In this document: positions 1-64,000 of the stretch, piece by piece | Position numbering within the stretch: position 1 is the first letter of the stretch | How the letters are laid out: every line of letters starts with the position of its first letter | Assembly (NCBI GenBank): GCA_035627515.1 | Contig: DASPLQ010000012.1 | Location: 970,331 to 1,034,330, forward strand | Reading direction: 5' to 3' | Length of the DNA stretch: 64,000 nt | Source of the DNA: Vitreimonas sp. | Lineage (GTDB): Bacteria; Patescibacteriota; Microgenomatia; UBA1400; PJMF01 | Made by a program: the position numbers and the translations under genes | The notes under the pieces: generated by a model | What the model was told of the DNA's origin: nothing | The model's database searches: none | Seen by the model: only the letters and a program-made list of their open reading frames with translations

Positions 1-2
1 TT

Positions 3-284
3 GTGTTGGCAGTAGCAGCTTGGGCCACTATTAAACGCTCTCGGACGGGCTGGCTGATCTTAGCCGGTCTAGTTACAGCCTTGGTGATCGTGATTATTTG
101 GTTGTTCTTCTGTGATCTGTTACCTTGGCTCTACTACGCCTTGGGTATCACGTTGATTGCTTTGGGTGTACGCGAAATGTGGAAGCAAAATCGCGATCAG
201 CGTCCCCCACAAGTACCTGAACAGCCAGCCATTAATCCGGCTCCACGGCGCCGCCGCGTCAATTTGAGATTTTTCTCGTTGTAA
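3..284 (+). CDS. C-terminal fragment of a membrane protein; the 5' end lies outside the window. Two transmembrane helices are followed by a Pro/Arg-rich tail.
   Basis: Open frame from the window edge. Hydrophobic helices LILAGLVTALVIVIIWLFF and LGITLIALGV. Followed by a strong terminator. Confidence 0.35.
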   Translation: MLAVAAWATIKRSRTGWLILAGLVTALVIVIIWLFFCDLLPWLYYALGITLIALGVREMWKQNRDQRPPQVPEQPAINPAPRRRRVNLRFFSL

Positions 285-305
285 AAAATTAACTTTTAAT
301 TAAAA

Positions 306-337
306 CCCCCCACTATTTTTAGTGGGGGGTTGTTTTT
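306..337 (+). terminator. Rho-independent terminator
   Basis: 9-bp stem CCCCCCACT/AGTGGGGGG with loop ATTTTT, then TTGTTTTT. Confidence 0.7.
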
Positions 338-636
338 CCTCTGGAAATTGAAGTGTTGACATTCATGCTTTTTTCGTGTCATAACTATGCATGCTCGTAC
401 AAACTATCTGCCCAGATCGTTTTAGACAGCTCATGCATTTTGCACACATTACAATGTAGGTCAGCTCACTAACCTTTAATGGGGTGAGTTTTTTTATTAG
501 CAAAATGTCGCTAGCTAGACGACAACCACAGCCGCTTGTACAGTATAAAAAATAAAGACGCAATATTTACTTTTTACTTCGCTTTGTTCAGTATTAAGTA
601 TATAAACAATATATAGAAAGGAGGTGAAAAAAAATT

Positions 637-1506
637 ATGAAACGCATATTAAAAGCTTTAGTTGTAGTGGGTTTACTCTCAACTAGTGCAGGTATGGGCA
701 CTTACGCTCTCTTCACTAGTTCAGTTTCAGCCGCTAACAACGTTATCCAAACCGGTACTTTACGGTTAGCGATCGACTCTACCCGAGCTCATATCTTAGC
801 TCTCCCACACGTTTGGAACGGTGGTAATGGTGGTGTTGTCGCTCCTTATGACGCCTATACAATCGCTCAAGATGTCAACGGAGTTTCGACTCAATATGAC
901 ACCTTGGAAGCTTGGTTAGGTGCAGCTCCTGGCGCTTTCGATCCTTATATGAACGACGCTGGTGCTGACGCATTACAAGATGGAAACCACAGTTATTGGG
1001 TAGCTTTCCGTAACAACGGTACTATCTCAATGAAAGTTTCCAGTAATGTAACTGGTGGAACATGGACCATGGATCCTGGAGTTGCTGCAACACCAACCTG
1101 TTCAGCCTTCAATCCTAACGTCGCTGGTGTCGTCACTGTCCGTAACGTACATTTGTACGCTGCTGACAACTGTGAGGCCCACGAAGAGTGTGAGAACTTA
1201 TATTACGCTCTCGAGACCGGTCCTTGGAACTATGCTAACACTTACAGTGATGGATCAGCGTTAGCCGCTCCTGTGAACATTGGTAACGGCACTCCTGTGA
1301 CCGGTACTGTGTACGCAACTCAAAACGGTACAACTGCTACTCCAGCTGTTCAGTTAGATGCTTCAGAATACGTGATCGCTCGTATCGATGTTAACTTCGA
1401 TACAACCGGCGTCGTACCTGCTGCTCAAGAGAACTGTTATCAAGGTGCTACTTTCAACTACACGTTGAATGGTAATGCCTATCAAATGACCGACGGTACT
1501 TGGTAG
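637..1506 (+). CDS. Secreted TasA/camelysin-like (M73-family fold) protein with a SipW-cognate-type signal peptide
   Basis: Strong RBS AAAGGAGGTG 9 nt upstream. N-terminus ...GMGTYALFTSSVSAANNVIQTGTLRL parallels TasA GGGTWAAFND...ASGTLDL. Internal RNNGTISMK resembles TasA ENNGSLAIK. Confidence 0.65.
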   Translation: MKRILKALVVVGLLSTSAGMGTYALFTSSVSAANNVIQTGTLRLAIDSTRAHILALPHVWNGGNGGVVAPYDAYTIAQDVNGVSTQYDTLEAWLGAAPGAFDPYMNDAGADALQDGNHSYWVAFRNNGTISMKVSSNVTGGTWTMDPGVAATPTCSAFNPNVAGVVTVRNVHLYAADNCEAHEECENLYYALETGPWNYANTYSDGSALAAPVNIGNGTPVTGTVYATQNGTTATPAVQLDASEYVIARIDVNFDTTGVVPAAQENCYQGATFNYTLNGNAYQMTDGTW

Positions 1507-1548
1507 TTTATGACCATCCTTATCGCCTGAGCAATCGGGCGATAGGCT

Positions 1549-2208
1549 ATGAGCACAAACTCAACTATGAAATCAAAAAGAGCTCAACGAGTAGGATTAT
1601 TTTTCTCAGTTTTAGAGACGGTGGGAATTATTTTATTAGTTGCTTTAGCTGCAATTACTTTTGGGACGCGAATCCCTTTGTTAGCTAACTTAGGAATTAA
1701 CTTTTTTGCGGTGACGTCAGGTTCCATGGAACCAACCATCTCAACTGGCTCACTTATTTATGTGGGAAAGTTTTTACCTGAGGCTCTTAAAGAGGGTGAC
1801 ATCATTACCTATAAAAAGGTCAGTGGTGAAAATACTACCCCAACCGTAATAACTCATCGGATTATCAAGGTTAATAAGACAGAAGAAACCCAACAAACTA
1901 ATTCGGGTGAAAAGAAATTAGTTACGTATGAGTTCAAGACTAAAGGTGATGCTAATGGTCAAGAAGATGCCTATAATGTAGTTTTGGGTGAAATTATTGG
2001 CCTTTATAAATGGCACGTTCCTAGTCTAGGTTACTTAACTTCCTTTGCACAAACCCCCTTTGGATTTGCTACACTGGTAATTGTGCCCGCTGTGATTTTG
2101 GTTATGTGGGAAGTACTTTCATTGATGCTACACTTTAAGCAAGAATACGCATTAAAATCAGAAAGAGAGATCGCAAAACTGCGAGCTGAATTAGAAAACA
2201 AAAGTTAA
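1549..2208 (+). CDS. sipW: Signal peptidase I of the SipW (archaeal/ER-like S26) type
   Basis: Catalytic-serine motif AVTSGSMEPTISTGSLIYV. N-terminal and C-terminal transmembrane helices. Sits immediately after the TasA-like gene. Confidence 0.75.
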   Translation: MSTNSTMKSKRAQRVGLFFSVLETVGIILLVALAAITFGTRIPLLANLGINFFAVTSGSMEPTISTGSLIYVGKFLPEALKEGDIITYKKVSGENTTPTVITHRIIKVNKTEETQQTNSGEKKLVTYEFKTKGDANGQEDAYNVVLGEIIGLYKWHVPSLGYLTSFAQTPFGFATLVIVPAVILVMWEVLSLMLHFKQEYALKSEREIAKLRAELENKS

Positions 2209-2212
2209 AACC

Positions 2213-5200
2213 ATGTCCAAACGAATCACTTTTTTTACTAGCATCAAAATAATTTTACCTTTTATTGCTTTAATGCTGTCGGTAGTTGGTGTGACTTACC
2301 AGTTTAATGGTACTGGTGCTTTTGTTACTTCAGCTGTTCAAGCTGCCAGTAACCTTATTGGTCCTGGTCTTTTCCCAACCCCTTGTACCGAGGGTGAGAA
2401 ATGGTTAGATGAGGTGATTACAGGTCAAACGACCCAAGGACCGTTGAAGAATAACTCTCCAGTCACTGATCCGTTGCGAACTGATCCTACAAAATTGTTG
2501 GGCTCAACCGATAGTGCTTTTTACTCTCTAGGTAAAGCTGGGGTAGTGGTTGCTCGGTTCGAGAACTCGATTGAAGATGGCTCAGGTGATGACTTAGTCA
2601 TCAATGAAGTCACTTTTGGTGATCGTAACACCTATGCAGAAGAGACGGCTTTAGTAGAAGTAAGTCAAGATGGCACGACCTGGTTTGCACTTCCGGAAGC
2701 GGTGACCAGTAAAGCTACTGGTGGTGTGAATGGACTTGATATTTCCAGTACTGGTTTGTCATCAGTCTTATATATCCGTTTAACTGACACTACTAATTTT
2801 GGTCCTCACGACGCCAACGCTGATGGTATTGATATTGAATCAGTACAAGCTATCTACGGCCTCTGTGAAGTCTTACCAGTTGAGTCGGGCTCTATCTCTG
2901 GTGCTAAATACCAAGACAACAACACTAATGGCCAAAAAGATAATGGGGAGAGTGGTTTACAAGGATGGAGTATTTATGCTGGGGTTAAAGTGTGGGAAAG
3001 TGATGTCCAAGCTCAAGATACTCCAGCAGTTAACTCACCAAATCTTGATAACGGTGTTGCATATATTGCGCGAGTCACTGGGACGTACGATGCTGGTGAT
3101 GGTATTAATGCTGATGCTCTGTATTCCTATCGCACACCCACTTCTAGTTCCTGGACTGACGCAGTTAATAGCTACGAAGGTTATGGTCCTACTTTATTAG
3201 ACCTACAAATTGACGGTAGCTCAGTTAGCTGGGGTGATTACAACACTAATCATGTTTATTGGTTGCCATTAACTGGCGCTGGTACCACCAAATCTTTTGA
3301 AATTTATGACCTTAATAATGGTTCTAATAACGCGGGCAACCTCCATGTCGAGTTATTCCGCGTCATTGCTCAAGATATTACCGATGCTACTGGTAATTAC
3401 GATCTCGATTGGTCAGGTTATCCGACGGACACGATTTACCTATTCGAAGGTATGCAAAGTGGCTGGACACAAACCGAGCCCGGTGCAGCTAACTACTATC
3501 ATTCAGTTGCTGCTGATCAACGCGAAAACACCTTCAATTTTGGTAATCAACAAAGTAACGTCAGTGCACCGCAGATTTCCGATGTTACTGTCTGTAAAGT
3601 TGACCAAGCACAACAAGCCCTGAATGGCTGGAAGATGGTGCTTCATCAACCTTCAGTTTTAGAAACAGTGCGTGTTTACCCATCCGATGCCAATGGTGCC
3701 TTCGGCGGCTCAGTTAATCAAATAGTCGCCTCTAGTAACTTAAGTTTGGATGATTACGTCCTGATGGCAAATGGGATGTACACGTACCGCAGTGAGATGA
3801 ATGCGACTAGTAGTGATGCTACCTTCTCACAACGCGCTACTTATGATCCAGTCTATGGTGGTGCATATGCGCCTTGGGTTAACGTCACCACTTTCCCTAA
3901 TCCAAATACGGGTTGGTTAGGAGTGATGGTTAATGGCAGCAGTACCAACTGGGCTAATGCTTACAACCCTGACCATATTTACGCCTTAGGTTATGAAAAT
4001 TACAGTGGTCAATTTAACTTCACTATTCTTGATGACATTTATTCAGACAATAATGGTTACATCGATGTTGCTGTGTACAAAGGATGGGCTCAAGAGACAG
4101 CTAGTAACGGTTGTACGACTTTCCAAGATGTTCCTTATGGTAGTTACACTTTAGAAGAAATTGGTCAAAGTGGTTGGCAATACCAAAGTGGTGACCAAGG
4201 TACAGTCGTTGTCGATGGTGCTACCGAAACCTTTACTTTAGTCAATGCAGCCGTAAATACCAATACTGCTCCTGTTTCTAGCATGACTGTGACCAGTAGT
4301 CCTACAAAACAAATTGAGAATCGAATTTCTAATGGTGGCTTTGAATCAGGCTTGGATAACTGGACACATGTTGGTGATGTAGAAGTCATTAACAGTAGTG
4401 ATGTCAGTGCCGATCCTGCTGTCTTTGGTCAAAAACTGGTTCGCATTGGCCGGCCTACCAGCCCTGGCAACAGTGTGGATGTCAATATCTTGTCACAAGA
4501 TGTCAGCAATGCAGGTAATGGTTTGCGCTCTGTCGGCTTCTGGTACAACTTTAAGACCTTTGAATCAGGTGATGGCTTTGATGAGCCTGGCTTCATGGTT
4601 TTCGTAGGTGATCAGATGGTACACCAAGTATGGGCCAGTGATGTGCTAACAGACAGCAACAGTGCTACCCTCGATGAATCGGGTTGGCAATTCATCTCCA
4701 TTGACTTAACAGACTTGTCTGACTCGACTCTCAGCTTAGCCTTCTATGGTGGAAACTCTGGTGATCTTAGTTATCAGTCATATGTAGAAGTTGATAACGT
4801 CACCACTAATGAAGCCGCTGTAAATGCAGCTGCTGAGTTCACCCTGCAAGCTACCGATAACACTGCCGTCAGTGCCGTTCATTATCGCTACACAGTCGGT
4901 GGTTCGGAAACCCACGTTTCCACTGCCGGTGATACTGTTAACTTCTCCATTACGGCTCAGCCAGACAATGGCATTATCGAGTACTGGGCTGTTGATAGCG
5001 CCAGTATGGAAGAAAATCACAAGAGCTTCCACGTTATGTATGATAATGCAGCGCCCGCAGCTATTGCTAACCTAGATGTTACCGATGATAGTAATGGCGA
5101 CTTTACTTTGACCTGGGTAGCCCCCACAGATGCTAATCCGTATAACCTCGACAAAGCCGCTGAATATGATATCCGCTACGCTACTAATCAAGGGGACTTG

Positions 5201-6289
5201 ACCGCTGCTAACTGGGACAGCTTACCTCAAGCAACAATTAAAAACATCGATGGCTTGCCTGGTGGTGGTACTCGAGCACCTTTAATGTCAGGTAGTACCG
5301 AAGTGTACAGTGTTCACGTCAATGGTAGCTCCAGTGAGTATTGGTTTGCAGTTCGCTCACGAGATCGAGCTCGCAACCTTTCCGATCTCTCAGAGGTTAG
5401 TAGTTCTGGCACCACTAGTACACCAGTCTCAGTTCAAGCTGGCGATGTCATCATTAATGAAGTGATGTGGATGGGTAGCACTACTGGTCCAGCAGATGAG
5501 TGGATTGAGTTGCGCAATATGACTAGTGCTGACATTAACTTAACCAACTGGACAGTTGAAGGCTTAGGAACCGGTGGCGCTTTGACCATTACTTCAGGCA
5601 CCTTACCTGCTAATGGTTACTTCGTCATTGCTAACTCTGCAGCAGCTTCATCTGCCTTACTCAACGAACCTCACTTTGTGACCAGTACTGTTGAGTTAGC
5701 TAACACCGGTGAACAGCTAATTCTCAAAGACAGTAGTGCCGCACTTATCGATCAAACGCCGGCTGGTGTCTGGGCTGCAGGTAGTAATACTGCTCAGAAG
5801 CGATCGATGGAACGCAACAACACTCCTGGTGATGGCAGTGATGTCGCTAATTGGCACAGCTGTGATTCACAAAGCTGTACAGAAGCGCGCTCACTTTATT
5901 GGGACAGTGTAGGGGAGAACTATGGCACACCAAACGCCGCTAACTTATCTTTCACTGAAGCTGAGATAGTGCCTGAAGCTCACTTGACCCAACCTAACCC
6001 TGAGCACGTTTTATTAAGCCTCTCAGGTGTGCAGATCTACACCACTGCTGAATACACTATTGAGTATCAACACGAAGTAGATGGTCAACAGGTCAGTGAT
6101 GCTATTACTGATAAATTGGAGTTTCCATTAACGAGTCGTGATATTAAAACAGCAGAGTTGTTCTTAGGCACCTGTTCTAGCGATGAACAAAGCTGTGTTC
6201 CACACCAAAAAGTCACTTTACTTAAAGCCACAATTACTCTCAAGGCTGAGGGTGTGAGTGACAAAACATTAGCAGTAGAATTAGAATAA
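2213..6289 (+). CDS. Giant (1358 aa) secreted surface or adhesin protein. SipW-cognate-like N-terminus, CnaB/SdrD-B-type repeats, and a C-terminal lamin-tail domain.
   Basis: N-terminus ...VTYQFNGTGAFVTSAVQA. Motif SGAKYQDNNTNGQKDNGESGLQGW is SdrD-B/CnaB-like. LTD motif AGDVIINEVMWMGSTTGPADEWIELRNMTSADINLTNWTV. Confidence 0.6.
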   Translation: MSKRITFFTSIKIILPFIALMLSVVGVTYQFNGTGAFVTSAVQAASNLIGPGLFPTPCTEGEKWLDEVITGQTTQGPLKNNSPVTDPLRTDPTKLLGSTDSAFYSLGKAGVVVARFENSIEDGSGDDLVINEVTFGDRNTYAEETALVEVSQDGTTWFALPEAVTSKATGGVNGLDISSTGLSSVLYIRLTDTTNFGPHDANADGIDIESVQAIYGLCEVLPVESGSISGAKYQDNNTNGQKDNGESGLQGWSIYAGVKVWESDVQAQDTPAVNSPNLDNGVAYIARVTGTYDAGDGINADALYSYRTPTSSSWTDAVNSYEGYGPTLLDLQIDGSSVSWGDYNTNHVYWLPLTGAGTTKSFEIYDLNNGSNNAGNLHVELFRVIAQDITDATGNYDLDWSGYPTDTIYLFEGMQSGWTQTEPGAANYYHSVAADQRENTFNFGNQQSNVSAPQISDVTVCKVDQAQQALNGWKMVLHQPSVLETVRVYPSDANGAFGGSVNQIVASSNLSLDDYVLMANGMYTYRSEMNATSSDATFSQRATYDPVYGGAYAPWVNVTTFPNPNTGWLGVMVNGSSTNWANAYNPDHIYALGYENYSGQFNFTILDDIYSDNNGYIDVAVYKGWAQETASNGCTTFQDVPYGSYTLEEIGQSGWQYQSGDQGTVVVDGATETFTLVNAAVNTNTAPVSSMTVTSSPTKQIENRISNGGFESGLDNWTHVGDVEVINSSDVSADPAVFGQKLVRIGRPTSPGNSVDVNILSQDVSNAGNGLRSVGFWYNFKTFESGDGFDEPGFMVFVGDQMVHQVWASDVLTDSNSATLDESGWQFISIDLTDLSDSTLSLAFYGGNSGDLSYQSYVEVDNVTTNEAAVNAAAEFTLQATDNTAVSAVHYRYTVGGSETHVSTAGDTVNFSITAQPDNGIIEYWAVDSASMEENHKSFHVMYDNAAPAAIANLDVTDDSNGDFTLTWVAPTDANPYNLDKAAEYDIRYATNQGDLTAANWDSLPQATIKNIDGLPGGGTRAPLMSGSTEVYSVHVNGSSSEYWFAVRSRDRARNLSDLSEVSSSGTTSTPVSVQAGDVIINEVMWMGSTTGPADEWIELRNMTSADINLTNWTVEGLGTGGALTITSGTLPANGYFVIANSAAASSALLNEPHFVTSTVELANTGEQLILKDSSAALIDQTPAGVWAAGSNTAQKRSMERNNTPGDGSDVANWHSCDSQSCTEARSLYWDSVGENYGTPNAANLSFTEAEIVPEAHLTQPNPEHVLLSLSGVQIYTTAEYTIEYQHEVDGQQVSDAITDKLEFPLTSRDIKTAELFLGTCSSDEQSCVPHQKVTLLKATITLKAEGVSDKTLAVELE

Positions 6290-6306
6290 CGAAATACCTA
6301 TACGTC

Positions 6307-7671
6307 ATGAAAAAACTCATTGCTGCCTTATTTACCGCTGTTGGTTTGAGTTGGGCTGTAGCCGCTCCAGTTCAGGCTGGTACTAACTTAACTGTTACCT
6401 GTCCCGCTGTTGGCACGTGTAGCATTAGTCCCAGTGGCACACCACTTTTTGACGAAGCTGGTTGGATTCCAGGTTCCAGTGTCACACAGTATTTCCGGAT
6501 GTCTAACACTTCTTCACAAAACGGTTTTGCAGCAGTAGAAGTTGTTAACTACACCGAGACTAAAAACTTAGGTGCAGTGATTGATATTGAGATTCGTAAG
6601 AACTCGCCTTTAGGACCATTGGTGTATAACGGTGTTAGCCTCCATGATTTTAGAGATGATGGCTACTTTACGATCGATGGCATGAATGCCGGTCAAACCA
6701 CTGATTATTTTGTGATTGCTACCATGCGCACTACAGCTGGTAATGAGTACCAAGGTGCTATGGTCCGGTTTGATTTAAATATGGGCTTAGAAATCACCCC
6801 TATCCCACCTCAAAGCGGTGGTGGTGACGGTGCGGGTAACCCCGGTGGCGGTGGTGGTGGCACGTCTGCACCTGGACCAGCTTCACCCCCAGTTTGTACT
6901 GCTCAAGTTCCTTCAGCTGCTCCCAGTGTAACTATCTCTAATGTCGGCACTAATACAGTGACGCTCACTTGGACAGCTGTCAGTCCAGTTACTCATTATG
7001 GCTTATTCTTCACTCGTAACTCTGATGGCGCCCAATACGGTGCCCCCAATATTGGGAATGTGAACTCTTACACCATTACTAACTTGTCGGGTGGTGCTAA
7101 CTATACCTTCCAAGTCTTCGGTGTTAACGACTGTGCTCCTGGACCCCGATCTGGCAATGCTAGCTCCGGTGTGGTGCCAGGTCCGTTCATTGATGCCCGA
7201 CCAGTTGGTCCAGGTGGTCAAGTGCTCGGCGTCAGTACTGAAGCTTCGCCTTCACCTAGTCCCTCTCCTTCACCTTCACCCAGTGCTTCACCATTAGGTG
7301 AGGTGGCAGGCGCTGCCATAGAGGTTTGTTCACAATGGAAACTATATATTCCTTGGATCCTGCTTGTTATGCAGCTATTCTTCATCTTGGTTGCGGAGTA
7401 TTACTTCCGCCGCGATGAAGGTTGGACAAAGTACTTCATTATTGTAGGTGTCACACTAGCGTCCATTGCCATCTTCTATTGGCTCAGAGAGTGTAACTGT
7501 TTCGGACGCTGGTCATGGCTAGTCTGGTTATGTAAATGGTACTGGTTGGTGTCATTGATCTTGACCTTACTACTTCGCTTGTTCAGCTACGCCTTCCTCG
7601 AAGAAACAGAAGACGAGAGTGACAAGCCCAAGCCAGCTGTCAAAAAAGAAGTGGTTGAGATCAAAGAGTAA
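6307..7671 (+). CDS. Secreted protein with a TasA-like N-domain, an FN3-like domain, Gly-rich and (SP)n linkers, and an unusual Cys/Trp-rich three-helix C-terminal membrane anchor
   Basis: Signal peptide AVAAPVQA|GT. WIPGSSVTQYFRMSNTSSQNGFAAVEV is TasA-like. SPSPSPSPSPSPS linker. C-terminal helices contain CNCFGRWSWLVWLCKWYW. Confidence 0.5.
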   Translation: MKKLIAALFTAVGLSWAVAAPVQAGTNLTVTCPAVGTCSISPSGTPLFDEAGWIPGSSVTQYFRMSNTSSQNGFAAVEVVNYTETKNLGAVIDIEIRKNSPLGPLVYNGVSLHDFRDDGYFTIDGMNAGQTTDYFVIATMRTTAGNEYQGAMVRFDLNMGLEITPIPPQSGGGDGAGNPGGGGGGTSAPGPASPPVCTAQVPSAAPSVTISNVGTNTVTLTWTAVSPVTHYGLFFTRNSDGAQYGAPNIGNVNSYTITNLSGGANYTFQVFGVNDCAPGPRSGNASSGVVPGPFIDARPVGPGGQVLGVSTEASPSPSPSPSPSPSASPLGEVAGAAIEVCSQWKLYIPWILLVMQLFFILVAEYYFRRDEGWTKYFIIVGVTLASIAIFYWLRECNCFGRWSWLVWLCKWYWLVSLILTLLLRLFSYAFLEETEDESDKPKPAVKKEVVEIKE

Positions 7672-7707
7672 CTTGTCTAATTTCCTAAAACTCCGCATAA
7701 TGGGAGA

Positions 7708-8652
7708 GTGTCAAATCTGCTCAAAACGTTAGCGCACTTGTTTCATCCACGGCGATCCAATAACCACCGGGCGCGTGTGCTGCACCCCGAAGCATTAGCC
7801 TATCTGATTTTGATCGTGATTGGCTTTGGGGGTTTAATCCAAAGCGTTAGTTTTTTACCACTGGGGTGGGGTGATGTTTTAGGTTTTGCCTCTTCTATTA
7901 CTCCTAATCAAGTTATCGAACAGACCAATCAAGAACGCCAAAAAGTGGGTTTGCCTCCGCTGGTTTATAACGAACGTTTAGCCCAGGCAGCCCTTTCCAA
8001 AGGCCAAGATATGTTCTCTGAACAATACTGGGCCCATACCTCACCAGCCGGAAAGCAACCATGGGCGTTTATTAAAGACTCAGGATATACCTACCGAGCT
8101 GCTGGAGAAAATCTAGCGCGTGATTTTTCAAATACCGATGACATGGTCCGAGCTTGGATGGCGTCACCTACGCACCGGGCTAACATCGTCAATGCCAAGT
8201 ATCAAGAAATTGGGATTGCGGTCATTGATGGTGAGTTGCAAGGTTTTGAAACAACATTGGTAGTCCAGATGTTTGGAACCCCAATGGCTGGCGCACCACA
8301 GGTAGCACAGGCTGAGGAGCCCGTAGCCGTAGTCAATGAAGTAGTCCCAGTGGAAGAAACAGCACCTTTACCCGTTGCAACCGAAACCCAACCCAACACT
8401 CCCACGGTGCTAGCTCAAGCGTTAGTTCCCCAGGGTAGTCTTACGGTGCCACCCTTTTTCTCACCGCTGCACTTAACCAAAGCCTTTTTCTTAGCTGTGA
8501 TCTTGTTATTAATTTTTACTCTCATTTACGATGCATTCATTATCAGTCATCGCCAAACCTTACGCTTAGTGGGCAAGAACTTGGGTCATATCATCTTTTT
8601 GACCATCATTGGCTTTTTGGTGATTTTATTTAAGGGAGGCTTAGTAGGCTAA
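7708..8652 (+). CDS. CAP/SCP (PR-1-like, YkwD-type) domain protein with an N-terminal transmembrane helix and a C-terminal transmembrane helix. GTG start.
   Basis: NQERQKVGLPPLVYNERLAQAALSKGQDM...WAHTSPAG...NIVNAKYQEIGIAV is typical of the CAP superfamily. Confidence 0.6.
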   Translation: MSNLLKTLAHLFHPRRSNNHRARVLHPEALAYLILIVIGFGGLIQSVSFLPLGWGDVLGFASSITPNQVIEQTNQERQKVGLPPLVYNERLAQAALSKGQDMFSEQYWAHTSPAGKQPWAFIKDSGYTYRAAGENLARDFSNTDDMVRAWMASPTHRANIVNAKYQEIGIAVIDGELQGFETTLVVQMFGTPMAGAPQVAQAEEPVAVVNEVVPVEETAPLPVATETQPNTPTVLAQALVPQGSLTVPPFFSPLHLTKAFFLAVILLLIFTLIYDAFIISHRQTLRLVGKNLGHIIFLTIIGFLVILFKGGLVG

Positions 8653-8909
8653 TGAAAAATGAACTTCTCCGCCATCGCTTAGCTTACCTGATTTTAGTGA
8701 CAGGTTTAGGTGGGTTGACCTTGCTTTATTTGTCAGTGTGGCCAAATCTGGCATATCAACGACTTGTGATTTTAGCGTTATGTTTGTTTTATTTTGCATG
8801 GGGAGTAAGTACTCATTTGAAGACTGACCGTTACACCAACCGCGTTGCCTATGAATACTTGGGGATGTCTGCGCTGGGAGGAATGGTATTATTTCTTGTC
8901 ACCTTGTGA
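8652..8909 (+). CDS. Small membrane protein (3 transmembrane helices), hypothetical
   Basis: ATGA-type overlap with the upstream gene. Hydrophobic helices. Confidence 0.35.
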   Translation: MKNELLRHRLAYLILVTGLGGLTLLYLSVWPNLAYQRLVILALCLFYFAWGVSTHLKTDRYTNRVAYEYLGMSALGGMVLFLVTL

Positions 8910-8946
8910 CATATCTATGATAGACTAACCCACAGGAAAGGACTCT

Positions 8947-9666
8947 ATGAAAGGTATTATTTTAGCTGGTGGCTCTGGGACGCGTTTGCGACCTCTCACC
9001 AAAGTCACTAGTAAACAGTTACTGCCCATTTACAACAAGCCCATGATTTTTTATCCGTTGGAAACGTTGTTGACGGCCGGTATCAAGGATATCTTAATCA
9101 TAGTGGCTCCAGATCATGCCGGTGACTTTTTGAAGTTACTAGGTAGTGGCAAAGAATTCGGCTGCAAATTCACCTATGAAATTCAAGATAAACCTGAAGG
9201 TTTAGCTCAGGCTTTTATTATTGGTGAAAATTTTATTGGTAATGATTCCGTGACCCTCATTTTAGGGGATAATGTTTTCGAAGATAATTTTTCTGAGGCA
9301 ATTACTGGTTTCCAACGCGGTGGCCGTATTTTTGCTAAGAAAGTCAGTGACCCAGAGCGGTTTGGTGTGGTGGAGTTTGATGAAAATACCAAGGCTATTT
9401 CTATTGAAGAAAAACCAGCTCAACCCAAATCAAATTACGCAGTCACTGGTTTGTATATTTATGACAATACTGTGGTTCAAAAAGCTCGTAATCTTCAGCC
9501 TTCCCCTCGTGGTGAGTTAGAAATTACTGATCTGAACAATGTCTATCTTCGGGAGGGTTCGTTAGATGTCGCTTTTGTAGAAGGTAAATGGTTAGACACT
9601 GGGACCTTTGAATCATTATTTGAAGCCATTGCCTTTGCGCGCGAAAAAGAACTCGTAAAAGCTTAA
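8947..9666 (+). CDS. Sugar-phosphate nucleotidyltransferase, RmlA-like (glucose-1-phosphate thymidylyltransferase family), short form
   Basis: [53 protein letters not shown] is a near-consensus RmlA N-terminus. At 239 aa it is shorter than canonical RmlA. Confidence 0.65.
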
Positions 9667-9678
9667 CAGTAACCAAGC

Positions 9679-10605
9679 ATGTCAATAAGTGGTCGAGCCC
9701 TTATTATCATTTTTTTGCTGGGAACCTTAGTGGTGCTGCCTTCTGTAGCTGTCGTTGAAGCGCAATCTTTGTTTCAGCCCCCACAATCAAGTGTAGCTCC
9801 AGCTGAGATTGAAGAAACGCCTCCGCCAATTGAAACTACTGAAGAACTCCCCAGTGATGGGGTGATTGGGGAACGACAGGAATATAAAGCTCAACTGACT
9901 GAGTTAAATGGTACCTATCGGACCCAACTAGAGAAATACCGCAACTTAGAACGTCAATTTGACGTCACTAAAGGTCAGTGGCAAAAAGTGGGCTCATTGG
10001 GTTCATTAGAGGCAGCGGTGAAAGCTACCAAAGAAGTGATGATCGCTCGGTCAGAAGTCTTGACCACGTATTTGACGTTACTTCGCTTGGAAGTCTTACA
10101 AACCACTGGTATTAATGTCATTCAGAAAGAAGCGCTCCTTTCCGATCTGGATGGAGTAATGGTGGTGCTAGCTGCTCATCAAGAGAAACTCCAAAACATT
10201 GCTAGTCGCAATGAAGTAAATGCTCAAGTGGCCGAGTTTGTGTCAGTTAAAAAAGAAGTGGAGCGCGTTAGTTACACAGCCTTGACGCTATTGGAAGTGG
10301 GACGGTTGCAAGCAGTTTACGACAAGCTCAATGATTTGACTGGTGACATCCGGGAAAACACTCAGGCCAACAGTGATGAAAACAATGCCTTAGTAATTGC
10401 TCAACAACAGCGCGCACTGGATGAAATCCAAACCAAACTTGATGAAGTCCACACCGAGTTACAAGAAATTACGGCTTTTACTGATAAGAGCTCTGATCGG
10501 GAGAGTAAATCTGTTAACGATACTGTCAGTCGCGATTTAAATAAAGTGTATACCGGCCTTTCCCAAGCGGTGGGATTTTTGCGTGAGTTTTTAGGAGTCA
10601 ATTAA
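9679..10605 (+). CDS. Secreted coiled-coil protein, hypothetical
   Basis: Signal peptide followed by heptad-rich sequence with many E/K/Q/L residues. Confidence 0.4.
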   Translation: MSISGRALIIIFLLGTLVVLPSVAVVEAQSLFQPPQSSVAPAEIEETPPPIETTEELPSDGVIGERQEYKAQLTELNGTYRTQLEKYRNLERQFDVTKGQWQKVGSLGSLEAAVKATKEVMIARSEVLTTYLTLLRLEVLQTTGINVIQKEALLSDLDGVMVVLAAHQEKLQNIASRNEVNAQVAEFVSVKKEVERVSYTALTLLEVGRLQAVYDKLNDLTGDIRENTQANSDENNALVIAQQQRALDEIQTKLDEVHTELQEITAFTDKSSDRESKSVNDTVSRDLNKVYTGLSQAVGFLREFLGVN

Positions 10606-11006
10606 TGGCTAATTCAGAACTATCAGAACGACTAGATCAAACTAATTTTGGCTATGAAAAGCCGATTTTTGAAAATGAGCCTCGGATTGTTGATCCTCAC
10701 GCCGTGGTGGCTCCACCCGCGCCCCCTCAGCCTTGGTACAAGCGCCCTTTGGTTTTGGTAGGCATTGCCGGAGGCAGCTTGCTATTTCTCATTCTCATTT
10801 TAATACTCGTTTACATGCCCAAACCTCAATTACCAATCAACTCCATCACGCCTTTTCAACCCACTCAAACTGACACTCAACCGAGTGAGTTTGAGACGCG
10901 CTTAGACCAGGCTAGTCAAGATTTAGAAGCTGCAGATCCCACTCGTCCCACCTTACCTTTCCCTGTGGTCAATCTTGATTTACAATTAGAGAATGTTACA
11001 GAGTAG
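10605..11006 (+). CDS. Single-pass membrane protein, hypothetical
   Basis: ATGA overlap. One transmembrane helix LVLVGIAGGSLLFLILILILVY. Pro-rich. Confidence 0.35.
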   Translation: MANSELSERLDQTNFGYEKPIFENEPRIVDPHAVVAPPAPPQPWYKRPLVLVGIAGGSLLFLILILILVYMPKPQLPINSITPFQPTQTDTQPSEFETRLDQASQDLEAADPTRPTLPFPVVNLDLQLENVTE

Positions 11007-11412
11007 TTTATGCATTGCCTTGGGGCTGATTTCAATCCTGGTGTTTGTAGTGGCCCTCACTAAAAGTAGACGGGGTCAATTTTATTCAGACACGCCGGCT
11101 TTATTTCCGTTGGGTATTTTTGTGTGGGGTGATGCCTTGGCTTTGGCACCTTTTTGGTTGGTAGCAGCGATCATTTTTTGGTGGCTGGAACCAGTGATGA
11201 TTGCACGTTTATTATGTGTCTTTTTTGCCATTCGAGCAGCATATGAAGTCGTGTATTGGATTAATCACCAGGTGGCACATCGTGATTACTGCCCACCCAT
11301 GTTTCGGCAGGTAAAATGGCTCGGTGCTAACGAAGCCGCCATTTTATATCAACTCATGAACATGCTCCAAGTGATTGTAGCCTTGGGTTTGATGATCATG
11401 ACGTATAATTAA
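10993..11412 (+). CDS. Multi-pass membrane protein, hypothetical
   Basis: Four hydrophobic helices. Overlaps the upstream gene. Confidence 0.35.
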   Translation: MLQSSLCIALGLISILVFVVALTKSRRGQFYSDTPALFPLGIFVWGDALALAPFWLVAAIIFWWLEPVMIARLLCVFFAIRAAYEVVYWINHQVAHRDYCPPMFRQVKWLGANEAAILYQLMNMLQVIVALGLMIMTYN

Positions 11413-11417
11413 TAACT

Positions 11418-12740
11418 ATGATAATGACTGACCAAGAGCGATTTGAAAGAGACAGATATACTGGCCAGGGAAGTTTTAGTTTAAGACAGCCAATAACTAA
11501 TCAGGTCGCAGAAATTTTCAAGGGTAAACCGAGTGAGTTAACTGAGCCCGAAAAACCTTCAACAAACGAAGCTGTTAATGCCTTGGCTGCGGCTATTGTC
11601 CAATTACCGCCTGAAGCACGCTTGAAAGCCCTTGAGGATGCTATTAGTGATTTAAAAAAACAAGTCGAAACTTCATTAATACAAGAAACGAAACCAGATG
11701 TTATTGAAGCCAAGCCAGTGGCATATCTCACTAAAGAAGTAGAACAAATTGTACCAGTCACTTTCAAACTTTATTTCTATGGTAAAACCATATACACGCA
11801 GCATAGAGCTGTTCATGATTGGGGTTCTATTCCCAAGAGCGACACAGTACAAAGTGCATATAGAAGATTAAGTGAGATGTATTTCCCTTTTAATAAAAGT
11901 GATCCTCAAGATGTAAATTTACTACGACAATGGACAGAAAAAGCCGGCAGATTACCATTAATTGGTGTGTTAAGAAATGACGCTAATATTGAAATTGGTA
12001 AGTGGTTTATGAGTCGTGATGCAGATAAAGAGGATTTAAAAAAGTTTTCGGGTGATTTGGAAACCGTGCCCTTTTTAGAGTTAATTGATCGGGCTACAAA
12101 TCCTGAGACGCACCTATTTATAATAAATAACAAAGTCATCGTCATTACTACTTTTACGTATTTAGAAGGATTGGGACATCCCGATGAAAGAAGAGTCACT
12201 TCCTCCTTTATTGTTCGAGAGTCTAGTTTAGAAGATGCTAAGAATTCACTCGAAAAAAATGGCTGTTTTATTGCGTTGCCAACCAATGGTCCTTTCATCC
12301 CTTCAGACAACTTTCAAACGGGGCAACTATCTGGTTCTAATCAAGTCACGATTTGTCCTCGACCTGAGCAGTTATTTAAACGACCGAAACCAGCCACTAA
12401 TATGAGGGTTTTATCGGGATGGTTGTCAAATCAAGAAAATAATAAACAGGCTTGTATGTTACAAGGATCTGAGGCCTTATCAAGTTTAGAGCAACGCATG
12501 ATGATCGATGAACTATTACGTGAATTACTGCTATCCCAAAATCCCATTAAAAGTGACCTCTTTATTTCATCACGTCAGACTGGGCAACTCATAACTTTGA
12601 AAAGAATTGTTAGCGCTACTAGCGGTGAACAAATTGACTTAAATGAACTAAAAAGTATTCACCTCCAAACACCCTCTTTTGCCGGGAAGCGTGAGGATGA
12701 TCTCAAATCCGAGGCTTACTCTGCCTCGTTCAACGTTTAG
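11418..12740 (+). CDS. Hypothetical 440-aa soluble protein; AT-rich, with no recognisable family
   Basis: Long ORF whose composition differs from its neighbours. Its 3' end overlaps the convergent downstream gene by 11 nt. Confidence 0.4.
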   Translation: MIMTDQERFERDRYTGQGSFSLRQPITNQVAEIFKGKPSELTEPEKPSTNEAVNALAAAIVQLPPEARLKALEDAISDLKKQVETSLIQETKPDVIEAKPVAYLTKEVEQIVPVTFKLYFYGKTIYTQHRAVHDWGSIPKSDTVQSAYRRLSEMYFPFNKSDPQDVNLLRQWTEKAGRLPLIGVLRNDANIEIGKWFMSRDADKEDLKKFSGDLETVPFLELIDRATNPETHLFIINNKVIVITTFTYLEGLGHPDERRVTSSFIVRESSLEDAKNSLEKNGCFIALPTNGPFIPSDNFQTGQLSGSNQVTICPRPEQLFKRPKPATNMRVLSGWLSNQENNKQACMLQGSEALSSLEQRMMIDELLRELLLSQNPIKSDLFISSRQTGQLITLKRIVSATSGEQIDLNELKSIHLQTPSFAGKREDDLKSEAYSASFNV

Positions 12741-13614
12741 AAATAATTTGAACCCGAGGGCGGCTCATTTCCCACATTACCAAGACTGCCAAGATCCAGA
12801 ACGTGAGTGAGAGTAACGGAAATTGATGATTGCCATAGAGCCAGAGGCTGATTTGGTTGAGGAACTCTGCGACCACTAAAAAATGAAGTGCCAGTTGCAA
12901 GACTTTCATAAAGCTAATTCTCGAGCCATTAAGTTTCAGTAACAAAAAGATCAGTAGCGTGTCACTAAAAATCAAAATCAGGCGACTGATAAGTATCCAT
13001 AAACCTAAGATGAAAGGTGTGATCCATATCCAGTAAGGTTTTAATGAGTGGTGGAACTGAGTGATATGAGTGGCATACATTGAGAAATTATCGGCTGTGA
13101 TGGTGAAATCTTTGTCAAATCCAGGCAGTCTTGTCAGAGGCAGTTCCGCCCATTGGCCATCCACATTTAGAGAATATAGCAATGTCGGTGTCACTGCCAA
13201 CATACTACTGGTAGGTAAGGTAGTAGCAGCAGTGGTAGGGTCAAATTCTTGATTAAAAATATACGCAATTGAACTTGGTAACTCTAGTTCTGTCCGCATA
13301 CTCTCGGTAATAAATGAAGGAAATCTGATTTGCACCGGGCTAGAAGACGTGTGTGATAAACGTTGATTCTGCCAATTAACTGCTAGCTCTCTGGGGAAGT
13401 GTTGTTTGGTTTCCTCAAGGGCTCGAGTCAGGTAAGTGTCAATTTGGGGAAGTTCTCGCATCAGAAAAAAGCCGGTACGAGACAGCGTGAAAAAAACAAA
13501 GGCTATCATAAAAAACCGCAACGAGAACCAAAACGGGGCGCGGATAATGTCTCGGTAGTAAGCTAGGGAAGTGAGGCTCTGAGATAAAACATGCCAAAAG
13601 GTGTGCGGTCGCAT
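12730..13614 (-). CDS. Polytopic membrane protein, hypothetical
   Basis: Multiple transmembrane helices. No catalytic motifs recognised. Confidence 0.4.
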   Translation of the reverse strand: MRPHTFWHVLSQSLTSLAYYRDIIRAPFWFSLRFFMIAFVFFTLSRTGFFLMRELPQIDTYLTRALEETKQHFPRELAVNWQNQRLSHTSSSPVQIRFPSFITESMRTELELPSSIAYIFNQEFDPTTAATTLPTSSMLAVTPTLLYSLNVDGQWAELPLTRLPGFDKDFTITADNFSMYATHITQFHHSLKPYWIWITPFILGLWILISRLILIFSDTLLIFLLLKLNGSRISFMKVLQLALHFLVVAEFLNQISLWLYGNHQFPLLSLTFWILAVLVMWEMSRPRVQIISKR

Positions 13615-13705
13615 TTCTGGAGTATATCATGATTTGACCTCTGGCTTTAAATAGCTGCCCACATTAGCTGAGGATTTGTTAGAATACTGTAGATAAAGGA
13701 GGGCT

Positions 13706-14260
13706 ATGGCATTCGATTTTACACAGTTTCAGACGCAAGCTCAAAAAGCACTTGATCACTTTAAACAAGAATTAGCAACCTTACGCACTGGTCGTGCGCA
13801 CTCCCAATTACTGGATAGCGTTCGCGTAGATGCCTATGGTACTAAGATGATGATCAATGAGGTCGCCAATGTCTCGGTGCCGGATTCTAATCTTTTGACT
13901 GTCACCCCTTGGGACAAGAGTCTTTTGTCTGCTATTGAAAAGGCTATTGCCAGTGCGGGGATTAACTTGAATCCCGTCGTTGATGGCGACATGATCCGTA
14001 TCGTGGTGCCGGCTTTGACTGAAGAACGTCGTAAAGAAATGGTCAAAGTCCTTCACCAAAAGGCAGAAAGTGTGCGGGTGATGTTACGCAGTGTTCGCAC
14101 TGATACTAAGAAAGACATCGAGAAACAAAAAGGTACTTCTGGAGTGAGTGAAGATGACATTAAAAAAGAGGTTGAAACTCTAGAGAAAAAAACTAAAGAG
14201 TTTTTGGATCAAGTTGATCAGCTCGTGACTGTCAAAGAAAAAGATTTATTAACTGTATAG
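13706..14260 (+). CDS. frr: Ribosome recycling factor
   Basis: RBS AAAGGAGGG. 184 aa. LDHFKQELATLRTGRAHSQLLDSVRVDAYG...VPALTEERRKEMVK is canonical RRF. Confidence 0.9.
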   Translation: MAFDFTQFQTQAQKALDHFKQELATLRTGRAHSQLLDSVRVDAYGTKMMINEVANVSVPDSNLLTVTPWDKSLLSAIEKAIASAGINLNPVVDGDMIRIVVPALTEERRKEMVKVLHQKAESVRVMLRSVRTDTKKDIEKQKGTSGVSEDDIKKEVETLEKKTKEFLDQVDQLVTVKEKDLLTV

Positions 14261-14261
14261 T

Positions 14262-15413
14262 ATGACCTTTATTATTTTTGCCCTGATTTTGTCATTCTTA
14301 GTTCTGATTCATGAACTAGGTCATTTTTTGGCAGCCAAATGGGCCAAGATCCGCGTGGAAGAGTTTGGGTTAGGGTATCCGCCCAAAGCCTTAGTGCTGT
14401 TTAAAAAATGGGGCACTGTTTTTACGCTGAATTGGTTGCCTTTTGGCGGCTTTGTGAGAATGGAAGGTGAAGACGGGGAAGATAGTGGAGCTCTAGAATT
14501 GAGTGTCAAACCACCTCAAAGAAATAAAAAGGGCATTGTGCTCGACGAGCGAGGGGAAGCAGCTTTTTTTGAGCGCTCAGCTCTAGAGCGGATGGTGGTT
14601 ATTTTAGCTGGTGCCACCACCAATTTAGTCTTTGGTGTGCTCGCCTTTGCGATCGTTTTTTGTATTTTAGGTATTCCTTCTGGAGCCATCATTGATCAAG
14701 TGGCACCAGGGTCCCCGGCTGCCGCCGCTGGGATTACTCCCGCTGTAGCTGTGATTGGTTTCAGGCACCAAGGTCAGGTGACTAATACTGGTAGTACCTT
14801 GGAAATTATTCAATTTGTGGAAAACCATCGTGGGCAAAATGTGACAGTGATTACTACTGGACCCTGTCAAAATTATGTCTGTGAAAATGAGATTAAAGAA
14901 TTTAATAGTTACTTACGCACCAAAGATGAAACGCCAGCTGAGCAAGGTTCACTGGGGCTCGCTTTCAAAGGTGAGTTCTTTAAGTTTTATCCGTGGTATG
15001 AGATGCCTCTGCGTGGCTCATGGTATGGTTTTAATGAAGCACTCAAGTTGGGTCAGCAGATTTTATTAGCACTCAAGACACTGGGGACGCGTTTAGTCCA
15101 AGTCCAGCTCCCAGAAGAGATTGCTGGTCCGGTGGGCATTGTGGATCAAGCCGCTGAAAGTGGTTTATTTCAACAAGGACCGCTGGCGTTGTTATTTTTT
15201 GCAGGCATGTTATCTATCAACTTGGGAATCATGAACCTATTGCCTATTCCCGCTTTGGATGGTGGTCGAGCCGTGTTTATCATTCTAGAAAAAGTAATTG
15301 GTAGAGAAAAAATGGGCAATTTTGAGTACTACGCTAACTATGGTGGCTTTGTGTTCCTAGTCGCCTTGATTATGGTGATTACAGCCCGAGACATTTGGAG
15401 AATTTTTACTTAA
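14262..15413 (+). CDS. rseP: Site-2 protease, RseP-like (M50 zinc metalloprotease with a PDZ domain)
   Basis: HELGH zinc motif near the N-terminus in a transmembrane helix. PDZ-like GSPAAAAGITP. C-terminal LDGG motif (NLLPIPALDGGR). Confidence 0.7.
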   Translation: MTFIIFALILSFLVLIHELGHFLAAKWAKIRVEEFGLGYPPKALVLFKKWGTVFTLNWLPFGGFVRMEGEDGEDSGALELSVKPPQRNKKGIVLDERGEAAFFERSALERMVVILAGATTNLVFGVLAFAIVFCILGIPSGAIIDQVAPGSPAAAAGITPAVAVIGFRHQGQVTNTGSTLEIIQFVENHRGQNVTVITTGPCQNYVCENEIKEFNSYLRTKDETPAEQGSLGLAFKGEFFKFYPWYEMPLRGSWYGFNEALKLGQQILLALKTLGTRLVQVQLPEEIAGPVGIVDQAAESGLFQQGPLALLFFAGMLSINLGIMNLLPIPALDGGRAVFIILEKVIGREKMGNFEYYANYGGFVFLVALIMVITARDIWRIFT

Positions 15414-15450
15414 TTATTCACATATTTCAGCCAGCTGGCGGACTTAACCT

Positions 15451-15720
15451 ATGCCAAAACGCACTAAAGCTCAAAAACTCAAAACCGCTCAACGCCGAGA
15501 ACACGTGGGCGCTTCAGAAACATCTTTTCAATGGCAAGCTGCTCAGCCAATGACGAGTAAACCAGTTGTTTCGTCTACAGTTTCTCCCAATCGCTTTCAA
15601 TTAGGTGAAGGTTTTTTTGGCTATTCACCAAGCTTGATCTGGGACGATTTGCGCAAAACAGTCATAGTAGTGAGCTTTGTTTTGGGACTGTTGGCAGTAA
15701 TTACTTGGTACATTCAGTAA
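15451..15720 (+). CDS. Small basic protein with a C-terminal transmembrane anchor, hypothetical
   Basis: ORF only; one transmembrane helix at the C-terminus. Confidence 0.3.
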   Translation: MPKRTKAQKLKTAQRREHVGASETSFQWQAAQPMTSKPVVSSTVSPNRFQLGEGFFGYSPSLIWDDLRKTVIVVSFVLGLLAVITWYIQ

Positions 15721-15840
15721 TTGTGGTTACAGTTTCGTAAAACCATCGCCTTGTGACAGGTGTCAGTTTTATGGTACAAATACTAGCATTGTTTTTCGAA
15801 CTCATATAATGGTCACGAGTTTGCGTTGAAAGGAACACTC

Positions 15841-17049
15841 ATGCAGAAAAAAACGTTATTAATGATTTTGGCGCTCTATATTGCTTCTTCCGCCATTTCA
15901 TATGGAGTCTTCTCATTTTTAGCTCCAGCTAAACGCTTAGTGGTGATGAATAATCAAACTGAGGATGCCCCTGTCGTAGAAGAAGAGGAAGATAACGGTT
16001 TGGAGAGTTTGCTGACTATCAATCCTTCAGAACCTAAAGATCAACCCTGTCCTTTAAACGGTCAACTTTACACTACTACTGAAAAAGCTGCTTGGGAACA
16101 AAAACGTCCTTTAGCAGTCATGATCGAAAACACACCTGATGCTCGCCCACAATCTGGCTTGGGTGATGCTGATGTAGTTTTTGAAGCTGTGGCAGAAGGT
16201 GGCATTACCCGGTTCATGGGTATGTTCTATTGTGATGTCCAAGCCTATGACACTCCTTTAGCTCCTATTCGTTCCGCTCGGGTGTACTACATGAGTTATG
16301 CAGCTGGTTTTAATCGCCCTCTGTATGTCCACGTCGGTGGCGCTAATACTCCAGGCCCAGCTGATGCTTTAGGTATTTTAGGGCAATGGGGTTGGAATGG
16401 TGAAAACGACTTGAATCAATTTTCCATTGGTTACCCAACCTTTGTCCGTGATTACAATCGTATCCCCGGTAAAGAAATTGCTACCGAACACACTATGGTT
16501 ACCAGTACTCAAAAACTCTGGGACGTGGGTGTGAAGCGTGAATGGACAAATATGTCTCCATCAATCACCGGCCGTGGTGGCAAAGTCACCCCCGGAACTG
16601 ATTGGAAAGAAGGCTTCACTGGTTGGGAGTTTGAAGATGGTCAAGCTGGTGCTGGCACCGCTCCTAAAGTTTCTTATGAATTCTGGAGTGGGTACGATGA
16701 TTACGCTGTGGAGTGGAACTATGATGCCGCTACCAATACCTACCTGCGCAGCCAAGGTGGTGAGAAACACGTTGACCTAAATAACGATCATCAAATCGGT
16801 GCTAAGAACGTAATTGTGCTCTTGACCACTGAAAAAGGCCCTATCGATGAAAAGAAGCACATGTTGTACGAAACCACTGGAACTGGTGACGCGTTACTGT
16901 TCAAAAATGGTGAAGCTACTAAGATTACTTGGAGTAAGAAGACTCACGAGTCTGAGCTGCAATTCTTGTCAGCTGGTAAACCAGTTAAACTCAATCGTGG
17001 TATGACTTGGATCTCCATTCTCGATAAGAAAGCTCAAGTCACGTACTAA
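15841..17049 (+). CDS. Secreted or lipoprotein-like DUF3048-family protein (YerB-like)
   Basis: RBS GAAAGGAAC precedes the ATG at 15841 (the TTG at 15826 is less likely). Signal and transmembrane segment, then ENTPDARPQSGLGDADVVFEAVAEGGITRFMGMFY, which is DUF3048-like. Confidence 0.45.
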   Translation: MQKKTLLMILALYIASSAISYGVFSFLAPAKRLVVMNNQTEDAPVVEEEEDNGLESLLTINPSEPKDQPCPLNGQLYTTTEKAAWEQKRPLAVMIENTPDARPQSGLGDADVVFEAVAEGGITRFMGMFYCDVQAYDTPLAPIRSARVYYMSYAAGFNRPLYVHVGGANTPGPADALGILGQWGWNGENDLNQFSIGYPTFVRDYNRIPGKEIATEHTMVTSTQKLWDVGVKREWTNMSPSITGRGGKVTPGTDWKEGFTGWEFEDGQAGAGTAPKVSYEFWSGYDDYAVEWNYDAATNTYLRSQGGEKHVDLNNDHQIGAKNVIVLLTTEKGPIDEKKHMLYETTGTGDALLFKNGEATKITWSKKTHESELQFLSAGKPVKLNRGMTWISILDKKAQVTY

Positions 17050-17070
17050 GATTTCATCTGGAATTACTAT

Positions 17071-17105
17071 CAAGCCCTCCGAGCTTAGCTCGGGGGGCTT
17101 TTTGT
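17071..17105 (+). terminator. Rho-independent terminator
   Basis: 11-bp stem AGCCCTCCGAG/CTCGGGGGGCT followed by TTTTTG. Confidence 0.7.
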
Positions 17106-17236
17106 TTAGCAGAGATAAAAGGAACTTGAATGTGGTCGCATTTATCGTTACAATTTGAGTACAGATTGTATAGAAGTTTCGGACTTTTTATTTAAGTTTT
17201 AAATGTGTAAGATAATAGACGCAGAAAGAAAGAGCT

Positions 17237-17836
17237 ATGAGTAGTCTTCAAGATTTCATGATTTCACGCGTCCGGGAACGGATGATGGAGTTGTTTTTCA
17301 CTAAACCTGATGAAATGTTTTACGTCCGGGAAATTACGCGTGCCACTAAAGAAGAAATTAATGCAGTCCGCCGTGAGCTGGACCGGATGATTAGTTACGG
17401 TCTGATCAAAAGTGAGCAACGGGGGAATCGTCTGTATTACTTTTTAAATAAAAAATACCTCTTCTTCCAAGAGTTGCAACAGATGGTCGCCAAGAGCAGC
17501 GGTTTGGGCAAGAAGATTCTCAAAGCCAAACCCAAGTTAGGCACAGTACAGTTTGTAATGTTCTCTGGTAAGTTTGTTCGTGGCTTGCGCCCTCGTCAAG
17601 ATGAAGTCGATGTCTTAGTGATTGGCGATATTGTGTTATCTGAGCTCCAGGCTTTAGTCAAGGAAGAAGAAGCCAAAATTGGCCGCGAGTTAAACTATGC
17701 GGTCTTTTCTAATGAAGAATTCACGTTCCGCAAGACTCGCCGGGATCCCTTTATTATGGACATCTTATTTGCGACCCGGGTCATGATTATTGGGAGTGAA
17801 GACGAATTTGTAGAACGTCAGGTTCCTGGCTTGTAG
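17237..17836 (+). CDS. Winged-helix DNA-binding domain fused to a minimal nucleotidyltransferase-like domain (MntA/Pol-beta-type motif)
   Basis: N-terminal wHTH-like VREITRATKEEINAVRRELDRMISYGLI. Then GTVQFVMFSGKFVRGLRPRQDEVDVLVIGD resembles the GS..RG...SDxDLLV nucleotidyltransferase motif. Confidence 0.4.
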   Translation: MSSLQDFMISRVRERMMELFFTKPDEMFYVREITRATKEEINAVRRELDRMISYGLIKSEQRGNRLYYFLNKKYLFFQELQQMVAKSSGLGKKILKAKPKLGTVQFVMFSGKFVRGLRPRQDEVDVLVIGDIVLSELQALVKEEEAKIGRELNYAVFSNEEFTFRKTRRDPFIMDILFATRVMIIGSEDEFVERQVPGL

Positions 17837-17879
17837 TTTACTAAAAAGGGTATAAACTAATCCAATCTGCCTCCGTACT

Positions 17880-19232
17880 ATGTTTACTCACTTACGCACG
17901 TTTTTGCTGATCATTTTCTTAACCGTGGTAGCGGGCTTGATTGCGATGCCCCCAATAGTACCAATTCAATTCTCTGCTTTTGGGCGTGATTTTAATTACA
18001 CATTACCTGGCCCCAAGTTTAACTTCACTTTTTTAGGTCGGCCTATTAGTCATGAATTTGAGCTCAAACAAGGTCTGGATATTCAGGGTGGGATGCAAGT
18101 CGTACTCCAGGCTGATATGTCACAAATTCCGGTCACGGAGCGAACAAAAGCTTTAGAAGCCGCTCGAGCCATTATGTTGCGCCGGGTAGACTTATTTGGT
18201 GTCAATGAGCCTGTAGTCCAAACTTCTCAAGTCGATGATCAATATCGATTAATTGTGGAGTTAGCTGGGGTGGAGGATCCTAACCAAGCGCTGCAGCTGG
18301 TAGGAACGACAGCTGAGCTTGATTTTCGACTAGAGGCAAGCACCTCATCTGAGGCAACAGCATCGGCAATTGCGTATTTGAGTTCCTTTCAAACCAGTGG
18401 CTTAACAGGTAAAGAGCTCAAGTCAGCTGAAGTCCAGTTTGACCCTCAGACTAATGAGCCAGTGATTGCCCTCAGCTTCAATGATCAAGGCCGGGAGTTA
18501 TTTGCCGAGATTACCAAAGCCAATGTGGGCAAGGTATTAGCCATTTTTATTGATGGTTTTCCGGTGGCGATGCCGGTCATTAATACCCCCATTTTAGATG
18601 GCCAAGCGATCATGACAGGTGGTTTTGGTTTAGAAGATGCCAAACAACTGGCCATCCAGTTGCAAGCGGGCGCTTTGCCGGTGCCGGTGGAAGTGCTTGA
18701 ACAACGCACGATTGGTGCCAGCTTGGGTCAAGAATCAGTGCAACGTAGTATTAGAGCTGGAGCCATTGGGATTGGTTTAGTGATGTTGTTCATGATTTTA
18801 TATTATGGCTGGCAAGGCTTTTTAGCATCGTTGGCTTTGTGCGTCTATGCCGTGTTAACGATTGCCATTTACAAAATTCTGGGCGTGACCTTGACGTTAC
18901 CTGGTATTGCTGGGTTACTGCTGTCTATTGGTATGGCTGTGGACTCTAATATCTTAATTTTCGAACGGATGAAAGAGGAGTTGCGGATGGGGCGGTCGTT
19001 CGAACGAGCCATGGAGCTAGGGTTTGGTCGGGCTTGGGATAGTATCAAAGATGCCAACTTAGCCACCATCATGACTGCAATGATTTTGATCAATCCTTTA
19101 GATTTACAGTTTCTCAACACCAGTGGCTTAGTCCGTGGTTTTGGTATCACCTTGCTGATTGGTGTGTTAGTCAGTTTATTTACTGGTATCGTGGTGACGA
19201 GAACGCTGATGCGCTTGTTTTTGAAAGGCTAA
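17880..19232 (+). CDS. secD: Protein translocase subunit SecD
   Basis: First transmembrane helix, large periplasmic domain, and six C-terminal transmembrane helices with the SecD signature. Adjacent to secF. Confidence 0.85.
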   Translation: MFTHLRTFLLIIFLTVVAGLIAMPPIVPIQFSAFGRDFNYTLPGPKFNFTFLGRPISHEFELKQGLDIQGGMQVVLQADMSQIPVTERTKALEAARAIMLRRVDLFGVNEPVVQTSQVDDQYRLIVELAGVEDPNQALQLVGTTAELDFRLEASTSSEATASAIAYLSSFQTSGLTGKELKSAEVQFDPQTNEPVIALSFNDQGRELFAEITKANVGKVLAIFIDGFPVAMPVINTPILDGQAIMTGGFGLEDAKQLAIQLQAGALPVPVEVLEQRTIGASLGQESVQRSIRAGAIGIGLVMLFMILYYGWQGFLASLALCVYAVLTIAIYKILGVTLTLPGIAGLLLSIGMAVDSNILIFERMKEELRMGRSFERAMELGFGRAWDSIKDANLATIMTAMILINPLDLQFLNTSGLVRGFGITLLIGVLVSLFTGIVVTRTLMRLFLKG

Positions 19233-19233
19233 T

Positions 19234-20109
19234 ATGAACTTCATGAGTCGCTATCACCTCTACTTTTTAGTGTCATTAGCTGTAATCATCTCAGGATTAG
19301 TGTCGATGCTGAGCTTTGGTTTTAAGCCAAGTATTGATTTCACTGGTGGGTCATTGCTAGAAGTTAAGACTACGGCCACTGAAATTACGCCTGAAAAAGT
19401 CACTGATCAAGCCAAGAACTTATATGAAGTTAGTTCAGTCCAGGCTTCTGGTCCACAACAATTTATGTTACGGGGCAAAACTATCACCAATGACAAAAAA
19501 AATGAAGTCATTGCAGCCTTGAATACAGCTTTTCCAACAGTAAGTGAGTTAAGATTTGAAACCGTTGGCCCTACCTTAGGACGAGAGTTATTGTTAAAAA
19601 CGTTAACTGCTGCAGCTGTTGTTGCCACCTTAATTACGATATATGTGGCTTATCAATTTAGTGATCTGAAATACGGTATCTGTGCGATTATAGCCATGAT
19701 TCACGACTCGCTCGTGCTTTTGGGTGTGTTTAGTTTATTGGGGCATTTTTATGGTGTGGAAGTGGATGTGTTATTTGTGACAGCTTTGATGACCACTCTC
19801 TCTTTTTCCATTCATGACACGATTGTGGTGTATGACCGGATTCGCGAAGTTCGTCGCTTGCAACCACGCCTTAGCTTCAAAGATATTGTAGATTTAGCCG
19901 TGTTGCAAACGCTTGGGCGGTCAATTAATAACTCGATGACAATTATTATTATGTTGCTGTCACTGGTGCTTTTGGGTGGCGAAAGTATTCGCTGGTTTGC
20001 GGTGGCCTTGTTGGTTGGCGCCGTGACCGGCACGTATTCTTCAACCTTTACTGCTGCACCCTTGTTGTTGCTGTGGGAAGATGTGAAGAAGCGGACTAAG
20101 ACAGCTTAA
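19234..20109 (+). CDS. secF: Protein translocase subunit SecF
   Basis: Periplasmic domain and six transmembrane helices (LGRSINNSMTIIIMLLSL...). Immediately downstream of secD. Confidence 0.85.
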   Translation: MNFMSRYHLYFLVSLAVIISGLVSMLSFGFKPSIDFTGGSLLEVKTTATEITPEKVTDQAKNLYEVSSVQASGPQQFMLRGKTITNDKKNEVIAALNTAFPTVSELRFETVGPTLGRELLLKTLTAAAVVATLITIYVAYQFSDLKYGICAIIAMIHDSLVLLGVFSLLGHFYGVEVDVLFVTALMTTLSFSIHDTIVVYDRIREVRRLQPRLSFKDIVDLAVLQTLGRSINNSMTIIIMLLSLVLLGGESIRWFAVALLVGAVTGTYSSTFTAAPLLLLWEDVKKRTKTA

Positions 20110-21755
20110 CTCTTTTTTTCTACTAACTCTTTTGCTCTCTTTAACAGTTCTTCTTTGCTATTGAGCTCGGGATTATCCAGCACCACTTCAAACAAAGCAT
20201 GCAAAATTTCACCCAAAATTGGTCCAGGTTTCAGATTAAACTCGGTCATTAGATCATGGCCATTAATGGCCAGGTCTTTGATTTCCATGGGTTGGTGAAG
20301 TTGCTCGATCATGCGCTGTTTCATTTCTTCTAATCGCCAACTGGTTTTGCGCGCCCCACTGCCAAGGCGGTCAGCTTCGCGTAGATCCAAAATATCATCA
20401 ATATTTTCTAAGCCCACTTTGCGCATAAAGCGACGAATAGCCGCATCAGTATTTTGTGGCTGATAATGGAACATGTGGTGGCGGACGAGGGTGGTAATGC
20501 GATTAACGTCACGCTTCGAAAGTTTGAGACGGTAGGCAATATGCCGAGCCATCTTGGCACCAACGTGTTCATGGTTATAAAAAGTAATAGTGTTGCCCAT
20601 GATATTTTGAGTTTGAGGTTTGCCGATATCGTGGAGCAAAGTGGCCAGGCGCACAATGGGGTCAGGTGAAGGGCAGGTGCGAAGTGCATCTAAACTGTGG
20701 GTCCAGACATCAGTAGTGTGGTGACCACCTTGTTTGACGCCTTTGCCCACCGTCAACTCTGGTAGGACATACGTTAACAAACCAGTTTGATCAAGCAACT
20801 CCACACCTTCTGCTGGAAACGGGCTTTTGAGAATTTTTAAAAACTCATCGCGGACGCGTTCACCACTGACGTATGTCATCAAATGAGCCGTATCTTCAAT
20901 AGCCGTAAAAGTCGCATCATCGATGCGCATATTCAGCTGCACTGATAAGCGAATAGCGCGTAACATCCGGAGCGCATCTTCTTGAAACCGTTGCGTGGGA
21001 GTTCCCACAGTTCGAATGAGGCCAGCCTTAAGGTCAATCAGGCCCTGATGTAAGTCAATCACTTCATATTCGCTAGGTTGTAAAGTAATGACAGGAGTGG
21101 TGAGGTGAGAAGGGTTGGACAAAGCAGTTTCTGATACTTGTTCTGAGACGCGTAAAGCTAAAGCGTTAATCGTAAAGTCTCGGCGATCAAGGTCTTCTTG
21201 AATCGTTTTACCCCAGGTGACGGAATCTGGGCGTCGGAAGTCAGTATACATACCATCAGAGCGAAAGGTGGTGATTTCATAATTGGGCAACTTGGACGCA
21301 GCTGGGGATAGCGTGTCGTTATCAGAATCTTCTGTTTGCAGCGAGACGTGGAGCTTGGTAGCTTGAGCTTGGTCGATGACACGGTTTTTGTTGAAGGGAG
21401 TTTCGCTACCAGTTAGTTGGCTGAGTTCTGCGGGTAGTTGCAGCTGTTCATTCACATGGTGATAGGTGATGCTGACCGTCCCAAAATTATTTTCATAGAA
21501 ACTATCAGGAAATAATTTCAAGATTTGTTCGGGTGTGGCATTAGTGGTAAAGTCATAGTCAGTAGTGGCAGGGAGTGTGGTAATTGGTTGATCGGTACCT
21601 TGGTTAATACCAATTAGTAAGAGATCGCGCACGGCTCCCCCTACGATATAACCTTGATAGCCAGCTTGGTGAAGGGTCCGTAAAATAAATAAGGCTTGAA
21701 CTGAGATTGGCAACGTCATACAGTGAATTCTCTCATTTATGATCACAAAGCGCAA
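20106..21755 (-). CDS. cca: CCA-adding tRNA nucleotidyltransferase with a C-terminal HD domain; long form
   Basis: N-terminal RTLHQAGYQGYIVGGAVRDLLL (Pol-beta NTase head). HD motif HDIGKP with downstream His residues. Confidence 0.75.
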   Translation of the reverse strand: MRFVIINERIHCMTLPISVQALFILRTLHQAGYQGYIVGGAVRDLLLIGINQGTDQPITTLPATTDYDFTTNATPEQILKLFPDSFYENNFGTVSITYHHVNEQLQLPAELSQLTGSETPFNKNRVIDQAQATKLHVSLQTEDSDNDTLSPAASKLPNYEITTFRSDGMYTDFRRPDSVTWGKTIQEDLDRRDFTINALALRVSEQVSETALSNPSHLTTPVITLQPSEYEVIDLHQGLIDLKAGLIRTVGTPTQRFQEDALRMLRAIRLSVQLNMRIDDATFTAIEDTAHLMTYVSGERVRDEFLKILKSPFPAEGVELLDQTGLLTYVLPELTVGKGVKQGGHHTTDVWTHSLDALRTCPSPDPIVRLATLLHDIGKPQTQNIMGNTITFYNHEHVGAKMARHIAYRLKLSKRDVNRITTLVRHHMFHYQPQNTDAAIRRFMRKVGLENIDDILDLREADRLGSGARKTSWRLEEMKQRMIEQLHQPMEIKDLAINGHDLMTEFNLKPGPILGEILHALFEVVLDNPELNSKEELLKRAKELVEKKS

Positions 21756-21775
21756 AACAATTCTAAAACTAATGT

Positions 21776-23476
21776 ATGCAGTGGAAACTTAAACACACTT
21801 TATTGCCAGAAAACGTGGATGATGTGCAAGCAATTTTGCTGAGTAATCGCAGCATTGAAGATGAGCATAGTTTTTTTCAGCCGCCTGCGCCATGGGATTT
21901 AACTCTCGAAAAAGTGGGTATTAACTCTGACCAAGTGACGCAGGCGTTACAGCGCTTGGAAATTGCCCGTCAGGAACAGCAAGACATTGTCATTTTTGGT
22001 GATTATGATGCCGATGGGGTCTCCAGCACGGCCATTATGTGGGAAACCATGTCTGCGCTTGGTTTTAATGTTCGGCCCTTTATTCCCCACCGTGAAAAAC
22101 ATGGCTATGGCATGTCAGATCGATCGTTAGGTGATTTATTGGCGGGTGCCAAACCTGCCATGATTATTACTGTTGATAACGGGATTGTGGCTCATGTGCC
22201 TATTCAGCAGCTCCAAGCTCAAGGTATTGACGTCATCCTCACCGATCATCACCAACCGGAAGCTGAGCTTCCAGGGGCACACGCTATTGTCCATACTACT
22301 CAGTTATGCGGCGCTACTGTGTCATGGATTTTTAGCCGCGAGATAGCGAAACATTTTGCGCCTGCTTTGCACTTAGATCCACGCGAACTCATGACCAAAC
22401 AACTAGATTTGACGGCCATCGCTACCATTGCTGACCAGGTCCCGCTGGTAAATGCGAATCGTTCGTTCGCATTTCATGGGTTGAAGGCTTTAAAGAAAAC
22501 CAAACGGCTAGGATTGTTGGCGCTGATGGAGAAAGCCGGTATCGCCCTCGATAGTATTACGACTTCAACGGTTAATTTTGCGATTGCGCCGCGGATTAAT
22601 GCCATGGGGCGATTAGCTCACAGTTTGGAGGCGTTGCGGTTAGTGTGTACCAAAAATCATGACCGGGCACAGCAACTAGTGGAGTTACTTAATGATACTA
22701 ATACCCGGCGCCAAGATTTGACACAAGGTATGATCGAACATGCTAAAAACCAAGCGCATGTTTGGGAAGGTGAGCATTTAATTATTGTTGCTAGTGAGGA
22801 GTATCATGAAGGTGTGATTGGTTTAATTGCCGGTAAGTTGATGGAAGAGTTTTATAAACCAGCCATTGCGATTTCAATAGGACAGAAAAGTGCCAAAGCC
22901 TCCGCTCGTTCTATTCCGGGTGTTAATATCGTTGATCTTATCCGCCAAGTCAAAGATGAGCTCTTAGAGGTTGGGGGGCATCCCATGGCAGCTGGTTTCA
23001 GTGTAGAAGTAGATAAAATTGCCAATGTTTCTCGCCGTTTGTACGCTTTAGCCAAAGATCAGATTACAGCTGGTCAACTTCAACCTAGCCTGGATGTGGA
23101 GTGTTTAGTGCCGTTTGAGTTAATTTCTAAACAGTTGATAGAAGTTACGAAACGCTTAGATCCTTGTGGCCAGGGTAATCCCGAACCGGTATTTGGTTTA
23201 CAGAATGTGTGTGTCATGGACGCTTTTACCATGGGTAATAATGGTCAACACCTCAAAGTCGTGATTCAGTGTGAACAGATTCCGTTGCGAAAGCCCACCA
23301 AGGGTGGTCAGAGTAGTTCTTCCCAGACCCTCAATTGTTTGGCTTGGAATCTCGGTCACCTGGCTCAGCAACTTCTGCCAGGGACCGTCGTTGACATTGC
23401 CGGGGTAGTCGAGCTCAACGAATGGAAGGGCCGTACCTCAGTCCAGATGAAGATCAAGGATTTGGTGATAAGATGA
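21776..23476 (+). CDS. recJ: Single-stranded-DNA-specific exonuclease RecJ
   Basis: DHH family motifs VIFGDYDADGVSS and ILTDHHQP. DHHA1 region GGHPMAAG. Confidence 0.8.
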   Translation: MQWKLKHTLLPENVDDVQAILLSNRSIEDEHSFFQPPAPWDLTLEKVGINSDQVTQALQRLEIARQEQQDIVIFGDYDADGVSSTAIMWETMSALGFNVRPFIPHREKHGYGMSDRSLGDLLAGAKPAMIITVDNGIVAHVPIQQLQAQGIDVILTDHHQPEAELPGAHAIVHTTQLCGATVSWIFSREIAKHFAPALHLDPRELMTKQLDLTAIATIADQVPLVNANRSFAFHGLKALKKTKRLGLLALMEKAGIALDSITTSTVNFAIAPRINAMGRLAHSLEALRLVCTKNHDRAQQLVELLNDTNTRRQDLTQGMIEHAKNQAHVWEGEHLIIVASEEYHEGVIGLIAGKLMEEFYKPAIAISIGQKSAKASARSIPGVNIVDLIRQVKDELLEVGGHPMAAGFSVEVDKIANVSRRLYALAKDQITAGQLQPSLDVECLVPFELISKQLIEVTKRLDPCGQGNPEPVFGLQNVCVMDAFTMGNNGQHLKVVIQCEQIPLRKPTKGGQSSSSQTLNCLAWNLGHLAQQLLPGTVVDIAGVVELNEWKGRTSVQMKIKDLVIR

Positions 23477-23477
23477 G

Positions 23478-23795
23478 CTAACTAAGTCTTCCAACTGGTT
23501 CTACCGTGAGATCTTCACTAGTATCCCATGAAGATTGAGCCAGTAGTTCGTAAATGTCTTCTACACTCATTTCCACAGTATCTGCGTCAATGATGGATTT
23601 ATAAACCATGGCAGCGAGTTCTTTATCTGTCAAAATCCTTACTAACTCCATAAACTCAGAATAAACTGAATGAGAGATAGCATCAATGTTAACTTCTAAT
23701 AGATATGCCGCCAGGCTAGCAGGGTTGATTTTTTCCTTGCGATATTTTTCTTCCACCTGTCTAGCAGAAATAGTGGTTTGTCTAATATTTTCCAT
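23478..23795 (-). CDS. Small acidic hypothetical protein (105 aa); third gene of the islet operon
   Basis: RBS AAAGGA upstream. AT-rich. Confidence 0.4.
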   Translation of the reverse strand: MENIRQTTISARQVEEKYRKEKINPASLAAYLLEVNIDAISHSVYSEFMELVRILTDKELAAMVYKSIIDADTVEMSVEDIYELLAQSSWDTSEDLTVEPVGRLS

Positions 23796-23866
23796 AAAAT
23801 CCTTTTTTTTGCCCTCAAGAATTGTACAGGTTCTGTATATCTTGTGCTGACAATTACCTGACAGAA

Positions 23867-24085
23867 TTACTGGACCATCAGTGGTGCAGCGTAAGCCATT
23901 AAAGTACTAAATTCTTCAGCGGCGTCATCATATCCTTTAGTTAATAAATCGATAGTGACAGCATGATAGTCACCACCGTTAGCTTGAGTTTTGGTTAGCT
24001 CTTTTTTGTATGATTTTTCTAACAATGCTAATGCTTCTGCGGCTCCATATTGAGCAGTGGTTTGGGTTTTTACAACTTCGTACAT
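23867..24085 (-). CDS. Small hypothetical protein (72 aa), paralog of the 82-aa protein upstream
   Basis: RBS AAAGGA. Shares K..T..GGDYHAVTIDL with KKVTETGDFYAVIHEV in the neighbour. Confidence 0.4.
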   Translation of the reverse strand: MYEVVKTQTTAQYGAAEALALLEKSYKKELTKTQANGGDYHAVTIDLLTKGYDDAAEEFSTLMAYAAPLMVQ

Positions 24086-24130
24086 AGTGTCCTTTCAGGA
24101 TAATTAATTAATATTTCGACTACTTATAAA

Positions 24131-24376
24131 CTACTCCCACATAAAGGAGGGAACAGGAATTCCTACCTCAGACAACAGTTCACCAAAGATCTCCGCTTTT
24201 AGATGACTTTGATTCTTAGCAACCTCATGAATAACTGCATAAAAATCACCAGTTTCAGTAACTTTTTTATATTCTGGTGCAAACGCATTTTTTAAAGTTT
24301 GCATTGCCAAGGTATATGCCACTACATCTTTTACAAAGAATGAGGTTTCATAAGGTCTGTAGTCCTGATCTTTCAT
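24131..24376 (-). CDS. Small hypothetical protein (82 aa); first gene of the islet operon
   Basis: True start is MKDQDYRP with RBS GGAGAAAGG 6 nt upstream. The longer ORF-track call to 24481 reads through the leader and its terminator. Confidence 0.45.
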   Translation of the reverse strand: MKDQDYRPYETSFFVKDVVAYTLAMQTLKNAFAPEYKKVTETGDFYAVIHEVAKNQSHLKAEIFGELLSEVGIPVPSFMWE

Positions 24377-24532
24377 AATGTTCCTTTCTCCAACAAAAAA
24401 CCCCCCGTTTAGAGCGGGGGGTTGTGGTGTTAAATAAATGTTTACTGTTACGCTGCCACGTTTACCCCGCTCTTGGTCCAAAGGACGAAGAGTTGAATGA
24501 GGGTAATAATGCGGCCAAAGTGTGCCATAACA
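24377..24532 (-). promoter_or_regulatory. 5' leader with an intrinsic terminator and an alternative antiterminator; candidate riboswitch or attenuator
   Basis: On the minus-strand RNA the terminator is CCCCCCG-CUCUAAA-CGGGGGG followed by UUUUUUGUU, just upstream of the RBS. Upstream AGAGCGGGG (+24465..24473) is perfectly complementary over 9 nt to CCCCGCUCU in the terminator 5' strand and loop. Confidence 0.45.
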
Positions 24533-24538
24533 AAATAT

Positions 24539-24566
24539 ATTGTATGCCGTGACGCGGCGATGTCAA
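24539..24566 (-). promoter_or_regulatory. Sigma70-like promoter: TTGACA, 16-nt spacer, TACAAT
   Basis: Reverse complement of +24561..24566 is TTGACA and of +24539..24544 is TACAAT. Drives the leader and small-gene operon. Confidence 0.5.
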
Positions 24567-24629
24567 CAGGTAAGTACTAAATGTGTATGAATTGACAGAT
24601 ATATCTTTAGAAAGTGAGGTGTATAATAG

Positions 24630-24822
24630 CTTTAGTTAATACAAGCGCATGAGCCTACTGACACTAGGCAATTTCCTAAGAGGAAGCGCTGCCAGGGGTA
24701 GCAACCTGGCCGGGTAAGCCCGTGACAGCAGGAAGTAAGTATAAAGAGGTTGGCACCTTTCTGAGCTCCAGAAGCCTTTTCTTAATTCAAGTACAGTCTT
24801 GGGTTGGGAAAAGGCTTTTTTA
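24630..24822 (+). ncRNA. Candidate structured RNA of about 190 nt, possibly SRP RNA (ffs)-like; alternatively a cis-acting aspS leader
   Basis: TATAAT at 24622..24627. Hairpin UUCC-UAAGA-GGAA followed by GCGCUGCCAGG resembles SRP domain IV UCC-GGAA-GGAAGCAGCCAAGG. Ends in an intrinsic terminator (stem AGCCUUUUC/GAAAAGGCU at 24773..24816, then UUUUU). Not verifiable without a covariance model. Confidence 0.35.
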
Positions 24823-24850
24823 GTATTTTAATCAATTACCAGGAGACGCC

Positions 24851-26725
24851 ATGTCTGATCAGACACGAACCTTTATAAGCGCTAGTCCCTCTAGTGTGGG
24901 CCAGGAAATTTTGCTTCAAGGCTGGGTAGATACCAAACGCGATCACGGTAAAGTCACGTTTATAGATTTGCGTGATCACACCGGGGTGGTCCAGTGTGTG
25001 GGTTACAAGATGATGGGTGAAGTCACCACCGAGTCAGTGGTGGAGCTGGTGGGTTTAGTCAAAGAACGCCCTGCCAACATGGTCAATGACAAAATTGTCA
25101 CCGGAGGAATCGAGATAGAGGTTAAATCTTATACCGTGCTCAACAAAGCTAAAGAACTGCCAATTACTCTTGATAGTGATGGCAAAGATATTGGTGAAGA
25201 AGCGCGTTTAAAGTATCGTTACCTTGACTTACGACGGCCTCGAATGCAACAGATTGTAAAATTGCGGTCGGATTACTTCCGAGCCTTGCGTACTGCTCTC
25301 TATGAACGAGAGTTCACTGAAGTCGAAACGCCGATGCTGACCAAATCTACCAAAGAGGGTGCCCGAGACTTCATCGTACCATCACGGTTTCAACCTGGTA
25401 AATTTTATGCGCTACCACAAAGTCCGCAGCAATATAAACAGTTGTTAATGACTGCTGGCGTATATCGCTACTTTCAGTTTGCACGCTGCATCCGCGACGA
25501 GGACTTGCGCGCTGATCGCGGGTTTGAGTTCACGCAACTGGATGTAGAGCTGAGTTTTGCTAAACAAGATGAGGTGATGCAGACAATTGAGGATGTAGTC
25601 AAGCAAGCTGTTAAAACGGTAGGTGGGAAATTGAAAGATGAAACCTTCCCGGTGGTGGATTATGCAGATGCTATCAAAAAATATGGAGCTGATCGTTTCG
25701 ATTTGCGGACCGAAGCTGAGAAACAAGATGGGACCTTAGCTTTTGCATGGGTAGTGAACTTTCCGTTCTTCAAAAAAGTCGATAAAGGTGACATTGCTGA
25801 AGTGCGTGATGGCAAGAGTGGCTGGACTTTCACCCATAATCCTTTCAGTGCGCCGTTACCGGAGCACGAGGAGTGGTTATTAAAGGGCGAAAACGTGGGC
25901 GAGATCTTAACTACGCAGTACGACTTGGTTTGTAATGGGTATGAAGTAGGTGGCGGCAGTATCAGAGCTCACAAGCCAGAGTTATTAAAAGCCACGTTTA
26001 AAGTCATGGGATATGGTGATCAGGAAATTGAGGACAGCGTGGGACACATGTTAGAAGCGTTTAGTGTGGGTACACCACCTCATGGTGGGTTGGCACTAGG
26101 CTTAGATCGCTTAATCATGTTGTTAGCGGGGGAAACCTCACTCAAAGAAACGATTGCTTTTCCAATGAGCTCTACTGGTCGCACCGCGGTCATGGACGCC
26201 CCCAGCCCTGTCGCCGAAGAACAACTTCAGGAGTTAGGTTTGAGCATTCGAGCTCCTCAGGGTCAACAGACGCCCCACGACTTTATTTTAGATCTCCTCA
26301 AGAAACACCACGTGGAGTATCAGTATCTAGAACATGAACCAGTCACTACTAGCCAAGAGGCTGCTCGGGTTCGAGGTGGTAAGGAACAAGAAGGTGCCAA
26401 GGCATTGGTGATGCAAGCTGATAAAGAGTTTGTGCTGTATGTCCTGCCTGGTGATCAGCGCGCCGATTTAGCTGCCTTCCAAAAGCACCTGGGTGTGAAG
26501 AAGTTAGCGATGGCGTCTACTGATTCTGTCTATCAACGCACCGGTTTGAAAGTAGGCTCCATTCCGCCCTTTGGGTCTTCGATCAAAATGAAAACCTATG
26601 TCGATAGCCGACTGGCTGCCAACGAACAGATTGCCTTCAACGTTGGCCGGCATGATCGATCGGTGATCATGAAGTATGCCGACTATGTAGCGGTGGAAAA
26701 ACCAGAAGTAGTGAATATTGGCTAA
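24851..26725 (+). CDS. aspS: Aspartyl-tRNA synthetase, bacterial type but lacking the GAD insertion, fused to a C-terminal YbaK/ProX-like aminoacyl-tRNA deacylase domain
   Basis: RBS AGGAG. N-terminal OB domain. Motif 2 FYALPQSPQQYKQLLM...FARCIRDEDLRADR. Motif 3 GGGSIRAHK...GLALGLDRLIMLL. Bacterial C-terminus ETIAFPMSSTGRTAVMDAPSPV. An extra ~155 aa: EHEPVTTSQEAARVRG...ALVMQADKEFVLYVLPGDQRADL...GLKVGSIPPFG. Confidence 0.85.
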   Translation: MSDQTRTFISASPSSVGQEILLQGWVDTKRDHGKVTFIDLRDHTGVVQCVGYKMMGEVTTESVVELVGLVKERPANMVNDKIVTGGIEIEVKSYTVLNKAKELPITLDSDGKDIGEEARLKYRYLDLRRPRMQQIVKLRSDYFRALRTALYEREFTEVETPMLTKSTKEGARDFIVPSRFQPGKFYALPQSPQQYKQLLMTAGVYRYFQFARCIRDEDLRADRGFEFTQLDVELSFAKQDEVMQTIEDVVKQAVKTVGGKLKDETFPVVDYADAIKKYGADRFDLRTEAEKQDGTLAFAWVVNFPFFKKVDKGDIAEVRDGKSGWTFTHNPFSAPLPEHEEWLLKGENVGEILTTQYDLVCNGYEVGGGSIRAHKPELLKATFKVMGYGDQEIEDSVGHMLEAFSVGTPPHGGLALGLDRLIMLLAGETSLKETIAFPMSSTGRTAVMDAPSPVAEEQLQELGLSIRAPQGQQTPHDFILDLLKKHHVEYQYLEHEPVTTSQEAARVRGGKEQEGAKALVMQADKEFVLYVLPGDQRADLAAFQKHLGVKKLAMASTDSVYQRTGLKVGSIPPFGSSIKMKTYVDSRLAANEQIAFNVGRHDRSVIMKYADYVAVEKPEVVNIG

Positions 26726-26777
26726 AAGTGGTTAGGGGGCTGTATAGTCGCAGCATTTTAACTACAATAATAAAGCT

Positions 26778-27734
26778 GTGAAAAAGATTCGCCTTGATCA
26801 ATGGCTAGCGATCGGTTTAATTTGTGTGGGGTTACTGACCTCACAACTAACTCCACTGACGGCTGCGCCTGGCACCACCTTTCAACCCCTGACTTTAGTC
26901 GCTCCGGCGCCGTTGCCAGTACTACGGTCAGATGCTCCAGAGTTGGCTTCACTCCTAACAGCCGAAAGTGTGATGGTGATTGATGTGCCATCGGGTTCAG
27001 TATTGTTTGAAAAAAATGCTGAGCAACTTCGTTATCCTGCTTCAACTACCAAAATGATGACAGCACTGATCGCAAGTGAGTCATATCAGATGGATCATAT
27101 TTTGACCGTAGGTGAAGAGGCGTTGATCGAAGGGACTGTCATGGGTCTGCAACTCAATGAACAAATTCCGGTGCGTGATGTGTTACATGGATTGCTGTTG
27201 ACCTCTGGTAATGATGCAGCTTTTTTGTTGGCTAATCATTACCCTCAAGGTGGTTACCAAGGGTTTATGTATCGCATGAACCAGAGAGCACAGCAGCTGC
27301 ATTTAGATAATACTCACTTTATCAATCCCTCAGGTTTAGACGCCGAGGGCCAAACGTCATCAGCGCGAGATTTACTACTGTTGGCCAAAGAGCTAATGAA
27401 AAATCCACTTTTGCGTGAGATCGTCGGCACACGCCAATATACGGCCAGTGACCTGAGTGGTGAGATCCAGCACCAGCTTGTTTCAAGCAATCATTTTTTA
27501 GGGATTGAGCCCGGTGTGATTGGCGTAAAAACTGGCACTACCCCATTGGCAGGCGAAATCTTAATTTCCGAGGTGCAGCAACAGCAGCGGGATGTGCTAA
27601 TTGCGGTATTAGGCAGTAGTGATCGTTATGGTGATACGCAGCAGATCTTACGCTGGCTTTGGCAATCATACGAGTGGCAAGAACTTACCCATCCCACCCA
27701 AAGTTCCCAGTTGCCAGATAGTACTCATCAATAA
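26778..27734 (+). CDS. Serine-type D-Ala-D-Ala carboxypeptidase (S11, PBP5/DacA family); GTG start
   Basis: SXXK motif RYPASTTKMMTA, SGN motif LLTSGNDAA, KTG motif GVKTGTT. Signal peptide. Confidence 0.75.
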   Translation: MKKIRLDQWLAIGLICVGLLTSQLTPLTAAPGTTFQPLTLVAPAPLPVLRSDAPELASLLTAESVMVIDVPSGSVLFEKNAEQLRYPASTTKMMTALIASESYQMDHILTVGEEALIEGTVMGLQLNEQIPVRDVLHGLLLTSGNDAAFLLANHYPQGGYQGFMYRMNQRAQQLHLDNTHFINPSGLDAEGQTSSARDLLLLAKELMKNPLLREIVGTRQYTASDLSGEIQHQLVSSNHFLGIEPGVIGVKTGTTPLAGEILISEVQQQQRDVLIAVLGSSDRYGDTQQILRWLWQSYEWQELTHPTQSSQLPDSTHQ

Positions 27735-27746
27735 GACAATACACCT

Positions 27747-28829
27747 ATGGCACAAACCACTCAAGCTGGCCTGACATTAACTGATTTAACGTATTTTGGA
27801 CGACAATTTGTCAAATATGGCATTATTACGGTTGTAGTACTGATTGTGGGCAGAACTTTATTAACTGCTTTCATTGCTTTTTGGAAAGCGACTCACCCTG
27901 CGCCACCGCCACCGCCTACGGTAGGTTTTGGCATTTTGCCAGCCATTAAGTTTCCTGCTCAAACTTCTGATGATAAGCCCGGGGCCTATGTGTTAGAAAC
28001 CGCCACTGGTACCACTCCAGATTTTGGTGACAGAGCACCTGTTTTATTTATGCCCAAATCGGCCGCCAGCTTATTAGCTGACCAACGTGCTCGCTCGATT
28101 GCAACAGCTTTTGAGTTTGGGAGTGAGCCAGAGGTTTTGGATTCTCGGACCTATCGATGGACTAAGTCCCAGCCGCTAGAATATGTTCTCGAAATGGATA
28201 TCCAAAATTACCATTTTGAGTTGACATCTGATTACTTGACTCGGCCTGAATTAATTACTGATTTAAACTTACCTGACAACTTCGAAGCCGTAGAAATGGT
28301 GAAGGGTTATTTGACGAATGTGGACTTGTTGCCGGAAGATATGGCCACAGCTGCGGGTGAAGTGACATATCTTAAGTCGATTGGTGGTCAGTTGCAGCAG
28401 GCTGTCTCGTTCTCCGATGCTGATTTCATTCAAGTTGATTTAAATCGCACACCTGTAGAGGATGCCTATCGAATGTACAGTCCTGAAGGGTACAAAGGGA
28501 CCGCGCATGCAGTGTTAGCGGGCACGAGTAATGGTCAGGGAGCGATCGTTCATTTTGAGTACCACTATAATCCTGCTGATAATTCTGAAGTTCATACCTA
28601 TCCAATCCGGACGTCACAATCAGCCTGGAAATTACTCCAAAGCGGAGAGGGTTTCATTGTTAATAAAGGTGCCGGCACGCGGGCAGTAATTCGCGATGTC
28701 GCCCTAGGCTACTTTGATAGCTTTGAAGAACAAGATTACTTACAACCTGTCTATGTGTTTAGTGGGGATGATGGCTTCTTGGCTTACGTCCCAGCGATTG
28801 ATCCTGAATTTATTCAGACTGGGCAGTAA
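27747..28829 (+). CDS. N-terminally membrane-anchored hypothetical protein (360 aa)
   Basis: One transmembrane helix, then a PPPPPT linker, then a soluble domain with no recognised family. Confidence 0.4.
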   Translation: MAQTTQAGLTLTDLTYFGRQFVKYGIITVVVLIVGRTLLTAFIAFWKATHPAPPPPPTVGFGILPAIKFPAQTSDDKPGAYVLETATGTTPDFGDRAPVLFMPKSAASLLADQRARSIATAFEFGSEPEVLDSRTYRWTKSQPLEYVLEMDIQNYHFELTSDYLTRPELITDLNLPDNFEAVEMVKGYLTNVDLLPEDMATAAGEVTYLKSIGGQLQQAVSFSDADFIQVDLNRTPVEDAYRMYSPEGYKGTAHAVLAGTSNGQGAIVHFEYHYNPADNSEVHTYPIRTSQSAWKLLQSGEGFIVNKGAGTRAVIRDVALGYFDSFEEQDYLQPVYVFSGDDGFLAYVPAIDPEFIQTGQ

Positions 28830-28886
28830 TTTGACAGTGCTGAACCTGCGGTTTTGTCTCTGAAAAGGCTGGTATAATTACTCGAT

Positions 28887-30332
28887 ATGTCAACCTCTAC
28901 TCCCATTCGGACGCGGATTGCGCCCAGCCCTACTGGCATTGCTCACGTAGGCACAGCCTGGATGTCTATTTTTGATTTAGCGTTAGCTCAGCAGAGTGGC
29001 GGTCAGTTTTTGGTGCGAATTGAAGATACTGATCGTAGCCGGTTTGTAGAGGGAGCAGAAGAAAAAATTTATGAGGCGTTTAAGTGGTTAGGAATTACGT
29101 ACGATGAGGGTGGGGAAGTTGGGGGGCAGTATGGTCCCTATAAGCAGTCTCAGCGCTTAGATATTTATCAAGAGTATATCAACATATTGTTGTCTAAGGA
29201 TTTGGCTTACCACTGTTTTTGTACGCCACAGCGGTTGGAAGAGATGCGCAATGCGCAGCGCCAAGCTGGCCAGCTACCCAAGTATGATGGTCATTGTCGT
29301 CAATTGTCTCGTCAAGAGATTGAGAACAAAACTGACGCCGGTGAGCCGTATGTGATCCGCTTGAAGGTGCCTACTGAAGGCAAAATTTCTTGGAACGATG
29401 CCATTCGTGGTGAGATTGAGTTTGATCTCACTCAAGTCGATGACCAAGTTTTGATTAAATCTGATCGTTTTCCTACGTATCACTTTGCGGTGGTCATAGA
29501 TGATCACTTGATGAATATTACACACGTACTACGCGGTGAAGAGTGGATTAGCAGTACCCCCAAACATTTGCTTTTGTATCAAGCTTTTGAGTGGCAGCCA
29601 CCAGTGTTTGCTCATATGCCGTTGATTAGAAATGCTGACAAAAGTAAGTTATCAAAGCGCAAAAATGACGTTTCAATTCTTAGTTATCGAGACAAAGGCT
29701 ATTTGCCTGAAGCATTATTAAATTTTATTGCTTTGTTAGGCTGGTCGCATCCTGAAGGGAAAGAAATTTTTTCGTTCCAAGAATTCTTACAAGTCATGTC
29801 ACTTGATCGGATTCAGAAAACTGGTCCCATTTTTGATACTCAAAAATTGGACTGGATGAATGGTCAATATATTCGCAGTCTGAGCCCGGAAGAACTCAAA
29901 GTCCGGCTCGAGCCCTATTTACCAGCTGACTTCCCTCAGGAAAAATTTGACGTTATTTTACCGTTAGTGTTTGATCGCCTGGTGACACTCCGAGATATTG
30001 AAGAGTTCACCACCTTTTTTTACCGAGACATCGAGATTGATCAAACCTTGTTACTCAAGAAATCTATAGCCGAGGAAGTTAGTTCTCAGCTGAGTGCTAC
30101 CCTCGAGAAGATGCAAACCGTTTCTGAATGGACACATGAGGCACTGGAGGCCGCCATCCGTGAGCTGCAAGCCGCCCATGATTGGAAGAAAAGCCAATAC
30201 TTTATGATGGTGCGTATTGCTGTCACCGGTCGCCAAGCCACCCCACCCCTGTTTGAAACTATGGCAGTGTTGGGTAAAGAAGTGGTTTTAGCTCGTTTGC
30301 AACAAGCCCACGCTGTAGCCAGTAGTACTTAA
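28887..30332 (+). CDS. gltX: Glutamyl-tRNA synthetase
   Basis: HIGH motif PSPTGIAHVGTA. KMSKS motif KLSKRK. Class I fold signature. Confidence 0.85.
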   Translation: MSTSTPIRTRIAPSPTGIAHVGTAWMSIFDLALAQQSGGQFLVRIEDTDRSRFVEGAEEKIYEAFKWLGITYDEGGEVGGQYGPYKQSQRLDIYQEYINILLSKDLAYHCFCTPQRLEEMRNAQRQAGQLPKYDGHCRQLSRQEIENKTDAGEPYVIRLKVPTEGKISWNDAIRGEIEFDLTQVDDQVLIKSDRFPTYHFAVVIDDHLMNITHVLRGEEWISSTPKHLLLYQAFEWQPPVFAHMPLIRNADKSKLSKRKNDVSILSYRDKGYLPEALLNFIALLGWSHPEGKEIFSFQEFLQVMSLDRIQKTGPIFDTQKLDWMNGQYIRSLSPEELKVRLEPYLPADFPQEKFDVILPLVFDRLVTLRDIEEFTTFFYRDIEIDQTLLLKKSIAEEVSSQLSATLEKMQTVSEWTHEALEAAIRELQAAHDWKKSQYFMMVRIAVTGRQATPPLFETMAVLGKEVVLARLQQAHAVASST

Positions 30333-30364
30333 ACGCTAGTCGACCTGATACACTTATTCTGCCC

Positions 30365-31315
30365 ATGTCAAAGTCGCTTACTCCTCCCCAATTGCTGGCC
30401 TTACAGCGACTATATCAACAGGCTAAGACCCGTTACGAGACCAAGGTCGATGTCTTCAAAGAGTGGGTAAAAGACCACCAGCCGGCAGACTTCGATCTCA
30501 AAACTGCTTCCCAACAAACCCTGGCTGTGTTGTCATTTGCTGGACAGGTGGCGATGAACCAGCCCGTCAATGCTCACGTCATGGAGCAAGTCCAAGCCGC
30601 TGAAGCGACGTCTTTAACGCCGTTAATTAGCTCGATTACTCAGGAAGAGCACCAAGCCATCATCGATAAAATGGTCAGCTTTGTCCAATTGCCAGCGGGG
30701 CATTTAAATACCCAAGATGAGTTGTACCTAGAGCAACAGCTGAGCGATATATTGGGATTTGAGGTCATGGCTGAGTTAGAGGGGAATCGTCTCAATCACT
30801 CAATTGGCATTATGGGGGGTGAACAACATCTGAAACGTTTTCCCACTGATACCTTGGATCAGCATGATGCGTATCGCGAAGCTGGAATTGCACCTAACCG
30901 AGGAGCTTTTGGTTGGTTTACGGAGCAAGCCCAACTGACTGATAAAGCTATTCAGCGTGAGAAATACTACTTTGCTGTTCAAACGTTATATTTACCTAAT
31001 TGGAATACTGACCACCCTCGTCTCAAAGAGTGGTACAAATTCCGCAAGATGATCGTCATTAACCCTGCAGAACAAGTAGCGGTAGTCGGAGTGGTGGGTG
31101 ATGCGGGTCCCGCCAAATGGGTTCAAAAACAGTATGGCGGTTCACCCGAAATTATTCGCGAAGGTAAAATTTGGAGTCGGGAGAGTCGTGGCCGCGTCAT
31201 CTTATTGTTTGTCAATGATCCTGAGGATAAAATCCCCTTAGGTCCCATTAGTCTTGATTTTGCTAAGGTGATTGAGAAACAAATGGCTGACCAGGGAGAG
31301 GAGGCGCATGAGTAA
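30365..31315 (+). CDS. Hypothetical protein (316 aa) in the gltX-ybeY operon
   Basis: No clear family. C-terminal KMIVINPAEQVAVVGVVGDAGPAKW is weakly DPBB/RlpA-like (speculative). Confidence 0.4.
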   Translation: MSKSLTPPQLLALQRLYQQAKTRYETKVDVFKEWVKDHQPADFDLKTASQQTLAVLSFAGQVAMNQPVNAHVMEQVQAAEATSLTPLISSITQEEHQAIIDKMVSFVQLPAGHLNTQDELYLEQQLSDILGFEVMAELEGNRLNHSIGIMGGEQHLKRFPTDTLDQHDAYREAGIAPNRGAFGWFTEQAQLTDKAIQREKYYFAVQTLYLPNWNTDHPRLKEWYKFRKMIVINPAEQVAVVGVVGDAGPAKWVQKQYGGSPEIIREGKIWSRESRGRVILLFVNDPEDKIPLGPISLDFAKVIEKQMADQGEEAHE

Positions 31316-31787
31316 GGTTAGAGAAATGTTTGGTACGTTTGGTCAGCACGAAGTTTCTGCCTTGGAGTCGCCGGTGGTGGTTGAGTACATGAGTAAACTG
31401 GATGTTCCAGAAGCAGCTAAAAGTCAGATCAAAAATTTGTTCAACATTTGGATTAAGGATGCGTTGCAAACAGCTTTTAATGCTAGCCTTCCTCGAGATA
31501 TAAAGCTTGATCAAGCTATGACTAATAATTACAAAGTGCGGGGGGAAACATTCCAACAAATGCTAGAAACAGAGCCAATGGTATCGCTCGAAAAGCTGGC
31601 TGAATATTTGCCAGATCAAGATATTAACACTTTAATTAAAACCTATTTTGATGACCATTGGTCAGAGCTGACTCAAGCTTTGGAGGTGAGCGAGACCACG
31701 ACCACGCCCATAGCAGCTGATATTTCAGAGCATACAGTTATCACTGGCCAGTTCGATTCTCAATCAAATACAGATAAAGCAGCATGA
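31308..31787 (+). CDS. Hypothetical protein (159 aa), translationally coupled to its neighbours
   Basis: Start MSKVREMF at 31308 with RBS GGAGAGGAGG. The ATGAGTAA overlap with the upstream stop makes this preferable to the track start at 31272. Confidence 0.4.
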   Translation: MSKVREMFGTFGQHEVSALESPVVVEYMSKLDVPEAAKSQIKNLFNIWIKDALQTAFNASLPRDIKLDQAMTNNYKVRGETFQQMLETEPMVSLEKLAEYLPDQDINTLIKTYFDDHWSELTQALEVSETTTTPIAADISEHTVITGQFDSQSNTDKAA

Positions 31788-32173
31788 TAGTCACTAATTT
31801 ATTTATTGGTTCACGATTTCCTGTTGATCGAAAGTTATTACGAGCGACTGTGGAGCGTGTGCTCAAGTCACACAAAGTTCAACACGCTCAGGTGGACGTT
31901 TCCGTTGTGGGAGCCCGCAAGATTAAACAACTTAACGAATCTGAACTCAAACATGAAGGCGAGACAGATGTGTTGTCTTTTCCTCAACATGAGCGCCATA
32001 AATTGGGAGATTTTCCTTTGCCAGAAGGCATGCCACCACACCTGGGAGATATAGTAATTAGTTTTCCCGAAGCGGTCCAATCTGCTAAACGGTTTGGGAA
32101 GCGTGTGGATGAACAAATTGCCTTTTATCTCGAACATGGCTTGATGCATCTGCTTGGTTACCATCACGACTAA
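31784..32173 (+). CDS. ybeY: rRNA maturation endoribonuclease YbeY
   Basis: 129 aa. C-terminal zinc motif HGLMHLLGYHHD matches H..H.[LM]GYDH. ATGA overlap with the upstream gene. Confidence 0.75.
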   Translation: MIVTNLFIGSRFPVDRKLLRATVERVLKSHKVQHAQVDVSVVGARKIKQLNESELKHEGETDVLSFPQHERHKLGDFPLPEGMPPHLGDIVISFPEAVQSAKRFGKRVDEQIAFYLEHGLMHLLGYHHD

Positions 32174-32225
32174 TTTTTCAAGTCTTGACGCAGACTAGGT
32201 TTCCAGCGGCATAATGAGGGAGAGA

Positions 32226-32267
32226 AAAATCCAAAATCCAAAATCCAAAATCCAAAATCAAAAATCA
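32226..32267 (+). repeat. Tandem heptamer repeat (AAAATCC)4(AAAATCA)2 in the dnaX upstream region
   Basis: Directly read: aaaatccaaaatccaaaatccaaaatccaaaatcaaaaatca. A second short direct repeat aatttgtaatttgtaat lies at about 32320..32336. Confidence 0.85.
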
Positions 32268-32341
32268 AAAAAAATAAAAATCCAGGAATCCTCAGTCAAT
32301 AAGTTAGTATCTACTTTTTGGAATTTGTAATTTGTAATACT

Positions 32342-34033
32342 ATGTCTTGGTATCGTAAATATCGCCCCACTACTATTGCAGGTTTGCACTTAACCACAGT
32401 GCGTGAGACCTTCAAAAAATTAATGTCCCAAGGGCAATTGCCACAGGTGTTATTATTTGCCGGTTCCAAGGGTACCGGAAAAACTTCTACCTCACGGATT
32501 TTAGCGGCCATGCTTAATGATCCTGCTAATGAAGCAGCCGTGATGCATAATTTTTTGCTCCCACAGGCTGGTAAGGCTGCTCCTTATCAGGAGCCTGATG
32601 CCGATAATGAATTAGTTAAGCGAATTCAGACTGGGAATTCATTAGTAGTGAGAGAGATGGATGCGGCCAGCAATCGAGGTATTGATGACGTCCGGCAACT
32701 CAAAGAACAGTTAGTGTTACCACCGGCTGAAGGCAAGATGGTGGTGTATATCCTCGATGAAGTGCATATGTTGACCACCGAGGCTTTTAACGCACTGTTA
32801 AAAGTTTTGGAAGAACCTCCCCGACACGTGGTCTTTATTTTAGCGACCACAGAACAGCACAAAATTCCTGCCACCATTTTATCCCGGTGTACGATTATTA
32901 CGTTTGCTAAAGCCAGCACCGAGGAAATTAGTACGGCTTTAAAATACGTGCTCACGCAAGAAAAGATTACTTTTGATGAAGCTGGGGTGATGCGCTTGGC
33001 AGAGTTTGCGGAAGGTAGTTTTCGAGATGCCATTAAATGGCTGGAGCTGGTGGCTACTAAGCAAGGTGAAGTCACGCTGAGCAGTGTGGAAAAAGAAATT
33101 GGTGGCACTTTGGCTGGTTATCTGGAAGAATTGATTGCCGCCATCTTAGATAAAGATGAGCACCGGGTAGTGAAGCTGTTTGGGAGCTTACGACAAGATA
33201 ATATCGAAGTCACGTTTTTTTACAAACAACTATGTGGCTTACTCCATCGCACGTTATTGCAAGCTTTGGGCATTGAAGCTGGTAAACCTGTAGTGAGTGA
33301 ACGAGTCGCGCACTTTCTATTACAAGAGTTTTTAACTGTCTCAGCATCATTAGTGACAGCTCTGCCTTTTTTAGCTCTGGAAGTAAAAGCGCTTGAGTTA
33401 GTTTGGAGAGCTAAAGATAAACAAGCTGCCCCGAAATCTTCTCCGCCGAGTGTTAAACCCAGCCCTGCTCCTTACAAAACTGAGCCGCAGCCAACGGGCA
33501 GATTCATTGCTAGTCCAGCAGAGGAAAAATTAAGCCCCAGTCCTATCCCTGTTAAAAATGACACCACCACGGAAATGCCAGCAGACTTTATCACCGAACC
33601 AGTACACCCGATCAGTCCTGATTCTTCTATCATGAGTGACAACATCATAGTGCCATCAGCTGGTGATGCAGCGGTTCTTCTCAGCAAATGGCAAGATTTC
33701 TTGGAGGGCGTCAAACAACGCAACTCGTCTTTGGCAGCCATTTTAGGTTCTTCCAGACCAACTTTAGGAGAAAACGGCTCAGCAGTGATTCAGGTTTTTT
33801 ATAAATTTCATAAAGATCAACTCCAGCAACCTAAGTTCATGAAGATGGTGCAGGATGCGATTGTCGGCTTGGTGGGGGAGCCAGTGAATCTGGAATTTGT
33901 CTTAGCCACTTTACCGGCACCTGAGACCATTCCCAGTGCTTCGGCACCAGTTGCCACAGGCGTGATGACAGGCGCCGCTCAACTCCCTCCAGCACAAGAT
34001 TTATCCGCTCTAGCCGCTGAAGTCTTAGTGTAG
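32342..34033 (+). CDS. dnaX: DNA polymerase III subunit gamma/tau
   Basis: MSWYRKYRP start. Walker A GSKGTGKTSTSRILA. DEVHML box. SRC motif ILSRCT. Followed by ybaB as in many bacteria. Confidence 0.85.
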   Translation: MSWYRKYRPTTIAGLHLTTVRETFKKLMSQGQLPQVLLFAGSKGTGKTSTSRILAAMLNDPANEAAVMHNFLLPQAGKAAPYQEPDADNELVKRIQTGNSLVVREMDAASNRGIDDVRQLKEQLVLPPAEGKMVVYILDEVHMLTTEAFNALLKVLEEPPRHVVFILATTEQHKIPATILSRCTIITFAKASTEEISTALKYVLTQEKITFDEAGVMRLAEFAEGSFRDAIKWLELVATKQGEVTLSSVEKEIGGTLAGYLEELIAAILDKDEHRVVKLFGSLRQDNIEVTFFYKQLCGLLHRTLLQALGIEAGKPVVSERVAHFLLQEFLTVSASLVTALPFLALEVKALELVWRAKDKQAAPKSSPPSVKPSPAPYKTEPQPTGRFIASPAEEKLSPSPIPVKNDTTTEMPADFITEPVHPISPDSSIMSDNIIVPSAGDAAVLLSKWQDFLEGVKQRNSSLAAILGSSRPTLGENGSAVIQVFYKFHKDQLQQPKFMKMVQDAIVGLVGEPVNLEFVLATLPAPETIPSASAPVATGVMTGAAQLPPAQDLSALAAEVLV

Positions 34034-34068
34034 TAGAATGTGGCGCATACGCATACATAAGGAGAGAT

Positions 34069-34359
34069 ATGAATAACCCTTTTAAAGCTTTAGGTGACTT
34101 AAATCAACTTCGTCAGCAAGCTAAAAAAATGCAACAAGACTTAGCAGCTGAAGAAATTGTGATTGAAGAAGGCGATATTCGCGTTGTTATTTCTGGTGAT
34201 CAAAAAATCAAGCAATTTTCAGTTCAAGGCATAACTAGCCAAGAAGCCATTGATGTTCTCAATCAAGCTATTAAAAAATCTCAAGAATTAGCTGCTCGCA
34301 AATTACAAGAGATGACGGGTGGTTTAGGTGGTTTATTAGGTGGTAATAAAGCCGCTTAA
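34069..34359 (+). CDS. ybaB: Nucleoid-associated protein YbaB/EbfC
   Basis: RBS AAGGAGAG. 96 aa. LGDLNQLRQQAKKMQQDL...GDIRVVISGDQKIKQFSV is typical. Confidence 0.8.
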   Translation: MNNPFKALGDLNQLRQQAKKMQQDLAAEEIVIEEGDIRVVISGDQKIKQFSVQGITSQEAIDVLNQAIKKSQELAARKLQEMTGGLGGLLGGNKAA

Positions 34360-34365
34360 CGATCC

Positions 34366-34962
34366 ATGCAGCTCGTTTTGGCCACTCAAAACGCTCATAA
34401 ATTGGCTGAAGTTCAAGCCATTCTCAACTTGCCTGATGTGACTCTGCTGAGTGCGGCTGAAGTGCCGGGATTAGCTGAGTTTGACGTAGAAGAAACTGGT
34501 CAAACCTTTCATGCCAATGCCCTCCTTAAAGCTCAAGCTTTTGCCGAAAAATCCGGTTTGGTAGCTTTAGCAGATGACTCTGGATTAGCGGTGACCGCTT
34601 TGAATGGACAACCCGGTGTCTGGTCCAAACGTTTCGTTCCTGGTAGTGATCATGACCGTAATCAAGAAATTTTACGATTGCTAGGTAATAAAACTGATCG
34701 TTCAGCTAAATTTGTATCTGTGTTATGTTTATATGATCCTGTCCAAACTCATGCTGAGTATTTTGTGGGTGAAGTAAATGGCCATATCGGTAACTCTGAA
34801 AAGGGAACTCAAGGTTTTGGTTACGATCCGCTCTTTATTCCGGAAGGTTACGAACAAAGCTTTGGTGAACTCGGAGCAGAAACCAAAAACAAATTGAGCC
34901 ACCGGGCTCGAGCTATCGAAAAACTCAAAGTGTGGTTAAAAGCCCACCTGTCAGCTCGGTAG
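34366..34962 (+). CDS. rdgB: Non-canonical purine NTP pyrophosphatase (RdgB/Ham1 family)
   Basis: LVLATQNAHKLAEVQAIL...GFGYDPLFIPEGYEQSFGEL..K..SHRARA signature. Confidence 0.8.
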   Translation: MQLVLATQNAHKLAEVQAILNLPDVTLLSAAEVPGLAEFDVEETGQTFHANALLKAQAFAEKSGLVALADDSGLAVTALNGQPGVWSKRFVPGSDHDRNQEILRLLGNKTDRSAKFVSVLCLYDPVQTHAEYFVGEVNGHIGNSEKGTQGFGYDPLFIPEGYEQSFGELGAETKNKLSHRARAIEKLKVWLKAHLSAR

Positions 34963-35044
34963 GTACTCGCCCAGTGGTTGAAACAATTACTCATACGTCC
35001 GCCAACTGGTCGGGCGGACTTAATTACTTAATTCAAGGATTTTT

Positions 35045-36256
35045 ATGTCTGATTCGTACGTACCATCAACTGATATTTTACGCAAATATGCTGAAGTGAT
35101 GATTAAGTATGCCCTCAATGGTGGCAAAGGTGTCAAAAAGGGCGAAGTAGTCCAGTTGGTGGTGCCGGATGTAGCCAAGGCCCTCGCCCGCGAACTCCAC
35201 AATGCCACGCTCCGCGCTGGAGCTCACCCCATGTTGCGCATTTTACCTACTGGCTTTGATAAAGACTTTTACGACCTGGCAAGTGACGATCAATTGACCT
35301 TTTTCCCTCAGAAATACATGAAAGCCCGAGTAGATGTTTTGGATCACCAAGTAGTGGTAATTGCCGATGTCGATCCCGAAGAACTGAAAGACGTCCCATC
35401 CAGTAAAATTATCAAAGGCCGAGATTCTAAACGTAAGTATCGAGAGTGGCTAGTTGAAAAAGAGACCAACGGCAAGTTTACCTGGACGATTGCATTATGG
35501 GGAGTGGAAGCTAAAGCAAAAGAAGTTGGGTTGTCTCTAGAAGAATATTGGCAACAAATTATTAACGCGTGTTTCTTAGATAAAGAAGATCCAGTAGCAG
35601 AGTGGAAAAAAGTGCAAAGCTTCCAAGAAACCATTCTTAAAAAGCTTAATGATATGGAAATTGAGTGGGTTCACGCTGTAGGTCCTGACATGGATATTAA
35701 GTTTAAATTGGGGAGCGATCGGATTTGGCAAGGTGGGAGTGGCCGTAACATTCCTAGCTTCGAGTTTTTTACCTCACCAGATTGGAGAGGAACTGAAGGC
35801 TGGATTGAGTTCAATCAACCTGTTTATCGTTACGGCAAAATCTTACGTGATGTACGCCTTGAATTTAAAGATGGTTTAGTGAGTTATGCTAAAGCCAAAG
35901 TCGGTGATGACCTGCTACAAGAAATGCTGAAAAGTCCCAATGCCAATAAAGTGGGAGAGTATTCATTAACTGACAAACGTATTTCTCGCATTACTCACGT
36001 TATGGCTGAGACACTATTTGATGAAAATATTAGTGGCCCATATGGCAATACTCACCTGGCTATCGGTATGGCATATAAGGATTGTTATCGAGGTGATGCC
36101 TCCACGCTGAGCAAGCAAGACTGGGAAGAACGAGGGTTCAATGATTCGGCTGAACATACCGACATTGTGTCCACCACGGATCGCACAGTCACTGCTACGC
36201 TCAAAGATGGTTCTCAAGCAGTCATTTATAAAGATGGCATGTTTACGCTATACTAA
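35045..36256 (+). CDS. Aminopeptidase, M29 family (AmpS/PepS-like)
   Basis: 403 aa. N-terminus LRKYAEVMIKYALNGGKGVKKGEVVQLV, with His/Glu/Asp-rich metal-binding regions as in M29. Confidence 0.65.
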   Translation: MSDSYVPSTDILRKYAEVMIKYALNGGKGVKKGEVVQLVVPDVAKALARELHNATLRAGAHPMLRILPTGFDKDFYDLASDDQLTFFPQKYMKARVDVLDHQVVVIADVDPEELKDVPSSKIIKGRDSKRKYREWLVEKETNGKFTWTIALWGVEAKAKEVGLSLEEYWQQIINACFLDKEDPVAEWKKVQSFQETILKKLNDMEIEWVHAVGPDMDIKFKLGSDRIWQGGSGRNIPSFEFFTSPDWRGTEGWIEFNQPVYRYGKILRDVRLEFKDGLVSYAKAKVGDDLLQEMLKSPNANKVGEYSLTDKRISRITHVMAETLFDENISGPYGNTHLAIGMAYKDCYRGDASTLSKQDWEERGFNDSAEHTDIVSTTDRTVTATLKDGSQAVIYKDGMFTLY

Positions 36257-36261
36257 ACCCC

Positions 36262-37896
36262 ATGTCTACTGCCCCTATCGCTTATTTTTGCGCCGAGTTT
36301 GGTATTGAATCTAAACTGCCCCTGTATGCCGGTGGCCTGGGGATTCTAGCAGGTGACACCTTAAAGCAAGCTGCTGATCTACAACTGCCCTTGGTGGGAA
36401 TTGGTTTATTATATCGAGGTGAAGGTTTTGTACAGCAGATCTCACCTGAAGGAGTGCAAACCGAGCTTGACGCAGACTTTGACCCCGTTCGTGATGGCTT
36501 AGAGCACGTTTATGTAGATGAGATGCCGCTGTTTATTAAAGTCCACCTCACAGAGCTGGATGTATGGTGCCGATGCTGGAAAAAGACCTTGTCACCGACC
36601 GTCACGCTGTATTTGCTGGATACAGAAACTGACCAAAATGAACTCAATGAACGCAGCATCACCCACCTTCTCTACAGTGGGACTGAAGAGTCAGTGATTA
36701 AACAACACTTAATTTTAGGAATTGGAGGCGTGAAGTTGCTCCATGCTCTGAATATTCACCCGCGTTTGTATCATGTTCAGGAAGGTCGGCCAGCATTATT
36801 ACATTGGCAACTAGTACGGTCGTATATGGAAGAACATGGCTTAAGCTTTGAAGAAGCTCGTAATCAAGCCAAGACAAAAACTGTTTATACCAACCATACT
36901 TTGGTATCGGCAGGTAATCAAAACTATGATGCTAATTTGTTGAAACGTTACGCCCAATACTATGCCGATAAACTGGGCGTGAGCGTGGAAACGCTCCTGC
37001 AACCTGGTTTAGAAAATGAGCCTGATCGGTTTTACGTAACTCGTTTTGCGTTAAATACCTCGCGCAAAGCCTCAGGAGTCAGTCAACTCCACACTAAACT
37101 TTCTCAGTCGAGTTGGCCAGAGTATTCGTGGGTGAATATCACCAATGGTGTACATCTCCCCACCTGGCAAGATACCGAGATGCCATCCTTGGTGGCTCAA
37201 CCTCGCCAACTATGGGAGCGACACTTACACCTAAAGCGCTCGACGATGGAATACATTCAGCGTCGCACTGGTTATGGATACAATCCTGAGGCTTTAGTCA
37301 TTACGTGGTCTCGGCGCTTAGCCGGCTATAAACGTTATGACGCCTTATTTTCTGAAATTGAGCAAGTGGCTGCACTCATGAAAAACTCACAACGTCCGGT
37401 CCAGCTGTTAATGGCTGGTAAGGCTCACCGCTTAGATAGCCAGGGCAAACAGCGGTTACAGGAAATTATTCAACACATGCAGCAAGAACTGGCAGGTTGT
37501 GCCTTATTTATTCCTAATTATGATATAGAGCTGGCGCAACACTTAGTACGAGGGTCAGACGTATGGTTAAACACTCCTGAGCTCGGAAAAGAAGCCTGTG
37601 GGACGTCAGGGATGAAAGCGATTAGTAATGGTGTGCTGCAGTGCTCGGTTTTGGACGGTTGGGCAGCAGAAGTAGATTGGTCAGGCATGGGATGGGCCCT
37701 TGATTCACAGCGAATTTCTGACTCAGTTTATGAAACTCTCAAAAACCAGATTGTGCCCACCTTCTTTGATCACCGCACAGCTGAAGATTTCTCACCACAA
37801 TGGATTGAGATGATGCAAAGGTCAATTGCCCTCAGCTCGCGATTCAGTGCTGGTAGAATGCTGCAAGAATATGAGACTTTGCTTTATAAAACGTAA
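36262..37896 (+). CDS. Alpha-glucan phosphorylase (GT35, short form)
   Basis: FCAEFGIES.LP.YAGGLGILAGD N-terminus. PLP-lysine region EACGTSGMKAISNGVLQCSVLDGW. Confidence 0.7.
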   Translation: MSTAPIAYFCAEFGIESKLPLYAGGLGILAGDTLKQAADLQLPLVGIGLLYRGEGFVQQISPEGVQTELDADFDPVRDGLEHVYVDEMPLFIKVHLTELDVWCRCWKKTLSPTVTLYLLDTETDQNELNERSITHLLYSGTEESVIKQHLILGIGGVKLLHALNIHPRLYHVQEGRPALLHWQLVRSYMEEHGLSFEEARNQAKTKTVYTNHTLVSAGNQNYDANLLKRYAQYYADKLGVSVETLLQPGLENEPDRFYVTRFALNTSRKASGVSQLHTKLSQSSWPEYSWVNITNGVHLPTWQDTEMPSLVAQPRQLWERHLHLKRSTMEYIQRRTGYGYNPEALVITWSRRLAGYKRYDALFSEIEQVAALMKNSQRPVQLLMAGKAHRLDSQGKQRLQEIIQHMQQELAGCALFIPNYDIELAQHLVRGSDVWLNTPELGKEACGTSGMKAISNGVLQCSVLDGWAAEVDWSGMGWALDSQRISDSVYETLKNQIVPTFFDHRTAEDFSPQWIEMMQRSIALSSRFSAGRMLQEYETLLYKT

Positions 37897-37910
37897 TGTC
37901 TTTACTGGTT

Positions 37911-37919
37911 TGGTATAAT
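37911..37919 (+). promoter_or_regulatory. Extended -10 element TGGTATAAT upstream of the receiver gene, giving a near-leaderless transcript
   Basis: TGnTATAAT lies 14 nt before the ATG at 37934. Confidence 0.35.
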
Positions 37920-37933
37920 TTGGTCATCCACTT

Positions 37934-38302
37934 ATGACCGCAGCTCCTAAACACATTTTTATTTGTGAAGATGACGAAGGTATTATCGAAGTTACCAAGA
38001 CTATCCTAGAAGAAAAAGGGTATATAGTGGAAACGTGTAGCAGCTGTACTCAGATTTTTGAAAAGCTAGAAAAAGTAAAACCAGACTTACTATTAATTGA
38101 TCTATGGATGCCGCAGATTGGCGGTGCCGAAATCACAAAGAAACTCAAAGCGGACCCCAAAACAAAAAAGATTCCGGTCATTATTTTGTCAGCCAATAAA
38201 GATACAGAAAACGTGGCTAAAAGTGTAGGCGCTGATGATTTTATTCAAAAACCATTTGATATTGATGTGTTGGAAGAAAAAGTGGAGAAGTTTGTTTCTT
38301 AA
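37934..38302 (+). CDS. Single-domain response regulator (CheY-like receiver)
   Basis: EDDEG acidic pocket. Phospho-acceptor LLLIDLWMP. ILSA and K(109) positions are conserved. Confidence 0.7.
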   Translation: MTAAPKHIFICEDDEGIIEVTKTILEEKGYIVETCSSCTQIFEKLEKVKPDLLLIDLWMPQIGGAEITKKLKADPKTKKIPVIILSANKDTENVAKSVGADDFIQKPFDIDVLEEKVEKFVS

Positions 38303-38329
38303 TTCCCTGTGTGAAAATAGTATGTTGTG

Positions 38330-38400
38330 ATCCCAGGCTAGGGTTCGAACCTAGAATAACAGGGTCAGAACCTGTTGTGATGCCATTTCACTACCTGGGA
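38330..38400 (-). tRNA. tRNA-Gln (anticodon CUG), 71 nt, CCA not encoded
   Basis: Manual fold of the reverse complement: acceptor stem TCCCAGG/CCTGGGA, D-arm GTGA-AATGGCA-TCAC, anticodon stem ACAGG/CCTGT with loop TTCTGAC, T-arm CTAGG-TTCGAAC-CCTAG, discriminator T. Confidence 0.8.
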
Positions 38401-38522
38401 GTAGGAATTAAGAACTTTTTAAGAATCGATCACGCTTGGTGATTAAGAAGTGAAGTATATCAAATTTTCCTCTGAAGCTCACGTCTTGTTTTTAAAACTG
38501 ACTCTTCTATTATCGTCACACG

Positions 38523-39203
38523 ATGATTCCTATTTTAATCGTGGAAAATGATCTGTTTTTGGCGCAGGCGCTGGCAAACGCCCTGCCTAAGCAGCGGTTT
38601 GCCGTCACATGTGTAGCGACTTTATATGACGCAAAACGCTATATCAAGAAAAAGGAGTTTGATGTCGTGGTGGTAGATCGTATTTTAAATGATGGTGATG
38701 GTTTAAATTTACTTCATACAATCACCTTTCACCGTCCAACTACTAAAGTTATTATTTTAACTACGCGCGGCTTACAGGAGGAAAAAGTAGCTGGCCTCAC
38801 TCAGGGTGTGGATGATTATTTATCTAAACCCTTGAGCTTAGTCGAGTTCAGATTGAGGATAGAAAAATGGACCACTTTAAACAAGACGCAGCCTGTTGAT
38901 TATCGACAAGTGCAAGATGTTAAATTGTTCCCTCATTCTGGCGAACTAATTGTGGGGGAAAAGACTAGAACGATTCGTCGTAAGGAAATGCAAATTTTAG
39001 ATTGTTTATTCCGGCATAAAAACCGGACTGTGAGTCGTGAAATGTTAATTGATTTTGTCTGGCAAGGCGAACAAGATATTCCCACCTATACTACTATTGA
39101 TGTTTATTTGCGGAGAATAAGATTACTACTTGGAGATCGTGGATCATTAATCAAAACTGTCAGGGGTTATGGCTATATGGCTGAGGAAGCAGCGGGATCT
39201 TGA
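38523..39203 (+). CDS. OmpR-family response regulator (receiver plus winged-helix trans_reg_C domain)
   Basis: Phospho-acceptor VVVVDRIL. T and K positions present. C-terminal winged-helix RELLIDFVWQ...TIDVYLRRIR. Confidence 0.7.
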   Translation: MIPILIVENDLFLAQALANALPKQRFAVTCVATLYDAKRYIKKKEFDVVVVDRILNDGDGLNLLHTITFHRPTTKVIILTTRGLQEEKVAGLTQGVDDYLSKPLSLVEFRLRIEKWTTLNKTQPVDYRQVQDVKLFPHSGELIVGEKTRTIRRKEMQILDCLFRHKNRTVSREMLIDFVWQGEQDIPTYTTIDVYLRRIRLLLGDRGSLIKTVRGYGYMAEEAAGS

Positions 39204-39819
39204 GAGTAACAGTAGTTCCTTTGTGCAAGACAGGGGAGATCATCATTTTTCCGCCAAAGTGAGTTTCAATTATACTTTTGACAAAGCGTAGTCCCAACCC
39301 AGGTCTTTTTTTCAACGTATCAAAGTAGGGGTATTTGAAGACTACTCGTGCCCACCAGCTGATGCCGTGTCCGCCATCAATGACCCGGAGTACTAACTGG
39401 CCTTCGTCGATGTGAGCTGTCAGGTAAATTAATTTGTTAGTAGCATGATCTTCATACGCTTGGGCAGCGTTTTTTAACACACACAAGAGGCTTTCTTGAA
39501 AGTGATACTTATTGCCAATGAGCATACCCGTGTCGGGAATTTTAAGTGATGATAAGAAAACGTGAGTGGCATATGGTCTTTTAAACATGATAATCACTTC
39601 ATGTAGGGCTTGTAAGATATTAAAGGCTTGGTACTGAGTGGAAGTAGTCAATGCTTGTAAATGCCGCGCACTGACTAATGCTTCTCTGAGCAAAAAGCTG
39701 TGCTGAGAGTGAGCTAAGTGTTCCAGAGCTAGTTCTAAATTGATTAATATACTCGATAAGGGCGTGCTAACAGCATGCAAAAAAAGTTTAGATTGGAAGG
39801 ATGGCTCAGAAGTACGCAT
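39160..39819 (-). CDS. Minimal cytoplasmic histidine kinase (HisKA plus HATPase_c, with no sensor or transmembrane region)
   Basis: H-box FLHAVSTPLSSI. N-box LLCVLKNAAQAY. G1 VIDGGHGI. G2 GLGLRFVKSI. Its 3' end overlaps the convergent response-regulator gene by 44 nt. Confidence 0.55.
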   Translation of the reverse strand: MRTSEPSFQSKLFLHAVSTPLSSILINLELALEHLAHSQHSFLLREALVSARHLQALTTSTQYQAFNILQALHEVIIMFKRPYATHVFLSSLKIPDTGMLIGNKYHFQESLLCVLKNAAQAYEDHATNKLIYLTAHIDEGQLVLRVIDGGHGISWWARVVFKYPYFDTLKKRPGLGLRFVKSIIETHFGGKMMISPVLHKGTTVTLKIPLLPQPYSHNP

Positions 39820-39882
39820 ACGCGACAGACACGAGTAAATGGCTTGTAGAGTATCGTACTGTTATTAAAAATTCTTTAAATT

Positions 39883-41523
39883 TTAAGGTGAGTTTGAAGT
39901 AACTTCACCTGAAGGTGTACTTTGATGAGCTAACTCTGTGATATCCCAGACTTGTAAACACGGAGCTTGATTGGGTCGGCAGATGTTTAGCAAGCGCTGC
40001 GAGGGATCTAGTTTTAGATCCAAACGATGGGAGTTAACGACTAATAACACTTGATCAAATTGGCGGGCGCGCTGTTTGAAATTTTCCGGAATGAAGCGCA
40101 CTGGTTGCCCGATACCATCAATAAAAATATTACTTACGTCACGACGATGAAAATACAAGGTCAAACCATCTGGTAAAGTTCCAAAGTAACCTTCCGTAGC
40201 AACAGCTACGGTGTGATCCTGAGATAACGACCGAATTAAAGCCGCGGTTTCTAGTAAACCGTGTCCTGAAGACCATTCATGGAGATATTGAACTTTGTCA
40301 GCTGCCACAAAGGGGGTGGCGTTGGAACTGAAGAGTGCAGGTAACATGAAGTAAAGTGAGGTCATGACCACTTGAGTACACAAGACAGTGACTAGTAATC
40401 CCCCGACTGCTTTTCGAGCAATGTTTCGTGGCTGATTAATGAAACTATCAACAAGGTCTTGAAAGGCTAGTGCGCCAGCCAAAGTAAAAAATAAACTTAC
40501 TGGCATAAAATAGCGGGGATAAACAACTTTACCTAAAAGGGCAATCGGCAAGATAAATGACAGAGCAGACCAAAACAGTAAATGATAGGTTTTTTGGTGA
40601 CGCTTAATAAACAGCCCCGCGACGCTTAATAACAACAGACTAACGCTCAAGTAATGGTAAAAGTATGAAATATAGGTGGAAAAATTGGTGATGGTTTGTT
40701 GCCATTTACCATCAAACACCACTTCTCGCCAAGGATAAAGAAAATCACTGCCACGACTAAATAATTGACTGAAGACGGGAGAAATTTTAAGTGAGGCAAA
40801 AATGACAATGCCTATGCCGGCTGCCACCATCATTTTGGCTAAGAGTACGAGGCGGCTCGACCACGATACTTTCTCTGCCCACCCCGCCCACAATACAAAG
40901 AGTGGTGCAAATAAAATAGCTGGAACCTTGGTCCACAGGCTGAAACCAAAACACACACCAGTCATCGCTATCCAGCCTATGCTGATTCGATCAAAAGTGG
41001 CCACAATAACCTGGACGCTTTTTTTAGACAATGATAATGCTACTGAAGCATGGTGTCCCTGATGGTGATCAGCTAATTTAATCAGACCTACTAAAAGTAA
41101 GCTTAACCAGAGCGTCAATAACCCATCGATGAGGGCCATCCGGTGATGGAAAAACCAGAAAGGCAATATCACAGTGAAGATCATGCCTAGCAGTTGGGTT
41201 TTAGGGCGAGCTTGGAGCAATGATAACAAATATCCCATCACCCCCACCTGCAGAAGGCCAACAGCTACTGAAACAAAACGAGCAGCCCACAATTGATCAG
41301 CAAAGAGATACTGAAAAGGAATTAACAACCACATGAATAATGGTGTTTTGCCATCATTCATTGGGAAAAATAAGTAACGTTGCCAGTCATCAATAATCAG
41401 TTGAGACCAGCGAATATAAATGGCTTCATCAGCAAAGACAGGTAAAGCAGTAAGGTTAATGAGGTGTGTCACTAGATAAATGACAGCAATTAACCCAAAG
41501 ATAGACAGAGAGGCTCTTTTCAC
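39883..41523 (-). CDS. GT-C membrane glycosyltransferase, ArnT/PMT-like (GT39/GT83 family)
   Basis: About 11 transmembrane helices and a C-terminal soluble domain. First-loop DE motif LPVFADEAIYIRW. Confidence 0.6.
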   Translation of the reverse strand: MKRASLSIFGLIAVIYLVTHLINLTALPVFADEAIYIRWSQLIIDDWQRYLFFPMNDGKTPLFMWLLIPFQYLFADQLWAARFVSVAVGLLQVGVMGYLLSLLQARPKTQLLGMIFTVILPFWFFHHRMALIDGLLTLWLSLLLVGLIKLADHHQGHHASVALSLSKKSVQVIVATFDRISIGWIAMTGVCFGFSLWTKVPAILFAPLFVLWAGWAEKVSWSSRLVLLAKMMVAAGIGIVIFASLKISPVFSQLFSRGSDFLYPWREVVFDGKWQQTITNFSTYISYFYHYLSVSLLLLSVAGLFIKRHQKTYHLLFWSALSFILPIALLGKVVYPRYFMPVSLFFTLAGALAFQDLVDSFINQPRNIARKAVGGLLVTVLCTQVVMTSLYFMLPALFSSNATPFVAADKVQYLHEWSSGHGLLETAALIRSLSQDHTVAVATEGYFGTLPDGLTLYFHRRDVSNIFIDGIGQPVRFIPENFKQRARQFDQVLLVVNSHRLDLKLDPSQRLLNICRPNQAPCLQVWDITELAHQSTPSGEVTSNSP

Positions 41524-41581
41524 GGTTATTATTGTACAAGAAGTTGGGTCCAGAAGCGAATTTAATGCTATGATTTAACTC

Positions 41582-43282
41582 ATGTCAAAGCGTGCATGGT
41601 GGATTAGCATTATTTTTATTCTGTGCCTCAGTCTTAGCATCCGTTTTTATCACTTAGGGCAAGTTCCCGTGGGACTGTATTGGGATGAGATAGCGATGTT
41701 GACCGATGCTAAATCGGTTGCCGAGTCCGGTCTCGATATGCATGGCAGGCCCTGGTTTCAAGTGTTATATCCCTCCTATGGTGATTACAAATTGCCGGTT
41801 TATATTTGGTTAGCCAGTCTGATGGTAAAGATATTTGGCATTAGTGAATGGGCACTGCGCCTACCCAGTGCTGTCGCCGGGGTAGCCACGGTAGCACTCG
41901 GTGGTCTCTTGATGCATGAAATCTGGAAATGGTCAGCACACTCTAAACAGACACGTTCGTATGCACCGCTATTTGCCATGCTGATTACGGCTTTAGCGCC
42001 CTGGGCCATTATGTTTTCTCGTACGGGCTTTGAAGGTCATCTGGGACAAGCCCTGTTAGGGTTATCTATCTGGGTAGCTATGAAAGCTACCACAGCTAAA
42101 CAACCCTGGTGGTGGTTACTCGGCTCAGCAGTCCTTGGGGCATTAGCTACCTACACCTACTTTTCAGTGCGTTTTGTCTGGCCGGTAGTAGTGATAGCCA
42201 CTCAACTGTTGGGTAATGAGCATTTATTTACGAAACGGTCAGTTAAAGTTTTATTATCACTAGTGGCAAAAGTGTTCCTTCCGTTACTGGTTTTTGCCGT
42301 GTTGCTATGGCCGATGCTGCGCTCACCTTTATATGCCGATAGCAATCGCTTTCGTTTAGGCACGGATTCGGTTTTAAAAACCGATACCACAATTCACACT
42401 GGCAATTTCTATAAAGAATTAAGTGGCAATAGTATTGTTGATCGACTACTTTTTCATCGGGGAGTATTTATTCTTCAGGCCTTAGCTGATAACTATAGTG
42501 ATAACGTCAGTGATAGCTTTAAATTTATTGTCGGTGACCCTAATTTACGACATGGAACCGGAGAACATGGTCTGTTTTATGGAGTGTGGCTGTTGTTTTT
42601 TGTGGTGGGGTGTTACGCTCTCGCTCGTGATAACAAACGAGGTTTATTGTTGTTGATCGGATGGTGGGTGATAGCTTTGCTTCCGGCTTCAGTTCCAGAA
42701 AACACCCCGCATGCTTTACGGTCGCTCAACGCTTTACTGCCCTTAGTGATTATTTTAGGCAGTGGGGCGATGGAGAGTTGGCAAGGTTTATTAAAGTTTA
42801 AAGTATTAAGTTCAAAATTTAATGATGTAGTCTTAACGTCTCTTTTTGTGCTGTTGTTTTTTGTGGTGCCGAGCGCGTCCTTTTTAGCTCATTACTTCAC
42901 GCAGTACCCCCAAGATTCTGCCACAGCCTGGCAAGATCAGTATAAAGAATTAGCTGTTAAGTTATTTGAGATCAAACGTGATCGTCCGGTGTACGTGTTG
43001 AAATTTGATGATCGGTTTTATTTATGGCTGATGGCCTATGGTCCTTACACAGCACGAGATTTTCATACGTGGAAAAGTGACAATTATCAATTCCGAGAAC
43101 TCGACACTTTTTATTTTGATGTCTATCCGACTATGAGGAGTGAGACACGCTTAGTAGTAGGTGAGGTGGGAAGAATGAGCGAGCTCGAAGAAAAATCAAA
43201 TTTAGTGCTCAAACGCGAAGCGGTGATTTATGATCATGAGGGTCAGCCAAAGTTTATCATTGCTAGTGTTGAGGGATCATGA
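41582..43282 (+). CDS. GT-C membrane glycosyltransferase, ArnT/PMT-like; paralog
   Basis: DE motif GLYWDEIAMLTDA. Polytopic with a C-terminal soluble domain. Confidence 0.6.
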   Translation: MSKRAWWISIIFILCLSLSIRFYHLGQVPVGLYWDEIAMLTDAKSVAESGLDMHGRPWFQVLYPSYGDYKLPVYIWLASLMVKIFGISEWALRLPSAVAGVATVALGGLLMHEIWKWSAHSKQTRSYAPLFAMLITALAPWAIMFSRTGFEGHLGQALLGLSIWVAMKATTAKQPWWWLLGSAVLGALATYTYFSVRFVWPVVVIATQLLGNEHLFTKRSVKVLLSLVAKVFLPLLVFAVLLWPMLRSPLYADSNRFRLGTDSVLKTDTTIHTGNFYKELSGNSIVDRLLFHRGVFILQALADNYSDNVSDSFKFIVGDPNLRHGTGEHGLFYGVWLLFFVVGCYALARDNKRGLLLLIGWWVIALLPASVPENTPHALRSLNALLPLVIILGSGAMESWQGLLKFKVLSSKFNDVVLTSLFVLLFFVVPSASFLAHYFTQYPQDSATAWQDQYKELAVKLFEIKRDRPVYVLKFDDRFYLWLMAYGPYTARDFHTWKSDNYQFRELDTFYFDVYPTMRSETRLVVGEVGRMSELEEKSNLVLKREAVIYDHEGQPKFIIASVEGS

Positions 43283-44913
43283 TGAAAAAGGTGATTAATA
43301 AATACCTAGTTGTAATTGGTTTAGTTTTTTTGATGGCTGCTGGCGCTGGAGTGCGATTTTTTCACTTGGCTACTAATCCAGTGATGTTAAATCGTGATGA
43401 GGCAGCTTTGGCTTATAACGCTTTTTTACTGAAAGAAGCTGGAGTAGACGAGTGGCAACAACCATGGCCATTGGCTTTACAATCATTTGGCGACTATAAG
43501 TTACCCGGATATATATGGTTAACAATTTTATCTTTTGCCGCTTTTGGATACAGTGATTGGGCAGTCAGAGTGCCCGCGGCAGTGGCCGGCACATTATTAA
43601 TTCTTGTCACTTACTGGTTGACTCGTCGCCTAAATTGGGAAAAACACTGGAGCATATTAGCTGCAGCATTGATTGCTTTTTTACCAGTATTTGTGTTTTA
43701 TTCTCGGATGGCTTGGGAAGCAAATGTCAGCCTCCTGCTGACCGTGTTGAGTTTGGGGTTAATTTGGTTTCAGCCTGATAAACGTCTGCATTCTCATCGT
43801 GAAGATTTGGTAGGGACAGGAATTTTATTGTGGTCTGTTTTTACCTATAATACGCCCTTTTTATTGTTACCTTTTTTGATTGTCATTTTGCCATTGCGGC
43901 GAGGTTGGAAACAGCTCGATCGTTGGTTGTGGGTGGTCATGGGATTACTGATTGTCTTTGCTTTAGCTGCAGTTGTTCAATTACCCATTAGTACTCAGAA
44001 AAGTGGTATTACACTTTTCTCTGATCAAAATGTGTGGTTAGCTTCCGTAGAGTATCGCCAACAGTTTACAGGAGTAGCCCAAACGGTTTTAGGTAATAAG
44101 TATGTGTTCTTGGCTCAGTTATTAGCACAAAAATGGTGGGGAAGCTTTAGTCCGCACTTTATGGTCATTAAGGGCGGAGATCATCCTTGGCATCAGTTGC
44201 CAGGATATGCTCACTTTTTCTGGGATAGTTATCTACTAAGCTTAATTGGGGTGGTGACATTGTTTGTGATGACTATTAAAAAAAGTTTGGCAACCTTTTC
44301 CCAAACATTCACTCTTTCTCAAGTTCAATTAAGCCAGGATGGCCTAAGTCTGTATTTATTATTGATTTCATTATTGCCGGCGATTATTACTGTCGATGCC
44401 CCTCATGCCACGCGCAGTTTGTTATTTTTCTTTTTATTAATCATTAATGGAGTGGCTGGAGCACGACACTTAATTAAAGTACTTGCTTCACCTGCTCGAG
44501 AAGGGCAACTATCTTTAGCGATCATTGTAGTATTTATCTTAAGTACTACTGTTCAATTCACCCAGTATTTTGCTCATTATTTGCAGGAGTATCCTCGCCA
44601 AAGTTATTTTAATTTTCAAGGGGGTTACCCAGAGTTAATCACTAAGCTTGACCAAGATTACCCTCACAAAGAAATCGCGATTGTGGATGGGCCAGGGTTT
44701 CAGTATGTGGTGACTGCTTGGTACTTAAAAACGTCACCTCAGGAATTTTTTGATACAATAATTCGCCAGCAGCCAGATAAATTAGGTTTTCGTTATGGAC
44801 AGCAGCTTCAGCAATTTCATTTTATTGCTGATGACGATGATCGTAGTGACAAAGAAGGAATCGTAGTGGAGTGGAATCGTGATAACTCTGAATGGATTGT
44901 GAAGGAGTATTAA
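43279..44913 (+). CDS. GT-C membrane glycosyltransferase, ArnT/PMT-like; paralog
   Basis: ATGA overlap with the upstream gene. DE motif VMLNRDEAALAYNA. Confidence 0.6.
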   Translation: MMKKVINKYLVVIGLVFLMAAGAGVRFFHLATNPVMLNRDEAALAYNAFLLKEAGVDEWQQPWPLALQSFGDYKLPGYIWLTILSFAAFGYSDWAVRVPAAVAGTLLILVTYWLTRRLNWEKHWSILAAALIAFLPVFVFYSRMAWEANVSLLLTVLSLGLIWFQPDKRLHSHREDLVGTGILLWSVFTYNTPFLLLPFLIVILPLRRGWKQLDRWLWVVMGLLIVFALAAVVQLPISTQKSGITLFSDQNVWLASVEYRQQFTGVAQTVLGNKYVFLAQLLAQKWWGSFSPHFMVIKGGDHPWHQLPGYAHFFWDSYLLSLIGVVTLFVMTIKKSLATFSQTFTLSQVQLSQDGLSLYLLLISLLPAIITVDAPHATRSLLFFFLLIINGVAGARHLIKVLASPAREGQLSLAIIVVFILSTTVQFTQYFAHYLQEYPRQSYFNFQGGYPELITKLDQDYPHKEIAIVDGPGFQYVVTAWYLKTSPQEFFDTIIRQQPDKLGFRYGQQLQQFHFIADDDDRSDKEGIVVEWNRDNSEWIVKEY

Positions 44914-44915
44914 CT

Positions 44916-45755
44916 ATGTGGTTATTTTTTGCTCTCTTAGCTGGTAGTTTTTACACCCTTTCTGGTCTAGCGACGCGGTACGTACTCAAAGGCAGTAAGG
45001 ATGCGTGGGCCTTCTCATTTTGGTTTAGCGCGGTGGGAGCTATAGTCAGCTTACCTTTTGCGCTTTATCAGCCCGTTTGGCAACCAAGTACTTTCAGCTG
45101 GGTACTAACGCTGGTGATGGGGGCATTGATCATGCTTCATAATTGGTTAAGCTTTCGGGCTAGCAATTACTTAACCGCTTCAGTCAGTGGAACGATCACA
45201 AAGTTGCGGCTAGTATGGGTCTTTTTGCTCGGTGTAGTTCTCACTCGTGAGCCGTTTTCATTCTTCACTTTAGTTGGTGTACTGCTGACTATAATGAGCA
45301 GTGCTGTCATCTTTGGGACCTTTCGAAAGCTATCAGTGGGTAAGGGCTTAAATCTAGCTGTGGCCGCGACAGTGGTTTACGCATGTATTGTGACCATCAA
45401 CAAAAGCCTTTTTACCAGTTTCAGTCCTGATATTGTTACCTTTTTCATTTTCTTTGTCCCAGCGGTGTTGAATTTACTATTAATGCCCAACTCAGTCAGT
45501 CGTGTCAGCGAGCTCCTCACTAGTGATCGACGCGGTGTGATGTTAGCTTGTGGAACCGGGGCTTTAGCCAACTTGGCCATGGTTCGAGCGTTTGCGTTGG
45601 GTCAAGTCACAGCCGTAGTCGTTATCATCGAAGCCTTTTTGTTAGTGACCTTGGTGGGTGAACACTTTTGGTTGAAGGAGCGCTCACAGGTTTTGGAGAA
45701 GGTTAGCGGTGTGATTCTAGCAGTGTTGGGAGCAATGTTAATTACTCTTAAGTAA
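44916..45755 (+). CDS. EamA/DMT-superfamily transporter
   Basis: Start MWLFF at 44916 with RBS GAAGGAG. Ten hydrophobic helices in two repeats. Confidence 0.5.
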   Translation: MWLFFALLAGSFYTLSGLATRYVLKGSKDAWAFSFWFSAVGAIVSLPFALYQPVWQPSTFSWVLTLVMGALIMLHNWLSFRASNYLTASVSGTITKLRLVWVFLLGVVLTREPFSFFTLVGVLLTIMSSAVIFGTFRKLSVGKGLNLAVAATVVYACIVTINKSLFTSFSPDIVTFFIFFVPAVLNLLLMPNSVSRVSELLTSDRRGVMLACGTGALANLAMVRAFALGQVTAVVVIIEAFLLVTLVGEHFWLKERSQVLEKVSGVILAVLGAMLITLK

Positions 45756-45769
45756 TAGTTGGGATAAAA

Positions 45770-46201
45770 ATGAGAACTCGAATTGTAGTAGTCGGCATCA
45801 TTAAGAATAAAGATAATAAATACTTGCTTTGTAAAATGGCGGAAGATCATGGTGTTTATCCAGGAGAGTGGGGATTAATTGGTGGGGGTGTCGATGAAGG
45901 TGAAGATATTAAGATGGCGTTAGTGCGGGAGATTAAAGAAGAAGCGGGTTTAAAAGTTTTAGAAATGAAGCCACTCTTTTTTGGAGAAGATCGTAAGGTT
46001 AAAAAGTTGCGTCAAGGTGGTGAAGAAGAACAGTATCTGATTTATTTACTATTTGAAGTTATAACCGAGGGAGAGGTCGTTCTCAATGACGAATGGGAAG
46101 AGTATCAATGGTTATCTGCCACAGAAATAGCTGAACTTAACTTGAATAACCAAACGCGTGCTAACCTCCAAAGATACGGGTTAATTAGCGCATCTAACTA
46201 G
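45770..46201 (+). CDS. NUDIX hydrolase
   Basis: Nudix box GGGVDEGEDIKMALVREIKEEAGL. Confidence 0.7.
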   Translation: MRTRIVVVGIIKNKDNKYLLCKMAEDHGVYPGEWGLIGGGVDEGEDIKMALVREIKEEAGLKVLEMKPLFFGEDRKVKKLRQGGEEEQYLIYLLFEVITEGEVVLNDEWEEYQWLSATEIAELNLNNQTRANLQRYGLISASN

Positions 46202-46217
46202 GTATAATGAAAGTACT

Positions 46218-47003
46218 ATGATCTCAGTTGTTTTAGCCACTCATAATGAAGCCAAAAATCTACCACGCTGTTTGGAGGCGGTAAAAGATTTCGCGGATGA
46301 GATTATCATCGTGGATGGTGAGTCAACCGATGAGACGGTGGCCATTGCCAAAACGTTCAAAGCCAAGGTTATCAAGACTACTAATAAAGCTAATTTTCAT
46401 ATCAATAAGCAAATGGCCATGGATGAGGCACGTGGCGAGTTAGTGCTGCAGCTTGATGCTGATGAAGTGGTTGATGATGATTTGGCACTTTTTATTCGTG
46501 ATCTCCACCATCATTTACGTGAAGATAATGATCACTATAACGCGTGGTTGATTAAACGCAAAAATTTATTTCTCGGGCGATTTTTATCTAAAGGTGGTCA
46601 ATACCCCGATCCCGTCATTCGTTTGTATCGGTCCGGCAAAGCTTGGCTGCCTCAAAAAGACGTTCATGAACAAATGCACGTCGAAGGGCAAACAGGTTGG
46701 GCTGAAGGTCATTTGACTCACTATGCCAACCCAACTTTCGAAGACTACATGCGCAAGTTTAATACCTATACCAGTTTTAAAGCCGTACAACTAGATGAGG
46801 CTAAGCTTTCAATTAATCTACTCACTGGCCTTCATTACTTGGTGTGGAAACCCTTTGCTACGTTGTTTATGATTTTTATTCGTCATAAAGGTTTCGTGGA
46901 TGGGGTACCCGGTTTTGTATTTGCATTGATGAGTGGCTTGCACCATGCCTTTGCATATTTGAAGTTATGGGAAATTCGGGAAAAACGTCGTTTAAAATTA
47001 TAA
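46218..47003 (+). CDS. Family 2 glycosyltransferase (polyprenyl-phosphate sugar transferase-like)
   Basis: ISVVLATHNEAKNLPRCL...IIVDGESTDET and a DAD motif (QLDADEV). Confidence 0.7.
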   Translation: MISVVLATHNEAKNLPRCLEAVKDFADEIIIVDGESTDETVAIAKTFKAKVIKTTNKANFHINKQMAMDEARGELVLQLDADEVVDDDLALFIRDLHHHLREDNDHYNAWLIKRKNLFLGRFLSKGGQYPDPVIRLYRSGKAWLPQKDVHEQMHVEGQTGWAEGHLTHYANPTFEDYMRKFNTYTSFKAVQLDEAKLSINLLTGLHYLVWKPFATLFMIFIRHKGFVDGVPGFVFALMSGLHHAFAYLKLWEIREKRRLKL

Positions 47004-47009
47004 GCACTT

Positions 47010-48062
47010 ATGTCAACAACTCCCTTACTCGTTAAACTCGACACCACTCCACTCGGCAATGACAATGCCATTCGGGGTGTAGGCATGTACACGCGGTTAC
47101 TTCACCAAGAGTTGTCACAGTTGCCAGATGTTCAACTCATCAGTTTGGGAGAATCACAAACACCCGATGTTATTCACTATCCTTTTTTTGATTTATTTTT
47201 TGCTACCTTGCCGTGGAGACACTCAGCTCCCACTGTCATCACCATTCATGACGTGATTCCGCTTAAATTTCCGGAGTTTTACCCGGTGGGTAAAAAAGGT
47301 CGAGTTCGCTATTGGCGCCAACGTTTTTTAGCCCAACGTGCCGACGCGATCATTACTGACTCAGAAGCCTCTAAAGCTGACATTGTCAAACATCTAGGTA
47401 TTAAATCGACCAAGGTACATGTAGTATATTTAGCCGCCAATCCCGAATTGAAAAAAGCTGATAAAAATGAAGTTAGCCGTGTCAAAAAAGCCTATCATTT
47501 GCCAGCACAGTATATTTTGTATGTTGGTGATATTAACTACAACAAAAACTTACCTCAATTAATTAAAGCGGTTAAGTATTTACCTGAAGACATTCATTTA
47601 GTGTGTGTGGGCAAAAATTTTTACCCCCATGAGATTCCTGAATGGCGCTGGATCGAAGCCCAAATCGCGATGAGTGAGGTTACTGATCGGGTTCATTTAA
47701 TTCCTGACATTGCTGGGGATGCTACCAAGGATTTAGCGGCCTTATATTCAGGCGCTGTGGCGTATGTTCAACCATCTCTTTACGAAGGGTTTGGTTTACC
47801 AATTTTGGAAGCCATGCAGTGCCGAGTCCCTGTAGTTTCCACCCACACCTCATCGCTGATTGAAGTAGGTAATGAGTACGTGGTCTTCACTACACCTACG
47901 GCGGAGTCATTGGCTGAAGGTGTGGAGGCAGTATTAAACTGGAGCGAAACAAAGCGCCAGCAGGTGATTCGCGCTGCGTTTGAGTGGAGCCAAAGCTTTA
48001 CTTGGCAAAAAACAGCTCAGGAAACGCTGGGTATTTATCGTCAGGTTTTAAATAAAAAGTAA
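47010..48062 (+). CDS. Family 4 (GT-B) glycosyltransferase
   Basis: C-terminal E-x7-E region YEGFGLPILEAMQCRVPVVST. Confidence 0.7.
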   Translation: MSTTPLLVKLDTTPLGNDNAIRGVGMYTRLLHQELSQLPDVQLISLGESQTPDVIHYPFFDLFFATLPWRHSAPTVITIHDVIPLKFPEFYPVGKKGRVRYWRQRFLAQRADAIITDSEASKADIVKHLGIKSTKVHVVYLAANPELKKADKNEVSRVKKAYHLPAQYILYVGDINYNKNLPQLIKAVKYLPEDIHLVCVGKNFYPHEIPEWRWIEAQIAMSEVTDRVHLIPDIAGDATKDLAALYSGAVAYVQPSLYEGFGLPILEAMQCRVPVVSTHTSSLIEVGNEYVVFTTPTAESLAEGVEAVLNWSETKRQQVIRAAFEWSQSFTWQKTAQETLGIYRQVLNKK

Positions 48063-48064
48063 TT

Positions 48065-48493
48065 ATGATTAAAGCCACGTTGGGATTTATTTTCTCTTCT
48101 GACCATACTGAAGTATTGTTAATTGAGAAACAACGACCAGCATGGCAGGTCGGAAAACTAAATGGGTTAGGAGGCAAGTGCGAGGGTGAGGAAACTGCAG
48201 TGGCTTGTATCAGCCGGGAAATTCAAGAAGAGTGTAATTTAACTATCTCTTCTGACCGGTGGTCAGAAGTAGCAGAACTAAAATGGCAAGAGTGGGAGGT
48301 ATCAGTTTTTACGGTAGTGTTGAAAAAGCATGAAGATCGCGGGCTCACTTCACTGACAGATGAAGTAGTCAGCTGGTGCCCGGTCAATAACTTACCATCC
48401 ACTATATTGAGCAATCTGAGCTGGTTAATCCCGTTGGCTTTAGATAAACTACACGAACCTACCTTAAAGAAGGTGATTGTCACCTATGATTAA
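48065..48493 (+). CDS. NUDIX hydrolase (second copy)
   Basis: Nudix box GLGGKCEGEETAVACISREIQEECNL. Confidence 0.6.
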   Translation: MIKATLGFIFSSDHTEVLLIEKQRPAWQVGKLNGLGGKCEGEETAVACISREIQEECNLTISSDRWSEVAELKWQEWEVSVFTVVLKKHEDRGLTSLTDEVVSWCPVNNLPSTILSNLSWLIPLALDKLHEPTLKKVIVTYD

Positions 48494-50192
48494 CTTTTCA
48501 CGCGTGAAAAACTGGTCAATTTATATCTGGATTATTTTTTTCACGATTTTTCACGGGAGAGTATATTTTGCCACTGGAGTGCCTATTACCCACGACGGTG
48601 AGAATCACTTAGCTCGCTTTGCTAATTACAAGGTAGCTCTCAAGGAAGGGCAGTTGCCCCCGCGGTTTGCACCTAATCTCGTTAATCACTACGGTTATCC
48701 AGTCTTCAACTACAACTATCCGTTAGCAAACATTTTGTCCGTGCCTTTTTCGGTACTCAAAATTCATTACGAACTCACCTTTAAGATCATTATGCTGGTG
48801 TTTGTAGCTGCAGGATTAGCGGGGATTGCCACGTGGTTGCGATTACTGTCATATGGTCAGCAAGCCCAAGCCTTTGGTGTGGCTATTTTTGCTTTATCAC
48901 CCTATTTATTTAATGCCCTCGTTTTCCGCGGCAACGTTGGTGAAGTGATGGCGCTGGGGTTGTTGCCATGGTTGATAGTAGGCATAGAAGTGATTAGACA
49001 ACGATCTGTAAGTCGTGGAGAACTAATTGTATTAATCATGACATGGACAGCGTTTTTGCTATCGCATAATGTGACGGTAGTTTTTGGCGTACCACTAGTG
49101 CTTGGATATGGTTTGCTAAGAGTGGGAACTGCTTACAATTACTGGAAAGTCATCGGTACGTGCATCGTTACAGCAGTGGGGGCTACCCTCTGGTTTTGGT
49201 TGCCGGCATTAGCAGAAAAATCTCAGATCATTGTAGATACTGCTGCCGCCTCACTGACGTTTGCCGATCACTTTCCAACATTAAAACAACTTATCTTAGC
49301 ACCCCTGACATTTGGATACTCATATTTGGGAAGCGTTGATTCACTCTCATATGCGATGGGTAGTTTGCAGATTTTGACCGTACTTATTGCTTTGCTTTTG
49401 ATTACCAAAAACCGGTGGATTTCAAAACAGTACGCTGAACAAAATAAAGTATTTATAGTTGCACTCAGTGGGTTAGTGGTACTGTTTTTATTACAGTTGT
49501 CTTTGGCGAAACCGCTATGGACACTCATACCTGTGCTGAGGTTTATTCAGTTCCCATGGCGATTGGGACTTTTTAGTCCACTCTTACTAGCACCAGTGGC
49601 TGCTGAGATTTGGCAGCGATTACCTCGGAAAGGACATGCTTTACTGATCTTAGCTACAGCCGCACAACTTTTTTCGATGTTGATCATCAAGCCTGTCGGT
49701 TATCTTCATCAAGAAAAATTGACATACGAACAATTTACACAAAGTACTAGTACTGCTAATGAAAACTTGCCCAAGACTTTTACCTATACTGATTTTAGTG
49801 ACTGGCTACCTACTGCCGAGATTGTGGAAGGAAAGGGAAGAGTAGAAGTGATTAAATGGAGTGGGTCGGAACGAACGTATCGAGTCTTTGTGGATGAAAA
49901 AGTAACTGTCATCGAACCCACAATGTACTTCTTGGGTTGGCAAACAACAGCTCAGCGAGGTCACGATGTATGGCGGCAGCAACTACCCTATCTGATTACT
50001 CAGCAATGGGGGGGACGAATTGCCTATCAACTCGACCCAGGTGAATACTTAGTTAGGTCACAGTTTACGCAGCAAACACCAGCACGTTTGGTGGGAAATA
50101 GTGTCAGTTTGGCAACAGTGATAGGTATGATTTTGTATGCTACTTGGCCGGTGGTGAAAAAGTATGTGTTAGTGAAATATTCTAAAAGGTAG
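48477..50192 (+). CDS. Polytopic membrane protein with a C-terminal soluble domain; putative GT-C-type glycosyltransferase
   Basis: About 12 transmembrane helices. First loop carries HDGENH (ITHDGENHLARF). Topology resembles the ArnT-like genes. Confidence 0.4.
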   Translation: MSPMINFSRVKNWSIYIWIIFFTIFHGRVYFATGVPITHDGENHLARFANYKVALKEGQLPPRFAPNLVNHYGYPVFNYNYPLANILSVPFSVLKIHYELTFKIIMLVFVAAGLAGIATWLRLLSYGQQAQAFGVAIFALSPYLFNALVFRGNVGEVMALGLLPWLIVGIEVIRQRSVSRGELIVLIMTWTAFLLSHNVTVVFGVPLVLGYGLLRVGTAYNYWKVIGTCIVTAVGATLWFWLPALAEKSQIIVDTAAASLTFADHFPTLKQLILAPLTFGYSYLGSVDSLSYAMGSLQILTVLIALLLITKNRWISKQYAEQNKVFIVALSGLVVLFLLQLSLAKPLWTLIPVLRFIQFPWRLGLFSPLLLAPVAAEIWQRLPRKGHALLILATAAQLFSMLIIKPVGYLHQEKLTYEQFTQSTSTANENLPKTFTYTDFSDWLPTAEIVEGKGRVEVIKWSGSERTYRVFVDEKVTVIEPTMYFLGWQTTAQRGHDVWRQQLPYLITQQWGGRIAYQLDPGEYLVRSQFTQQTPARLVGNSVSLATVIGMILYATWPVVKKYVLVKYSKR

Positions 50193-50193
50193 T

Positions 50194-50673
50194 ATGCAGA
50201 TGAATATAATTACCTTATCATCTGACCACCTAAATCTGATTTTAGAATTTGAAAAAGCGCAAACCCAATGCGAACTTTATTATGGTTTTGATAAAAAAAG
50301 TTTGCAGGATTTATTTAATAATCCAAGTAAAGGTCAAGCCTTAGGCATTATGGAGAATGAAGTGTTAATTGCCTATGGAGCTTTTAAAATTGATTGGCAA
50401 GAACAAAGTGACAGTGAGGGAGTTTACGAAATTAGCTCGGTGGTTGTAAGCAGCAATCATCGTGGCAAAGGTTTAGGAGCCCGTATTTTAGATGAGCTTG
50501 TTAGTAGGGCTAAAGCCCAACCTGATTATCATAAACTGTATTTAACAGTTTCGCCTTTAAACATTGGTGCATTAATTTTGTACCTTAAACATGGATTTAT
50601 AATCACTGACTTTAAAACTAATGTGTATGGACCAGGAACTGACAGAGTTTACTTAACTTTAAATGAAAAATAG
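50194..50673 (+). CDS. GNAT-family N-acetyltransferase
   Basis: Motif A VVSSNHRGKGLGARILDELV. Confidence 0.65.
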   Translation: MQMNIITLSSDHLNLILEFEKAQTQCELYYGFDKKSLQDLFNNPSKGQALGIMENEVLIAYGAFKIDWQEQSDSEGVYEISSVVVSSNHRGKGLGARILDELVSRAKAQPDYHKLYLTVSPLNIGALILYLKHGFIITDFKTNVYGPGTDRVYLTLNEK

Positions 50674-51859
50674 CACGTTACTATTAACTATGTCCAAAAA
50701 AACTTTATTGCAGCTGGCGTTATTTTTTCTTATTTGGCGGGTGAGCTTATTCGTGGTGGGCAGCGTTGCGGATAACTTTCTCACCTATGCCCCTACTTTC
50801 CCTTACGCACAAGAATTATTAGCTACCTACGACATGCCTCGTTGGTTGTATTCTTGGGCTAACTTTGATGGCGTTCATTACTTAACTATTGCAGAAAAGG
50901 GGTATATAGGCACAGGTTTAATTCAAGCTTTTTTTCCAGGTTTTCCTTTGACCATGATGGGTGCAAATTTTCTTCTAGGCAACACTTTAGTAACAGGGTT
51001 ATTGTTGGCCAATTTTTCGACTCTGCTATTGATGATGGTTTGGTACGGTTTTGTGAGTGAAGTGTATGATCAACAGACAGCGAAAATTTCGTTGCTGATT
51101 TTATTTTTATTTCCGACAGCTTTTTTCTTTGGAGCAGTATATTCAGAAGCTTTATTTTTAGCCTTGATCATTGGTAGTTTTTGGGCAGCAAGGCGCCGAC
51201 AGTGGTGGCTGGCAGGTATATTAGCGGCGGTAGCTTCCGCTACCCGGGTGGTGGGAGTTGGATTGGTGCCCGCCTTACTGCTGGAGCTATACCTGCAACT
51301 CACTGAACAAAAATCGCCAAAACAAACCTGGCAAAAACTAGCCCGCCAAGCTTGGCCAGCTGTGGTGTGGATTGCGATCGGAACAGTGGGTCTTTTAGCT
51401 TATATGTGGTTTTTGTATGGTGAGTTTAGAGACGCCTTATATTTCTTGCACGTCCAGTCAGAGTTTGGCGGTGGTAGACAAGAATCGTTAGTTTTATATC
51501 CACAAGTGGTATGGAGATACATAAAGATTTTACTTACCTACCGACCCTTTAACTTAAACTACTTAGCCTATGTTCAAGAATTTGTGGCAGGGACGGTGGG
51601 ACTATTAACTTTAGTGATGAGTTATCGTCAAGTGAGGTGGTCCTATCTACTGTTTGCGTTAGGAGCATTTATTGTACCGACTTTGACCGGCACATTTTCG
51701 AGTATGCCGCGGTATATTTTGGTTTGTTTTCCGCTGTTTATATGGCTGACTTTGCAGCTGCAAAATAAGCGTTGGTTATTAAGCTTATATCTGGTAGGAT
51801 CAATAGTGTTGTTATTTGTGAATCTGATACTATTTATCCAGGGTTACTGGATAGCTTAG
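50663..51859 (+). CDS. Polytopic membrane protein; putative GT-C mannosyltransferase (PIG-V/DUF2029-like)
   Basis: WANFDGVHYLTIAEKGY loop motif. About 9 transmembrane helices. Confidence 0.35.
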   Translation: MKNSTLLLTMSKKTLLQLALFFLIWRVSLFVVGSVADNFLTYAPTFPYAQELLATYDMPRWLYSWANFDGVHYLTIAEKGYIGTGLIQAFFPGFPLTMMGANFLLGNTLVTGLLLANFSTLLLMMVWYGFVSEVYDQQTAKISLLILFLFPTAFFFGAVYSEALFLALIIGSFWAARRRQWWLAGILAAVASATRVVGVGLVPALLLELYLQLTEQKSPKQTWQKLARQAWPAVVWIAIGTVGLLAYMWFLYGEFRDALYFLHVQSEFGGGRQESLVLYPQVVWRYIKILLTYRPFNLNYLAYVQEFVAGTVGLLTLVMSYRQVRWSYLLFALGAFIVPTLTGTFSSMPRYILVCFPLFIWLTLQLQNKRWLLSLYLVGSIVLLFVNLILFIQGYWIA

Positions 51860-51868
51860 AAGGATAAT

Positions 51869-52777
51869 ATGCGCATTTTAGTAACTGGTGGAGCAGGTTT
51901 TTTAGGCACGCACTTGTGTCGTTCTTTAGCAAAGGATGGACATGAAGTAGAAGTGCTGGACGTCAAACCGAACCCTGAGTTCCACACTATCATTGCCGAC
52001 GTCCGCGATGCTGAAGCTATGAAACAACACATCCGCGATTATGTGGCTGTTTTTCATTTAGCATCATTGATTGAAGCTGGTGAGTCGGTGAAGTATCCCC
52101 AAAAATTTGTTGATCACAACATCACTGGTGCCGTCTCAGTTTTAGAGGCCATGCGAGAAAACGGGGTCAAGATTTTTTCTTTTTCATCTAGTGCGGCTAT
52201 TTATGGTGAGCCGGAGCGTACCCCTATCGATGAAGATGACCGGACAATTCCGATTAATCCTTATGGCATGACAAAATTGGCCATGGAAGGCTTAGTGTCT
52301 TCATACGTAGCTAGTTTTGGGATGACTGGTATCGCTTTACGTTACTTTAATCTCTATGGACCAGAAGAACACCATCAGCCTGAAACACACGCTATTCCCC
52401 GCTTTATTGATCAAATTATGCATGATCAAGAAGTCACAATTTGGGGTAAAGGTGAACATCAGCGTGATTTTATTTACATAGATGACGTCGTCTCAGCCCA
52501 TCGTTGTGCTTTAGATTTAGCTCACCGAGATCCTGGTAAATATCACTATTTCAATTTATCCACTGAGCAACCCACTACTGTGGCAGATGTGGTGAAGATG
52601 CTCGAAGAAATTATTGGTAAACCAGCCCGGGTGACCAACTATCCTAACCGACCTGGTGATCCCCTCGTGTTAGTAGCTAACGCCAGTAAAGCGCATGAAA
52701 TTTTAGGGTGGCGAGCAGCGGTAGATTTACGAACCGGTCTCGAGCGAACAGTGGAGTACTTCAAATCGCAAGTATAG
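51869..52777 (+). CDS. NAD-dependent sugar epimerase/dehydratase (extended SDR; UDP-hexose 4-epimerase-like)
   Basis: RBS AAGGA. Rossmann motif ILVTGGAGFLGTHL. Catalytic YGMTK. Confidence 0.8.
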   Translation: MRILVTGGAGFLGTHLCRSLAKDGHEVEVLDVKPNPEFHTIIADVRDAEAMKQHIRDYVAVFHLASLIEAGESVKYPQKFVDHNITGAVSVLEAMRENGVKIFSFSSSAAIYGEPERTPIDEDDRTIPINPYGMTKLAMEGLVSSYVASFGMTGIALRYFNLYGPEEHHQPETHAIPRFIDQIMHDQEVTIWGKGEHQRDFIYIDDVVSAHRCALDLAHRDPGKYHYFNLSTEQPTTVADVVKMLEEIIGKPARVTNYPNRPGDPLVLVANASKAHEILGWRAAVDLRTGLERTVEYFKSQV

Positions 52778-52803
52778 TAACAGTAGTTAGCTGAAGGTGA
52801 TCA

Positions 52804-54090
52804 ATGCGTCATACGGTGGCTCGTCTTTATCATTTTGGTATCAACTCTCCAGCGGTATGGCAGTCAGCAATTATGACTGTTGGTAACATGGTCACTGCAG
52901 TCATTTCAGCGGTAGCACTTATTTACTTATCTCGAGTATTAGGTCCAGCTCAATTTGGAATTTTTTCTGTGGCTTCATCACTAATGATGATTCTGTGTAA
53001 AGTGGGCGATTTGGGTTTAAATGCTGTGGTAACACGGTATGTACCGGGGTGGCAAAATCAAGATAAAAAGGTGCATGAACTCTTAGGACAGTTAGTACTG
53101 TGGAAGTTAGGCTTAGTGGCCGGTGGATTTTTGTTGGGATTGCTCGCCTTACCTATGGCAATGGAAGTGTTACAGTACCCGTATTTGGGGATGCTGCTTT
53201 GGGCGTTGGCAGGCAGTATTGTAATCGTCATTTATGAATACGTGTTAGTGGTCTTGTCGGCATATCACCAATTCACTTGGGCCAGTGTATTAAGTAGTTT
53301 CCAAGCTGCCATCAAAGTTGTAGCTTTTGTAAGCTTAGGAATGACAGGGGCCCTGACCGTGATGGCGGCAACAACTGCATATGTATTGGCACCACTAGTA
53401 AGTGCGTTAGTGATCATGATAGTTTTCCCCCAGTGGTTTTTACTCCGCCCGAAACCTGCTTCAGTAGCCTTAAAAAAAGTGATTAAAAACTTTTCTTTCC
53501 ATGCTGGCTTAGGTGTCATTGCCATGACCTTGATTGTGAATGTAGATGTGTTGTTTGTGCAGACATACTTAACACCTTTTGAAACAGGGGTGTATGCGGG
53601 GGCAGCACGGATTGCGATGTTTGTCGGTTTTGCCACTGCCGCTATTGGTGGTGTGCTCAATAATCGGGTTGCACGTTACCAAGAAAATGCTCAACTCCGG
53701 ACCTATCTAAAAAAATCAAGCTTGGTGAGTGTTTTAGCTATTATGGGTGCCATGGCATTTTTACCAGTAGCTAAATGGGTACTGACCTTGAGCATTGGTC
53801 CTGAATATATTTCTGGTTTAGTGCCGATGACCATTTTAGTTTTAAATGCCTTTTGGGCGCTGGCAGTTGTGCCGTATGTCTCTTTTTTCTATGCCGTAGA
53901 GTATCCCAGTTATTTCTCAATTGGTGGTGTGTTGCAGGTGGTAATTATAGTGATCGGGAATGTTCTCTTTTTGGAGCAATACGGTCTGGATGCAGCTGCT
54001 TGGTCTCGGGTAGTCGCTACGGTTTTCCACAGTGTCTATACCTTAATTGCCGTGTGGTGGGTGATGAAGCATCGCCTTCACCAAGCCTGA
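52804..54090 (+). CDS. Oligosaccharide/polysaccharide flippase (Wzx-like, MOP superfamily)
   Basis: RBS GAAGGTGA. About 12-14 transmembrane helices. No soluble domain. Confidence 0.55.
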   Translation: MRHTVARLYHFGINSPAVWQSAIMTVGNMVTAVISAVALIYLSRVLGPAQFGIFSVASSLMMILCKVGDLGLNAVVTRYVPGWQNQDKKVHELLGQLVLWKLGLVAGGFLLGLLALPMAMEVLQYPYLGMLLWALAGSIVIVIYEYVLVVLSAYHQFTWASVLSSFQAAIKVVAFVSLGMTGALTVMAATTAYVLAPLVSALVIMIVFPQWFLLRPKPASVALKKVIKNFSFHAGLGVIAMTLIVNVDVLFVQTYLTPFETGVYAGAARIAMFVGFATAAIGGVLNNRVARYQENAQLRTYLKKSSLVSVLAIMGAMAFLPVAKWVLTLSIGPEYISGLVPMTILVLNAFWALAVVPYVSFFYAVEYPSYFSIGGVLQVVIIVIGNVLFLEQYGLDAAAWSRVVATVFHSVYTLIAVWWVMKHRLHQA

Positions 54091-55605
54091 TACATTTCGC
54101 ACCCGCTCTTCCAAGATGGCAGGTAAATATCTCAACCAGTGTACTAGTGAGTAGTTTTTCAACATCACTAACCACCAGTTTTTGACGTCTAACCATTGTT
54201 TGTAACTTCTCCAAGCTTGAGAAGTTTGATGACCCAGATGAGTTACCTGCACCTCGGTGGCTACTACATTCTGCCAGCCAGCTTGGTGAAACCGTAATCC
54301 GAGGTCTACGTCTTCTAAATATGAGCCGAAGCGGGTATCAAATAGACCAGTTTTTTCTAAGGCCTCACGGGAGAAAACTACACAGGCCGCATTAAAACTG
54401 GCAATGAAATTTTTTGTTTCTGGCCGATGGGTAAGTGCTTTGCCCTGTGGTAAGACATATACCCCATTACTTTCAATTTCCCCATTTGGTTTAATCAAAG
54501 TTGGCGAGACACTAGCAACATTATTTTTGAAGGAGTCCAATAACATTTCTAACCAGTGTTTGGGGAGCACTACATCATCATTGACTGTACCCACATAAGT
54601 TCCCCGAGCGCGACGCAAACCAATGTTGACCGTGTCAGCAAAACCCATATTTTTACTCAGTTTGATGAAGATAACTTCTGGATAGCGGGCGATTAAACGA
54701 TCGAGACCAGCAGCACTGCTGACTACAATTACTTCATCCTGTTTACTGAAAGTGCTGAGGTTAGTTTTAAGAAAGGTCTCCAGCAATTCATAACGCATGT
54801 TGGGAATCACGATTGAAGCCCGAATAGTAGCGTCTGCAGGAAGTAGCACCGAGGTTGTATAGCGTTTTAACACTCCTGTCAGCAGTTTTTGTTGCCACCG
54901 GGGCCAATGTTTATGAGCGAAGATTCGTAAGGCATTAAAAAAGAGGTTGTGACGTTGCGAGGATGAGAGGGGATTAAATGAGGCTCCCCCTTGGTGTGTT
55001 AGATTTACATCTGGCAAAATTTCCACTTTATTAGTGGTCTCATAAATCCGTTTTGATAAATCGCTATCTTCAAACCAGATAAAAAATCGTTCATCCCAGC
55101 CCCCGAGCTGATCAAATAGCTGTTTGGTCAGTAATAAACAGCCTCCCACTAAGGTAGTGGGCGATCCACTACGGGGTAAAATTCTTTTGAGAGGTGTATA
55201 CATTTGTAAGGCTGAGTATAAACTTGGGAGGGGTTGACGATAGTTATCCCCCAGATCAGGGGTTGAGGCTTCCAGCTGTTTCACTGTGGCATGTTCCAGC
55301 CATTTTATAAGATTAACTCGAGTGATGATGACATCAGGATTAAGAAACAATAACCACTTGCCTCGAGCTTGTTGGGCGCCTAAATTAGCACCACCACCAT
55401 AGCCCCGATTAAAAGCCGGCTTCATAATCTGCAGAGATAAAGCGGAGAACTTCTTGGGTAAATTAGCCGGCAAATCACCACTATTATCAACCACGATCAC
55501 TTCCATTGTTTCTGAAGGGTCCTCAGCCAAAGTTGCTAACTGTGTATTCAGTAGCTCAGATGTCTGCCAATGCACAATGATCACTGAGACATGTGGTGTA
55601 CTCAT
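54043..55605 (-). CDS. Two-domain family 2 glycosyltransferase
   Basis: N-terminal VSVIIVHWQT...VVDNSGD plus a second SIVIPNMRY... GT-A module. DxD-like EDSD and EDVD motifs. Confidence 0.65.
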   Translation of the reverse strand: MSTPHVSVIIVHWQTSELLNTQLATLAEDPSETMEVIVVDNSGDLPANLPKKFSALSLQIMKPAFNRGYGGGANLGAQQARGKWLLFLNPDVIITRVNLIKWLEHATVKQLEASTPDLGDNYRQPLPSLYSALQMYTPLKRILPRSGSPTTLVGGCLLLTKQLFDQLGGWDERFFIWFEDSDLSKRIYETTNKVEILPDVNLTHQGGASFNPLSSSQRHNLFFNALRIFAHKHWPRWQQKLLTGVLKRYTTSVLLPADATIRASIVIPNMRYELLETFLKTNLSTFSKQDEVIVVSSAAGLDRLIARYPEVIFIKLSKNMGFADTVNIGLRRARGTYVGTVNDDVVLPKHWLEMLLDSFKNNVASVSPTLIKPNGEIESNGVYVLPQGKALTHRPETKNFIASFNAACVVFSREALEKTGLFDTRFGSYLEDVDLGLRFHQAGWQNVVATEVQVTHLGHQTSQAWRSYKQWLDVKNWWLVMLKNYSLVHWLRYLPAILEERVRNVSGLVKAMLHHPPHGN

Positions 55606-57230
55606 AAGTTATTCCAACTATAGAGGGTGCCAGGCCAGATTGAAAAAGGATTGTCATCAAGAGGATAATGATCTAGGTATACTTCTTTAGTTAGGTTTTG
55701 TTCAGCAAACTCTCTGATATCAGCAGGCAAACTGGAGTCGTCGATCCAGATAAAACCCAGTGGATACAGGCTGATGACTCGCTGGAGATCTTGCAGATTG
55801 GTAATTACTTTTACCCGAGGATCAGCCGTTAGTAATTTTTCTCCAGCTTGGTTAAGCGTAAAAACAGTTCGTCGTTCAATGCCATTCACAAGACCTTCAT
55901 CATTTTCCCAGCGCACCATGTAGAGCGGTTGATACTCATCACCCAAATACCACCGAGCTCGATCCCCCCAGGTATCAACCATGGCTACGGGTGTAGAAGG
56001 CTGAGCAGTAATTCGTTGCAACACGGGTTGATACACTTGATCATAATCAAGTAAAGCAATTTCGCGCATTTCATGATTGATTGAATAAAATGCTTTGGGT
56101 TTCAAGACAAAGGTATGGCCGTTAGCAATGATTACGAGCGTTATTGCGAGTGGTGTCAGCCAGCTAAGGCGGGTTAAAAGCGCGAACTGTTTTTTTGTTA
56201 CAGTAGCCTTGACACTAGAGAGCGTTTTGTCACTTAATTGATCGCTTAAAAATACAATTGCCGCAGCTGCATATAAATAGAGTAACGGGAAAATAGGTAA
56301 TAAATAACGTGTGACATATGGCGCAAACAAAAAGAAGAAAAAACTTAAATATGCGCCACCCATCACTGCGGGAAGTAGATGTTTTTTAGGTTCACTGACA
56401 CAGCTTAACAACCATCCAAACACCGCTAATAGGCCCATCACTCCGTGGACTCGCCATAAAAATGAGTGGTAGTACCAGACATTATTTGACAGGCCATTAG
56501 TGGCTAGGAATTGAAAGCGACCCGCGATTTGTGCCAGCGTGCCACTTTGCCATGCCACCACTAAAAGTATGGGAAGTACCAGCCATAACAACTTATGTTT
56601 TAAAACATAGGTAAAAGACTGACGATAAAAAAGTGCCAAATGAAGACCTAAAGCAGCCAGAGCTAGCAAGAAGCTGGTATGAGTAATGGCACCCAGTAGT
56701 CCTAAGCCCAGTACCCCTGCTAGTGAGATGACTTTGCCACGATTAGTCTTAGCCGATAATAACTGCCAATAACACCATATCAGCGATAACAAAATGACTT
56801 GTTGAAAAGTATAACTGCGGCTTTGTCGGGACCAGGCAATCAAAAAGTAAGAACACACAGTCAACAAGGCCCCGCTCAGTCCAACTCGAGGATCATTCCA
56901 TAACTTTTTGCCAACTGCCCAGACTAAGCCGGGCACTAAACATCCCAGTAGTACTGCTGGCATTCGAGCCATGGTGATAGAAACACCACCGAGCTTAAAA
57001 GCCAATGCCACCAAGGCATAGTAGGTGAAGTTATGTGGCTCTAAGATAGCAGGCCAGTTGGTGAGTACTCCCCATCCATGATCTAAAATAATTTTAGCTT
57101 GGGCGACACTTGAAAATTCATCTACCCACATCGGTGTGTTTAAGTTGGGAAATCGGTAAAGCGCCGCTAAAATTATTAATCCAAAAATAAGTACAATTTC
57201 CATCCAGGAATTTTTCAACCACTTTATCAT
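55602..57230 (-). CDS. GT-C membrane glycosyltransferase, ArnT/PMT-like; paralog
   Basis: DE motif TPMWVDEFSSVAQ. Polytopic with a C-terminal soluble domain. Confidence 0.55.
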   Translation of the reverse strand: MIKWLKNSWMEIVLIFGLIILAALYRFPNLNTPMWVDEFSSVAQAKIILDHGWGVLTNWPAILEPHNFTYYALVALAFKLGGVSITMARMPAVLLGCLVPGLVWAVGKKLWNDPRVGLSGALLTVCSYFLIAWSRQSRSYTFQQVILLSLIWCYWQLLSAKTNRGKVISLAGVLGLGLLGAITHTSFLLALAALGLHLALFYRQSFTYVLKHKLLWLVLPILLVVAWQSGTLAQIAGRFQFLATNGLSNNVWYYHSFLWRVHGVMGLLAVFGWLLSCVSEPKKHLLPAVMGGAYLSFFFFLFAPYVTRYLLPIFPLLYLYAAAAIVFLSDQLSDKTLSSVKATVTKKQFALLTRLSWLTPLAITLVIIANGHTFVLKPKAFYSINHEMREIALLDYDQVYQPVLQRITAQPSTPVAMVDTWGDRARWYLGDEYQPLYMVRWENDEGLVNGIERRTVFTLNQAGEKLLTADPRVKVITNLQDLQRVISLYPLGFIWIDDSSLPADIREFAEQNLTKEVYLDHYPLDDNPFSIWPGTLYSWNNL

Positions 57231-58261
57231 AATGCTGCTGCTTCCCAGTAGGTTTGGTTACTCTCTTTATAATCCACGTTTCTGACTTTAATCATACCTT
57301 TATTTTGATCTGGCCCCACTGAAAAGATAATTTTATCATCTTCCCATTTGAGGATTCTGACGGGTTTATTATCCAGCCAAACTTGCGCGTCATTATATTG
57401 AGCATCACCAAAGTTTTTACCGAGGGCGGTAACTTGTTTCCACGAACTTCCTCCATACGGGGACTCAATTTTCATAATAATGGGTGTTAAATGAAGAGGA
57501 TCAGTGGTAGCTATAAAGGCAACTTGCATGCCGATCAACAACATGCCAATCGTAGCGCCAACAATAATATGTGGCTTACGGTGTGTAATATGTGTGATTA
57601 AGGTAGCTAAAGCTAAAGTGACTAAGCTGAAGAGTAAAAAGTGTGCCTGATATTGACCAGTATAGAACCAGTAAAAATAAGCTGCTCTTTCGATAAAAAA
57701 ACGGTGGAAAAAAAAGAAGTGGTGTGAGAGTTGAGCGGTGGTCAGGAAGATATAAATACCCCACAGTAAAGGCAAAGGGTAGCGGTTATATAAGTTCAAG
57801 AAGGCTCGCTTAAGTTTTAAGAGTGGTGACTTTAATGGCCCTAATAAAGTGATGACAATTTTACTTAAGATAGGAAAGTCAGCGTGTAAGGCTTGTAAGT
57901 CGCAAATGAGCTCGGTAGGAGCATGAAATGTTTGAGAGTTATTGCTCGTACTCATCAACGCTGCTTGTTTTAATGAGAAAAGACTGAGGAAAATCAAACC
58001 CCAGCTAAACAATGTTTGAGCAAGTGATAGGTTTCCATACAATAGCACAGGCACCACCGGTACAAAACAAGCTATGGCTAAACCTAGGCTTAAGTGTTCT
58101 TCTGTTCTATGAACAATCAGCAATAGTACCCATAAGCTCAAAACTATGAAGGTGGCAATGATAGGATAACTTAAACTTCCCCAAATATTGAGTAATACCA
58201 GCAGTAATATAGTCATTAAAACAGGAAAACGGAGCAAATGGGCGGTATTAAATACTTTCAT
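57227..58261 (-). CDS. Polytopic membrane protein with a C-terminal IPT/TIG-like beta domain; possible polymerase/ligase-type component
   Basis: About 9 transmembrane helices. C-terminus VTALGKNFGDAQYNDAQVWLDNKPVRILKWEDDKIIFSV is IPT/TIG-like. Confidence 0.35.
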   Translation of the reverse strand: MKVFNTAHLLRFPVLMTILLLVLLNIWGSLSYPIIATFIVLSLWVLLLIVHRTEEHLSLGLAIACFVPVVPVLLYGNLSLAQTLFSWGLIFLSLFSLKQAALMSTSNNSQTFHAPTELICDLQALHADFPILSKIVITLLGPLKSPLLKLKRAFLNLYNRYPLPLLWGIYIFLTTAQLSHHFFFFHRFFIERAAYFYWFYTGQYQAHFLLFSLVTLALATLITHITHRKPHIIVGATIGMLLIGMQVAFIATTDPLHLTPIIMKIESPYGGSSWKQVTALGKNFGDAQYNDAQVWLDNKPVRILKWEDDKIIFSVGPDQNKGMIKVRNVDYKESNQTYWEAAAL

Positions 58262-58262
58262 A

Positions 58263-59426
58263 TTAGATCAGGGTATTAAAAGCTGTTTGGTAAATGTTTC
58301 GCCAGTCATAAGCTACCGCCAGTTGTAGAGCATTTTTTCGCCATGTTTTGAGTTGCTCTCGGTTGCGTAAGACCTTAATGATGGTTTGTGCTAACACTTC
58401 ACTATCATCTTTAATGACCACACCACACTCATTTTTTTCCAGAACTGCACCCATATACGTTACATTAGTGGTGATGATGGGTAAACCACAGGCCAAGTAA
58501 CTCTTCATCTTTGAAGGATCAGCATATTTCGACCAGCGATCAAAGGTTTTGTTGTACATCGCTATAGCCAACTCACCAGTACACAACTTTTCTTCTACCT
58601 GATGATGATGAGCTAGATATCCTGTAAATTCAACATGTTCATTAATCCCTAGTTCGATTGCTAGCTCATTTAAAAATTGTTGTTGCTGGCCACTGCCGAT
58701 GACCGTCAAGGTCACATCAGGGATTGTTTTTAGTACTCTTGGTAAAGACCGTAATAAAGTCTCGACACCTTGGTGTGGTGCCAAACCACCGGCATAAACA
58801 ATGTGATGCTTTTTCCGAGGTTGTGTGAGGTAATCTTGAATCCGATCTAACCACACTCCAATTGAAACAACTACTTGCCGAGGATACTCTGCTTGGGCGA
58901 GACCACGAATTTTTTCTCTGCCTTCCGCAATCCGTGGCGAGACATTCCAGGTCATATCGGCGTGTTTCACACACCATTTATCCAGCCAGTGATAGCCTTC
59001 ATTAAGCCAGTGTTGTGAGAACCGCTCCGGAGTGAAATCAATAGTATAGTACACAACTTTTTCCACCAACCCCAACTTGCGCAAACACAAACCAGCCAAC
59101 ACACTTAAGTTATTAAGTCCCACCATCACTTGCCACTTTTGTTGGGTACTGATGATCCACCATAGTGTCAAAAAGAAGTCAAAGATAAATGAGACTGGTG
59201 GTGTGAAAAATGGCAATTTAAAATTTGATTGGCGAGTTAAATGCTGGTGGTGGTATTGTTTAAGTAATGAACCCTGGGGTTGGGCTTCAGCTAACAACGG
59301 GTGACTAATCACTAACAACTGTTCAAGTTTCTTTTCCAGTAAAAATTTTTCTAGGTCAGCAAACGGCACGGTACCTAAGACGTGAGAGACAATAATAACT
59401 TTATTAAAAATTAACGGCGTCATCAT
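58263..59426 (-). CDS. Family 4 (GT-B) glycosyltransferase
   Basis: C-terminal YLACGLPIITTNVTYMGAVLE region, plus a Rossmann-like N-domain. Confidence 0.6.
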   Translation of the reverse strand: MMTPLIFNKVIIVSHVLGTVPFADLEKFLLEKKLEQLLVISHPLLAEAQPQGSLLKQYHHQHLTRQSNFKLPFFTPPVSFIFDFFLTLWWIISTQQKWQVMVGLNNLSVLAGLCLRKLGLVEKVVYYTIDFTPERFSQHWLNEGYHWLDKWCVKHADMTWNVSPRIAEGREKIRGLAQAEYPRQVVVSIGVWLDRIQDYLTQPRKKHHIVYAGGLAPHQGVETLLRSLPRVLKTIPDVTLTVIGSGQQQQFLNELAIELGINEHVEFTGYLAHHHQVEEKLCTGELAIAMYNKTFDRWSKYADPSKMKSYLACGLPIITTNVTYMGAVLEKNECGVVIKDDSEVLAQTIIKVLRNREQLKTWRKNALQLAVAYDWRNIYQTAFNTLI

Positions 59427-61558
59427 GATTTTTTTCGCTGCATCTTTAAATACTGAACTGGATAATAACTTAGTAAAAAAGTGAGCGATATTACAAGTGT
59501 CGCATAACTAATACTCGAGCCCAACGTGCTGACAGCTTGAGGTTGAAAGTAGAGCGTGTAGGTGGCAGTATCGGCAGCCGGAATTTTCCACCCATTGTAC
59601 GTTTCGCTAAAGCGGTGGTGAGTGGATTGTTTTGGTGAAGTTTTATTTAAAAAGGACCAAAAATATGAGCCTGATAAATCGCCTGGGTATAACACCCACT
59701 TCGGGCTGTAAGGCAAGTTAAATGCTAGTGTACCGCTTTGATGAGTAGGGACAGTAATCACATACTTGCCTGTAGCTACCTGTTGATACTCCAAAGGTTG
59801 TGAAGACTCACTATCACTGTGCCAGCTAAAAAGGGCTGGTGGTTGATAGTTTTCAACAACAGCTTTAATTTGATAAATATCAATATCTTTGGCTACGTCG
59901 ATGGTGGAAATGTAGCCTTCATCTTTCGGAGCAGTGTAGTGTCCTAGCCAGCTTAAACGCGGATCCTGTTTCAGGAGTTCATTAAGATACCCAGAATTTG
60001 ATAATAAATTATTATAAATAACCAAGGTATCGACGCCATATTTGGTGAGCTCATCGATAGTTTCTGGTAAAAAAGGATCGTTGATTTTGGCGTAATACTC
60101 GGCGGTAACTGGTTCGAAGGGGTTCACACCACTAGCGAGGTTTTTTTGATGAATGATTTGACCAATCAACTGGTAGGTTTGAGGAAAGCCATTATCTTTA
60201 GCTCCTAACTGCATGGGATAAGGAGCGATGGTTTTGATACTAGGGTTGTTCTTGATTGGCTCATAAAGCTCAGCTGAGTGTTCTAAATTTGTTTGGCGAT
60301 ACCAAGTGCCGTCCATCGTTAGACCTAAGCTAAAGCACAACAACCCAATTACCAGCCACCCCGTGGTAATCAGCCACTCACCATGACGACGTTTTTTGAG
60401 AAAGTGTGCGAGGTCAGTGAGACTAAAACTCACCAGCAAACCTAAAAATAAGGGGGCGCAAATTGCTAGTCGAGCTACACCGCGGAACATACCAAAAAAA
60501 GTGAAGTAAAGCTGGTTACTCCAAAATAAATGTTCAGTCCGCCCTGAAAGTACGATACACAATAATAAGCATAGCGTTATGACATACTTGACGGGGCGTT
60601 GACGGCTTAAATATAAACCGGCTAAAGTTATGCCGAGCGGTAAGATGTACAGCAAACTACTATAGCCTTTCATCCATGAGTACAACCAAGAGCTTTCTTG
60701 CTGGGCATAGTAATACCATAATGGAAGTAATTCATTTTCAGGTGTCGAGGCGCGGCCGGTTTGGGCTGCTTTTTGTGCATCAAATAAATATAAATTACCT
60801 AAAATAAAGTGACTATTGAGCGCCATGGTCATCAATAGTAATGCTGCGTAATAAACAAAGAAGGTACTTAAACGTTGCTTCCAATTTAATGGTTGATAGA
60901 ACAACACAAAAATTACTGAAAACATGCCGCAGAAAAAGGCATAATAGGGATCAATTTTAAAAAGTATGGCAAAACTTAAACTGGAGAGGACTAAGAAAAA
61001 TGCTGATCGTCTTTCCATGAAATACACAACCGTCAACAAAAAATAGGGAATAAATTCCACATGATTAATGGACATTTGTCCTCTGCCCATCAGCACTACA
61101 TATGGTGAAAAGGCATACAGAAGACCGGCAATAAAGCTCGCTCGAGTATGTCGAGTAAAGTGCCATGCTAATAAAAAGGCTCCCAATCCGGCCAACGGAT
61201 AGACAATTAATGACGATAGGTTAGTGATAAAGACTAAATTTTGCCAACTAAATCCCAAGACCTGGTGGAGAATCCACGCTTGAAATGAGTAAATTAAATT
61301 ATTGATGGGAGCATAGGCGATATCATACCCAAAAGGGTGAGCCACCACGTCAGCAACATCATAAATAAGTCGATCGGTGGCAATTTTTACTAAGTACCAG
61401 TGATACCACAGACCGCCATCGGTATCGACGTCTGGCATCGCATACCTTGTCCATAAATAAGGTAACCGGTGTTGATATAACAACACAGTGATCACCACAT
61501 AGCCACAAAAAGCAGACACAAATGAAAAGAGAGGAGAAGACAGGATTTTTTTAAGCAT
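59423..61558 (-). CDS. Large (711 aa) polytopic membrane protein with a C-terminal soluble domain; putative GT-C/YfhO-like glycosyltransferase
   Basis: At least 13 transmembrane helices. First loop PDVDTDGGLWYHWY. Topology like the other GT-C genes here. Confidence 0.4.
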   Translation of the reverse strand: MLKKILSSPLFSFVSAFCGYVVITVLLYQHRLPYLWTRYAMPDVDTDGGLWYHWYLVKIATDRLIYDVADVVAHPFGYDIAYAPINNLIYSFQAWILHQVLGFSWQNLVFITNLSSLIVYPLAGLGAFLLAWHFTRHTRASFIAGLLYAFSPYVVLMGRGQMSINHVEFIPYFLLTVVYFMERRSAFFLVLSSLSFAILFKIDPYYAFFCGMFSVIFVLFYQPLNWKQRLSTFFVYYAALLLMTMALNSHFILGNLYLFDAQKAAQTGRASTPENELLPLWYYYAQQESSWLYSWMKGYSSLLYILPLGITLAGLYLSRQRPVKYVITLCLLLCIVLSGRTEHLFWSNQLYFTFFGMFRGVARLAICAPLFLGLLVSFSLTDLAHFLKKRRHGEWLITTGWLVIGLLCFSLGLTMDGTWYRQTNLEHSAELYEPIKNNPSIKTIAPYPMQLGAKDNGFPQTYQLIGQIIHQKNLASGVNPFEPVTAEYYAKINDPFLPETIDELTKYGVDTLVIYNNLLSNSGYLNELLKQDPRLSWLGHYTAPKDEGYISTIDVAKDIDIYQIKAVVENYQPPALFSWHSDSESSQPLEYQQVATGKYVITVPTHQSGTLAFNLPYSPKWVLYPGDLSGSYFWSFLNKTSPKQSTHHRFSETYNGWKIPAADTATYTLYFQPQAVSTLGSSISYATLVISLTFLLSYYPVQYLKMQRKKS

Positions 61559-61559
61559 C

Positions 61560-62627
61560 TCAAACTTTTGTCACAACTTTTGATTCATCATAGCTACGCA
61601 AATCGGGATGATAGCCAAGAGACTTCCGCAGATAATGATACACAATTTGACCGGCGGTGAACAGCGAAAGAGGCCAATGAATCAAGTACTGCCAATCGCG
61701 ACGGGTCACACACAGCCATAATGTATCAAGCAGCGGCAATATTAATGATAGGGTATATGGTAAATAAAGATATTTTTTATATTGTAACCAGCTTGGTTGA
61801 AACTTATCACGACCGGTGAAGCCGGATTGGCCCATTTGGTCTACGTGATAAATATTATTTTTAATTCGCCACCGAATTTTATTGAGATATCGACCTATGG
61901 TTTCTGAGGAGTAATGCAGTAAGCCATCATTTTTAGTCAAAGCAATCGTAGGGGCTTTACTCAGTAATAAATAAAAGAAGTGGGGGATTAAAGCTGGATC
62001 TGTTTGCGTGGCGGGGAAATTAGTTTTAAAAAACTCGGCGTCAATCATACTCCCAGCAGCACACAGTTCAATAATGGGCAGGGCTTCAACCTGGCTAAAA
62101 TCAAACACCACCCCAGTTTTATCTTCATTTTTAATAGGGTAACGCGCGCTCATATGAGTCACAAAATAATCCACACTCTTTGACAAACGATAAATAAAAT
62201 ACGAGAAGGGGTCGCCAAACTCATTAATATACTGATTAGTAATACTAAAACCAGCTGGATTGCGATAACCCGAGCCAATTACGGCATGGACATCAGGAAA
62301 CTGGGTGAAGAAAGCAATTTTATTTTCTAAACTGTGAGAATTTTCGATAACTTCGTCATGATCTAAGTACACAATATATTTACCTTGTGCTTTCAGATAG
62401 CCGAGAAATTTAGCGTAGACGGGTTCGGTGCGTGGATTAGGAATCAGTTGACAACCATATTTTTTACCGAGGGCGGGTGTCTCATCGCTGGAACCACCAT
62501 CTAATAGTAAGATCTCCATTTTTTCTCGAGGCAGTGATTGTTTTTGTAAGGCATCTAAAACCATAGGGAGGGTTTTCATGGAGTTGAAAGTAGCGATGAT
62601 GATAGTGACAAGGGGTTTATTTGACAT
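61560..62627 (-). CDS. Family 2 glycosyltransferase with C-terminal transmembrane helices
   Basis: VTIIIATFNSMKTLPMVLDAL...LLLDGGSSDET. DHDE motif (YLDHDEV). Confidence 0.7.
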   Translation of the reverse strand: MSNKPLVTIIIATFNSMKTLPMVLDALQKQSLPREKMEILLLDGGSSDETPALGKKYGCQLIPNPRTEPVYAKFLGYLKAQGKYIVYLDHDEVIENSHSLENKIAFFTQFPDVHAVIGSGYRNPAGFSITNQYINEFGDPFSYFIYRLSKSVDYFVTHMSARYPIKNEDKTGVVFDFSQVEALPIIELCAAGSMIDAEFFKTNFPATQTDPALIPHFFYLLLSKAPTIALTKNDGLLHYSSETIGRYLNKIRWRIKNNIYHVDQMGQSGFTGRDKFQPSWLQYKKYLYLPYTLSLILPLLDTLWLCVTRRDWQYLIHWPLSLFTAGQIVYHYLRKSLGYHPDLRSYDESKVVTKV

Positions 62628-64000
62628 GAGTTGCCGACCAATAGTATCGAGTTATTATGTCATGAATACCCGTGATCAGGGTGTGGAGTATGACACAAAT
62701 CATAATAATGCTCAGGGGAATCATCGGCAGGTAACCGCGCGAGCCAATGACTGTACCATGAAAAAAGGCGGACAAAAAGATAAAAGTATGTAGAGGCAAC
62801 CACCAACTCAGGCTGGGGATGTGCCACCACTTTTTGGTTATCAAGAGAGGTAGAGGGAAAAGTAAGGTTGCCCACAAATAAAATGTATGGAGAGGCTTTT
62901 GATATGTGCTTAACCATTTCAATAAATCTTGCCTCTCCCACGAGAAGGTGGAGCCAGTATAAAAACCGGTTAGTGATTTAATTAAATGTGGTTTCAAAAT
63001 GTGAAGATGGCTGCTAATGTATTCCCAAGCCAGTCCTGCCAGGTGATCATCAATTTCTGTATAGGCTTGAGCAACAGGAATACCGGCGGCTCTTTTTTCC
63101 GCCATCATGGCTTTGGCGCCTTGTGGCGAGCTATACCAGTCGTAAAGTTGTTTAGACTCAGGTGTAGGATAGGCGGTGAAATGGGTGAACTCCATGAATA
63201 ACTGCCCACCTGAAGCAGCTGAGAGCATAAAATGTCGGGTATGGGCATAATTCCTAATCATCCATGTAGTCATCAAACCTAAAGTAATGACGATAATCAG
63301 ACCAGACCAAAGGATGGCTTTGTTTTTTTGATGGGTAAAGTAACGTTGCCCGATGGCTAAGACCATATACGGCAGAATAAAGATTAAGGTGTTTTGGCGG
63401 CTAAAAATGGTGAATACACACCACCCGAGTGCTGAGCCGAATTTCCACCAGTAATATTTCTGGTGAGGTTCGGTTTTTAAAACCCGATTAAAATGATAGA
63501 CCGTAGCAATAATGCCTGCTGTGACAATAATGTCTACGTTGCCCATCATCGCGCCATAAAAAAGTAAAACCGGATTGAGGATCACTAAGCTAAAACCGAT
63601 CATTCCAATTGACCAATGAACAAATTCTTTAAGCAATAAATAGGTATACAACGCAATCAAGCAGACTGAAAGATAGTTATAAAAAAGTAATAGGCGAGGA
63701 TGATCATAGATGAGTCTTCCCAGAGAAATGAGCGAAGAAAAAGCGGGCAGACGCATCACTTCCGGGACATAATCATTAAATGTCTTAGGATCTAAGTAGT
63801 ACATGTTGACTACGTACTTAGCAGCAAAACCCTGACCTGTCAGCTGACTATCAGAATAATCTTTATATTGATCGACGTCTTGCCCACACCAAGTATCGGG
63901 TGCTGTGACAAAACACGAGTAAGTGTTAGTGAGGGTCGCACTGTACCACAGTACAGCGGCAAAAATAATTAGAAAAGGTGCAGCGGTTAGGAAATGGTGA
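62617..64000 (-). CDS. Polytopic membrane protein, GT-C-like; the 5' end probably extends past the window edge
   Basis: The frame stays open upstream of the M at 63804 to position 64000, encoding a transmembrane helix HHFLTAAPFLIIFAAVLWYSATL. So the true start is probably outside the window. Confidence 0.45.
   Translation of the reverse strand, partial: HHFLTAAPFLIIFAAVLWYSATLTNTYSCFVTAPDTWCGQDVDQYKDYSDSQLTGQGFAAKYVVNMYYLDPKTFNDYVPEVMRLPAFSSLISLGRLIYDHPRLLLFYNYLSVCLIALYTYLLLKEFVHWSIGMIGFSLVILNPVLLFYGAMMGNVDIIVTAGIIATVYHFNRVLKTEPHQKYYWWKFGSALGWCVFTIFSRQNTLIFILPYMVLAIGQRYFTHQKNKAILWSGLIIVITLGLMTTWMIRNYAHTRHFMLSAASGGQLFMEFTHFTAYPTPESKQLYDWYSSPQGAKAMMAEKRAAGIPVAQAYTEIDDHLAGLAWEYISSHLHILKPHLIKSLTGFYTGSTFSWERQDLLKWLSTYQKPLHTFYLWATLLFPLPLLITKKWWHIPSLSWWLPLHTFIFLSAFFHGTVIGSRGYLPMIPLSIIMICVILHTLITGIHDIITRYYWSATHVK

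Follow-up and report, generated by a model that had tools for sequence, protein, structure and literature searches.

Layout and recurrence of the gene block

The window, that is, the whole 64,000-nucleotide stretch analysed, contains four open reading frames (ORFs) on the + strand, encoding P1 (637-1506; 289 aa), P2 (1549-2208; 219 aa), P3 (2213-6289; 1358 aa) and P4 (6307-7671; 454 aa), with intergenic gaps of 42, 4 and 17 nt, respectively. An earlier note on this DNA had described these co-directional genes, and an ORF check of the window recovered them at the same coordinates, along with the strings quoted there from P1 (GTYALFTSS...TGTLRL, residues 21-44), P2 (SGSMEPT, residues 57-63) and P3 (GTGAFVTSAVQA, residues 33-44). 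Upstream, the block is limited by an intrinsic-terminator-like hairpin (304..331, + strand; 12-bp stem with 7 G-C pairs and a T-rich tail) that closes a 93-aa membrane ORF. A Shine-Dalgarno sequence read directly in the DNA, AAGGAGGTGA (618..627, + strand), lies 9 nt 5' of the P1 ATG, and its strength is compatible with P1 being a highly translated structural subunit. Long same-strand gene runs are usual in these genomes, and the shared orientation of P1-P4 therefore does not establish co-transcription.

The order TasA-like protein, peptidase, large cognate protein and P4-type protein, whose distribution the earlier note had proposed as a check, recurs in nine other Patescibacteria loci (L001-L009), with the P4-type gene missing in L002. 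This recurrence, the passing scores of P1 and P2 against TIGR04088 and TIGR02228 and the profile-profile E-values given below place the pattern beyond coincidence. The names of the related metagenome-assembled genomes also bear out the suggestion that the host is CPR-like. In most loci, synteny extends downstream to genes for a CAP protein, an 85-aa protein and an NTP_transferase. In L007, the module keeps its order between unrelated flanking genes, and the CAP and NTP_transferase genes do not accompany it into that context. A sortase gene is found near L007 and L008.

Signal peptidase and TasA-like protein

Judged from its sequence, P2 is an archaeal/ER-type (SipW-type) signal peptidase I, a class (TIGR02228; MEROPS S26B) defined by Ser/His(/Asp) in place of Ser/Lys. 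It scored 100.5 bits against TIGR02228 (cut-off 51.85) and aligned with human SEC11C/SEC11A (7p2q/7p2p; E 1.9e-7), with Ser59 (SGSMEP), His103 (THR) and Asp134 (KGDAN) matching the catalytic residues of SEC11A/C and the nucleophilic Ser marked in the alignment by the S->A mutant chain 9rjb. The proposed assignment to SipW-type peptidases with intact catalytic residues is thus upheld. Hydropathy indicates transmembrane helices at the N-terminus (residues 18-36) and C-terminus (176-194). Against the Bacillus SipW equivalog model NF046067, P2 reached 98.6 bits, below the threshold of 190; P2 and Bacillus SipW are the same type of enzyme, matching below the level of orthologues.

P1 is a divergent TasA/camelysin-like secreted protein. 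Its N-terminal region (residues 1-39; 637..753, + strand) comprises a SipW-type signal peptide and a donor-strand-like segment, LFTSSVSAANNVIQT, upstream of GTLRL. As anticipated in the earlier note, the signal passed the TIGR04088 model (SipW-cognate signal peptide, NCBIfam; cut-off 19 bits), scoring 20.4 bits over the full length and 24.4 bits over residues 1-70. Cleavage is predicted after A24 (GTYA/LFTSS) from alignment with TasA (GTWA/AFND), for which the mature N-terminus at A28 was confirmed against PDB 8aur. The 265-residue folded domain of P1 belongs to the TasA-type jelly-roll fold.

The claim that P1 and P4 are TasA/camelysin proteins did not hold as a direct match to PF12389 (Peptidase_M73; gathering score 22.5 bits), to which P1 scored 14.5 bits (E 0.033) in its signal region only (residues 10-49) and P4 showed no match, but it stood in profile-profile comparison. 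Against a set of 31 proteins, all 31 of which match PF12389, the P1 family gave 99.9% and E 3.7e-31 over 201 columns, and the P4 family 98.5% and E 2.7e-15; the P1 body alone still gave 98.0% (E 1.5e-13) and the P4 body alone 97.9%. Reversed-profile and shuffled controls were negative (E 0.08-0.75), and Bacillus TasA as a single sequence gave no significant match (E 0.01-0.1). Similarly, when 1.84 billion representatives were searched with the P1-family profile, PF12389 proteins were reached via both N- and C-terminal stretches. P1 and P4 fail PF12389 directly, and their TasA homology is visible only via intermediate sequences.

Within the P1 family alignment, the most conserved part is the equivalent of the TasA donor strand, with A24, F26, S28, A32, N35, I37 and G40-T41-L42 invariant. 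Four Cys (155, 179, 185 and 267) are also invariant, and the C-terminus carries the motif NCYQGATF..L.G.A.Q. The Pfam family name, the JGI label 'ribosomally synthesized peptide with SipW-like signal peptide' on homologues and the downstream synteny shared by most loci could be taken to mean that P1 is a secreted enzyme ('camelysin' metalloprotease) or an antimicrobial protein, its neighbourhood being kept by common descent only. However, the P1 family alignment reveals no conserved metal-site motif, HExxH included, and the His of CEAHEEC varies; the peptidase attribution of CalY is itself seen as a likely misidentification (PMC11580942). A folded domain as large as that of P1 speaks against an antimicrobial peptide, and the transfer of the four-gene module as a unit to the new context of L007, with CAP and NTP_transferase left behind, speaks against common descent, making this explanation highly improbable.

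Membrane-anchored and adhesin-like proteins

P4 comprises an ordinary signal peptide (..APVQA/GTNLTV), a TasA-like jelly-roll domain (residues ~25-165; 6379..6801, + strand), a fibronectin type III domain (residues 207-282; 6925..7152, + strand; Pfam fn3 39.3 bits, with PDB fn3 matches), a Ser/Pro linker, three transmembrane helices (346-364, 375-393 and 405-431; 7342..7599, + strand) predicted from hydropathy and the family alignment, in which they contain nearly invariant Cys residues, and a charged cytoplasmic tail. The jelly-roll has an N-terminal hairpin with Cys32/Cys38, a strand containing PGSSVTQ..N, and the motif AGNEYQG..FDL. Its TasA-like character, claimed previously, is corroborated by the profile comparison and by fold: the domain superimposes on TasA with a TM score of 0.55, and its Foldseek matches include AbpA. 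In contrast to P1, P4 had no match to TIGR04088 at E<=10, and P4-type proteins neither matched the P1-family N-terminal HMM nor possess a donor-strand equivalent. The family includes at least 83 sequence clusters, of which the named ones are annotated solely as 'fn3 domain' or 'hypothetical', and no description of it as TasA-like was found in the searchable literature.

P3 is best described from its domains as a putative secreted modular adhesin, with a SpaA prealbumin-like fold domain (residues 617-677; 4061..4243, + strand; Pfam, 24-30 bits) and a lamin-tail domain (LTD; residues 1075-1181; 5435..5755, + strand; Pfam, 54-61 bits) that substantiate its earlier designation as a giant LTD adhesin. 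Its single hydrophobic segment is N-terminal, and it contains neither a C-terminal anchor nor an LPXTG motif. No sequence relatives were found in the PDB, and Pfam revealed no homology to TapA. The signal peptide is followed by a P1-like motif, NGTGA/FVTSAVQAASNLIGPG (residues 1-51; 2213..2365, + strand), after which no GTLxL strand or TasA-like domain follows.

The similarity of this N-terminus to that of P1, asserted in the earlier note, is weak and consistent across loci: P3 had no match to TIGR04088 at E<=10, but residues 21-51 gave E 1e-4 with the N-terminal HMM of the P1 family, the best non-P1 hit among 478 ORFs. In that search, the seven P1-type proteins were followed directly in rank by one large post-peptidase gene per locus (the window and L001-L006), each product being matched at its own N-terminus. 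When P3 residues 1-260 were compared with the TasA family using hhalign, residues 1-52 alone matched (E 0.01). The bodies of P3-type proteins vary between loci, and the third gene in L008, L009 and L003 retains a TasA-like N-domain.

A candidate fibre and its relation to known systems

We consider it probable that the four genes specify an extracellular, SipW-dependent fibre or pilus of TasA type in a Patescibacteria (CPR) bacterium. Most elements of the tapA-sipW-tasA logic with a giant LTD protein, as first proposed, have held, the fibre being the part that we infer. In the proposed mechanism, P1, P3 and probably P4 would be exported by Sec, and P2 would cleave the atypical signal sequences of P1 (after A24, GTYA/LF) and P3 (after A36, GTGA/FV), leaving a free N-terminal beta-strand segment on each. 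The P1 strand would then enter the jelly-roll of the next P1 by donor-strand exchange, as in TasA, BsaA and AbpA, to form a linear polymer. With a donor-like N-terminus and neither a TasA-like acceptor domain nor an anchor, P3 could only start a chain, like TapA, and may therefore serve as a TapA-like donor-only tip or nucleator that presents its SpaA/LTD/beta-rich body of ~1300 residues as an adhesin at the distal end. P4, which combines an acceptor fold and a three-helix anchor with the lack of a P1-type donor segment, is a candidate terminal acceptor tying the fibre to the cell.

This arrangement of P3 tip, P1 shaft and P4 base is tentative, and we rate it somewhat below an even chance. The model places the N-terminal strand of P4 in cis with confidence, and the conserved Cys32/Cys38 staple it, so that the groove of P4 is perhaps permanently self-complemented and unable to accept a strand. 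Alternatively, the fibre could have another polarity, with P4 donating its own N-terminal strand (GTNLTVTC) as a membrane-bound nucleator, and P3 as a separate SipW substrate that nucleates separate fibres or lies outside the fibre. Mature P4 indeed has a conserved beta-strand (consensus AGTDLTVxC) at its very start, one hhalign run places this strand opposite the TasA donor strand, and TapA has been reported to co-localise with the membrane (PMC10151520). However, in the profile comparison the P4 alignment starts only at residue 46, the P1-type N-terminal HMM does not recognise P4-types, and the Cys32-Cys38 pair probably staples the hairpin and keeps it from extending, leaving a P4 donor improbable.

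A non-polymerising set of envelope proteins, in which no donor-strand fibre forms, is a more serious alternative, though an unlikely one. P1 would then be a secreted or wall-associated beta-sandwich (coat, S-layer-like or binding), P4 a surface receptor anchored in the membrane, P3 an adhesin that is free or loosely attached and P2 a dedicated peptidase for an unusual signal-peptide class. Counting against the fibre, P1 has insertions totalling ~90 residues as well as four conserved Cys, both lacking in TasA. On the other hand, the donor-strand-homologous region is the most conserved stretch of P1 and is disordered in the monomer model (AF2; residues 1-40 with pLDDT below 50), as expected of a strand that pairs in trans. 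The donor segment also persists on P3-type proteins, including those that have otherwise lost the TasA-like domain, a retention otherwise hard to explain and thus suggesting that the segment itself is functional. In addition, the characterised members TasA, CalY, BsaA and AbpA are all fibre subunits (PMC9674648, PMC9245690, PMC11580942).

If the preferred fibre model extends to a three-part donor-strand-exchange pilus, with a P4-family base, a P1 shaft and interchangeable giant tip adhesins attached solely through a short SipW-exposed donor strand, which is slightly more doubtful than the topology itself, it would be a kind of pilus as yet undescribed in any organism. Such a pilus would also provide episymbiotic or ultra-small cells with an organelle for attachment to hosts or surfaces independent of type IV pili, in a group (the CPR) about whose surface appendages and means of attachment little is known. 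To our knowledge, no donor-strand-exchange polymer of monoderm bacteria or archaea other than the TasA-type fibre is well understood, and even in Bacillus it is unclear how these fibres start, end and attach to the cell. Here, the module would offer a natural split of roles between a donor-only giant adhesin, a subunit with both donor and acceptor, and a membrane-anchored protein that has the acceptor fold alone. The novelty first ascribed to a context outside Bacillus is less than implied, as sipW-tasA-like operons are under study in Clostridium perfringens (PMC11580942) and PF12389 proteins of Patescibacteria are already in print (PMC9245690). Bacillus and Clostridium have already revealed the logic of such systems, and the NCBI names of P1 and P2 are already correct, which limits the value of the finding.

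In the B. subtilis tapA-sipW-tasA operon (PDB 8aur; PMC9674648, PMC10151520), TasA polymerises through N-terminal donor-strand exchange and the TapA N-terminus resembles a donor strand (PMC9674648), TapA being a strand donor that cannot accept (PMC10151520). The present block shares with it a dedicated ER/archaeal-type peptidase gene beside its presumed substrates and a putative jelly-roll major subunit (signal-A/xF..(donor)..GTLxL...PG..N.G...N.YQG..F...A.Q), and P3 is a candidate for a second substrate whose N-terminus may mimic the donor strand on a body that is not a TasA acceptor, as in TapA. It differs in gene order (tasA-like, sipW-like, tapA-like and a fourth gene), in a P1 related to TasA at profile level only (PF12389 failed; extra residues and conserved Cys as above), in a P2 that fails the SipW equivalog model, in a P3 five times the size of TapA and unrelated in sequence, and in its host, a small-genome CPR bacterium. 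Bacillus has no counterpart of P4, with its TasA-like domain, fn3 and three-helix membrane anchor. Similarly, the B. cereus sipW-calY1-bc1280-calY2 locus (PMC4292775, PMC10151520) combines SipW with two TasA-like paralogues of different proposed roles, but the two CalY proteins are small camelysins secreted by way of SipW-type signals, without a membrane anchor or fn3 fusion, and the locus has no giant adhesin.

The C. perfringens sipW-bsaA-bsaB-bsaC operon (PMC11580942) is likewise a four-gene system outside Bacillus with SipW, two TasA-like proteins (one the polymer), a large accessory secreted protein and, as in L007 and L008, a sortase gene close by. Its BsaA oligomers require SipW and are membrane-associated, and an Asn-Lys isopeptide bond between molecules (N35 to K74, with E56 as catalyst) locks the subunits together (PMC11580942). 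In contrast, the Asn/Lys/Glu triad is incomplete here: the P1 family keeps N35 without exception, but neither mature P1 nor the P4 domain has an invariant or nearly invariant Lys. BsaC is a vWA protein whereas P3 carries LTD and SpaA domains, and a membrane-anchored TasA-like protein such as P4 is not described in the bsa system. The Pyrobaculum calidifontis AbpA/AbpB pili (PDB 7ueg; PMC9245690) are related to the block in sequence at fold level only, and their locus has no dedicated signal peptidase gene. As here, however, a TasA-like donor-strand pilin is followed by the gene for a far larger beta-rich secreted protein, which has been proposed to act as both assembly initiator and adhesin (PMC9245690).

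Layout, conservation and host of the four-gene block

A six-frame ORF listing bears out the earlier note's claim of four co-directional genes, with P1 (637-1506, 289 aa), P2 (1549-2208, 219 aa), P3 (2213-6289, 1358 aa) and P4 (6307-7671, 454 aa) all on the + strand and separated by 42, 4 and 17 nt. Every sequence string quoted in that note was found in the window's proteins, and the remaining ORFs listed within P3 and P4, all of them short and either out of frame or antisense, lack support. Upstream, a 93-aa membrane ORF has its last position at 284; next come a strong hairpin that resembles a terminator (304-331, 12-bp stem) and a spacer of 350 nt, with AAGGAGGTGA at its end, 9 nt upstream of the P1 ATG; a promoter scan found no more sites than in shuffles. 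Downstream of P4 lie + strand genes for a CAP/YkwD-domain membrane protein (7708-8652) with TM helices at both its N- and C-terminal flanks, an 85-aa two-helix membrane protein (8652-8909) and an NTP_transferase (8947-9666). Because this run continues past P4 with small gaps, the end of the operon cannot be read from spacing.

The order TasA-like protein, peptidase, large cognate protein and P4-type protein recurs in the related Patescibacteria loci L001, L002-L006 and L009, with the P4-type gene missing from L002. L001 is from a JGI metagenome and its P1 is 56% identical to that of the window, while L002-L006 are GTDB species representatives titled Candidatus Paceibacterota (currently listed as a synonym of the phylum Minisyncoccota) or mislabelled TPA assemblies. 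The CAP, 85-aa and NTP_transferase genes follow the module in L001-L004, L006, L008 and L009, but are absent beside it in L007, where the four genes sit between a copper ATPase and yggT/mscL. As the module occupies a different context there, the four genes move as a unit; the three downstream genes are ruled out as core parts and are probably a conserved neighbourhood rather than part of the fibre system. Sortase genes occur beside or near the module in L008 (8025-8615, directly 3' of a second LTD protein, a 1493-aa LTD/fn3 protein) and L007 (13277-13795), and a sortase gene also adjoins the C. perfringens bsa operon (PMC11580942); neither a sortase nor an LPXTG motif was seen in window positions 1-12000.

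NCBI gives the source MAG the name of an alphaproteobacterium, 'Vitreimonas sp.', and places the window's proteins on a contig of 1.41 Mb. Relatives of the block's genes, where named, belong to MAGs of Patescibacteria, Paceibacterota or Microgenomates, apart from two other mislabelled TPA assemblies, and this, together with the low GC (0.40-0.47 in the window) and compact housekeeping context, agrees with the CPR-like host proposed earlier and indicates that the label is probably wrong and the genome one of Patescibacteria. NCBI annotates window proteins as 'SipW-dependent-type signal peptide-containing protein' (HYD35406.1), 'signal peptidase I' (HYD35407.1) and 'lamin tail domain-containing protein' (HYD35408.1). 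Elsewhere in the window, a + strand gene at 24851-26725 encodes a class II aspartyl/lysyl/asparaginyl-type tRNA synthetase (PF00152 plus the PF01336 anticodon-binding OB fold) with a C-terminal YbaK-like tRNA_edit domain (PF04073, residues 495-613), and its product looks like a fusion of a synthetase with a trans-editing domain. PMT_2 proteins are dolichyl-phosphate-mannose protein mannosyltransferase-like. Two adjacent ORFs of ~550 aa lie at 41582-44913 (+), the first of which, the one scanned, matches PMT_2 and may have a role in surface-protein glycosylation.

P1, P2 and P4

Direct HMM evidence for P1 as a TasA/camelysin-like protein is thin, with a score slightly over the cut-off for TIGR04088 (cognate_SipW; 20.4 bits versus 19) and one under that of Pfam Peptidase_M73 (14.5 bits versus 22.5, residues 10-49 only). 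A phmmer search of the PDB returned no relevant match, and the sole BLASTP match of P1 to P3 and P4 covered the N-terminal 42 residues with P3 (E 0.13). Close homologues recovered by a word-index search numbered only 14 (32-57% identity), and the family alignment (A1) shows invariant N-terminal residues (A24, F26, S28, A32, N35, I37, G40-T41-L42 and D47), four invariant Cys (155, 179, 185 and 267) and the C-terminal motif NC[YF]QGAT[FY]. Searching 1.84 billion representatives with the P1 profile yielded 419 matches at E<=1e-3, including 31 at E<=1e-30; numerous weaker matches are 180-230-aa proteins aligned at both the N-terminus and the C-terminal motif. From these proteins a comparison set (A3) was assembled, consisting of 31 that also matched B. 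subtilis TasA by phmmer (the query being identical to PDB 8aur over residues 28-261), and 31/31 match Pfam PF12389. The P1 family aligned to this set with 99.9% probability (E 3.7e-31, 201 columns, residues 2-282), and still with 98.0% (E 1.5e-13) once the signal and donor region was removed, while controls with a reversed template profile or shuffled TasA gave E 0.08-0.75. Since the P1 profile did not significantly match the single Bacillus TasA sequence (hhalign, E ~0.1, though at the correct C-terminal motif), the link runs via intermediate sequences. The proposed TasA/camelysin likeness of P1 thus stands on TIGR04088 and the match to PF12389 proteins, but not on Peptidase_M73; at profile and fold level P1 belongs in the TasA/camelysin superfamily, failing the Pfam family threshold. 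Two other readings of P1 are rejected: a camelysin protease, because A1 contains no conserved metal-binding motif, and a RiPP, as annotated by JGI, because the ~265 residues of P1 make up a folded domain.

P2 passes NCBIfam TIGR02228 for archaeal/ER-type signal peptidase I (100.5 bits, cut-off 51.85) and fails the Bacillus SipW equivalog model (98.6 bits, cut-off 190), and is therefore of the SipW enzyme type with no orthology-level match. In the PDB, phmmer matches it to the catalytic subunits of the human signal peptidase complex, SEC11C (E 1.9e-7) and SEC11A (3.7e-5), with aligned segments SGSMEP/SGSMEP, THRI/VHRV and TKGDANGQED/TKGDNNAVDD; the SGAMEP of the catalytically dead SEC11A chain 9rjb marks the nucleophile. 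The predicted catalytic residues S59, H103 and D134 are all present and aligned with SEC11, and these matches place P2, which has a hydrophobic helix at each terminus, among the ER/archaeal-type S26 peptidases.

The only Pfam domain in P4 is fn3 (residues 207-282). Its family is larger than that of P1 (83 clusters at E<=1e-3), with hosts, where the source names an organism, among Patescibacteria, Pacebacteria or Microgenomates. The family alignment (A2) has the mature N-terminal consensus AGTDLTVxC....GxC with C32 and C38 nearly invariant, and the further motifs PG...TQ...N and AGNEYQG....FDL, the latter being the TasA/camelysin C-terminal motif. Against A3, in a comparison independent of the procedure that selected that set, the P4 family aligned with 98.5% probability (E 2.7e-15, residues 46-163). 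The P4 profile did not match the single Bacillus TasA significantly in hhalign, though the right motifs aligned, and its body reached only 25% probability against the P1 body, across the common NxYQG motif. An AF2 model of residues 1-180 is confident (pLDDT 91), and its top Foldseek TM-scores were to the TasA monomer (5of2/5of1, 0.55/0.50, prob 1.00), with AbpA (7ueg) ranked fifth and the Sulfolobus thread subunit (7pnb) fifteenth, and no hit reaching E<=1e-3. These comparisons uphold the TasA-like N-domain proposed for P4, which by both profile and fold falls within the TasA/camelysin superfamily, missing the Pfam threshold. The signal peptide has an ordinary AxA-like end (PVQA|GT), and the fn3 domain is followed by a Ser/Pro-rich linker, hydrophobic helices (346-364, 375-393 and 405-431) and a charged tail; P4 is therefore predicted to be a membrane-anchored protein displaying its TasA-like domain. 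The membrane domain (window 7327-7599, residues 341-431) also carries nearly invariant Cys (C341, C396/C398 and C409) across 51 members, with the consensus RxCxC...WLC.WYW.

The variable third gene

P3 has a single, N-terminal hydrophobic segment, and neither a C-terminal anchor nor an LPXTG motif was present. Pfam domains comprise SpaA (617-677), LTD (1075-1181) and weak fn3-like signals, to which segment-wise Pfam scans added nothing, and P3 has no sequence relatives in the PDB. Its N-terminus, described earlier as similar to that of P1, falls below TIGR04088, as do all P3-type N-termini (the closest, from L002, at 18.1 versus 19 bits). An HMM of P1-family residues 1-48, run over all 478 ORFs from the window plus six related loci, ranked seven P1-types first and then seven large genes 3' of the peptidase, one per locus, each matched at its own N-terminus; P4-type proteins were unmatched. 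These are the genes directly 3' of the peptidase in six loci, while in L006 the match is a 442-aa ORF at 8085-9413 and the gene directly 3' (4650-6671) is unmatched. P3 is the best of the seven (E 1e-4, residues 21-51), so the similarity is real but weak. The N-terminal alignment gives the motif T-x-A-[FYLW]-[FV]-[TS]-S-x-[VL]-x-[AV]-x-[NS]-N-x-[IV].

The bodies of the third-gene proteins vary greatly in length and module content between loci (532 aa in L002, 676 in L003, 805 in L004, 813 in L005, 1174 in L001 and 673 in L006, besides its 442-aa ORF). A TasA-like N-domain fused to adhesin modules is kept in L003 (1805-3835), L008 (695-2257) and L009 (7069-10008), full in the last two (95-96% versus the TasA family) and partial in L003 (91%), whereas only the first ~40-50 residues of P3 and the L001 protein match that family (E 0.01). 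That only the signal and donor-like stretch remain in P3 and the L001 protein suggests that the acceptor domain was lost in steps.

Proposed fibre and known systems

In TasA polymerisation, residues 28-38 form an N-terminal strand, exposed by SipW, that completes the jelly-roll of the subunit following it, and TapA has an N-terminus that resembles this donor strand and by prediction complements TasA (PMC9674648); TapA gives its N-terminus and is unable to accept one, and so can only start a filament (PMC10151520). Alongside the homologies and architectures observed for P1-P4, we infer by homology how such a fibre might be cleaved, polymerised and arranged. P2 would cut P1 at GTYA|LF and P3 at GTGA|FV, and P1 would build the shaft through donor-strand exchange. 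P3, which has only the donor motif and lacks an anchor, would start the chain and end distal as the adhesin. P4, having the acceptor fold only and a membrane anchor, would take the last free donor strand and tether the fibre to the cell, if its Cys-stapled N-terminal hairpin leaves a groove able to open. Judged by sequence, P3 is not a TapA homologue, and its likeness to TapA's defining N-terminal logic is no more than weak.

The overall interpretation of the block as a TasA/SipW-type fibre operon is supported and the feature is real. Literature searches (TasA with CPR; TIGR04088/PF12389) found no description of the module, the sole mention of PF12389 in Patescibacteria being one line (PMC9245690); the new elements are the domain architecture of P4, a giant third gene that differs from locus to locus, and a four-gene module conserved in CPR bacteria. 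In archaeal AbpA pili, a TasA-like pilin is accompanied by a large beta-rich protein encoded downstream (PMC9245690), and C. perfringens sipW-bsaA-bsaB-bsaC produces SipW-dependent, membrane-associated BsaA polymers locked by Asn-Lys isopeptide bonds (PMC11580942). Such locking is rejected as unlikely here, because Lys is not conserved in the P1 or P4 families. The four-gene module would share its working logic with Bacillus tapA-sipW-tasA and C. perfringens sipW-bsaABC.

Follow-up and report, generated by a model that had tools for sequence, protein, structure and literature searches.

TapA (YqxM) of Bacillus, a product of the tapA-sipW-tasA operon, is thought to lie close to the cell at the start of the fibre, and to act there sub-stoichiometrically, like a chaperone. 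In Bacillus subtilis, TapA residues 44-57, once freed by SipW, are the smallest active unit and complement TasA by donating a strand, from which it follows that TapA is confined to the beginning of the filament; the freed N-terminus imitates the strand of a fibre subunit, and the beta-sandwich body has no acceptor groove and can only end a filament (PMC10151520). In these respects TapA is like P0001, the 1358-aa lamin-tail domain (LTD) protein described here, which is also encoded beside sipW and a TasA-type protein gene and for which we propose an N-terminus of the same kind. However, the two proteins show no sequence relationship (TIGR04087 was unmatched) and differ in size (1358 vs about 250 aa), and TapA has a single Ig domain as its body whereas P0001 has a CBM32-like domain, two CnaB-like modules, a CBM-like module, Ig and fn3 domains, the LTD and a C-terminal domain (CTD). 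The gene order differs as well, being tasA-like, sipW, LTD gene here and tapA, sipW, tasA in Bacillus. Also, we know of no Bacillus counterpart to the membrane-anchored, acceptor-only partner that is represented here by P0004.

Two further donor-strand systems invite comparison. The bundling pili AbpA/AbpB of the archaeon Pyrobaculum calidifontis are donor-strand filaments of the TasA superfamily, and, as with P0003/P0001, the subunit has a larger neighbour; this protein, AbpB, has been proposed to provide the strand for the first complementation and to bear adhesive beta-domains (PMC9245690). There, a generic signal peptidase makes the cut, an LTD is absent and no membrane-anchored acceptor has been described, whereas the P0001 system has a dedicated SipW, an LTD and P0004. 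The Pam pili (PamA/B, PamT, PamR) of the Candidate Phyla Radiation come from the same superphylum as the P0001 host, are donor-strand-exchange filaments that need no trans-envelope machine, as in our model, and have as their membrane end a protein that contains fn3 and a C-terminal helix, comparable to P0004 (PMC13278184). Unlike P0001 and P0003, Pam pilins have two Ig-like domains and donate the linker strand between them, and they rely on PapD/FimC-like chaperones anchored in the membrane; neither SipW nor TasA-like or LTD components have been reported for them, and their tip is acceptor-only, whereas the tip proposed here is donor-only. Finally, in fold the P0001 domains D2 and D3 are CnaB/prealbumin-like, as are the shaft pilins and SdrD B domains of the sortase-assembled Gram-positive pilins and MSCRAMMs (SpaA, SdrD), and D2 and D3 keep a Lys/Glu/Asn triad at isopeptide-bond positions. 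But D2 and D3 carry large inserts, the SdrD_B model fails, P0001 has no C-terminal LPXTG signal or wall anchor, and its attachment would be by strand insertion where SpaA and SdrD use sortase.

The host of P0001 is an ultra-small bacterium of the Patescibacteria. Within the window, by which we mean the whole stretch of 64,000 nt that was analysed, P0001 and its neighbours are arranged as follows.

1..284, + strand: C-terminal end of a giant surface protein of 2261 aa, which begins upstream of the window
637..1506, + strand: P0003, TasA/camelysin-like putative shaft subunit, 289 aa (TIGR04088, HMMs)
1549..2208, + strand: P0002, SipW-like (archaeal/ER-type) signal peptidase I (TIGR02228, 100.5 bits, cut-off 51.85)
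2213..6289, + strand: P0001, 1358-aa LTD protein, full ORF with its stop codon
6307..7671, + strand: P0004, putative membrane-anchored base (hhalign, fn3, hydrophobic segments)
7708..8652, + strand: CAP-domain membrane protein (PF00188, 73.5 bits)

The P0001 ORF is uninterrupted and starts 4 nt past the stop codon of P0002, as a first-pass annotation of this DNA had said in placing a 1358-aa reading frame directly after sipW. Homologues in Patescibacteria reach 57-60% identity, no paralogue was found elsewhere in its own genome, and P0001 is an unusually large representative of an unstudied protein family. P0002 has a membrane helix near each terminus (hydrophobic segments at aa 13 and 166). 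It is a dedicated peptidase, additional to a single LepB-type enzyme that is encoded separately in the genome (C12:1142480-1142974, 153.9 bits). P0003 carries a SipW-type signal and an N-terminal strand (TYA/LFTSSVSAANNVIQTG); it scored 20.4 bits with TIGR04088 (cut-off 19) and 27.6 bits with an independent N-terminus HMM, as the sole significant match in the genome. Past its first ~50 residues P0003 would be TasA-like by profile matches only; a leave-one-out HMM of cassette TasA-like proteins gave 119.5 bits, and relatives of P0003 pass PF12389. P0004 consists, in order, of an ordinary signal peptide, a TasA-like jelly roll, a Gly-rich linker, an fn3 domain (39.3 bits), an (SP)n linker and, at the C-terminus, a set of three hydrophobic helices (segments at aa 344, 375 and 404), with 181.7 bits in a leave-one-out HMM. 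Its N-domain aligned with TasA-like domains (hhalign Prob 93.9%, E 1.5e-7, 114 columns) from a point past the strand, and the N-terminal strand itself is absent. The upstream giant has many SdrD_B-type repeats, together with an fn3 domain, linker and membrane anchor homologous to those of P0004 (172 bits against P0004 aa 167-399).

This arrangement recurs. The order TasA-like, sipW, LTD, fn3/anchor and CAP gene, with the CAP gene as the conserved next gene after the anchor gene, was seen in most of 12 neighbourhoods examined; in 3 of the 12 the fn3 or CAP gene was missing or the locus was cut by a contig end, and one (L009) had neither sipW nor a separate TasA-like gene. A wider scan of one-genome-per-species data gave 80 further loci among the matches listed, and an LTD gene was present in all 80. 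Among these listed matches, SipW was directly upstream of the LTD gene in 48 and formed one protein with the LTD in 15 (together at least 63 of the 80, spread over Patescibacteria), a TasA-like gene was upstream in 56, and a strand-less TasA-like anchor gene was directly downstream in 49. The lineages with cassette loci include Microgenomates, Saccharibacteria, Parcubacteria, WWE3, Dojkabacteria and Berkelbacteria, and we found no paper that describes the TasA-like/SipW/LTD cassette. In the SipW-LTD fusions a SipW-type motif lies just past the last peptidase helix (for example ANA/LFMDKVTVSG in P0030), and its position therefore marks the LTD protein as a substrate of the fused peptidase. A scan of 3659 ORFs with a motif that we had built from these same sequences matched only the two genes flanking sipW. 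These observations support a view of P0001 as a surface protein of several domains that is secreted and has a functional link to sipW. The features of P0001 itself are as follows.

2213..2320, + strand: signal peptide, aa 1-36 (single N-terminal hydrophobic segment; register with relatives and TasA)
2321..2368, + strand: putative donor strand, aa 37-52, FVTSAVQAASNLIGPG (co-variation tests; low pLDDT in monomer model)
2381..2869, + strand: D1, aa 57-219, CBM32 / F5-8 type C / galactose-binding-like jelly roll (AF2, Foldseek)
2879..3556, + strand: D2, aa 223-448, CnaB/SpaA-pilin-like beta-sandwich (AF2, Foldseek)
3566..4252, + strand: D3, aa 452-680, CnaB/SpaA-like with insert, paralogue of D2 (PF17802; D2-D3 comparison)
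4274..4822, + strand: putative CBM-like jelly-roll module, aa 688-870, first core domain (core alignment; AF2 beta-sandwich)
4835..5041, + strand: Ig-like domain, aa 875-943 (AF2 pLDDT above 90)
5060..5407, + strand: fibronectin type III, aa 950-1065 (PF00041 sub-threshold; family profile; AF2)
5435..5779, + strand: LTD, aa 1075-1189 (PF00932)
5915..6286, + strand: CTD, aa 1235-1358, 124 aa (invariant columns; AF2 pLDDT about 80-94)

The signal peptide has K3 and R4 in its n-region, an h-region at aa 7-27 and a c-region that ends in NGTGA. Cleavage is likely to occur after Ala36 (NGTGA/FVTS), as judged by register with relatives and with TasA (GTWA/AFND), and probably not after AVQA44, the site that the first-pass annotation had proposed to check. 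P0001 has no lipobox, because no Cys occurs before aa 58. The SipW-like signal that had been claimed for P0001 held in part: the curated model TIGR04088 gave no significant match to this N-terminus, and an independent HMM of the N-termini of relatives scored only 2.3 bits, but comparison with the cassette, the SipW-LTD fusions and the strand co-variation described below supports the claim. By sequence comparison, through which alone it is recognisable, the signal appears to be a divergent variant of the SipW type, and its assignment would rest on homology of the remaining protein and on resemblance to P0003. The segment aa 37-52, predicted with low pLDDT in the monomer to lie outside any folded domain, is identical to the P0003 strand at 8 of 16 residues, and the two strands depart from the consensus together at P6', P8' and P13', where both have V, A and I, respectively.

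We observed that the first 16 mature residues of LTD proteins are closer to the cognate than to non-cognate TasA-like strands. For 8 loci including the window, with the register set by eye, there were 59 identities vs 35.4 (exact permutation p = 0.0011); for 44 independent loci aligned by HMM, the values were 7.86 vs 6.1 of 16 (0 of 200,000 permutations; z = 8.7), and 40 non-redundant loci gave z = 8.4. The excess is concentrated at the alternating positions P1', P6', P8', P13' and P15' and is absent at P7-P1 on the signal side of the cleavage site, a pattern that fits a single face of a beta-strand better than a site read by the peptidase. Possibly, the similarity of strands within a genome could come partly from gene conversion or composition and not from a shared groove.

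These results bear on whether P0001 might be a stand-alone adhesin, secreted or loosely surface-associated and outside any fibre, with SipW merely its processing enzyme. The domain content (CBM32-like, CnaB-like, fn3, Ig) is ordinary for a large adhesin, the N-terminus fails TIGR04088, AF2 yields no structure for aa 37-52, and the L009 locus has no adjacent sipW or separate TasA-like gene. Yet co-variation that reaches P15', with none on the signal side, is not easily accounted for if the peptidase's recognition is the sole cause; the smallest family members, at ~230 aa, are made up of the strand and the LTD with little else, and a soluble adhesin would need no conserved strand; and the partner next door in those 49 of 80 listed loci is a membrane-anchored, acceptor-only TasA-like protein. 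We consider such a stand-alone adhesin unlikely.

The body of P0001 begins with D1 (AF2 pLDDT about 90), which had no Pfam match but whose predicted structure matched in the PDB 7d29/7d2a (CBM32 of AlyQ, TM 0.67-0.69), 3f2z, 3ggl and 2jda by Foldseek; it is stapled by the conserved Cys58-Cys218, and the module is found again in giant Patescibacteria adhesins. D2 and D3 are paralogous (24% identity, E 2e-5), each being split by an insert of ~130 aa, which in D2 is beta-rich (aa ~258-385). D2 matched the SpaA shaft pilin (5hbb/5f44), SdrD and UafA in Foldseek, and its triad K232/E412/N445 is invariant in 13 of 13 homologues; D3 has the triad K462/E648/N678 and a Cys461-Cys634 pair, and alone passes PF17802 (SpaA/prealbumin-like; 24.2-29.7 bits vs cut-off 23.1). 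The CnaB/SdrD-B repeats of the first-pass annotation therefore come down to two CnaB/SpaA-like modules with inserts and no canonical repeat run, since SdrD_B (PF17210) gave 12.3 bits on P0001 in D2 (E 0.2, cut-off 29.7). Nor is there support for a body made of Ca-binding SdrD-B modules, as had been supposed, since of the two modules the first alone retains the D-x-N-x-N-G loop.

The module at aa 688-870 (AF2 pLDDT about 70-88; NGGFESGL..W motif), for which Pfam gave no match, may be a CBM-like jelly roll by motif and secondary structure; it is found in larger family members and absent from the minimal ones. The Ig-like domain has weak NF047441 OmpL47 similarity (16 bits). The fn3 domain scored 16.2 bits with PF00041, below threshold, but fn3 is recorded in relatives, and the family profile of this region matches the chitinase A1 fn3 1k85 (E 1.7e-8). 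As first annotated, the LTD is genuine: the motif quoted for it occurs in the sequence, and PF00932 matched aa 1075-1181 with 54.2 bits, or 60.2 bits for the isolated piece (cut-off 34.3). It is the one globular domain common to all cassette-family members. It does not end the protein, as had been stated, since about 170 residues follow it, including the conserved CTD, and it can hardly be called unusual in bacteria, with at least 556 confirmed LTD-type matches in the one-genome-per-species scan.

In some bacteria LTDs accompany extracellular nucleases and phosphatases, and Patescibacteria rely on scavenged nucleotides. On such general grounds P0001 might be viewed as a DNA-binding or nucleic-acid-scavenging surface protein, or as a hydrolase partner, by way of its LTD. 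However, Pfam and NCBIfam searches of P0001 and the neighbouring proteins detected no catalytic domain, whether nuclease, phosphatase or other, and among the matches listed the LTD genes closest to that of P0001 are tied to SipW/TasA-like cassettes and not to hydrolases, which makes this reading highly improbable. Binding of host material or eDNA, which the first-pass annotation had also raised, would be a candidate function at most.

The CTD is a beta-sandwich with an invariant G-T-C-S...C (Cys1321/Cys1328), had no Pfam match or family assignment, and has relatives in only 61 representative clusters among 1.84 billion, nearly always C-terminal. This genome holds three further copies. In the C-terminally anchored upstream giant, a CTD copy is located near the N-terminus (aa 43-124, 33.3 bits with the CTD HMM), and in P0001 the domain is C-terminal; in both proteins it occupies the end opposite to the one where attachment is proposed.

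The first-pass annotation had suggested the tip or anchor of a putative fibre, and that suggestion is favoured by the conservation of the cassette, by the fusions of SipW with LTD proteins and by the way in which the strands co-vary. Profile searches with cassette TasA-like proteins found no TasA-like domain in P0001; it has the strand without an acceptor and so would cap one fibre end only. Which end is a matter of the anchor protein P0004, from which we infer the tip position. Conceivably, P0001 is instead a strict TapA-like nucleator or chaperone, sub-stoichiometric at the cell surface, where it would set off P0003 polymerisation, perhaps tied to the envelope through the LTD, and no distal adhesin. 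Its logic is that of TapA, in which a strand cut by SipW goes with a complete beta-sandwich body that lacks an acceptor groove (PMC10151520), and an invariant LTD suits conserved assembly or anchoring better than variable adhesion. But an anchor is already supplied by P0004. A hydrophobic-segment scan found no C-terminal anchor in P0001, which has no membrane or wall-sorting signal, its sole LPLTG (aa 351) being internal. Moreover, the modules between strand and core (CBM32-like, Golvesin_C-like, fn3, TasA-like) are freely exchanged among relatives, as is typical of ligand-binding ends, and P0001 is unrelated to TapA in sequence, TIGR04087 giving no match on it and 12.8 bits on P0007 against a cut-off of 80. 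A nucleator role of this strict kind appears quite improbable.

We think it reasonably probable, then, that P0001 is cut by SipW after Ala36, that the freed strand enters the TasA-like shaft or base, and that the protein serves as the distal adhesin of a membrane-anchored fibre. P0001 would be exported by Sec, and cutting by the dedicated SipW-like peptidase would free the unstructured strand FVTSAVQAASNLIGPG, which would mimic the N-terminal strand of P0003 and, through donor-strand complementation, fill the groove left open in a TasA-like domain, as experiments have demonstrated for TapA and TasA in Bacillus subtilis. The other fibre end would be capped by P0004, with its acceptor domain, membrane helices and no strand, so that the assembly would run from the membrane through P0004 and (P0003)n to P0001, each subunit accepting the strand of the next, with this polarity being the putative one. 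The body of P0001 would project distally as the adhesin, comprising the CBM32-like domain, two CnaB-like stalk modules with inserts, the CBM-like jelly roll, Ig, fn3, the LTD and the Cys-looped CTD. The best explanation of our observations is that P0001 serves a surface fibre of the TasA type, conserved across Patescibacteria, as an accessory ("plug") subunit of enlarged size, and most likely, as the predicted domains suggest, it would display sugar-binding and lamin-tail domains at the fibre tip.

The first-pass annotation had placed a large surface protein gene with a lamin-tail domain (LTD) directly after a sipW gene, and this was borne out. The gene is a single open frame of 1358 aa (P0001) that starts 4 nt past the stop of a gene for a 219-aa SipW-like protein, and its product matched the LTD profile PF00932 at aa 1075-1181 above the cut-off of 34.3 (54.2 bits for the whole protein, 60.2 bits for the isolated piece). 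The genes of this region are listed below, with C12 denoting the host contig.

C12:963829-970614 (window 1-284): giant surface protein of 2261 aa, which begins upstream and has its final 93 codons in the window.
637-1506, + strand: P0003, a TasA-like putative shaft subunit.
1549-2208, + strand: P0002, the SipW-like peptidase.
2213-6289, + strand: P0001, the LTD protein.
6307-7671, + strand: P0004, a putative membrane base.
7708-9666, 3' of P0004: genes for a CAP-domain protein containing membrane segments, a two-helix membrane protein of 85 aa and an RmlA-like NTP-transferase.

P0002 scored 100.5 bits with TIGR02228, the model of archaeal/ER-type signal peptidases (cut-off 51.85). Its 98.6 bits with the Bacillus SipW model fall short of the equivalog cut-off of that model. 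Since one LepB-type signal peptidase is encoded elsewhere in the host genome (153.9 bits), the SipW-like gene is a second, dedicated peptidase. The genome (1.51 Mb, 94.6% complete) carries the window on a 1.41-Mb contig, with the housekeeping genes frr, rseP, secDF, recJ and that for the CCA-adding enzyme farther downstream, and the nearest homologues of P0001 bear the names Patescibacteria, Dojkabacteria and Microgenomates. A second LTD protein of 434 aa is encoded in the host genome away from sipW (C12:548790-550094, - strand); at one related locus, L004, a 401-aa LTD gene resembling it is found 4 kb upstream of the cassette.

Matching with homologues divided P0001 into five parts, the last of which contains several domains, as follows.

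aa 1 to ~52: signal and strand, the latter being the first ~16 mature residues.
aa ~57-219: D1, a CBM32 / F5-8 type C / galactose-binding-like jelly roll (AF2 and Foldseek).
aa 223-448: D2, a CnaB-type sandwich with a beta-rich insert of ~130 aa (AF2 and Foldseek).
aa 452-680: D3, a paralogue of D2 over its full length, insert included.
aa 682-1358: core, common to about 30 proteins with differing N-termini.
aa 688-870, in the core: jelly roll with an NGGFE..W motif.
aa 875-943, in the core: Ig-like domain.
aa 950-1065, in the core: fn3.
aa ~1075-1189, in the core: LTD, after which comes a Cys-containing linker.
aa 1235-1358, in the core: C-terminal domain (CTD), the final domain, with an invariant G-T-C-S...C.

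AF2 models were made of aa 1-451 (21 aligned sequences, mean pLDDT 81) and aa 680-1358 (25 sequences, pLDDT 79.7, pTM 0.69). In Foldseek searches of the PDB, D1 matched 7d29 and 7d2a at TM 0.67-0.69, and also 3f2z, 3ggl and 2jda. The aa 1-451 model, through D2, matched the SpaA shaft pilin (5hbb/5f44/5hts; E 1e-4 to 1e-3, prob 0.9-0.99), SdrD and UafA; the TM-scores to the pilins were low because the model contains further domains and the insert. The CnaB modules that had been proposed thus stand in part: D2 has the fold of the SpaA pilin and D3 passes the SpaA/prealbumin-like profile PF17802 (near aa 603-677; 24.2 bits whole, 29.7 bits as a piece, cut-off 23.1), although that profile gave no match on D2, with which D3 shares 24% identity (E 2e-5). 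The description of SdrD-B repeats was not accurate, as PF17210 reached only 12.3 bits (E 0.2, cut-off 29.7) over its first 23 profile positions, at aa ~232-254. In that region D2 has the putative calcium-binding loop D-N-N-T-N-G-Q-K-D-N-G-E, with G240 conserved in 12 and D243 in 10 of 13 homologues; D3 is without a loop of this type. The residues K232, E412 and N445, invariant in 13/13 D2 homologues and with D3 equivalents K462/E648/N678 in corresponding motifs, are by sequence at the positions of the CnaB pilin isopeptide triad; an intramolecular Lys-Asn bond (K232-N445, K462-N678), with the Glu as catalytic residue, is putative. Reordered copies of D1, D2 and D3 reappear within SdrD_B/SpaA-rich proteins of 1600-2300 aa from the same phylum.

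The core is 29-59% identical to its about 30 homologues and was modeled as a chain of beta-sandwiches. Foldseek on this five-domain model returned generic multi-domain matches only (strings of Ig, fn3 and macroglobulin), neither singling out an LTD structure nor identifying the fold of the CBM-like domain or of the CTD; the segment aa ~1079-1204 was all-beta (pLDDT about 70-93). Among solved structures searched by sequence, the fn3 match 1k85 was the sole one for the core and there was none for the N-terminal part, and as isolated pieces D1, the insert, the CBM-like domain and the CTD were all without a Pfam match. The LTD is not the C-terminal domain that it had been taken for, as the linker and CTD come after it. 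The smallest family members, of ~230 aa, consist of hardly more than signal, strand and LTD, so that the LTD is the constant globular part and P0001 an expanded member. That this domain serves P0001 in binding DNA is, in our judgment, highly improbable, and a hydrolase or nuclease role was rejected because a catalytic domain was not found with Pfam or NCBIfam. P0001 has eight cysteines, in four pairs conserved by position, and one hydrophobic segment, which is N-terminal; neither a C-terminal anchor nor a terminal sorting motif was found. An LPLTG at aa 351-355 (window 3263-3277) was rejected as a sortase signal, since it is part of the D2 insert and 1000 residues follow it; it could mislead automated annotation.

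The N-terminus of P0001 had been described as SipW-like. It gave no match with TIGR04088, the SipW-cognate signal model, even at E up to 10, and 2.3 bits with our own HMM of its relatives' N-termini, for which reason we do not claim membership by profile. P0003 scored 27.6 bits with the latter HMM, as the sole significant match in the host genome, and 20.4 bits with TIGR04088 (cut-off 19), where the P0001 homologues P0007 and P0024 scored 22.4 and 18.4 bits. The gene does adjoin sipW, and more distant relatives carry the canonical motif: P0007, a distant member of the family, reads TNA followed by YFSDVELSEDNLFTAS, and similar motifs were observed in P0021, P0024, P0011-13, P0026, P0029 and P0035. 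The clade of P0001 has a variant, TGA before and F(V/L/F)TS..(Q/T)AASN.I..G after the cut. In the homologues P0030, P0034 and P0031 the SipW peptidase is fused ahead of the LTD protein, and the motif comes directly after the last helix of the peptidase. From 15 such gene fusions and from the motif register we infer that SipW cleaves P0001. The cut is expected after Ala36, nine residues past the h-region, and not after AVQA (AVQA44) as had been suggested; this follows from the register with relatives and with TasA, which we take to be cut between GTWA and AFND to give a mature start at A28, consistent with the literature (PMC10151520). A regex scan for the signal motif is weak evidence, because its pattern was composed after seeing both of the sequences that it finds. 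A lipoprotein signal was rejected, the first Cys not occurring before aa 58.

In most of 12 neighbourhoods, looked up by exact protein, the gene order was TasA-like gene, sipW, LTD gene, fn3 gene and CAP-domain gene, often followed by genes for the 85-aa membrane protein and the NTP-transferase. At L009 there is neither sipW nor a separate TasA-like gene, and the LTD protein has its own TasA-like domain; fn3 and CAP matches are absent downstream at L003, the fn3 match is missing at L009 and L010, and contig ends interrupt L010 and L011. PF12389 was weak or passing for the TasA-like cassette genes of relatives. The CAP gene was present in 11 of the 12 neighbourhoods and the 85-aa and NTP-transferase genes in most; wall remodelling or glycosylation of the (SP)n linkers could link these three to the fibre.

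A scan of one genome per species with 11 closer sequences as query, its patterns dominated by the LTD motif, yielded at least 556 confirmed LTD-type matches. We scored the best 80 loci of these with our own HMMs; they sample the LTD genes closest to that of P0001, not the full core. A sipW gene was immediately upstream of the LTD gene at 48/80 of these best loci and fused to it at 15/80, so that adjacency or fusion was seen at no fewer than 63/80. Upstream TasA-like genes were found at 56/80 and a P0004-type gene immediately downstream at 49/80 (10 more had no room for one on the contig), while the LTD protein itself began with a TasA-like domain at 26/80 and contained the CTD at 11/80. Lineages bearing the cassette among the best 80 loci were, in Microgenomates, Roizman-, Levy-, Davies-, Curtiss-, Collier- and Beckwithbacteria; in Parcubacteria, Moran-, Kuenen-, Andersen- and Buchananbacteria; and further Saccharibacteria, WWE3, Dojkabacteria and Berkelbacteria. 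SipW-less LTD genes in the same set came from other phyla, namely Latescibacterota, Elusimicrobiota, Aminicenantia and Cytophagia, and the full core was found mainly in Microgenomatia-type records (L012-L017, L030). The family is unnamed and is defined here by conserved core plus cassette; P0001 fits it through core homology and through its place between sipW and the gene for a strand-less TasA-like anchor. A full-text literature search found no paper that joins the lamin-tail domain to SipW or TasA or that describes the cassette, and P0001 adds a new and very large member to a family that is undescribed.

The SipW-LTD fusions, in which the peptidase and its presumed substrate share one reading frame, were at L012, L016, L017, L018, L021, L030, L039, L044, L049, L051, L055, L063, L066, L077 and L079. 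Their sequences imply self-cleavage in cis, an arrangement rare for a signal peptidase. A Patescibacteria-type cassette was also seen in public records titled uncultured Gammaproteobacteria or Bdellovibrionales (L014, L018, L024, L025, L029, L034, L037, L047, L050, L053, L055, L063, L077 and L081), and these binned assemblies probably bear incorrect organism labels.

We asked whether the mature N-terminus of an LTD protein varies with the strand of the TasA-like protein encoded beside it. At eight loci, the window included, ungapped 16-mers positioned by eye gave 59 cognate identities against 35.4 expected (exact permutation p = 0.0011; 0.00045 with BLOSUM62). At 44 further loci, where the strands were placed by HMM, cognate identity was 7.86/16 against 6.1, a value that 0 of 200,000 permutations reached (z = 8.7), and 40 non-redundant loci gave z = 8.4. 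No cognate excess is expected of two paralogous segments whose divergence predates that of the species, and the excess thus points to shared constraint or sequence exchange. By position, counted from the predicted cut, it was +0.17 at P1', +0.35 at P6', +0.24 at P8', +0.22 at P13' and +0.18 at P15', and there was none at P7-P1, the positions before the cut. This alternation is better matched by one face of a beta-strand than by a peptidase site. The strands of P0001 (FVTSAVQAASNLIGPG) and P0003 (LFTSSVSAANNVIQTG) are identical at 8/16 residues; among these are P6', P8' and P13', at which both have V, A and I in place of the family-consensus E, S and F. A rival reading is that P0001 is a free adhesin processed by SipW; we think this unlikely.

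The partner proteins supply what P0001 lacks. No TasA-like domain was detected in P0001 with PF12389 (no match) or with the cassette TasA-like HMMs (0.2 and -20 bits), and such a domain is at the N-terminus of the relatives P0007, P0021, P0024 and P0026. P0003 fell within the cassette TasA-like set at 119.5 bits in a leave-one-out HMM. The N-domain of P0004 aligned with the TasA-like domains of LTD proteins (hhalign Prob 93.9%, E 1.5e-7, 114 columns) in a match that starts directly past the donor strand, and its last strand aligned with the P0003 family at Prob 96.7%; for the anchor against the shaft family, Prob was 17.7% with five sequences each and 94-97% with 11 and 8. P0004 further carries a signal peptide of the ordinary kind, an fn3 domain (39.3 bits), an (SP)n linker and, at its C-terminus, three hydrophobic helices, and hydrophobic C-terminal segments were present in 34/49 of its relatives. 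Its C-terminal anchor (aa 340-430) contains many Cys and Trp residues (RECNCFGRWSW..WLCKWYW) and recurs, conserved, in relatives as well as the giant protein; it looks like a specific anchoring module, not generic helices. P0001 thus has the strand only, P0003 strand and groove, and P0004 groove and membrane anchor, and the three proteins are complementary.

We consider it fairly probable that P0001 is a SipW-cut strand plug that fills a fibre end with its modules outward, cleavage, insertion, polarity and ligands all being deduced. SipW would cut P0001 and P0003; P0003 would polymerise via strand donation; P0004 would take up the free strand at the membrane end, and P0001 would fill the vacant groove at the opposite end, with its lectin-like and stalk modules, LTD and CTD pointing outward. 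The original notion of a fibre tip or anchor is in this way supported by comparative evidence, although several details of the description were wrong. The CTD allows a small check of the proposed topology. It is a rare domain (61 representative clusters among 1.84 billion proteins), nearly always C-terminal, with three further copies in the host genome. Small proteins with this GTCS...C domain are the following.

C12:1071281-1072090, + strand: 269 aa, 24 bits with the family HMM.
C12:626071-626772, - strand: 233 aa, 17 bits with the family HMM.

The giant protein has a copy at its N-terminus, as well as many SdrD_B-type repeats and a Golvesin_C-like module, and it ends in an fn3, linker and membrane anchor that share homology with aa 167-399 of P0004 (172 bits); the giant protein and the cassette together make up an island of surface proteins. 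The CTD is C-terminal in P0001, where attachment is proposed for the N-terminus, and N-terminal in the giant protein, whose attachment is through the C-terminus; the location of the CTD at the free end of both is consistent with the plug arrangement.

The nearest known system is tapA-sipW-tasA of Bacillus. In TasA fibres the N-terminal strand of each subunit is donated to the next, and TapA, which is cut by SipW, donates a look-alike strand for which residues 44-57 suffice, and can occupy only the beginning of a filament (PMC10151520). P0001 might by analogy be a proximal nucleator, to which we assign a distinctly low probability. The TapA/YqxM model TIGR04087 had no match on P0001 and gave 12.8 bits with its relative P0007 (cut-off 80), so that the likeness to TapA is functional only. 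Archaeal AbpA/AbpB pili are a further analogue, and a single sentence of the paper on them mentions PF12389 homologues in Patescibacteria (PMC9245690). The CPR Pam pili (2026), built of Ig-like pilins and PapD-like chaperones with no SipW, TasA or LTD parts (PMC13278184), are a different system of similar logic. We conclude that the cassette belongs to the TasA/TapA/SipW kind, as a new form.

More broadly, and with less confidence, we suggest that Patescibacteria may widely carry a self-contained plug-and-socket system for donor-strand display, made of TasA-like parts. Its base would be a membrane-rooted, strand-less TasA-like socket on a stalk of fn3 and linker, its shaft zero to several TasA-like subunits, and its tip a strand-only LTD protein, the donor strand of which co-evolves with the shaft. 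The strand would be exposed by the dedicated signal peptidase of ER type, which, where fused in cis, would cut itself off. P0001 would be among the most elaborate of the tips. At the far end of the fibre, for contact with a host cell, it would bring together a CBM32-like lectin, a pair of isopeptide-type stalk modules, an LTD and the rare Cys-looped end domain. Such a polarity, with a donor-only tip and an acceptor-only base, is opposite to that of chaperone-usher and Pam pili.

A large part of bacterial diversity lies in the Patescibacteria, whose members live attached to other microbes. To our knowledge, their attachment is known only for a few type IV pili and the recent Pam pili. If the proposal is true, they would have a second widely conserved fibre, and it would be a direct candidate for recognising hosts. 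This fibre would follow the donor-strand principle of TasA, with its root in the membrane and swappable adhesins such as P0001 at its tip. The co-varying strand positions would be concrete residues for mutation, and the bacterial lamin-tail domain would gain a defined structural context. The idea drawn from TapA, that a strand freed by a signal peptidase starts or caps a fibre, would then be a general design that extends beyond a peculiarity of Bacillus.

Follow-up and report, generated by a model that had tools for sequence, protein, structure and literature searches.

The enterobacterial trpL, pheL, hisL, leuL, thrL and ilv attenuators consist of a leader of about 140-160 nt behind a strong promoter, with a short open reading frame (ORF) over pairing region 1 and three helices, 1:2, 2:3 and 3:4, the last of which is an intrinsic terminator that directly precedes the first structural gene. 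By default, transcription terminates if the ORF is either left untranslated or translated to its end. The trp, his, leu and Cys leaders carry tandem regulatory codons, the ORF of classical attenuators stops before region 2, and the operons controlled are biosynthetic. In the antibiotic- or translation-stress-responsive leader-peptide attenuators, such as the ermC type, cat and the transcriptional bmrCD and vmlR, ribosome stalling on a short hydrophobic peptide rearranges the downstream hairpins, and the genes under control have no biosynthetic role. Terminator/antiterminator riboswitches and T-box leaders use the same type of expression platform, together with an aptamer or with Stem I, a specifier loop and the T-box sequence. 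Leaderless ORFs have also been reported as sensors: as outlined by Canestrari et al. (bioRxiv 10.1101/834739), mycobacterial leaderless short ORFs with a polycysteine tract (LL-sORFs) act as ribosome-sensing attenuators, and one mycobacterial mRNA in four is leaderless.

Here we describe a locus in a 64-kb window (the whole stretch of DNA analyzed, 64,000 nt) that shares the arrangement of the enterobacterial attenuators: a leader of 140-155 nt with three mutually exclusive predicted hairpins, 1:2, 2:3 and 3:4, in front of small genes. The host belongs to a poorly sampled bacterial lineage known from metagenomes only, and its genome is apparently small. The leader has the following features, in the order of transcription.

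24561..24566, minus strand: -35 hexamer TTGACA, a perfect match
24539..24544, minus strand: -10 hexamer TACAAT, with a 16-nt spacer to the -35
24531 (range 24533..24528), minus strand: predicted transcription start, a G, the 8th nt past the -10, inferred from the sequence and the usual -10-to-start distance
24446..24532, minus strand: 5' hairpin (leader nt 1-87), anti-antiterminator 1:2, folding at -28.3 kcal/mol
24448..24528, minus strand: 26-codon leader ORF, ATG..TAA, MAHFGRIITLIQLFVLWTKSGVNVAA, without a Shine-Dalgarno sequence (SD), its ATG 10 nt past the -10
24465..24473, minus strand: antiterminator 5' strand AGAGCGGGG (region 2), a perfect 9-nt complement of region 3
24411..24419, minus strand: antiterminator 3' strand CCCCGCUCU (region 3), identified by pairing and overlapping the terminator 5' arm and loop
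24392..24423, minus strand: intrinsic terminator with a 9-bp stem (7 G-C), 7-nt loop and U6GUU tail, from sequence and folding
24382..24391, minus strand: ribosome-binding site (RBS) of ORF1, GGAGAAAGGA, beginning right behind the U6GUU tail

An earlier sequence-only reading of this DNA had pointed to the promoter, to a strong intrinsic terminator directly before the RBS of ORF1 and to a 9-nt complement of the terminator 5' half, and our analysis confirmed all three. The terminator hairpin is AACCCCCCG-CTCTAAA-CGGGGGGTT at 24423..24399, followed by T6 GTT, with an energy of -16.6 kcal/mol and 9 pairs, 7 of them G-C; in its extended fold the RBS of ORF1 is partly paired. The strand AGAGCGGGG is perfectly complementary to CCCCGCTCT (24419..24411), a stretch made up of 5 nt from the 5' arm of the terminator and 4 nt from its loop, and this pairing and the terminator are mutually exclusive. 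The statistics are post hoc, as they were computed on features already spotted. Dinucleotide shuffling of the leader upstream, repeated 20,000 times, produced a perfect complement of 9 nt or longer in 0.18% of cases (P = 0.0018) and an equal or better duplex energy in 10 of 3000, while the 2:3 fold (-20.9 kcal/mol, z = -3.5) was matched by none of 200 shuffles and the whole-leader fold was more stable than those of its shuffles (z = -3.1). A scan of the whole window showed that the leader promoter is the sole match of at least 11/12. Given that about one such match per 64 kb is expected by chance (shuffle mean 1.6), only the placement of the promoter is informative. Between the terminator and ORF1 there is no room for a further promoter. 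Most promoters in the window look -10-only, and that of the leader differs in having a perfect -35. Four strong terminator-like sites, including that of the leader, were found in the 60 kb scanned; two lie at gene ends and two before genes, namely the leader terminator and one in the leader of aspS. The aspS leader, which lies next door, is T-box-like.

The locus had been described as a switch between two structures. Folding bore out the mutual exclusion of terminator and antiterminator, but a third structure had been overlooked, namely the 5' hairpin, in which CUCUU pairs with AAGAG and UUACCCU with GGGGUAA, so that the antiterminator strand is sequestered. In other words, the upstream helix 1:2 and the antiterminator 2:3 are mutually exclusive as well. 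In the same post hoc comparison, the 5' hairpin had a z of -2.3, and 2 of 200 shuffles folded as well. In a transcript of 124 nt, from which region 3 has emerged and region 4 is still missing, the two states were isoenergetic (-28.3 versus -28.6 kcal/mol), and the direct-path barriers between them were about 19.5-19.6 kcal/mol in either direction. Such high barriers both ways suggest a kinetic switch that retains whichever fold forms first. Once complete, the terminator won in the absence of any bound factor (P = 1.0), and at equilibrium it dominated even when ribosome masks were applied (P(anti) <= 0.05). We therefore rejected an equilibrium two-state model; only a kinetic, co-transcriptional version is tenable, and the model depends wholly on kinetics.

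The 26-codon ORF, also overlooked previously, sits exactly across the 5' hairpin, the basal helix of which joins its start-codon and stop-codon regions. If translated, as we infer, it would be leaderless or have a 5' UTR of 3 nt, the length given by the best purine start. An ATG 6-11 nt past a -10, combined with an ORF ending between regions 1 and 3, occurred in 1.9% of shuffles. Leaderless starts appear to be common in the window: 10 of its 46 long ORFs (22%) have an SD, and in 11 of the 46 a sequence matching TATAAT in at least 5 of 6 positions lies 6-9 nt before the start codon, so that about a quarter look leaderless. The -10-to-ATG gap of the leader ORF, 10 nt, falls just outside the 6-9 nt of these 11 other candidates. 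The ORF scored 0.95 in codon usage, compared with a minimum of 1.02 among real genes, and its GC3 is 0.65; both values fit a sequence shaped by RNA pairing.

The best reading of these features, which we hold tentatively and at a little under an even chance, is that the leader is a promoter-proximal transcription attenuator mediated by the ribosome via a leader peptide. The sequence-only reading had left the choice between a riboswitch and an attenuator. The attenuator architecture was supported and Rfam gave no sign of a ligand-binding aptamer; we favor a leader-peptide attenuator over a riboswitch because of the 5' hairpin and the 26-codon ORF that spans it. Transcription would begin about 7-8 nt past TACAAT, and the first 87 nt would fold as the 1:2 hairpin, tying up the strand AAGAGCGGGGUAA. 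The 3:4 terminator would then form and stop transcription about 140 nt in, just before the RBS of ORF1, so that the default state would be off. If region 1 were held single-stranded, region 2 would instead pair with CCCCGCUCU, the 5' arm of the terminator would be removed, and polymerase would read through into ORF1 and ORF2, and also into ORF3 unless the latter uses its own -10.

The likeliest sensor would be a ribosome translating the leaderless or near-leaderless 26-codon ORF within the 5' hairpin. When we modeled the ribosome as a mask, the antiterminator formed for P-site codons 1-15 and never for codons 16-25, and it returned at codon 26 and at the stop codon. A ribosome held in codons 1-15 would thus cover region 1 and free region 2, leading to read-through, whereas one in codons 16-25 would cover region 2 and lead to termination, as would the absence of a ribosome. 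A ribosome paused at codon 26 or at the stop would free region 2 again, which counts against the model. The zone of codons 1-15 includes the Ile/Leu-rich stretch I-I-T-L-I-Q-L-F-V-L; codons 7-16 comprise three Ile, three Leu, one Val and one Thr, with no tandem run of a single codon. The signal sensed is perhaps slow translation, whether through Ile/Leu shortage or translation stress, but this is a guess because the downstream genes are not biosynthetic.

The comparison with known systems defines how far this proposal can be taken. The Ile/Leu/Val/Thr-rich stretch bears a loose likeness to the ilv leaders. However, the Rfam models of the Thr, Phe, Trp, Leu and His leaders scored only 14.1-20.6 bits against gathering thresholds of 41-55, which indicates that the leader is not a homologue of these; apparently, it is the terminator hairpin that accounts for these matches. 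Unlike the enterobacterial leaders, the leader described here has no tandem regulatory codons, its ORF has no SD and would need leaderless or 3-nt-leader translation, the stop codon lies after rather than before region 2, and the downstream genes encode three small acidic orphan proteins. Since there is no pathway-related codon cluster, the leader works like the amino-acid operon leaders but is not a member of them. In its short hydrophobic peptide, predicted hairpin rearrangement and non-biosynthetic genes, it also resembles the ermC-type, cat, bmrCD and vmlR attenuators, although no resistance gene lies downstream. The LFVL of the peptide is superficially similar to the IFVI of ErmCL, but a stall there (P-site codon 16) was modeled as termination and not as read-through. 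In the account of the mycobacterial LL-sORFs (bioRxiv 10.1101/834739), these resemble the proposed sensor in being short ORFs at the extreme 5' end of polycistronic transcripts that sense through ribosome pausing, and the leaderless quarter of mycobacterial mRNAs is comparable to the approximately 24% of long ORFs in the window. According to the same source, however, they unmask a downstream RBS and so act on translation, whereas the competitor here is an intrinsic transcription terminator, and the leader has neither a Cys tract nor a link to a metabolic pathway.

A small RNA or small-protein gene would show the same anatomy, with a strong promoter separated by about 140 nt from a strong terminator. 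The locus could be such a free-standing gene, for a hydrophobic peptide or an sRNA, with ORF1, ORF2 and ORF3 expressed only through constitutive leak-through or from weak internal -10s and with the complement arising by coincidence. The leader peptide is indeed hydrophobic and basic (GRAVY +1.07, pI 11), a possible -10 precedes ORF3, and a window of this size is expected to contain an 11/12 promoter match by chance. Nevertheless, we consider this explanation unlikely, given that the complement (P about 0.002) is placed exactly on the terminator 5' arm, that the competing folds are equal in energy when the decision is made, that the hydrophobic run of about 11-14 residues is broken by R, T and Q and short for a membrane helix, and that the RBS of ORF1, which has no promoter of its own, adjoins the U6GUU tail. 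A type I toxin or small membrane peptide was rejected, as there is no full transmembrane stretch, no SD and no promoter-like site on the opposite strand at the leader.

We also considered a metabolite or ion riboswitch of a new class, in which the 5' hairpin would be the aptamer and the ligand-bound form would hold the antiterminator strand (off), or its disruption would release the strand. The terminator/antiterminator/anti-antiterminator platform is the same as in many riboswitches, and the downstream genes have no assigned role, so that any ligand remains conceivable. The Rfam/Infernal scan that the sequence-only reading had proposed found no family at threshold: across the whole window at gathering thresholds it returned only tRNA-Gln. 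With relaxed settings, 23300..25000 and the leader by itself yielded sub-threshold matches only, mostly to sRNAs and amino-acid leaders; for the 156-nt leader, scanned with the loosest filters, the matches down to E = 10 included no riboswitch family. In addition, the 5' domain consists of one irregular hairpin and shows no sign of a multi-helix junction or a pseudoknot, the leader occurs as a single copy in the window and in the collections searched whereas riboswitch classes normally recur, and the coincident ORF is better explained by translation sensing. Taken together, these results make a riboswitch quite improbable.

The same three-state architecture would suit antitermination in trans: an sRNA, a tRNA or an RNA-binding protein, the last possibly one of ORF1-3 regulating its own expression, could open the 5' hairpin or stabilize the 2:3 helix. 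That this genome has tRNA-sensing leaders is suggested by the T-box-like leader of aspS, which lies on the opposite strand at a distance of 100 nt, and a UGGC is located between the antiterminator strands. However, the leader has no Stem I or specifier-like domain, and nt 1-58 alone fold only weakly; the scans detected no family or repeat of the T-box, RAT, ANTAR, PyrR or TRAP-like kind, and ORF1-3 have no recognizable RNA-binding domain. We judge antitermination in trans to be very unlikely. A T-box identity was rejected, as nt 1-58 form no Stem I on their own and RF00230 gave no match; whereas a T-box needs a 7-nt UGGN bulge, the predicted antiterminator has its UGG paired and places a 5-nt bulge, a 4-bp helix and a 28-nt loop between its strands. 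Readings as an integron cassette, retron, RAT or ANTAR element were likewise rejected because their defining parts are absent.

If the favored leader-peptide attenuator is correct, the genes that it gates are the following.

24131..24376, minus strand: ORF1, 81 aa, orphan, predicted to be helical, pI 5.1, from ORF calling
23867..24085, minus strand: ORF2, 72 aa, orphan, pI 4.7, with its own AAGGA site, from ORF calling
23821..23826, minus strand: possible internal -10, TACAAT, 25 nt upstream of ORF3, from sequence; -10-only promoters look typical of the window
23478..23795, minus strand: ORF3, 105 aa, orphan, pI 4.4, with its own AAGGA site, from ORF calling

These genes had been given as 82, 72 and 105 aa. 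The second and third lengths hold, but ORF1 encodes 81 aa (82 codons including the stop), as the NCBI annotation of the source metagenome-assembled genome (MAG) also states. A 116-aa call for ORF1 had been dismissed as an artefact, rightly so, since that frame reads through the terminator and ignores the GGAG/AAGGA RBS before the ATG at 24376. The proposed paralogy of ORF1 and ORF2 fared less well. The shared core (GDFYAVI and GDYHAVT) is present, but the similarity is weak (p about 0.04): BLASTP gave E = 0.042 over 37 residues, identity in a MAFFT alignment is 25%, and a local alignment score of 36, compared with a shuffle mean of 25.6 (sd 5.0), was reached by 80 of 2000 shuffles. With an AAGGA site 4-6 nt from each ATG, a feature of only 22% of the long ORFs in the window, and with codon-usage scores of 1.06-1.17, inside the range of native genes (1.10 +/- 0.03), all three are probably real genes. 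The leader is probably their on/off switch, although ORF3 may be transcribed independently of it from the internal -10.

The AT-rich character ascribed to this islet was verified (GC 34-39% versus 44-50% in the flanks). So was the statement that none of the three genes is recognizable, in that protein and profile searches returned nothing significant. A word-indexed search of 5.8 billion proteins gave each of ORF1, ORF2 and ORF3 only itself, as did a full HMMER search with ORF1 against 1.84 billion representatives. Nothing significant was found in Pfam, PHROGs, NCBIfam, PADLOC or PDB sequences, no match was found in viral contigs or by phage tblastn, and blastn of the islet DNA against phages and plasmids gave none either. 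We also used RecJ as bait in genome and metagenome contigs. Its nearest relatives are 52-55% identical, and in the one with usable flanks (RecJ 54% identical) another gene occupies the position between recJ and aspS.

The islet might be non-functional debris, that is, a recent insertion or fast-decaying DNA in which ORFs, promoter and hairpins all go unused. The three proteins are singletons among billions of sequences, the closest relative has other content at the same spot, the GC3 of the genes (0.29-0.31) is about 2.4 sd below the gene mean of 0.41, and AlphaFold2 without alignments predicted helical folds for ORF1 and ORF3 at low confidence (pLDDT 63 and 55). Yet three consecutive frames of 81, 72 and 105 codons remain open on one strand in DNA of 37-39% GC, AAGGA sites precede all three ATGs, the codon usage is native-like and the leader folds better than its own shuffles. 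For these reasons we regard decay as highly improbable; any function of the three orphan proteins would be conjectural. Among candidate boundaries of a mobile element, an imperfect inverted repeat of 13 nt (23390-23402 / 24555-24567) and two direct repeats of 11-12 nt were at chance level and were rejected.

No homologous leader was found in the genome, metagenome, viral, phage and plasmid collections searched, and the window and the fetched loci contain no further copy. The leader is plausibly a new instance, as modeled, of a known kind of regulator. It seems quite unlikely that a novel sensory RNA makes its first appearance here, whether as a riboswitch of a new class or as a leaderless transcription attenuator that senses Ile/Leu or translation stress, switching on lineage-specific small acidic proteins; if it did, this would suggest that starvation- or stress-induced orphan micro-proteins form a regulated module in organisms of this sort. 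If the attenuator model is right, a leaderless leader ORF can drive classical three-hairpin transcription attenuation, and in a metagenome-only lineage this type of control extends beyond operons for amino-acid biosynthesis. It would gate three orphan micro-proteins at a variable spot between recJ and aspS, and condition-dependent read-through would provide a handle on when these genes are used. At present the leader is a single, unconserved instance, and its value lies mainly in being a well-defined construct of about 190 bp that is cheap to test, rather than a discovery.

Two smaller observations concern the search pattern and the far end of the islet. The pattern AGAGCGGGG-N30-60-CCCCGCTCT, which is its own reverse complement, had 16 matches in viral contigs; they lack the terminator continuation and were discarded as chance inverted repeats. 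The stop codon of ORF3 lies 1 nt from that of the convergent recJ, with no terminator between the two.

The interval between recJ and aspS was found to contain one minus-strand unit, in which a promoter is followed by a leader of ~140-155 nt and then by three small ORFs (hereafter the islet). This arrangement of promoter, leader, terminator and three small ORFs, proposed in the sequence-only reading, was confirmed at 24566..23478 (-), and its dismissal of a 116-aa version of ORF1 as an artefact was also correct.

Features of the recJ-aspS interval (window coordinates, strand, description; leader nt 1 is 24532)
21776..23476, +, recJ (TIGR00644, E = 2e-132)
23795..23478, -, ORF3, 105 aa
24085..23867, -, ORF2, 72 aa
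24376..24131, -, ORF1, 81 aa
24423..24392, -, terminator (regions 3:4), AACCCCCCG-CUCUAAA-CGGGGGGUU then U6GUU
24528..24448, -, leader ORF, 26 codons, MAHFGRIITLIQLFVLWTKSGVNVAA, starting 10 nt after the -10 hexamer
24532..24446, -, 5' hairpin (regions 1:2), nt 1-87, -28.3 kcal/mol, z = -2.3
24544..24539, -, -10 TACAAT, 16-nt spacer from TTGACA
24566..24561, -, -35 TTGACA (from sequence)
24655..24830, +, structured aspS leader, conserved at 8826..8990 (+) of L001, the recJ-aspS locus of the nearest relative
24851..26725, +, aspS (NCBIfam)

TTGACA-16-TACAAT is the sole promoter match of at least 11/12 in the window. Given that shuffled windows contain a mean of 1.6 such matches, it is informative only by its position, which is non-coding and directly upstream of a structured leader. 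Strong terminator-like sites number four in 60 kb: the leader terminator, two at gene ends (304-331 and 17072-17100) and one in the aspS leader. The ribosome-binding site of ORF1, GGAGAAAGGA, begins directly 3' of the U6GUU tail, so ORF1 lacks its own promoter. Across the 60 kb, strong intrinsic terminators at gene ends are confined to 304..331 (+) and 17072..17100 (+); the former (AACCCCCC-ACTATTTTTAGT-GGGGGGTT) has a C6/G6 stem in the style of the leader terminator, and is followed by ~300 nt of non-coding DNA, TTGACA included, before the next gene at 637.

A conditional terminator, whatever its sensor, is in our judgment probably the best explanation of this leader. AGAGCGGGG (24473..24465) is perfectly complementary to CCCCGCUCU (24419..24411), which consists of 5 nt of the terminator 5' arm and 4 nt of the loop. 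In statistics that are post hoc, having been computed after the feature was noticed, the 109 nt preceding the terminator were shuffled 20,000 times with dinucleotides preserved, and 0.18% of the shuffles contained perfect complementarity over 9 nt or more to a stretch with at least 4 nt of the terminator 5' arm; the observed duplex energy (-19.7 kcal/mol) was reached in 10 of 3000 shuffles. The 2:3 (antiterminator) segment folded alone gave -20.9 kcal/mol (z = -3.5), a stability that none of 200 shuffles matched. Thus, the antiterminator noticed earlier holds beyond chance on these post hoc measures.

The terminator and antiterminator had been described as a two-state pair of exclusive structures; this stands, but the 5' hairpin that sequesters AGAGCGGGG was missed. 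In the leader's minimum-energy fold, AGAGCGGGG is not free, and the hairpin pairs CUCUU with AAGAG and UUACCCU with GGGGUAA. In our folding model, the attenuator would have three states, with this hairpin as its anti-antiterminator. Prefix folding showed that the hairpin forms once transcribed. At 124 nt, the decision point where region 3 has emerged and region 4 is still unmade, the hairpin state (-28.3 kcal/mol) and the antiterminator state (-28.6 kcal/mol) are isoenergetic, and the direct-path barriers (upper-bound estimates) are ~19.6 kcal/mol between hairpin and antiterminator and 19.5 kcal/mol between antiterminator and terminator. When the terminator is complete, its probability in the unbound leader is 1.0 in the equilibrium fold. 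Together, these values suggest a switch under kinetic control whose default state is OFF: the 5' hairpin would hold region 2 and the terminator would form, and the ON state would arise only when region 1 is kept single-stranded during the emergence of region 3. Given that the terminator always wins at equilibrium, this model rests wholly on co-transcriptional kinetics. As for the original proposal of a riboswitch or attenuator, the three-state attenuator folds, but a new riboswitch, although possible, gained no positive evidence.

The sensor is most likely a ribosome translating a (near-)leaderless leader ORF. The sequence-only reading overlooked this 26-codon frame, which spans the 5' hairpin, stops at the hairpin's 3' foot and lacks a Shine-Dalgarno sequence. 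Among shuffles, 1.9% had an ATG placed 6-11 nt 3' of the -10 with an ORF stopping between regions 1 and 3. When a ribosome footprint was masked codon by codon on the 124-nt leader, the antiterminator formed fully with codons 1-15 in the P site, not at all with codons 16-25, and again at codon 26 and the stop codon. Codons 7-16, rich in Ile/Leu/Val/Thr, fall precisely where stalling at the A site would yield read-through. The codon usage of the ORF (0.95) is poorer than that of every window gene (minimum 1.02), and its GC3 is 0.65 vs 0.41, as would be expected of a sequence shaped by RNA pairing instead of by the peptide. Leaderless mRNAs appear to be common across the window: a match to TATAAT of 5/6 or better lies 6-9 nt upstream of the start codon in 11 of 46 long ORFs (background for such matches, ~0.5 per position), and just 10 of 46 have a Shine-Dalgarno sequence. 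The 10-nt gap of the leader ORF is just beyond this 6-9 nt class, and the likeliest transcription start, G at 24531, would leave a 3-nt 5' UTR. Candidate leaderless starts include 11418, 28887, 36262, 39883-41523 (-), 41582 and 46218, mostly with poor -35 boxes.

In dimensions and logic, the leader resembles the enterobacterial trp, phe, his, leu and ilv leaders. These families were among the sub-threshold Rfam hits, at 14-20 bits vs gathering scores of 41-55, which indicates no homology; classical leader-peptide transcription attenuators are therefore the closest systems in mechanism, not by descent. Against a leader-peptide attenuator, the downstream genes are not biosynthetic; the leader ORF contains no tandem run of one codon. 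Mycobacterial leaderless short-ORF attenuators rank next, sharing the sensor but differing in output, which is reported to be translational (10.1101/834739). On its modelled folds, the leader is probably a new single instance of an already known type of regulator.

The three islet proteins had been called unrecognisable, and all proved to be singletons in protein, profile, viral and phage searches. Among 5.8 billion proteins, no relatives were found beyond the source genome's own VD999_05150, _05145 and _05140, entries from a 1.41-Mb contig that bears the label 'Vitreimonas sp.', and ORF1 was its own sole hit in a full HMMER scan of 1.84 billion representatives. There were no significant matches in Pfam, PHROGs, NCBIfam, PADLOC or PDB sequences, and none in viral contigs (ORF1, ORF3), a phage collection (ORF1), or, for the islet DNA, phage and plasmid collections. 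To judge from sequence features, ORF1, ORF2 and ORF3 are probably real genes: their codon usage is inside the native range, and open frames this long are unlikely in DNA of 37-39% GC, as estimated from base composition. All three have AAGGA at 4-6 nt from the ATG; across the window, just 22% of long ORFs have a Shine-Dalgarno sequence. Such sites make sense here because internal cistrons cannot be leaderless. All three are acidic (pI 4.4-5.1), and ORF1 and ORF3 are predicted, with low confidence, to be helical. The suggested paralogy of ORF1 and ORF2 retains its shared core (GDFYAVI/GDYHAVT, with a few flanking identities), but the similarity is marginal (E = 0.042, shuffle p = 0.04). ORF3 resembles neither, and may have its own -10 (TACAAT, 23826..23821).

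In L001, from the nearest genome found (RecJ 54% identical), recJ likewise lies beside aspS, but the spacer is occupied by a 352-aa ORF on the minus strand, faintly matching DUF294 nucleotidyltransferase, in place of the islet. A metagenome scan yielded no closer match that had usable flanks. The islet is thus lineage-specific cargo in a variable spot (23477..24850 in the window, 7648..9008 in L001). The lower GC3 of the islet would fit recent acquisition or fast evolution; insertion scars there did not exceed chance level. A gap of 1 nt separates the recJ (+) stop codon from that of ORF3 (-) (23476..23480), with no terminator between them, and islet and recJ transcripts would each run antisense into the other.

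The aspS leader ends with a hairpin and T-run (24772..24817), and 11 of 38 predicted pairs stay paired through two-sided changes between the window and L001. In it, the T-box-like motif AGAGGUUGGCACC supplies a UGGC that would match the GCCA end of tRNA-Asp, and GAC-A at 24724..24727 (CAC-A in L001) is a possible specifier; Rfam gave no T-box match at E up to 10. NCBIfam bacterial AspRS models match the window AspRS in two stretches, and its residues 481-623 (26291..26725) form a C-terminal YbaK/EbsC-like (Cys-tRNA(Pro) deacylase) domain (TIGR00011, E = 6e-20) that the 470-aa L001 AspRS lacks. Finally, the label 'Vitreimonas sp.' (Alphaproteobacteria) looks unreliable: it is ill-suited to 44% GC, to a contig of 1.41 Mb, to the many proteins that have no NCBIfam match, and to nearest RecJ relatives that are 52-55% identical.
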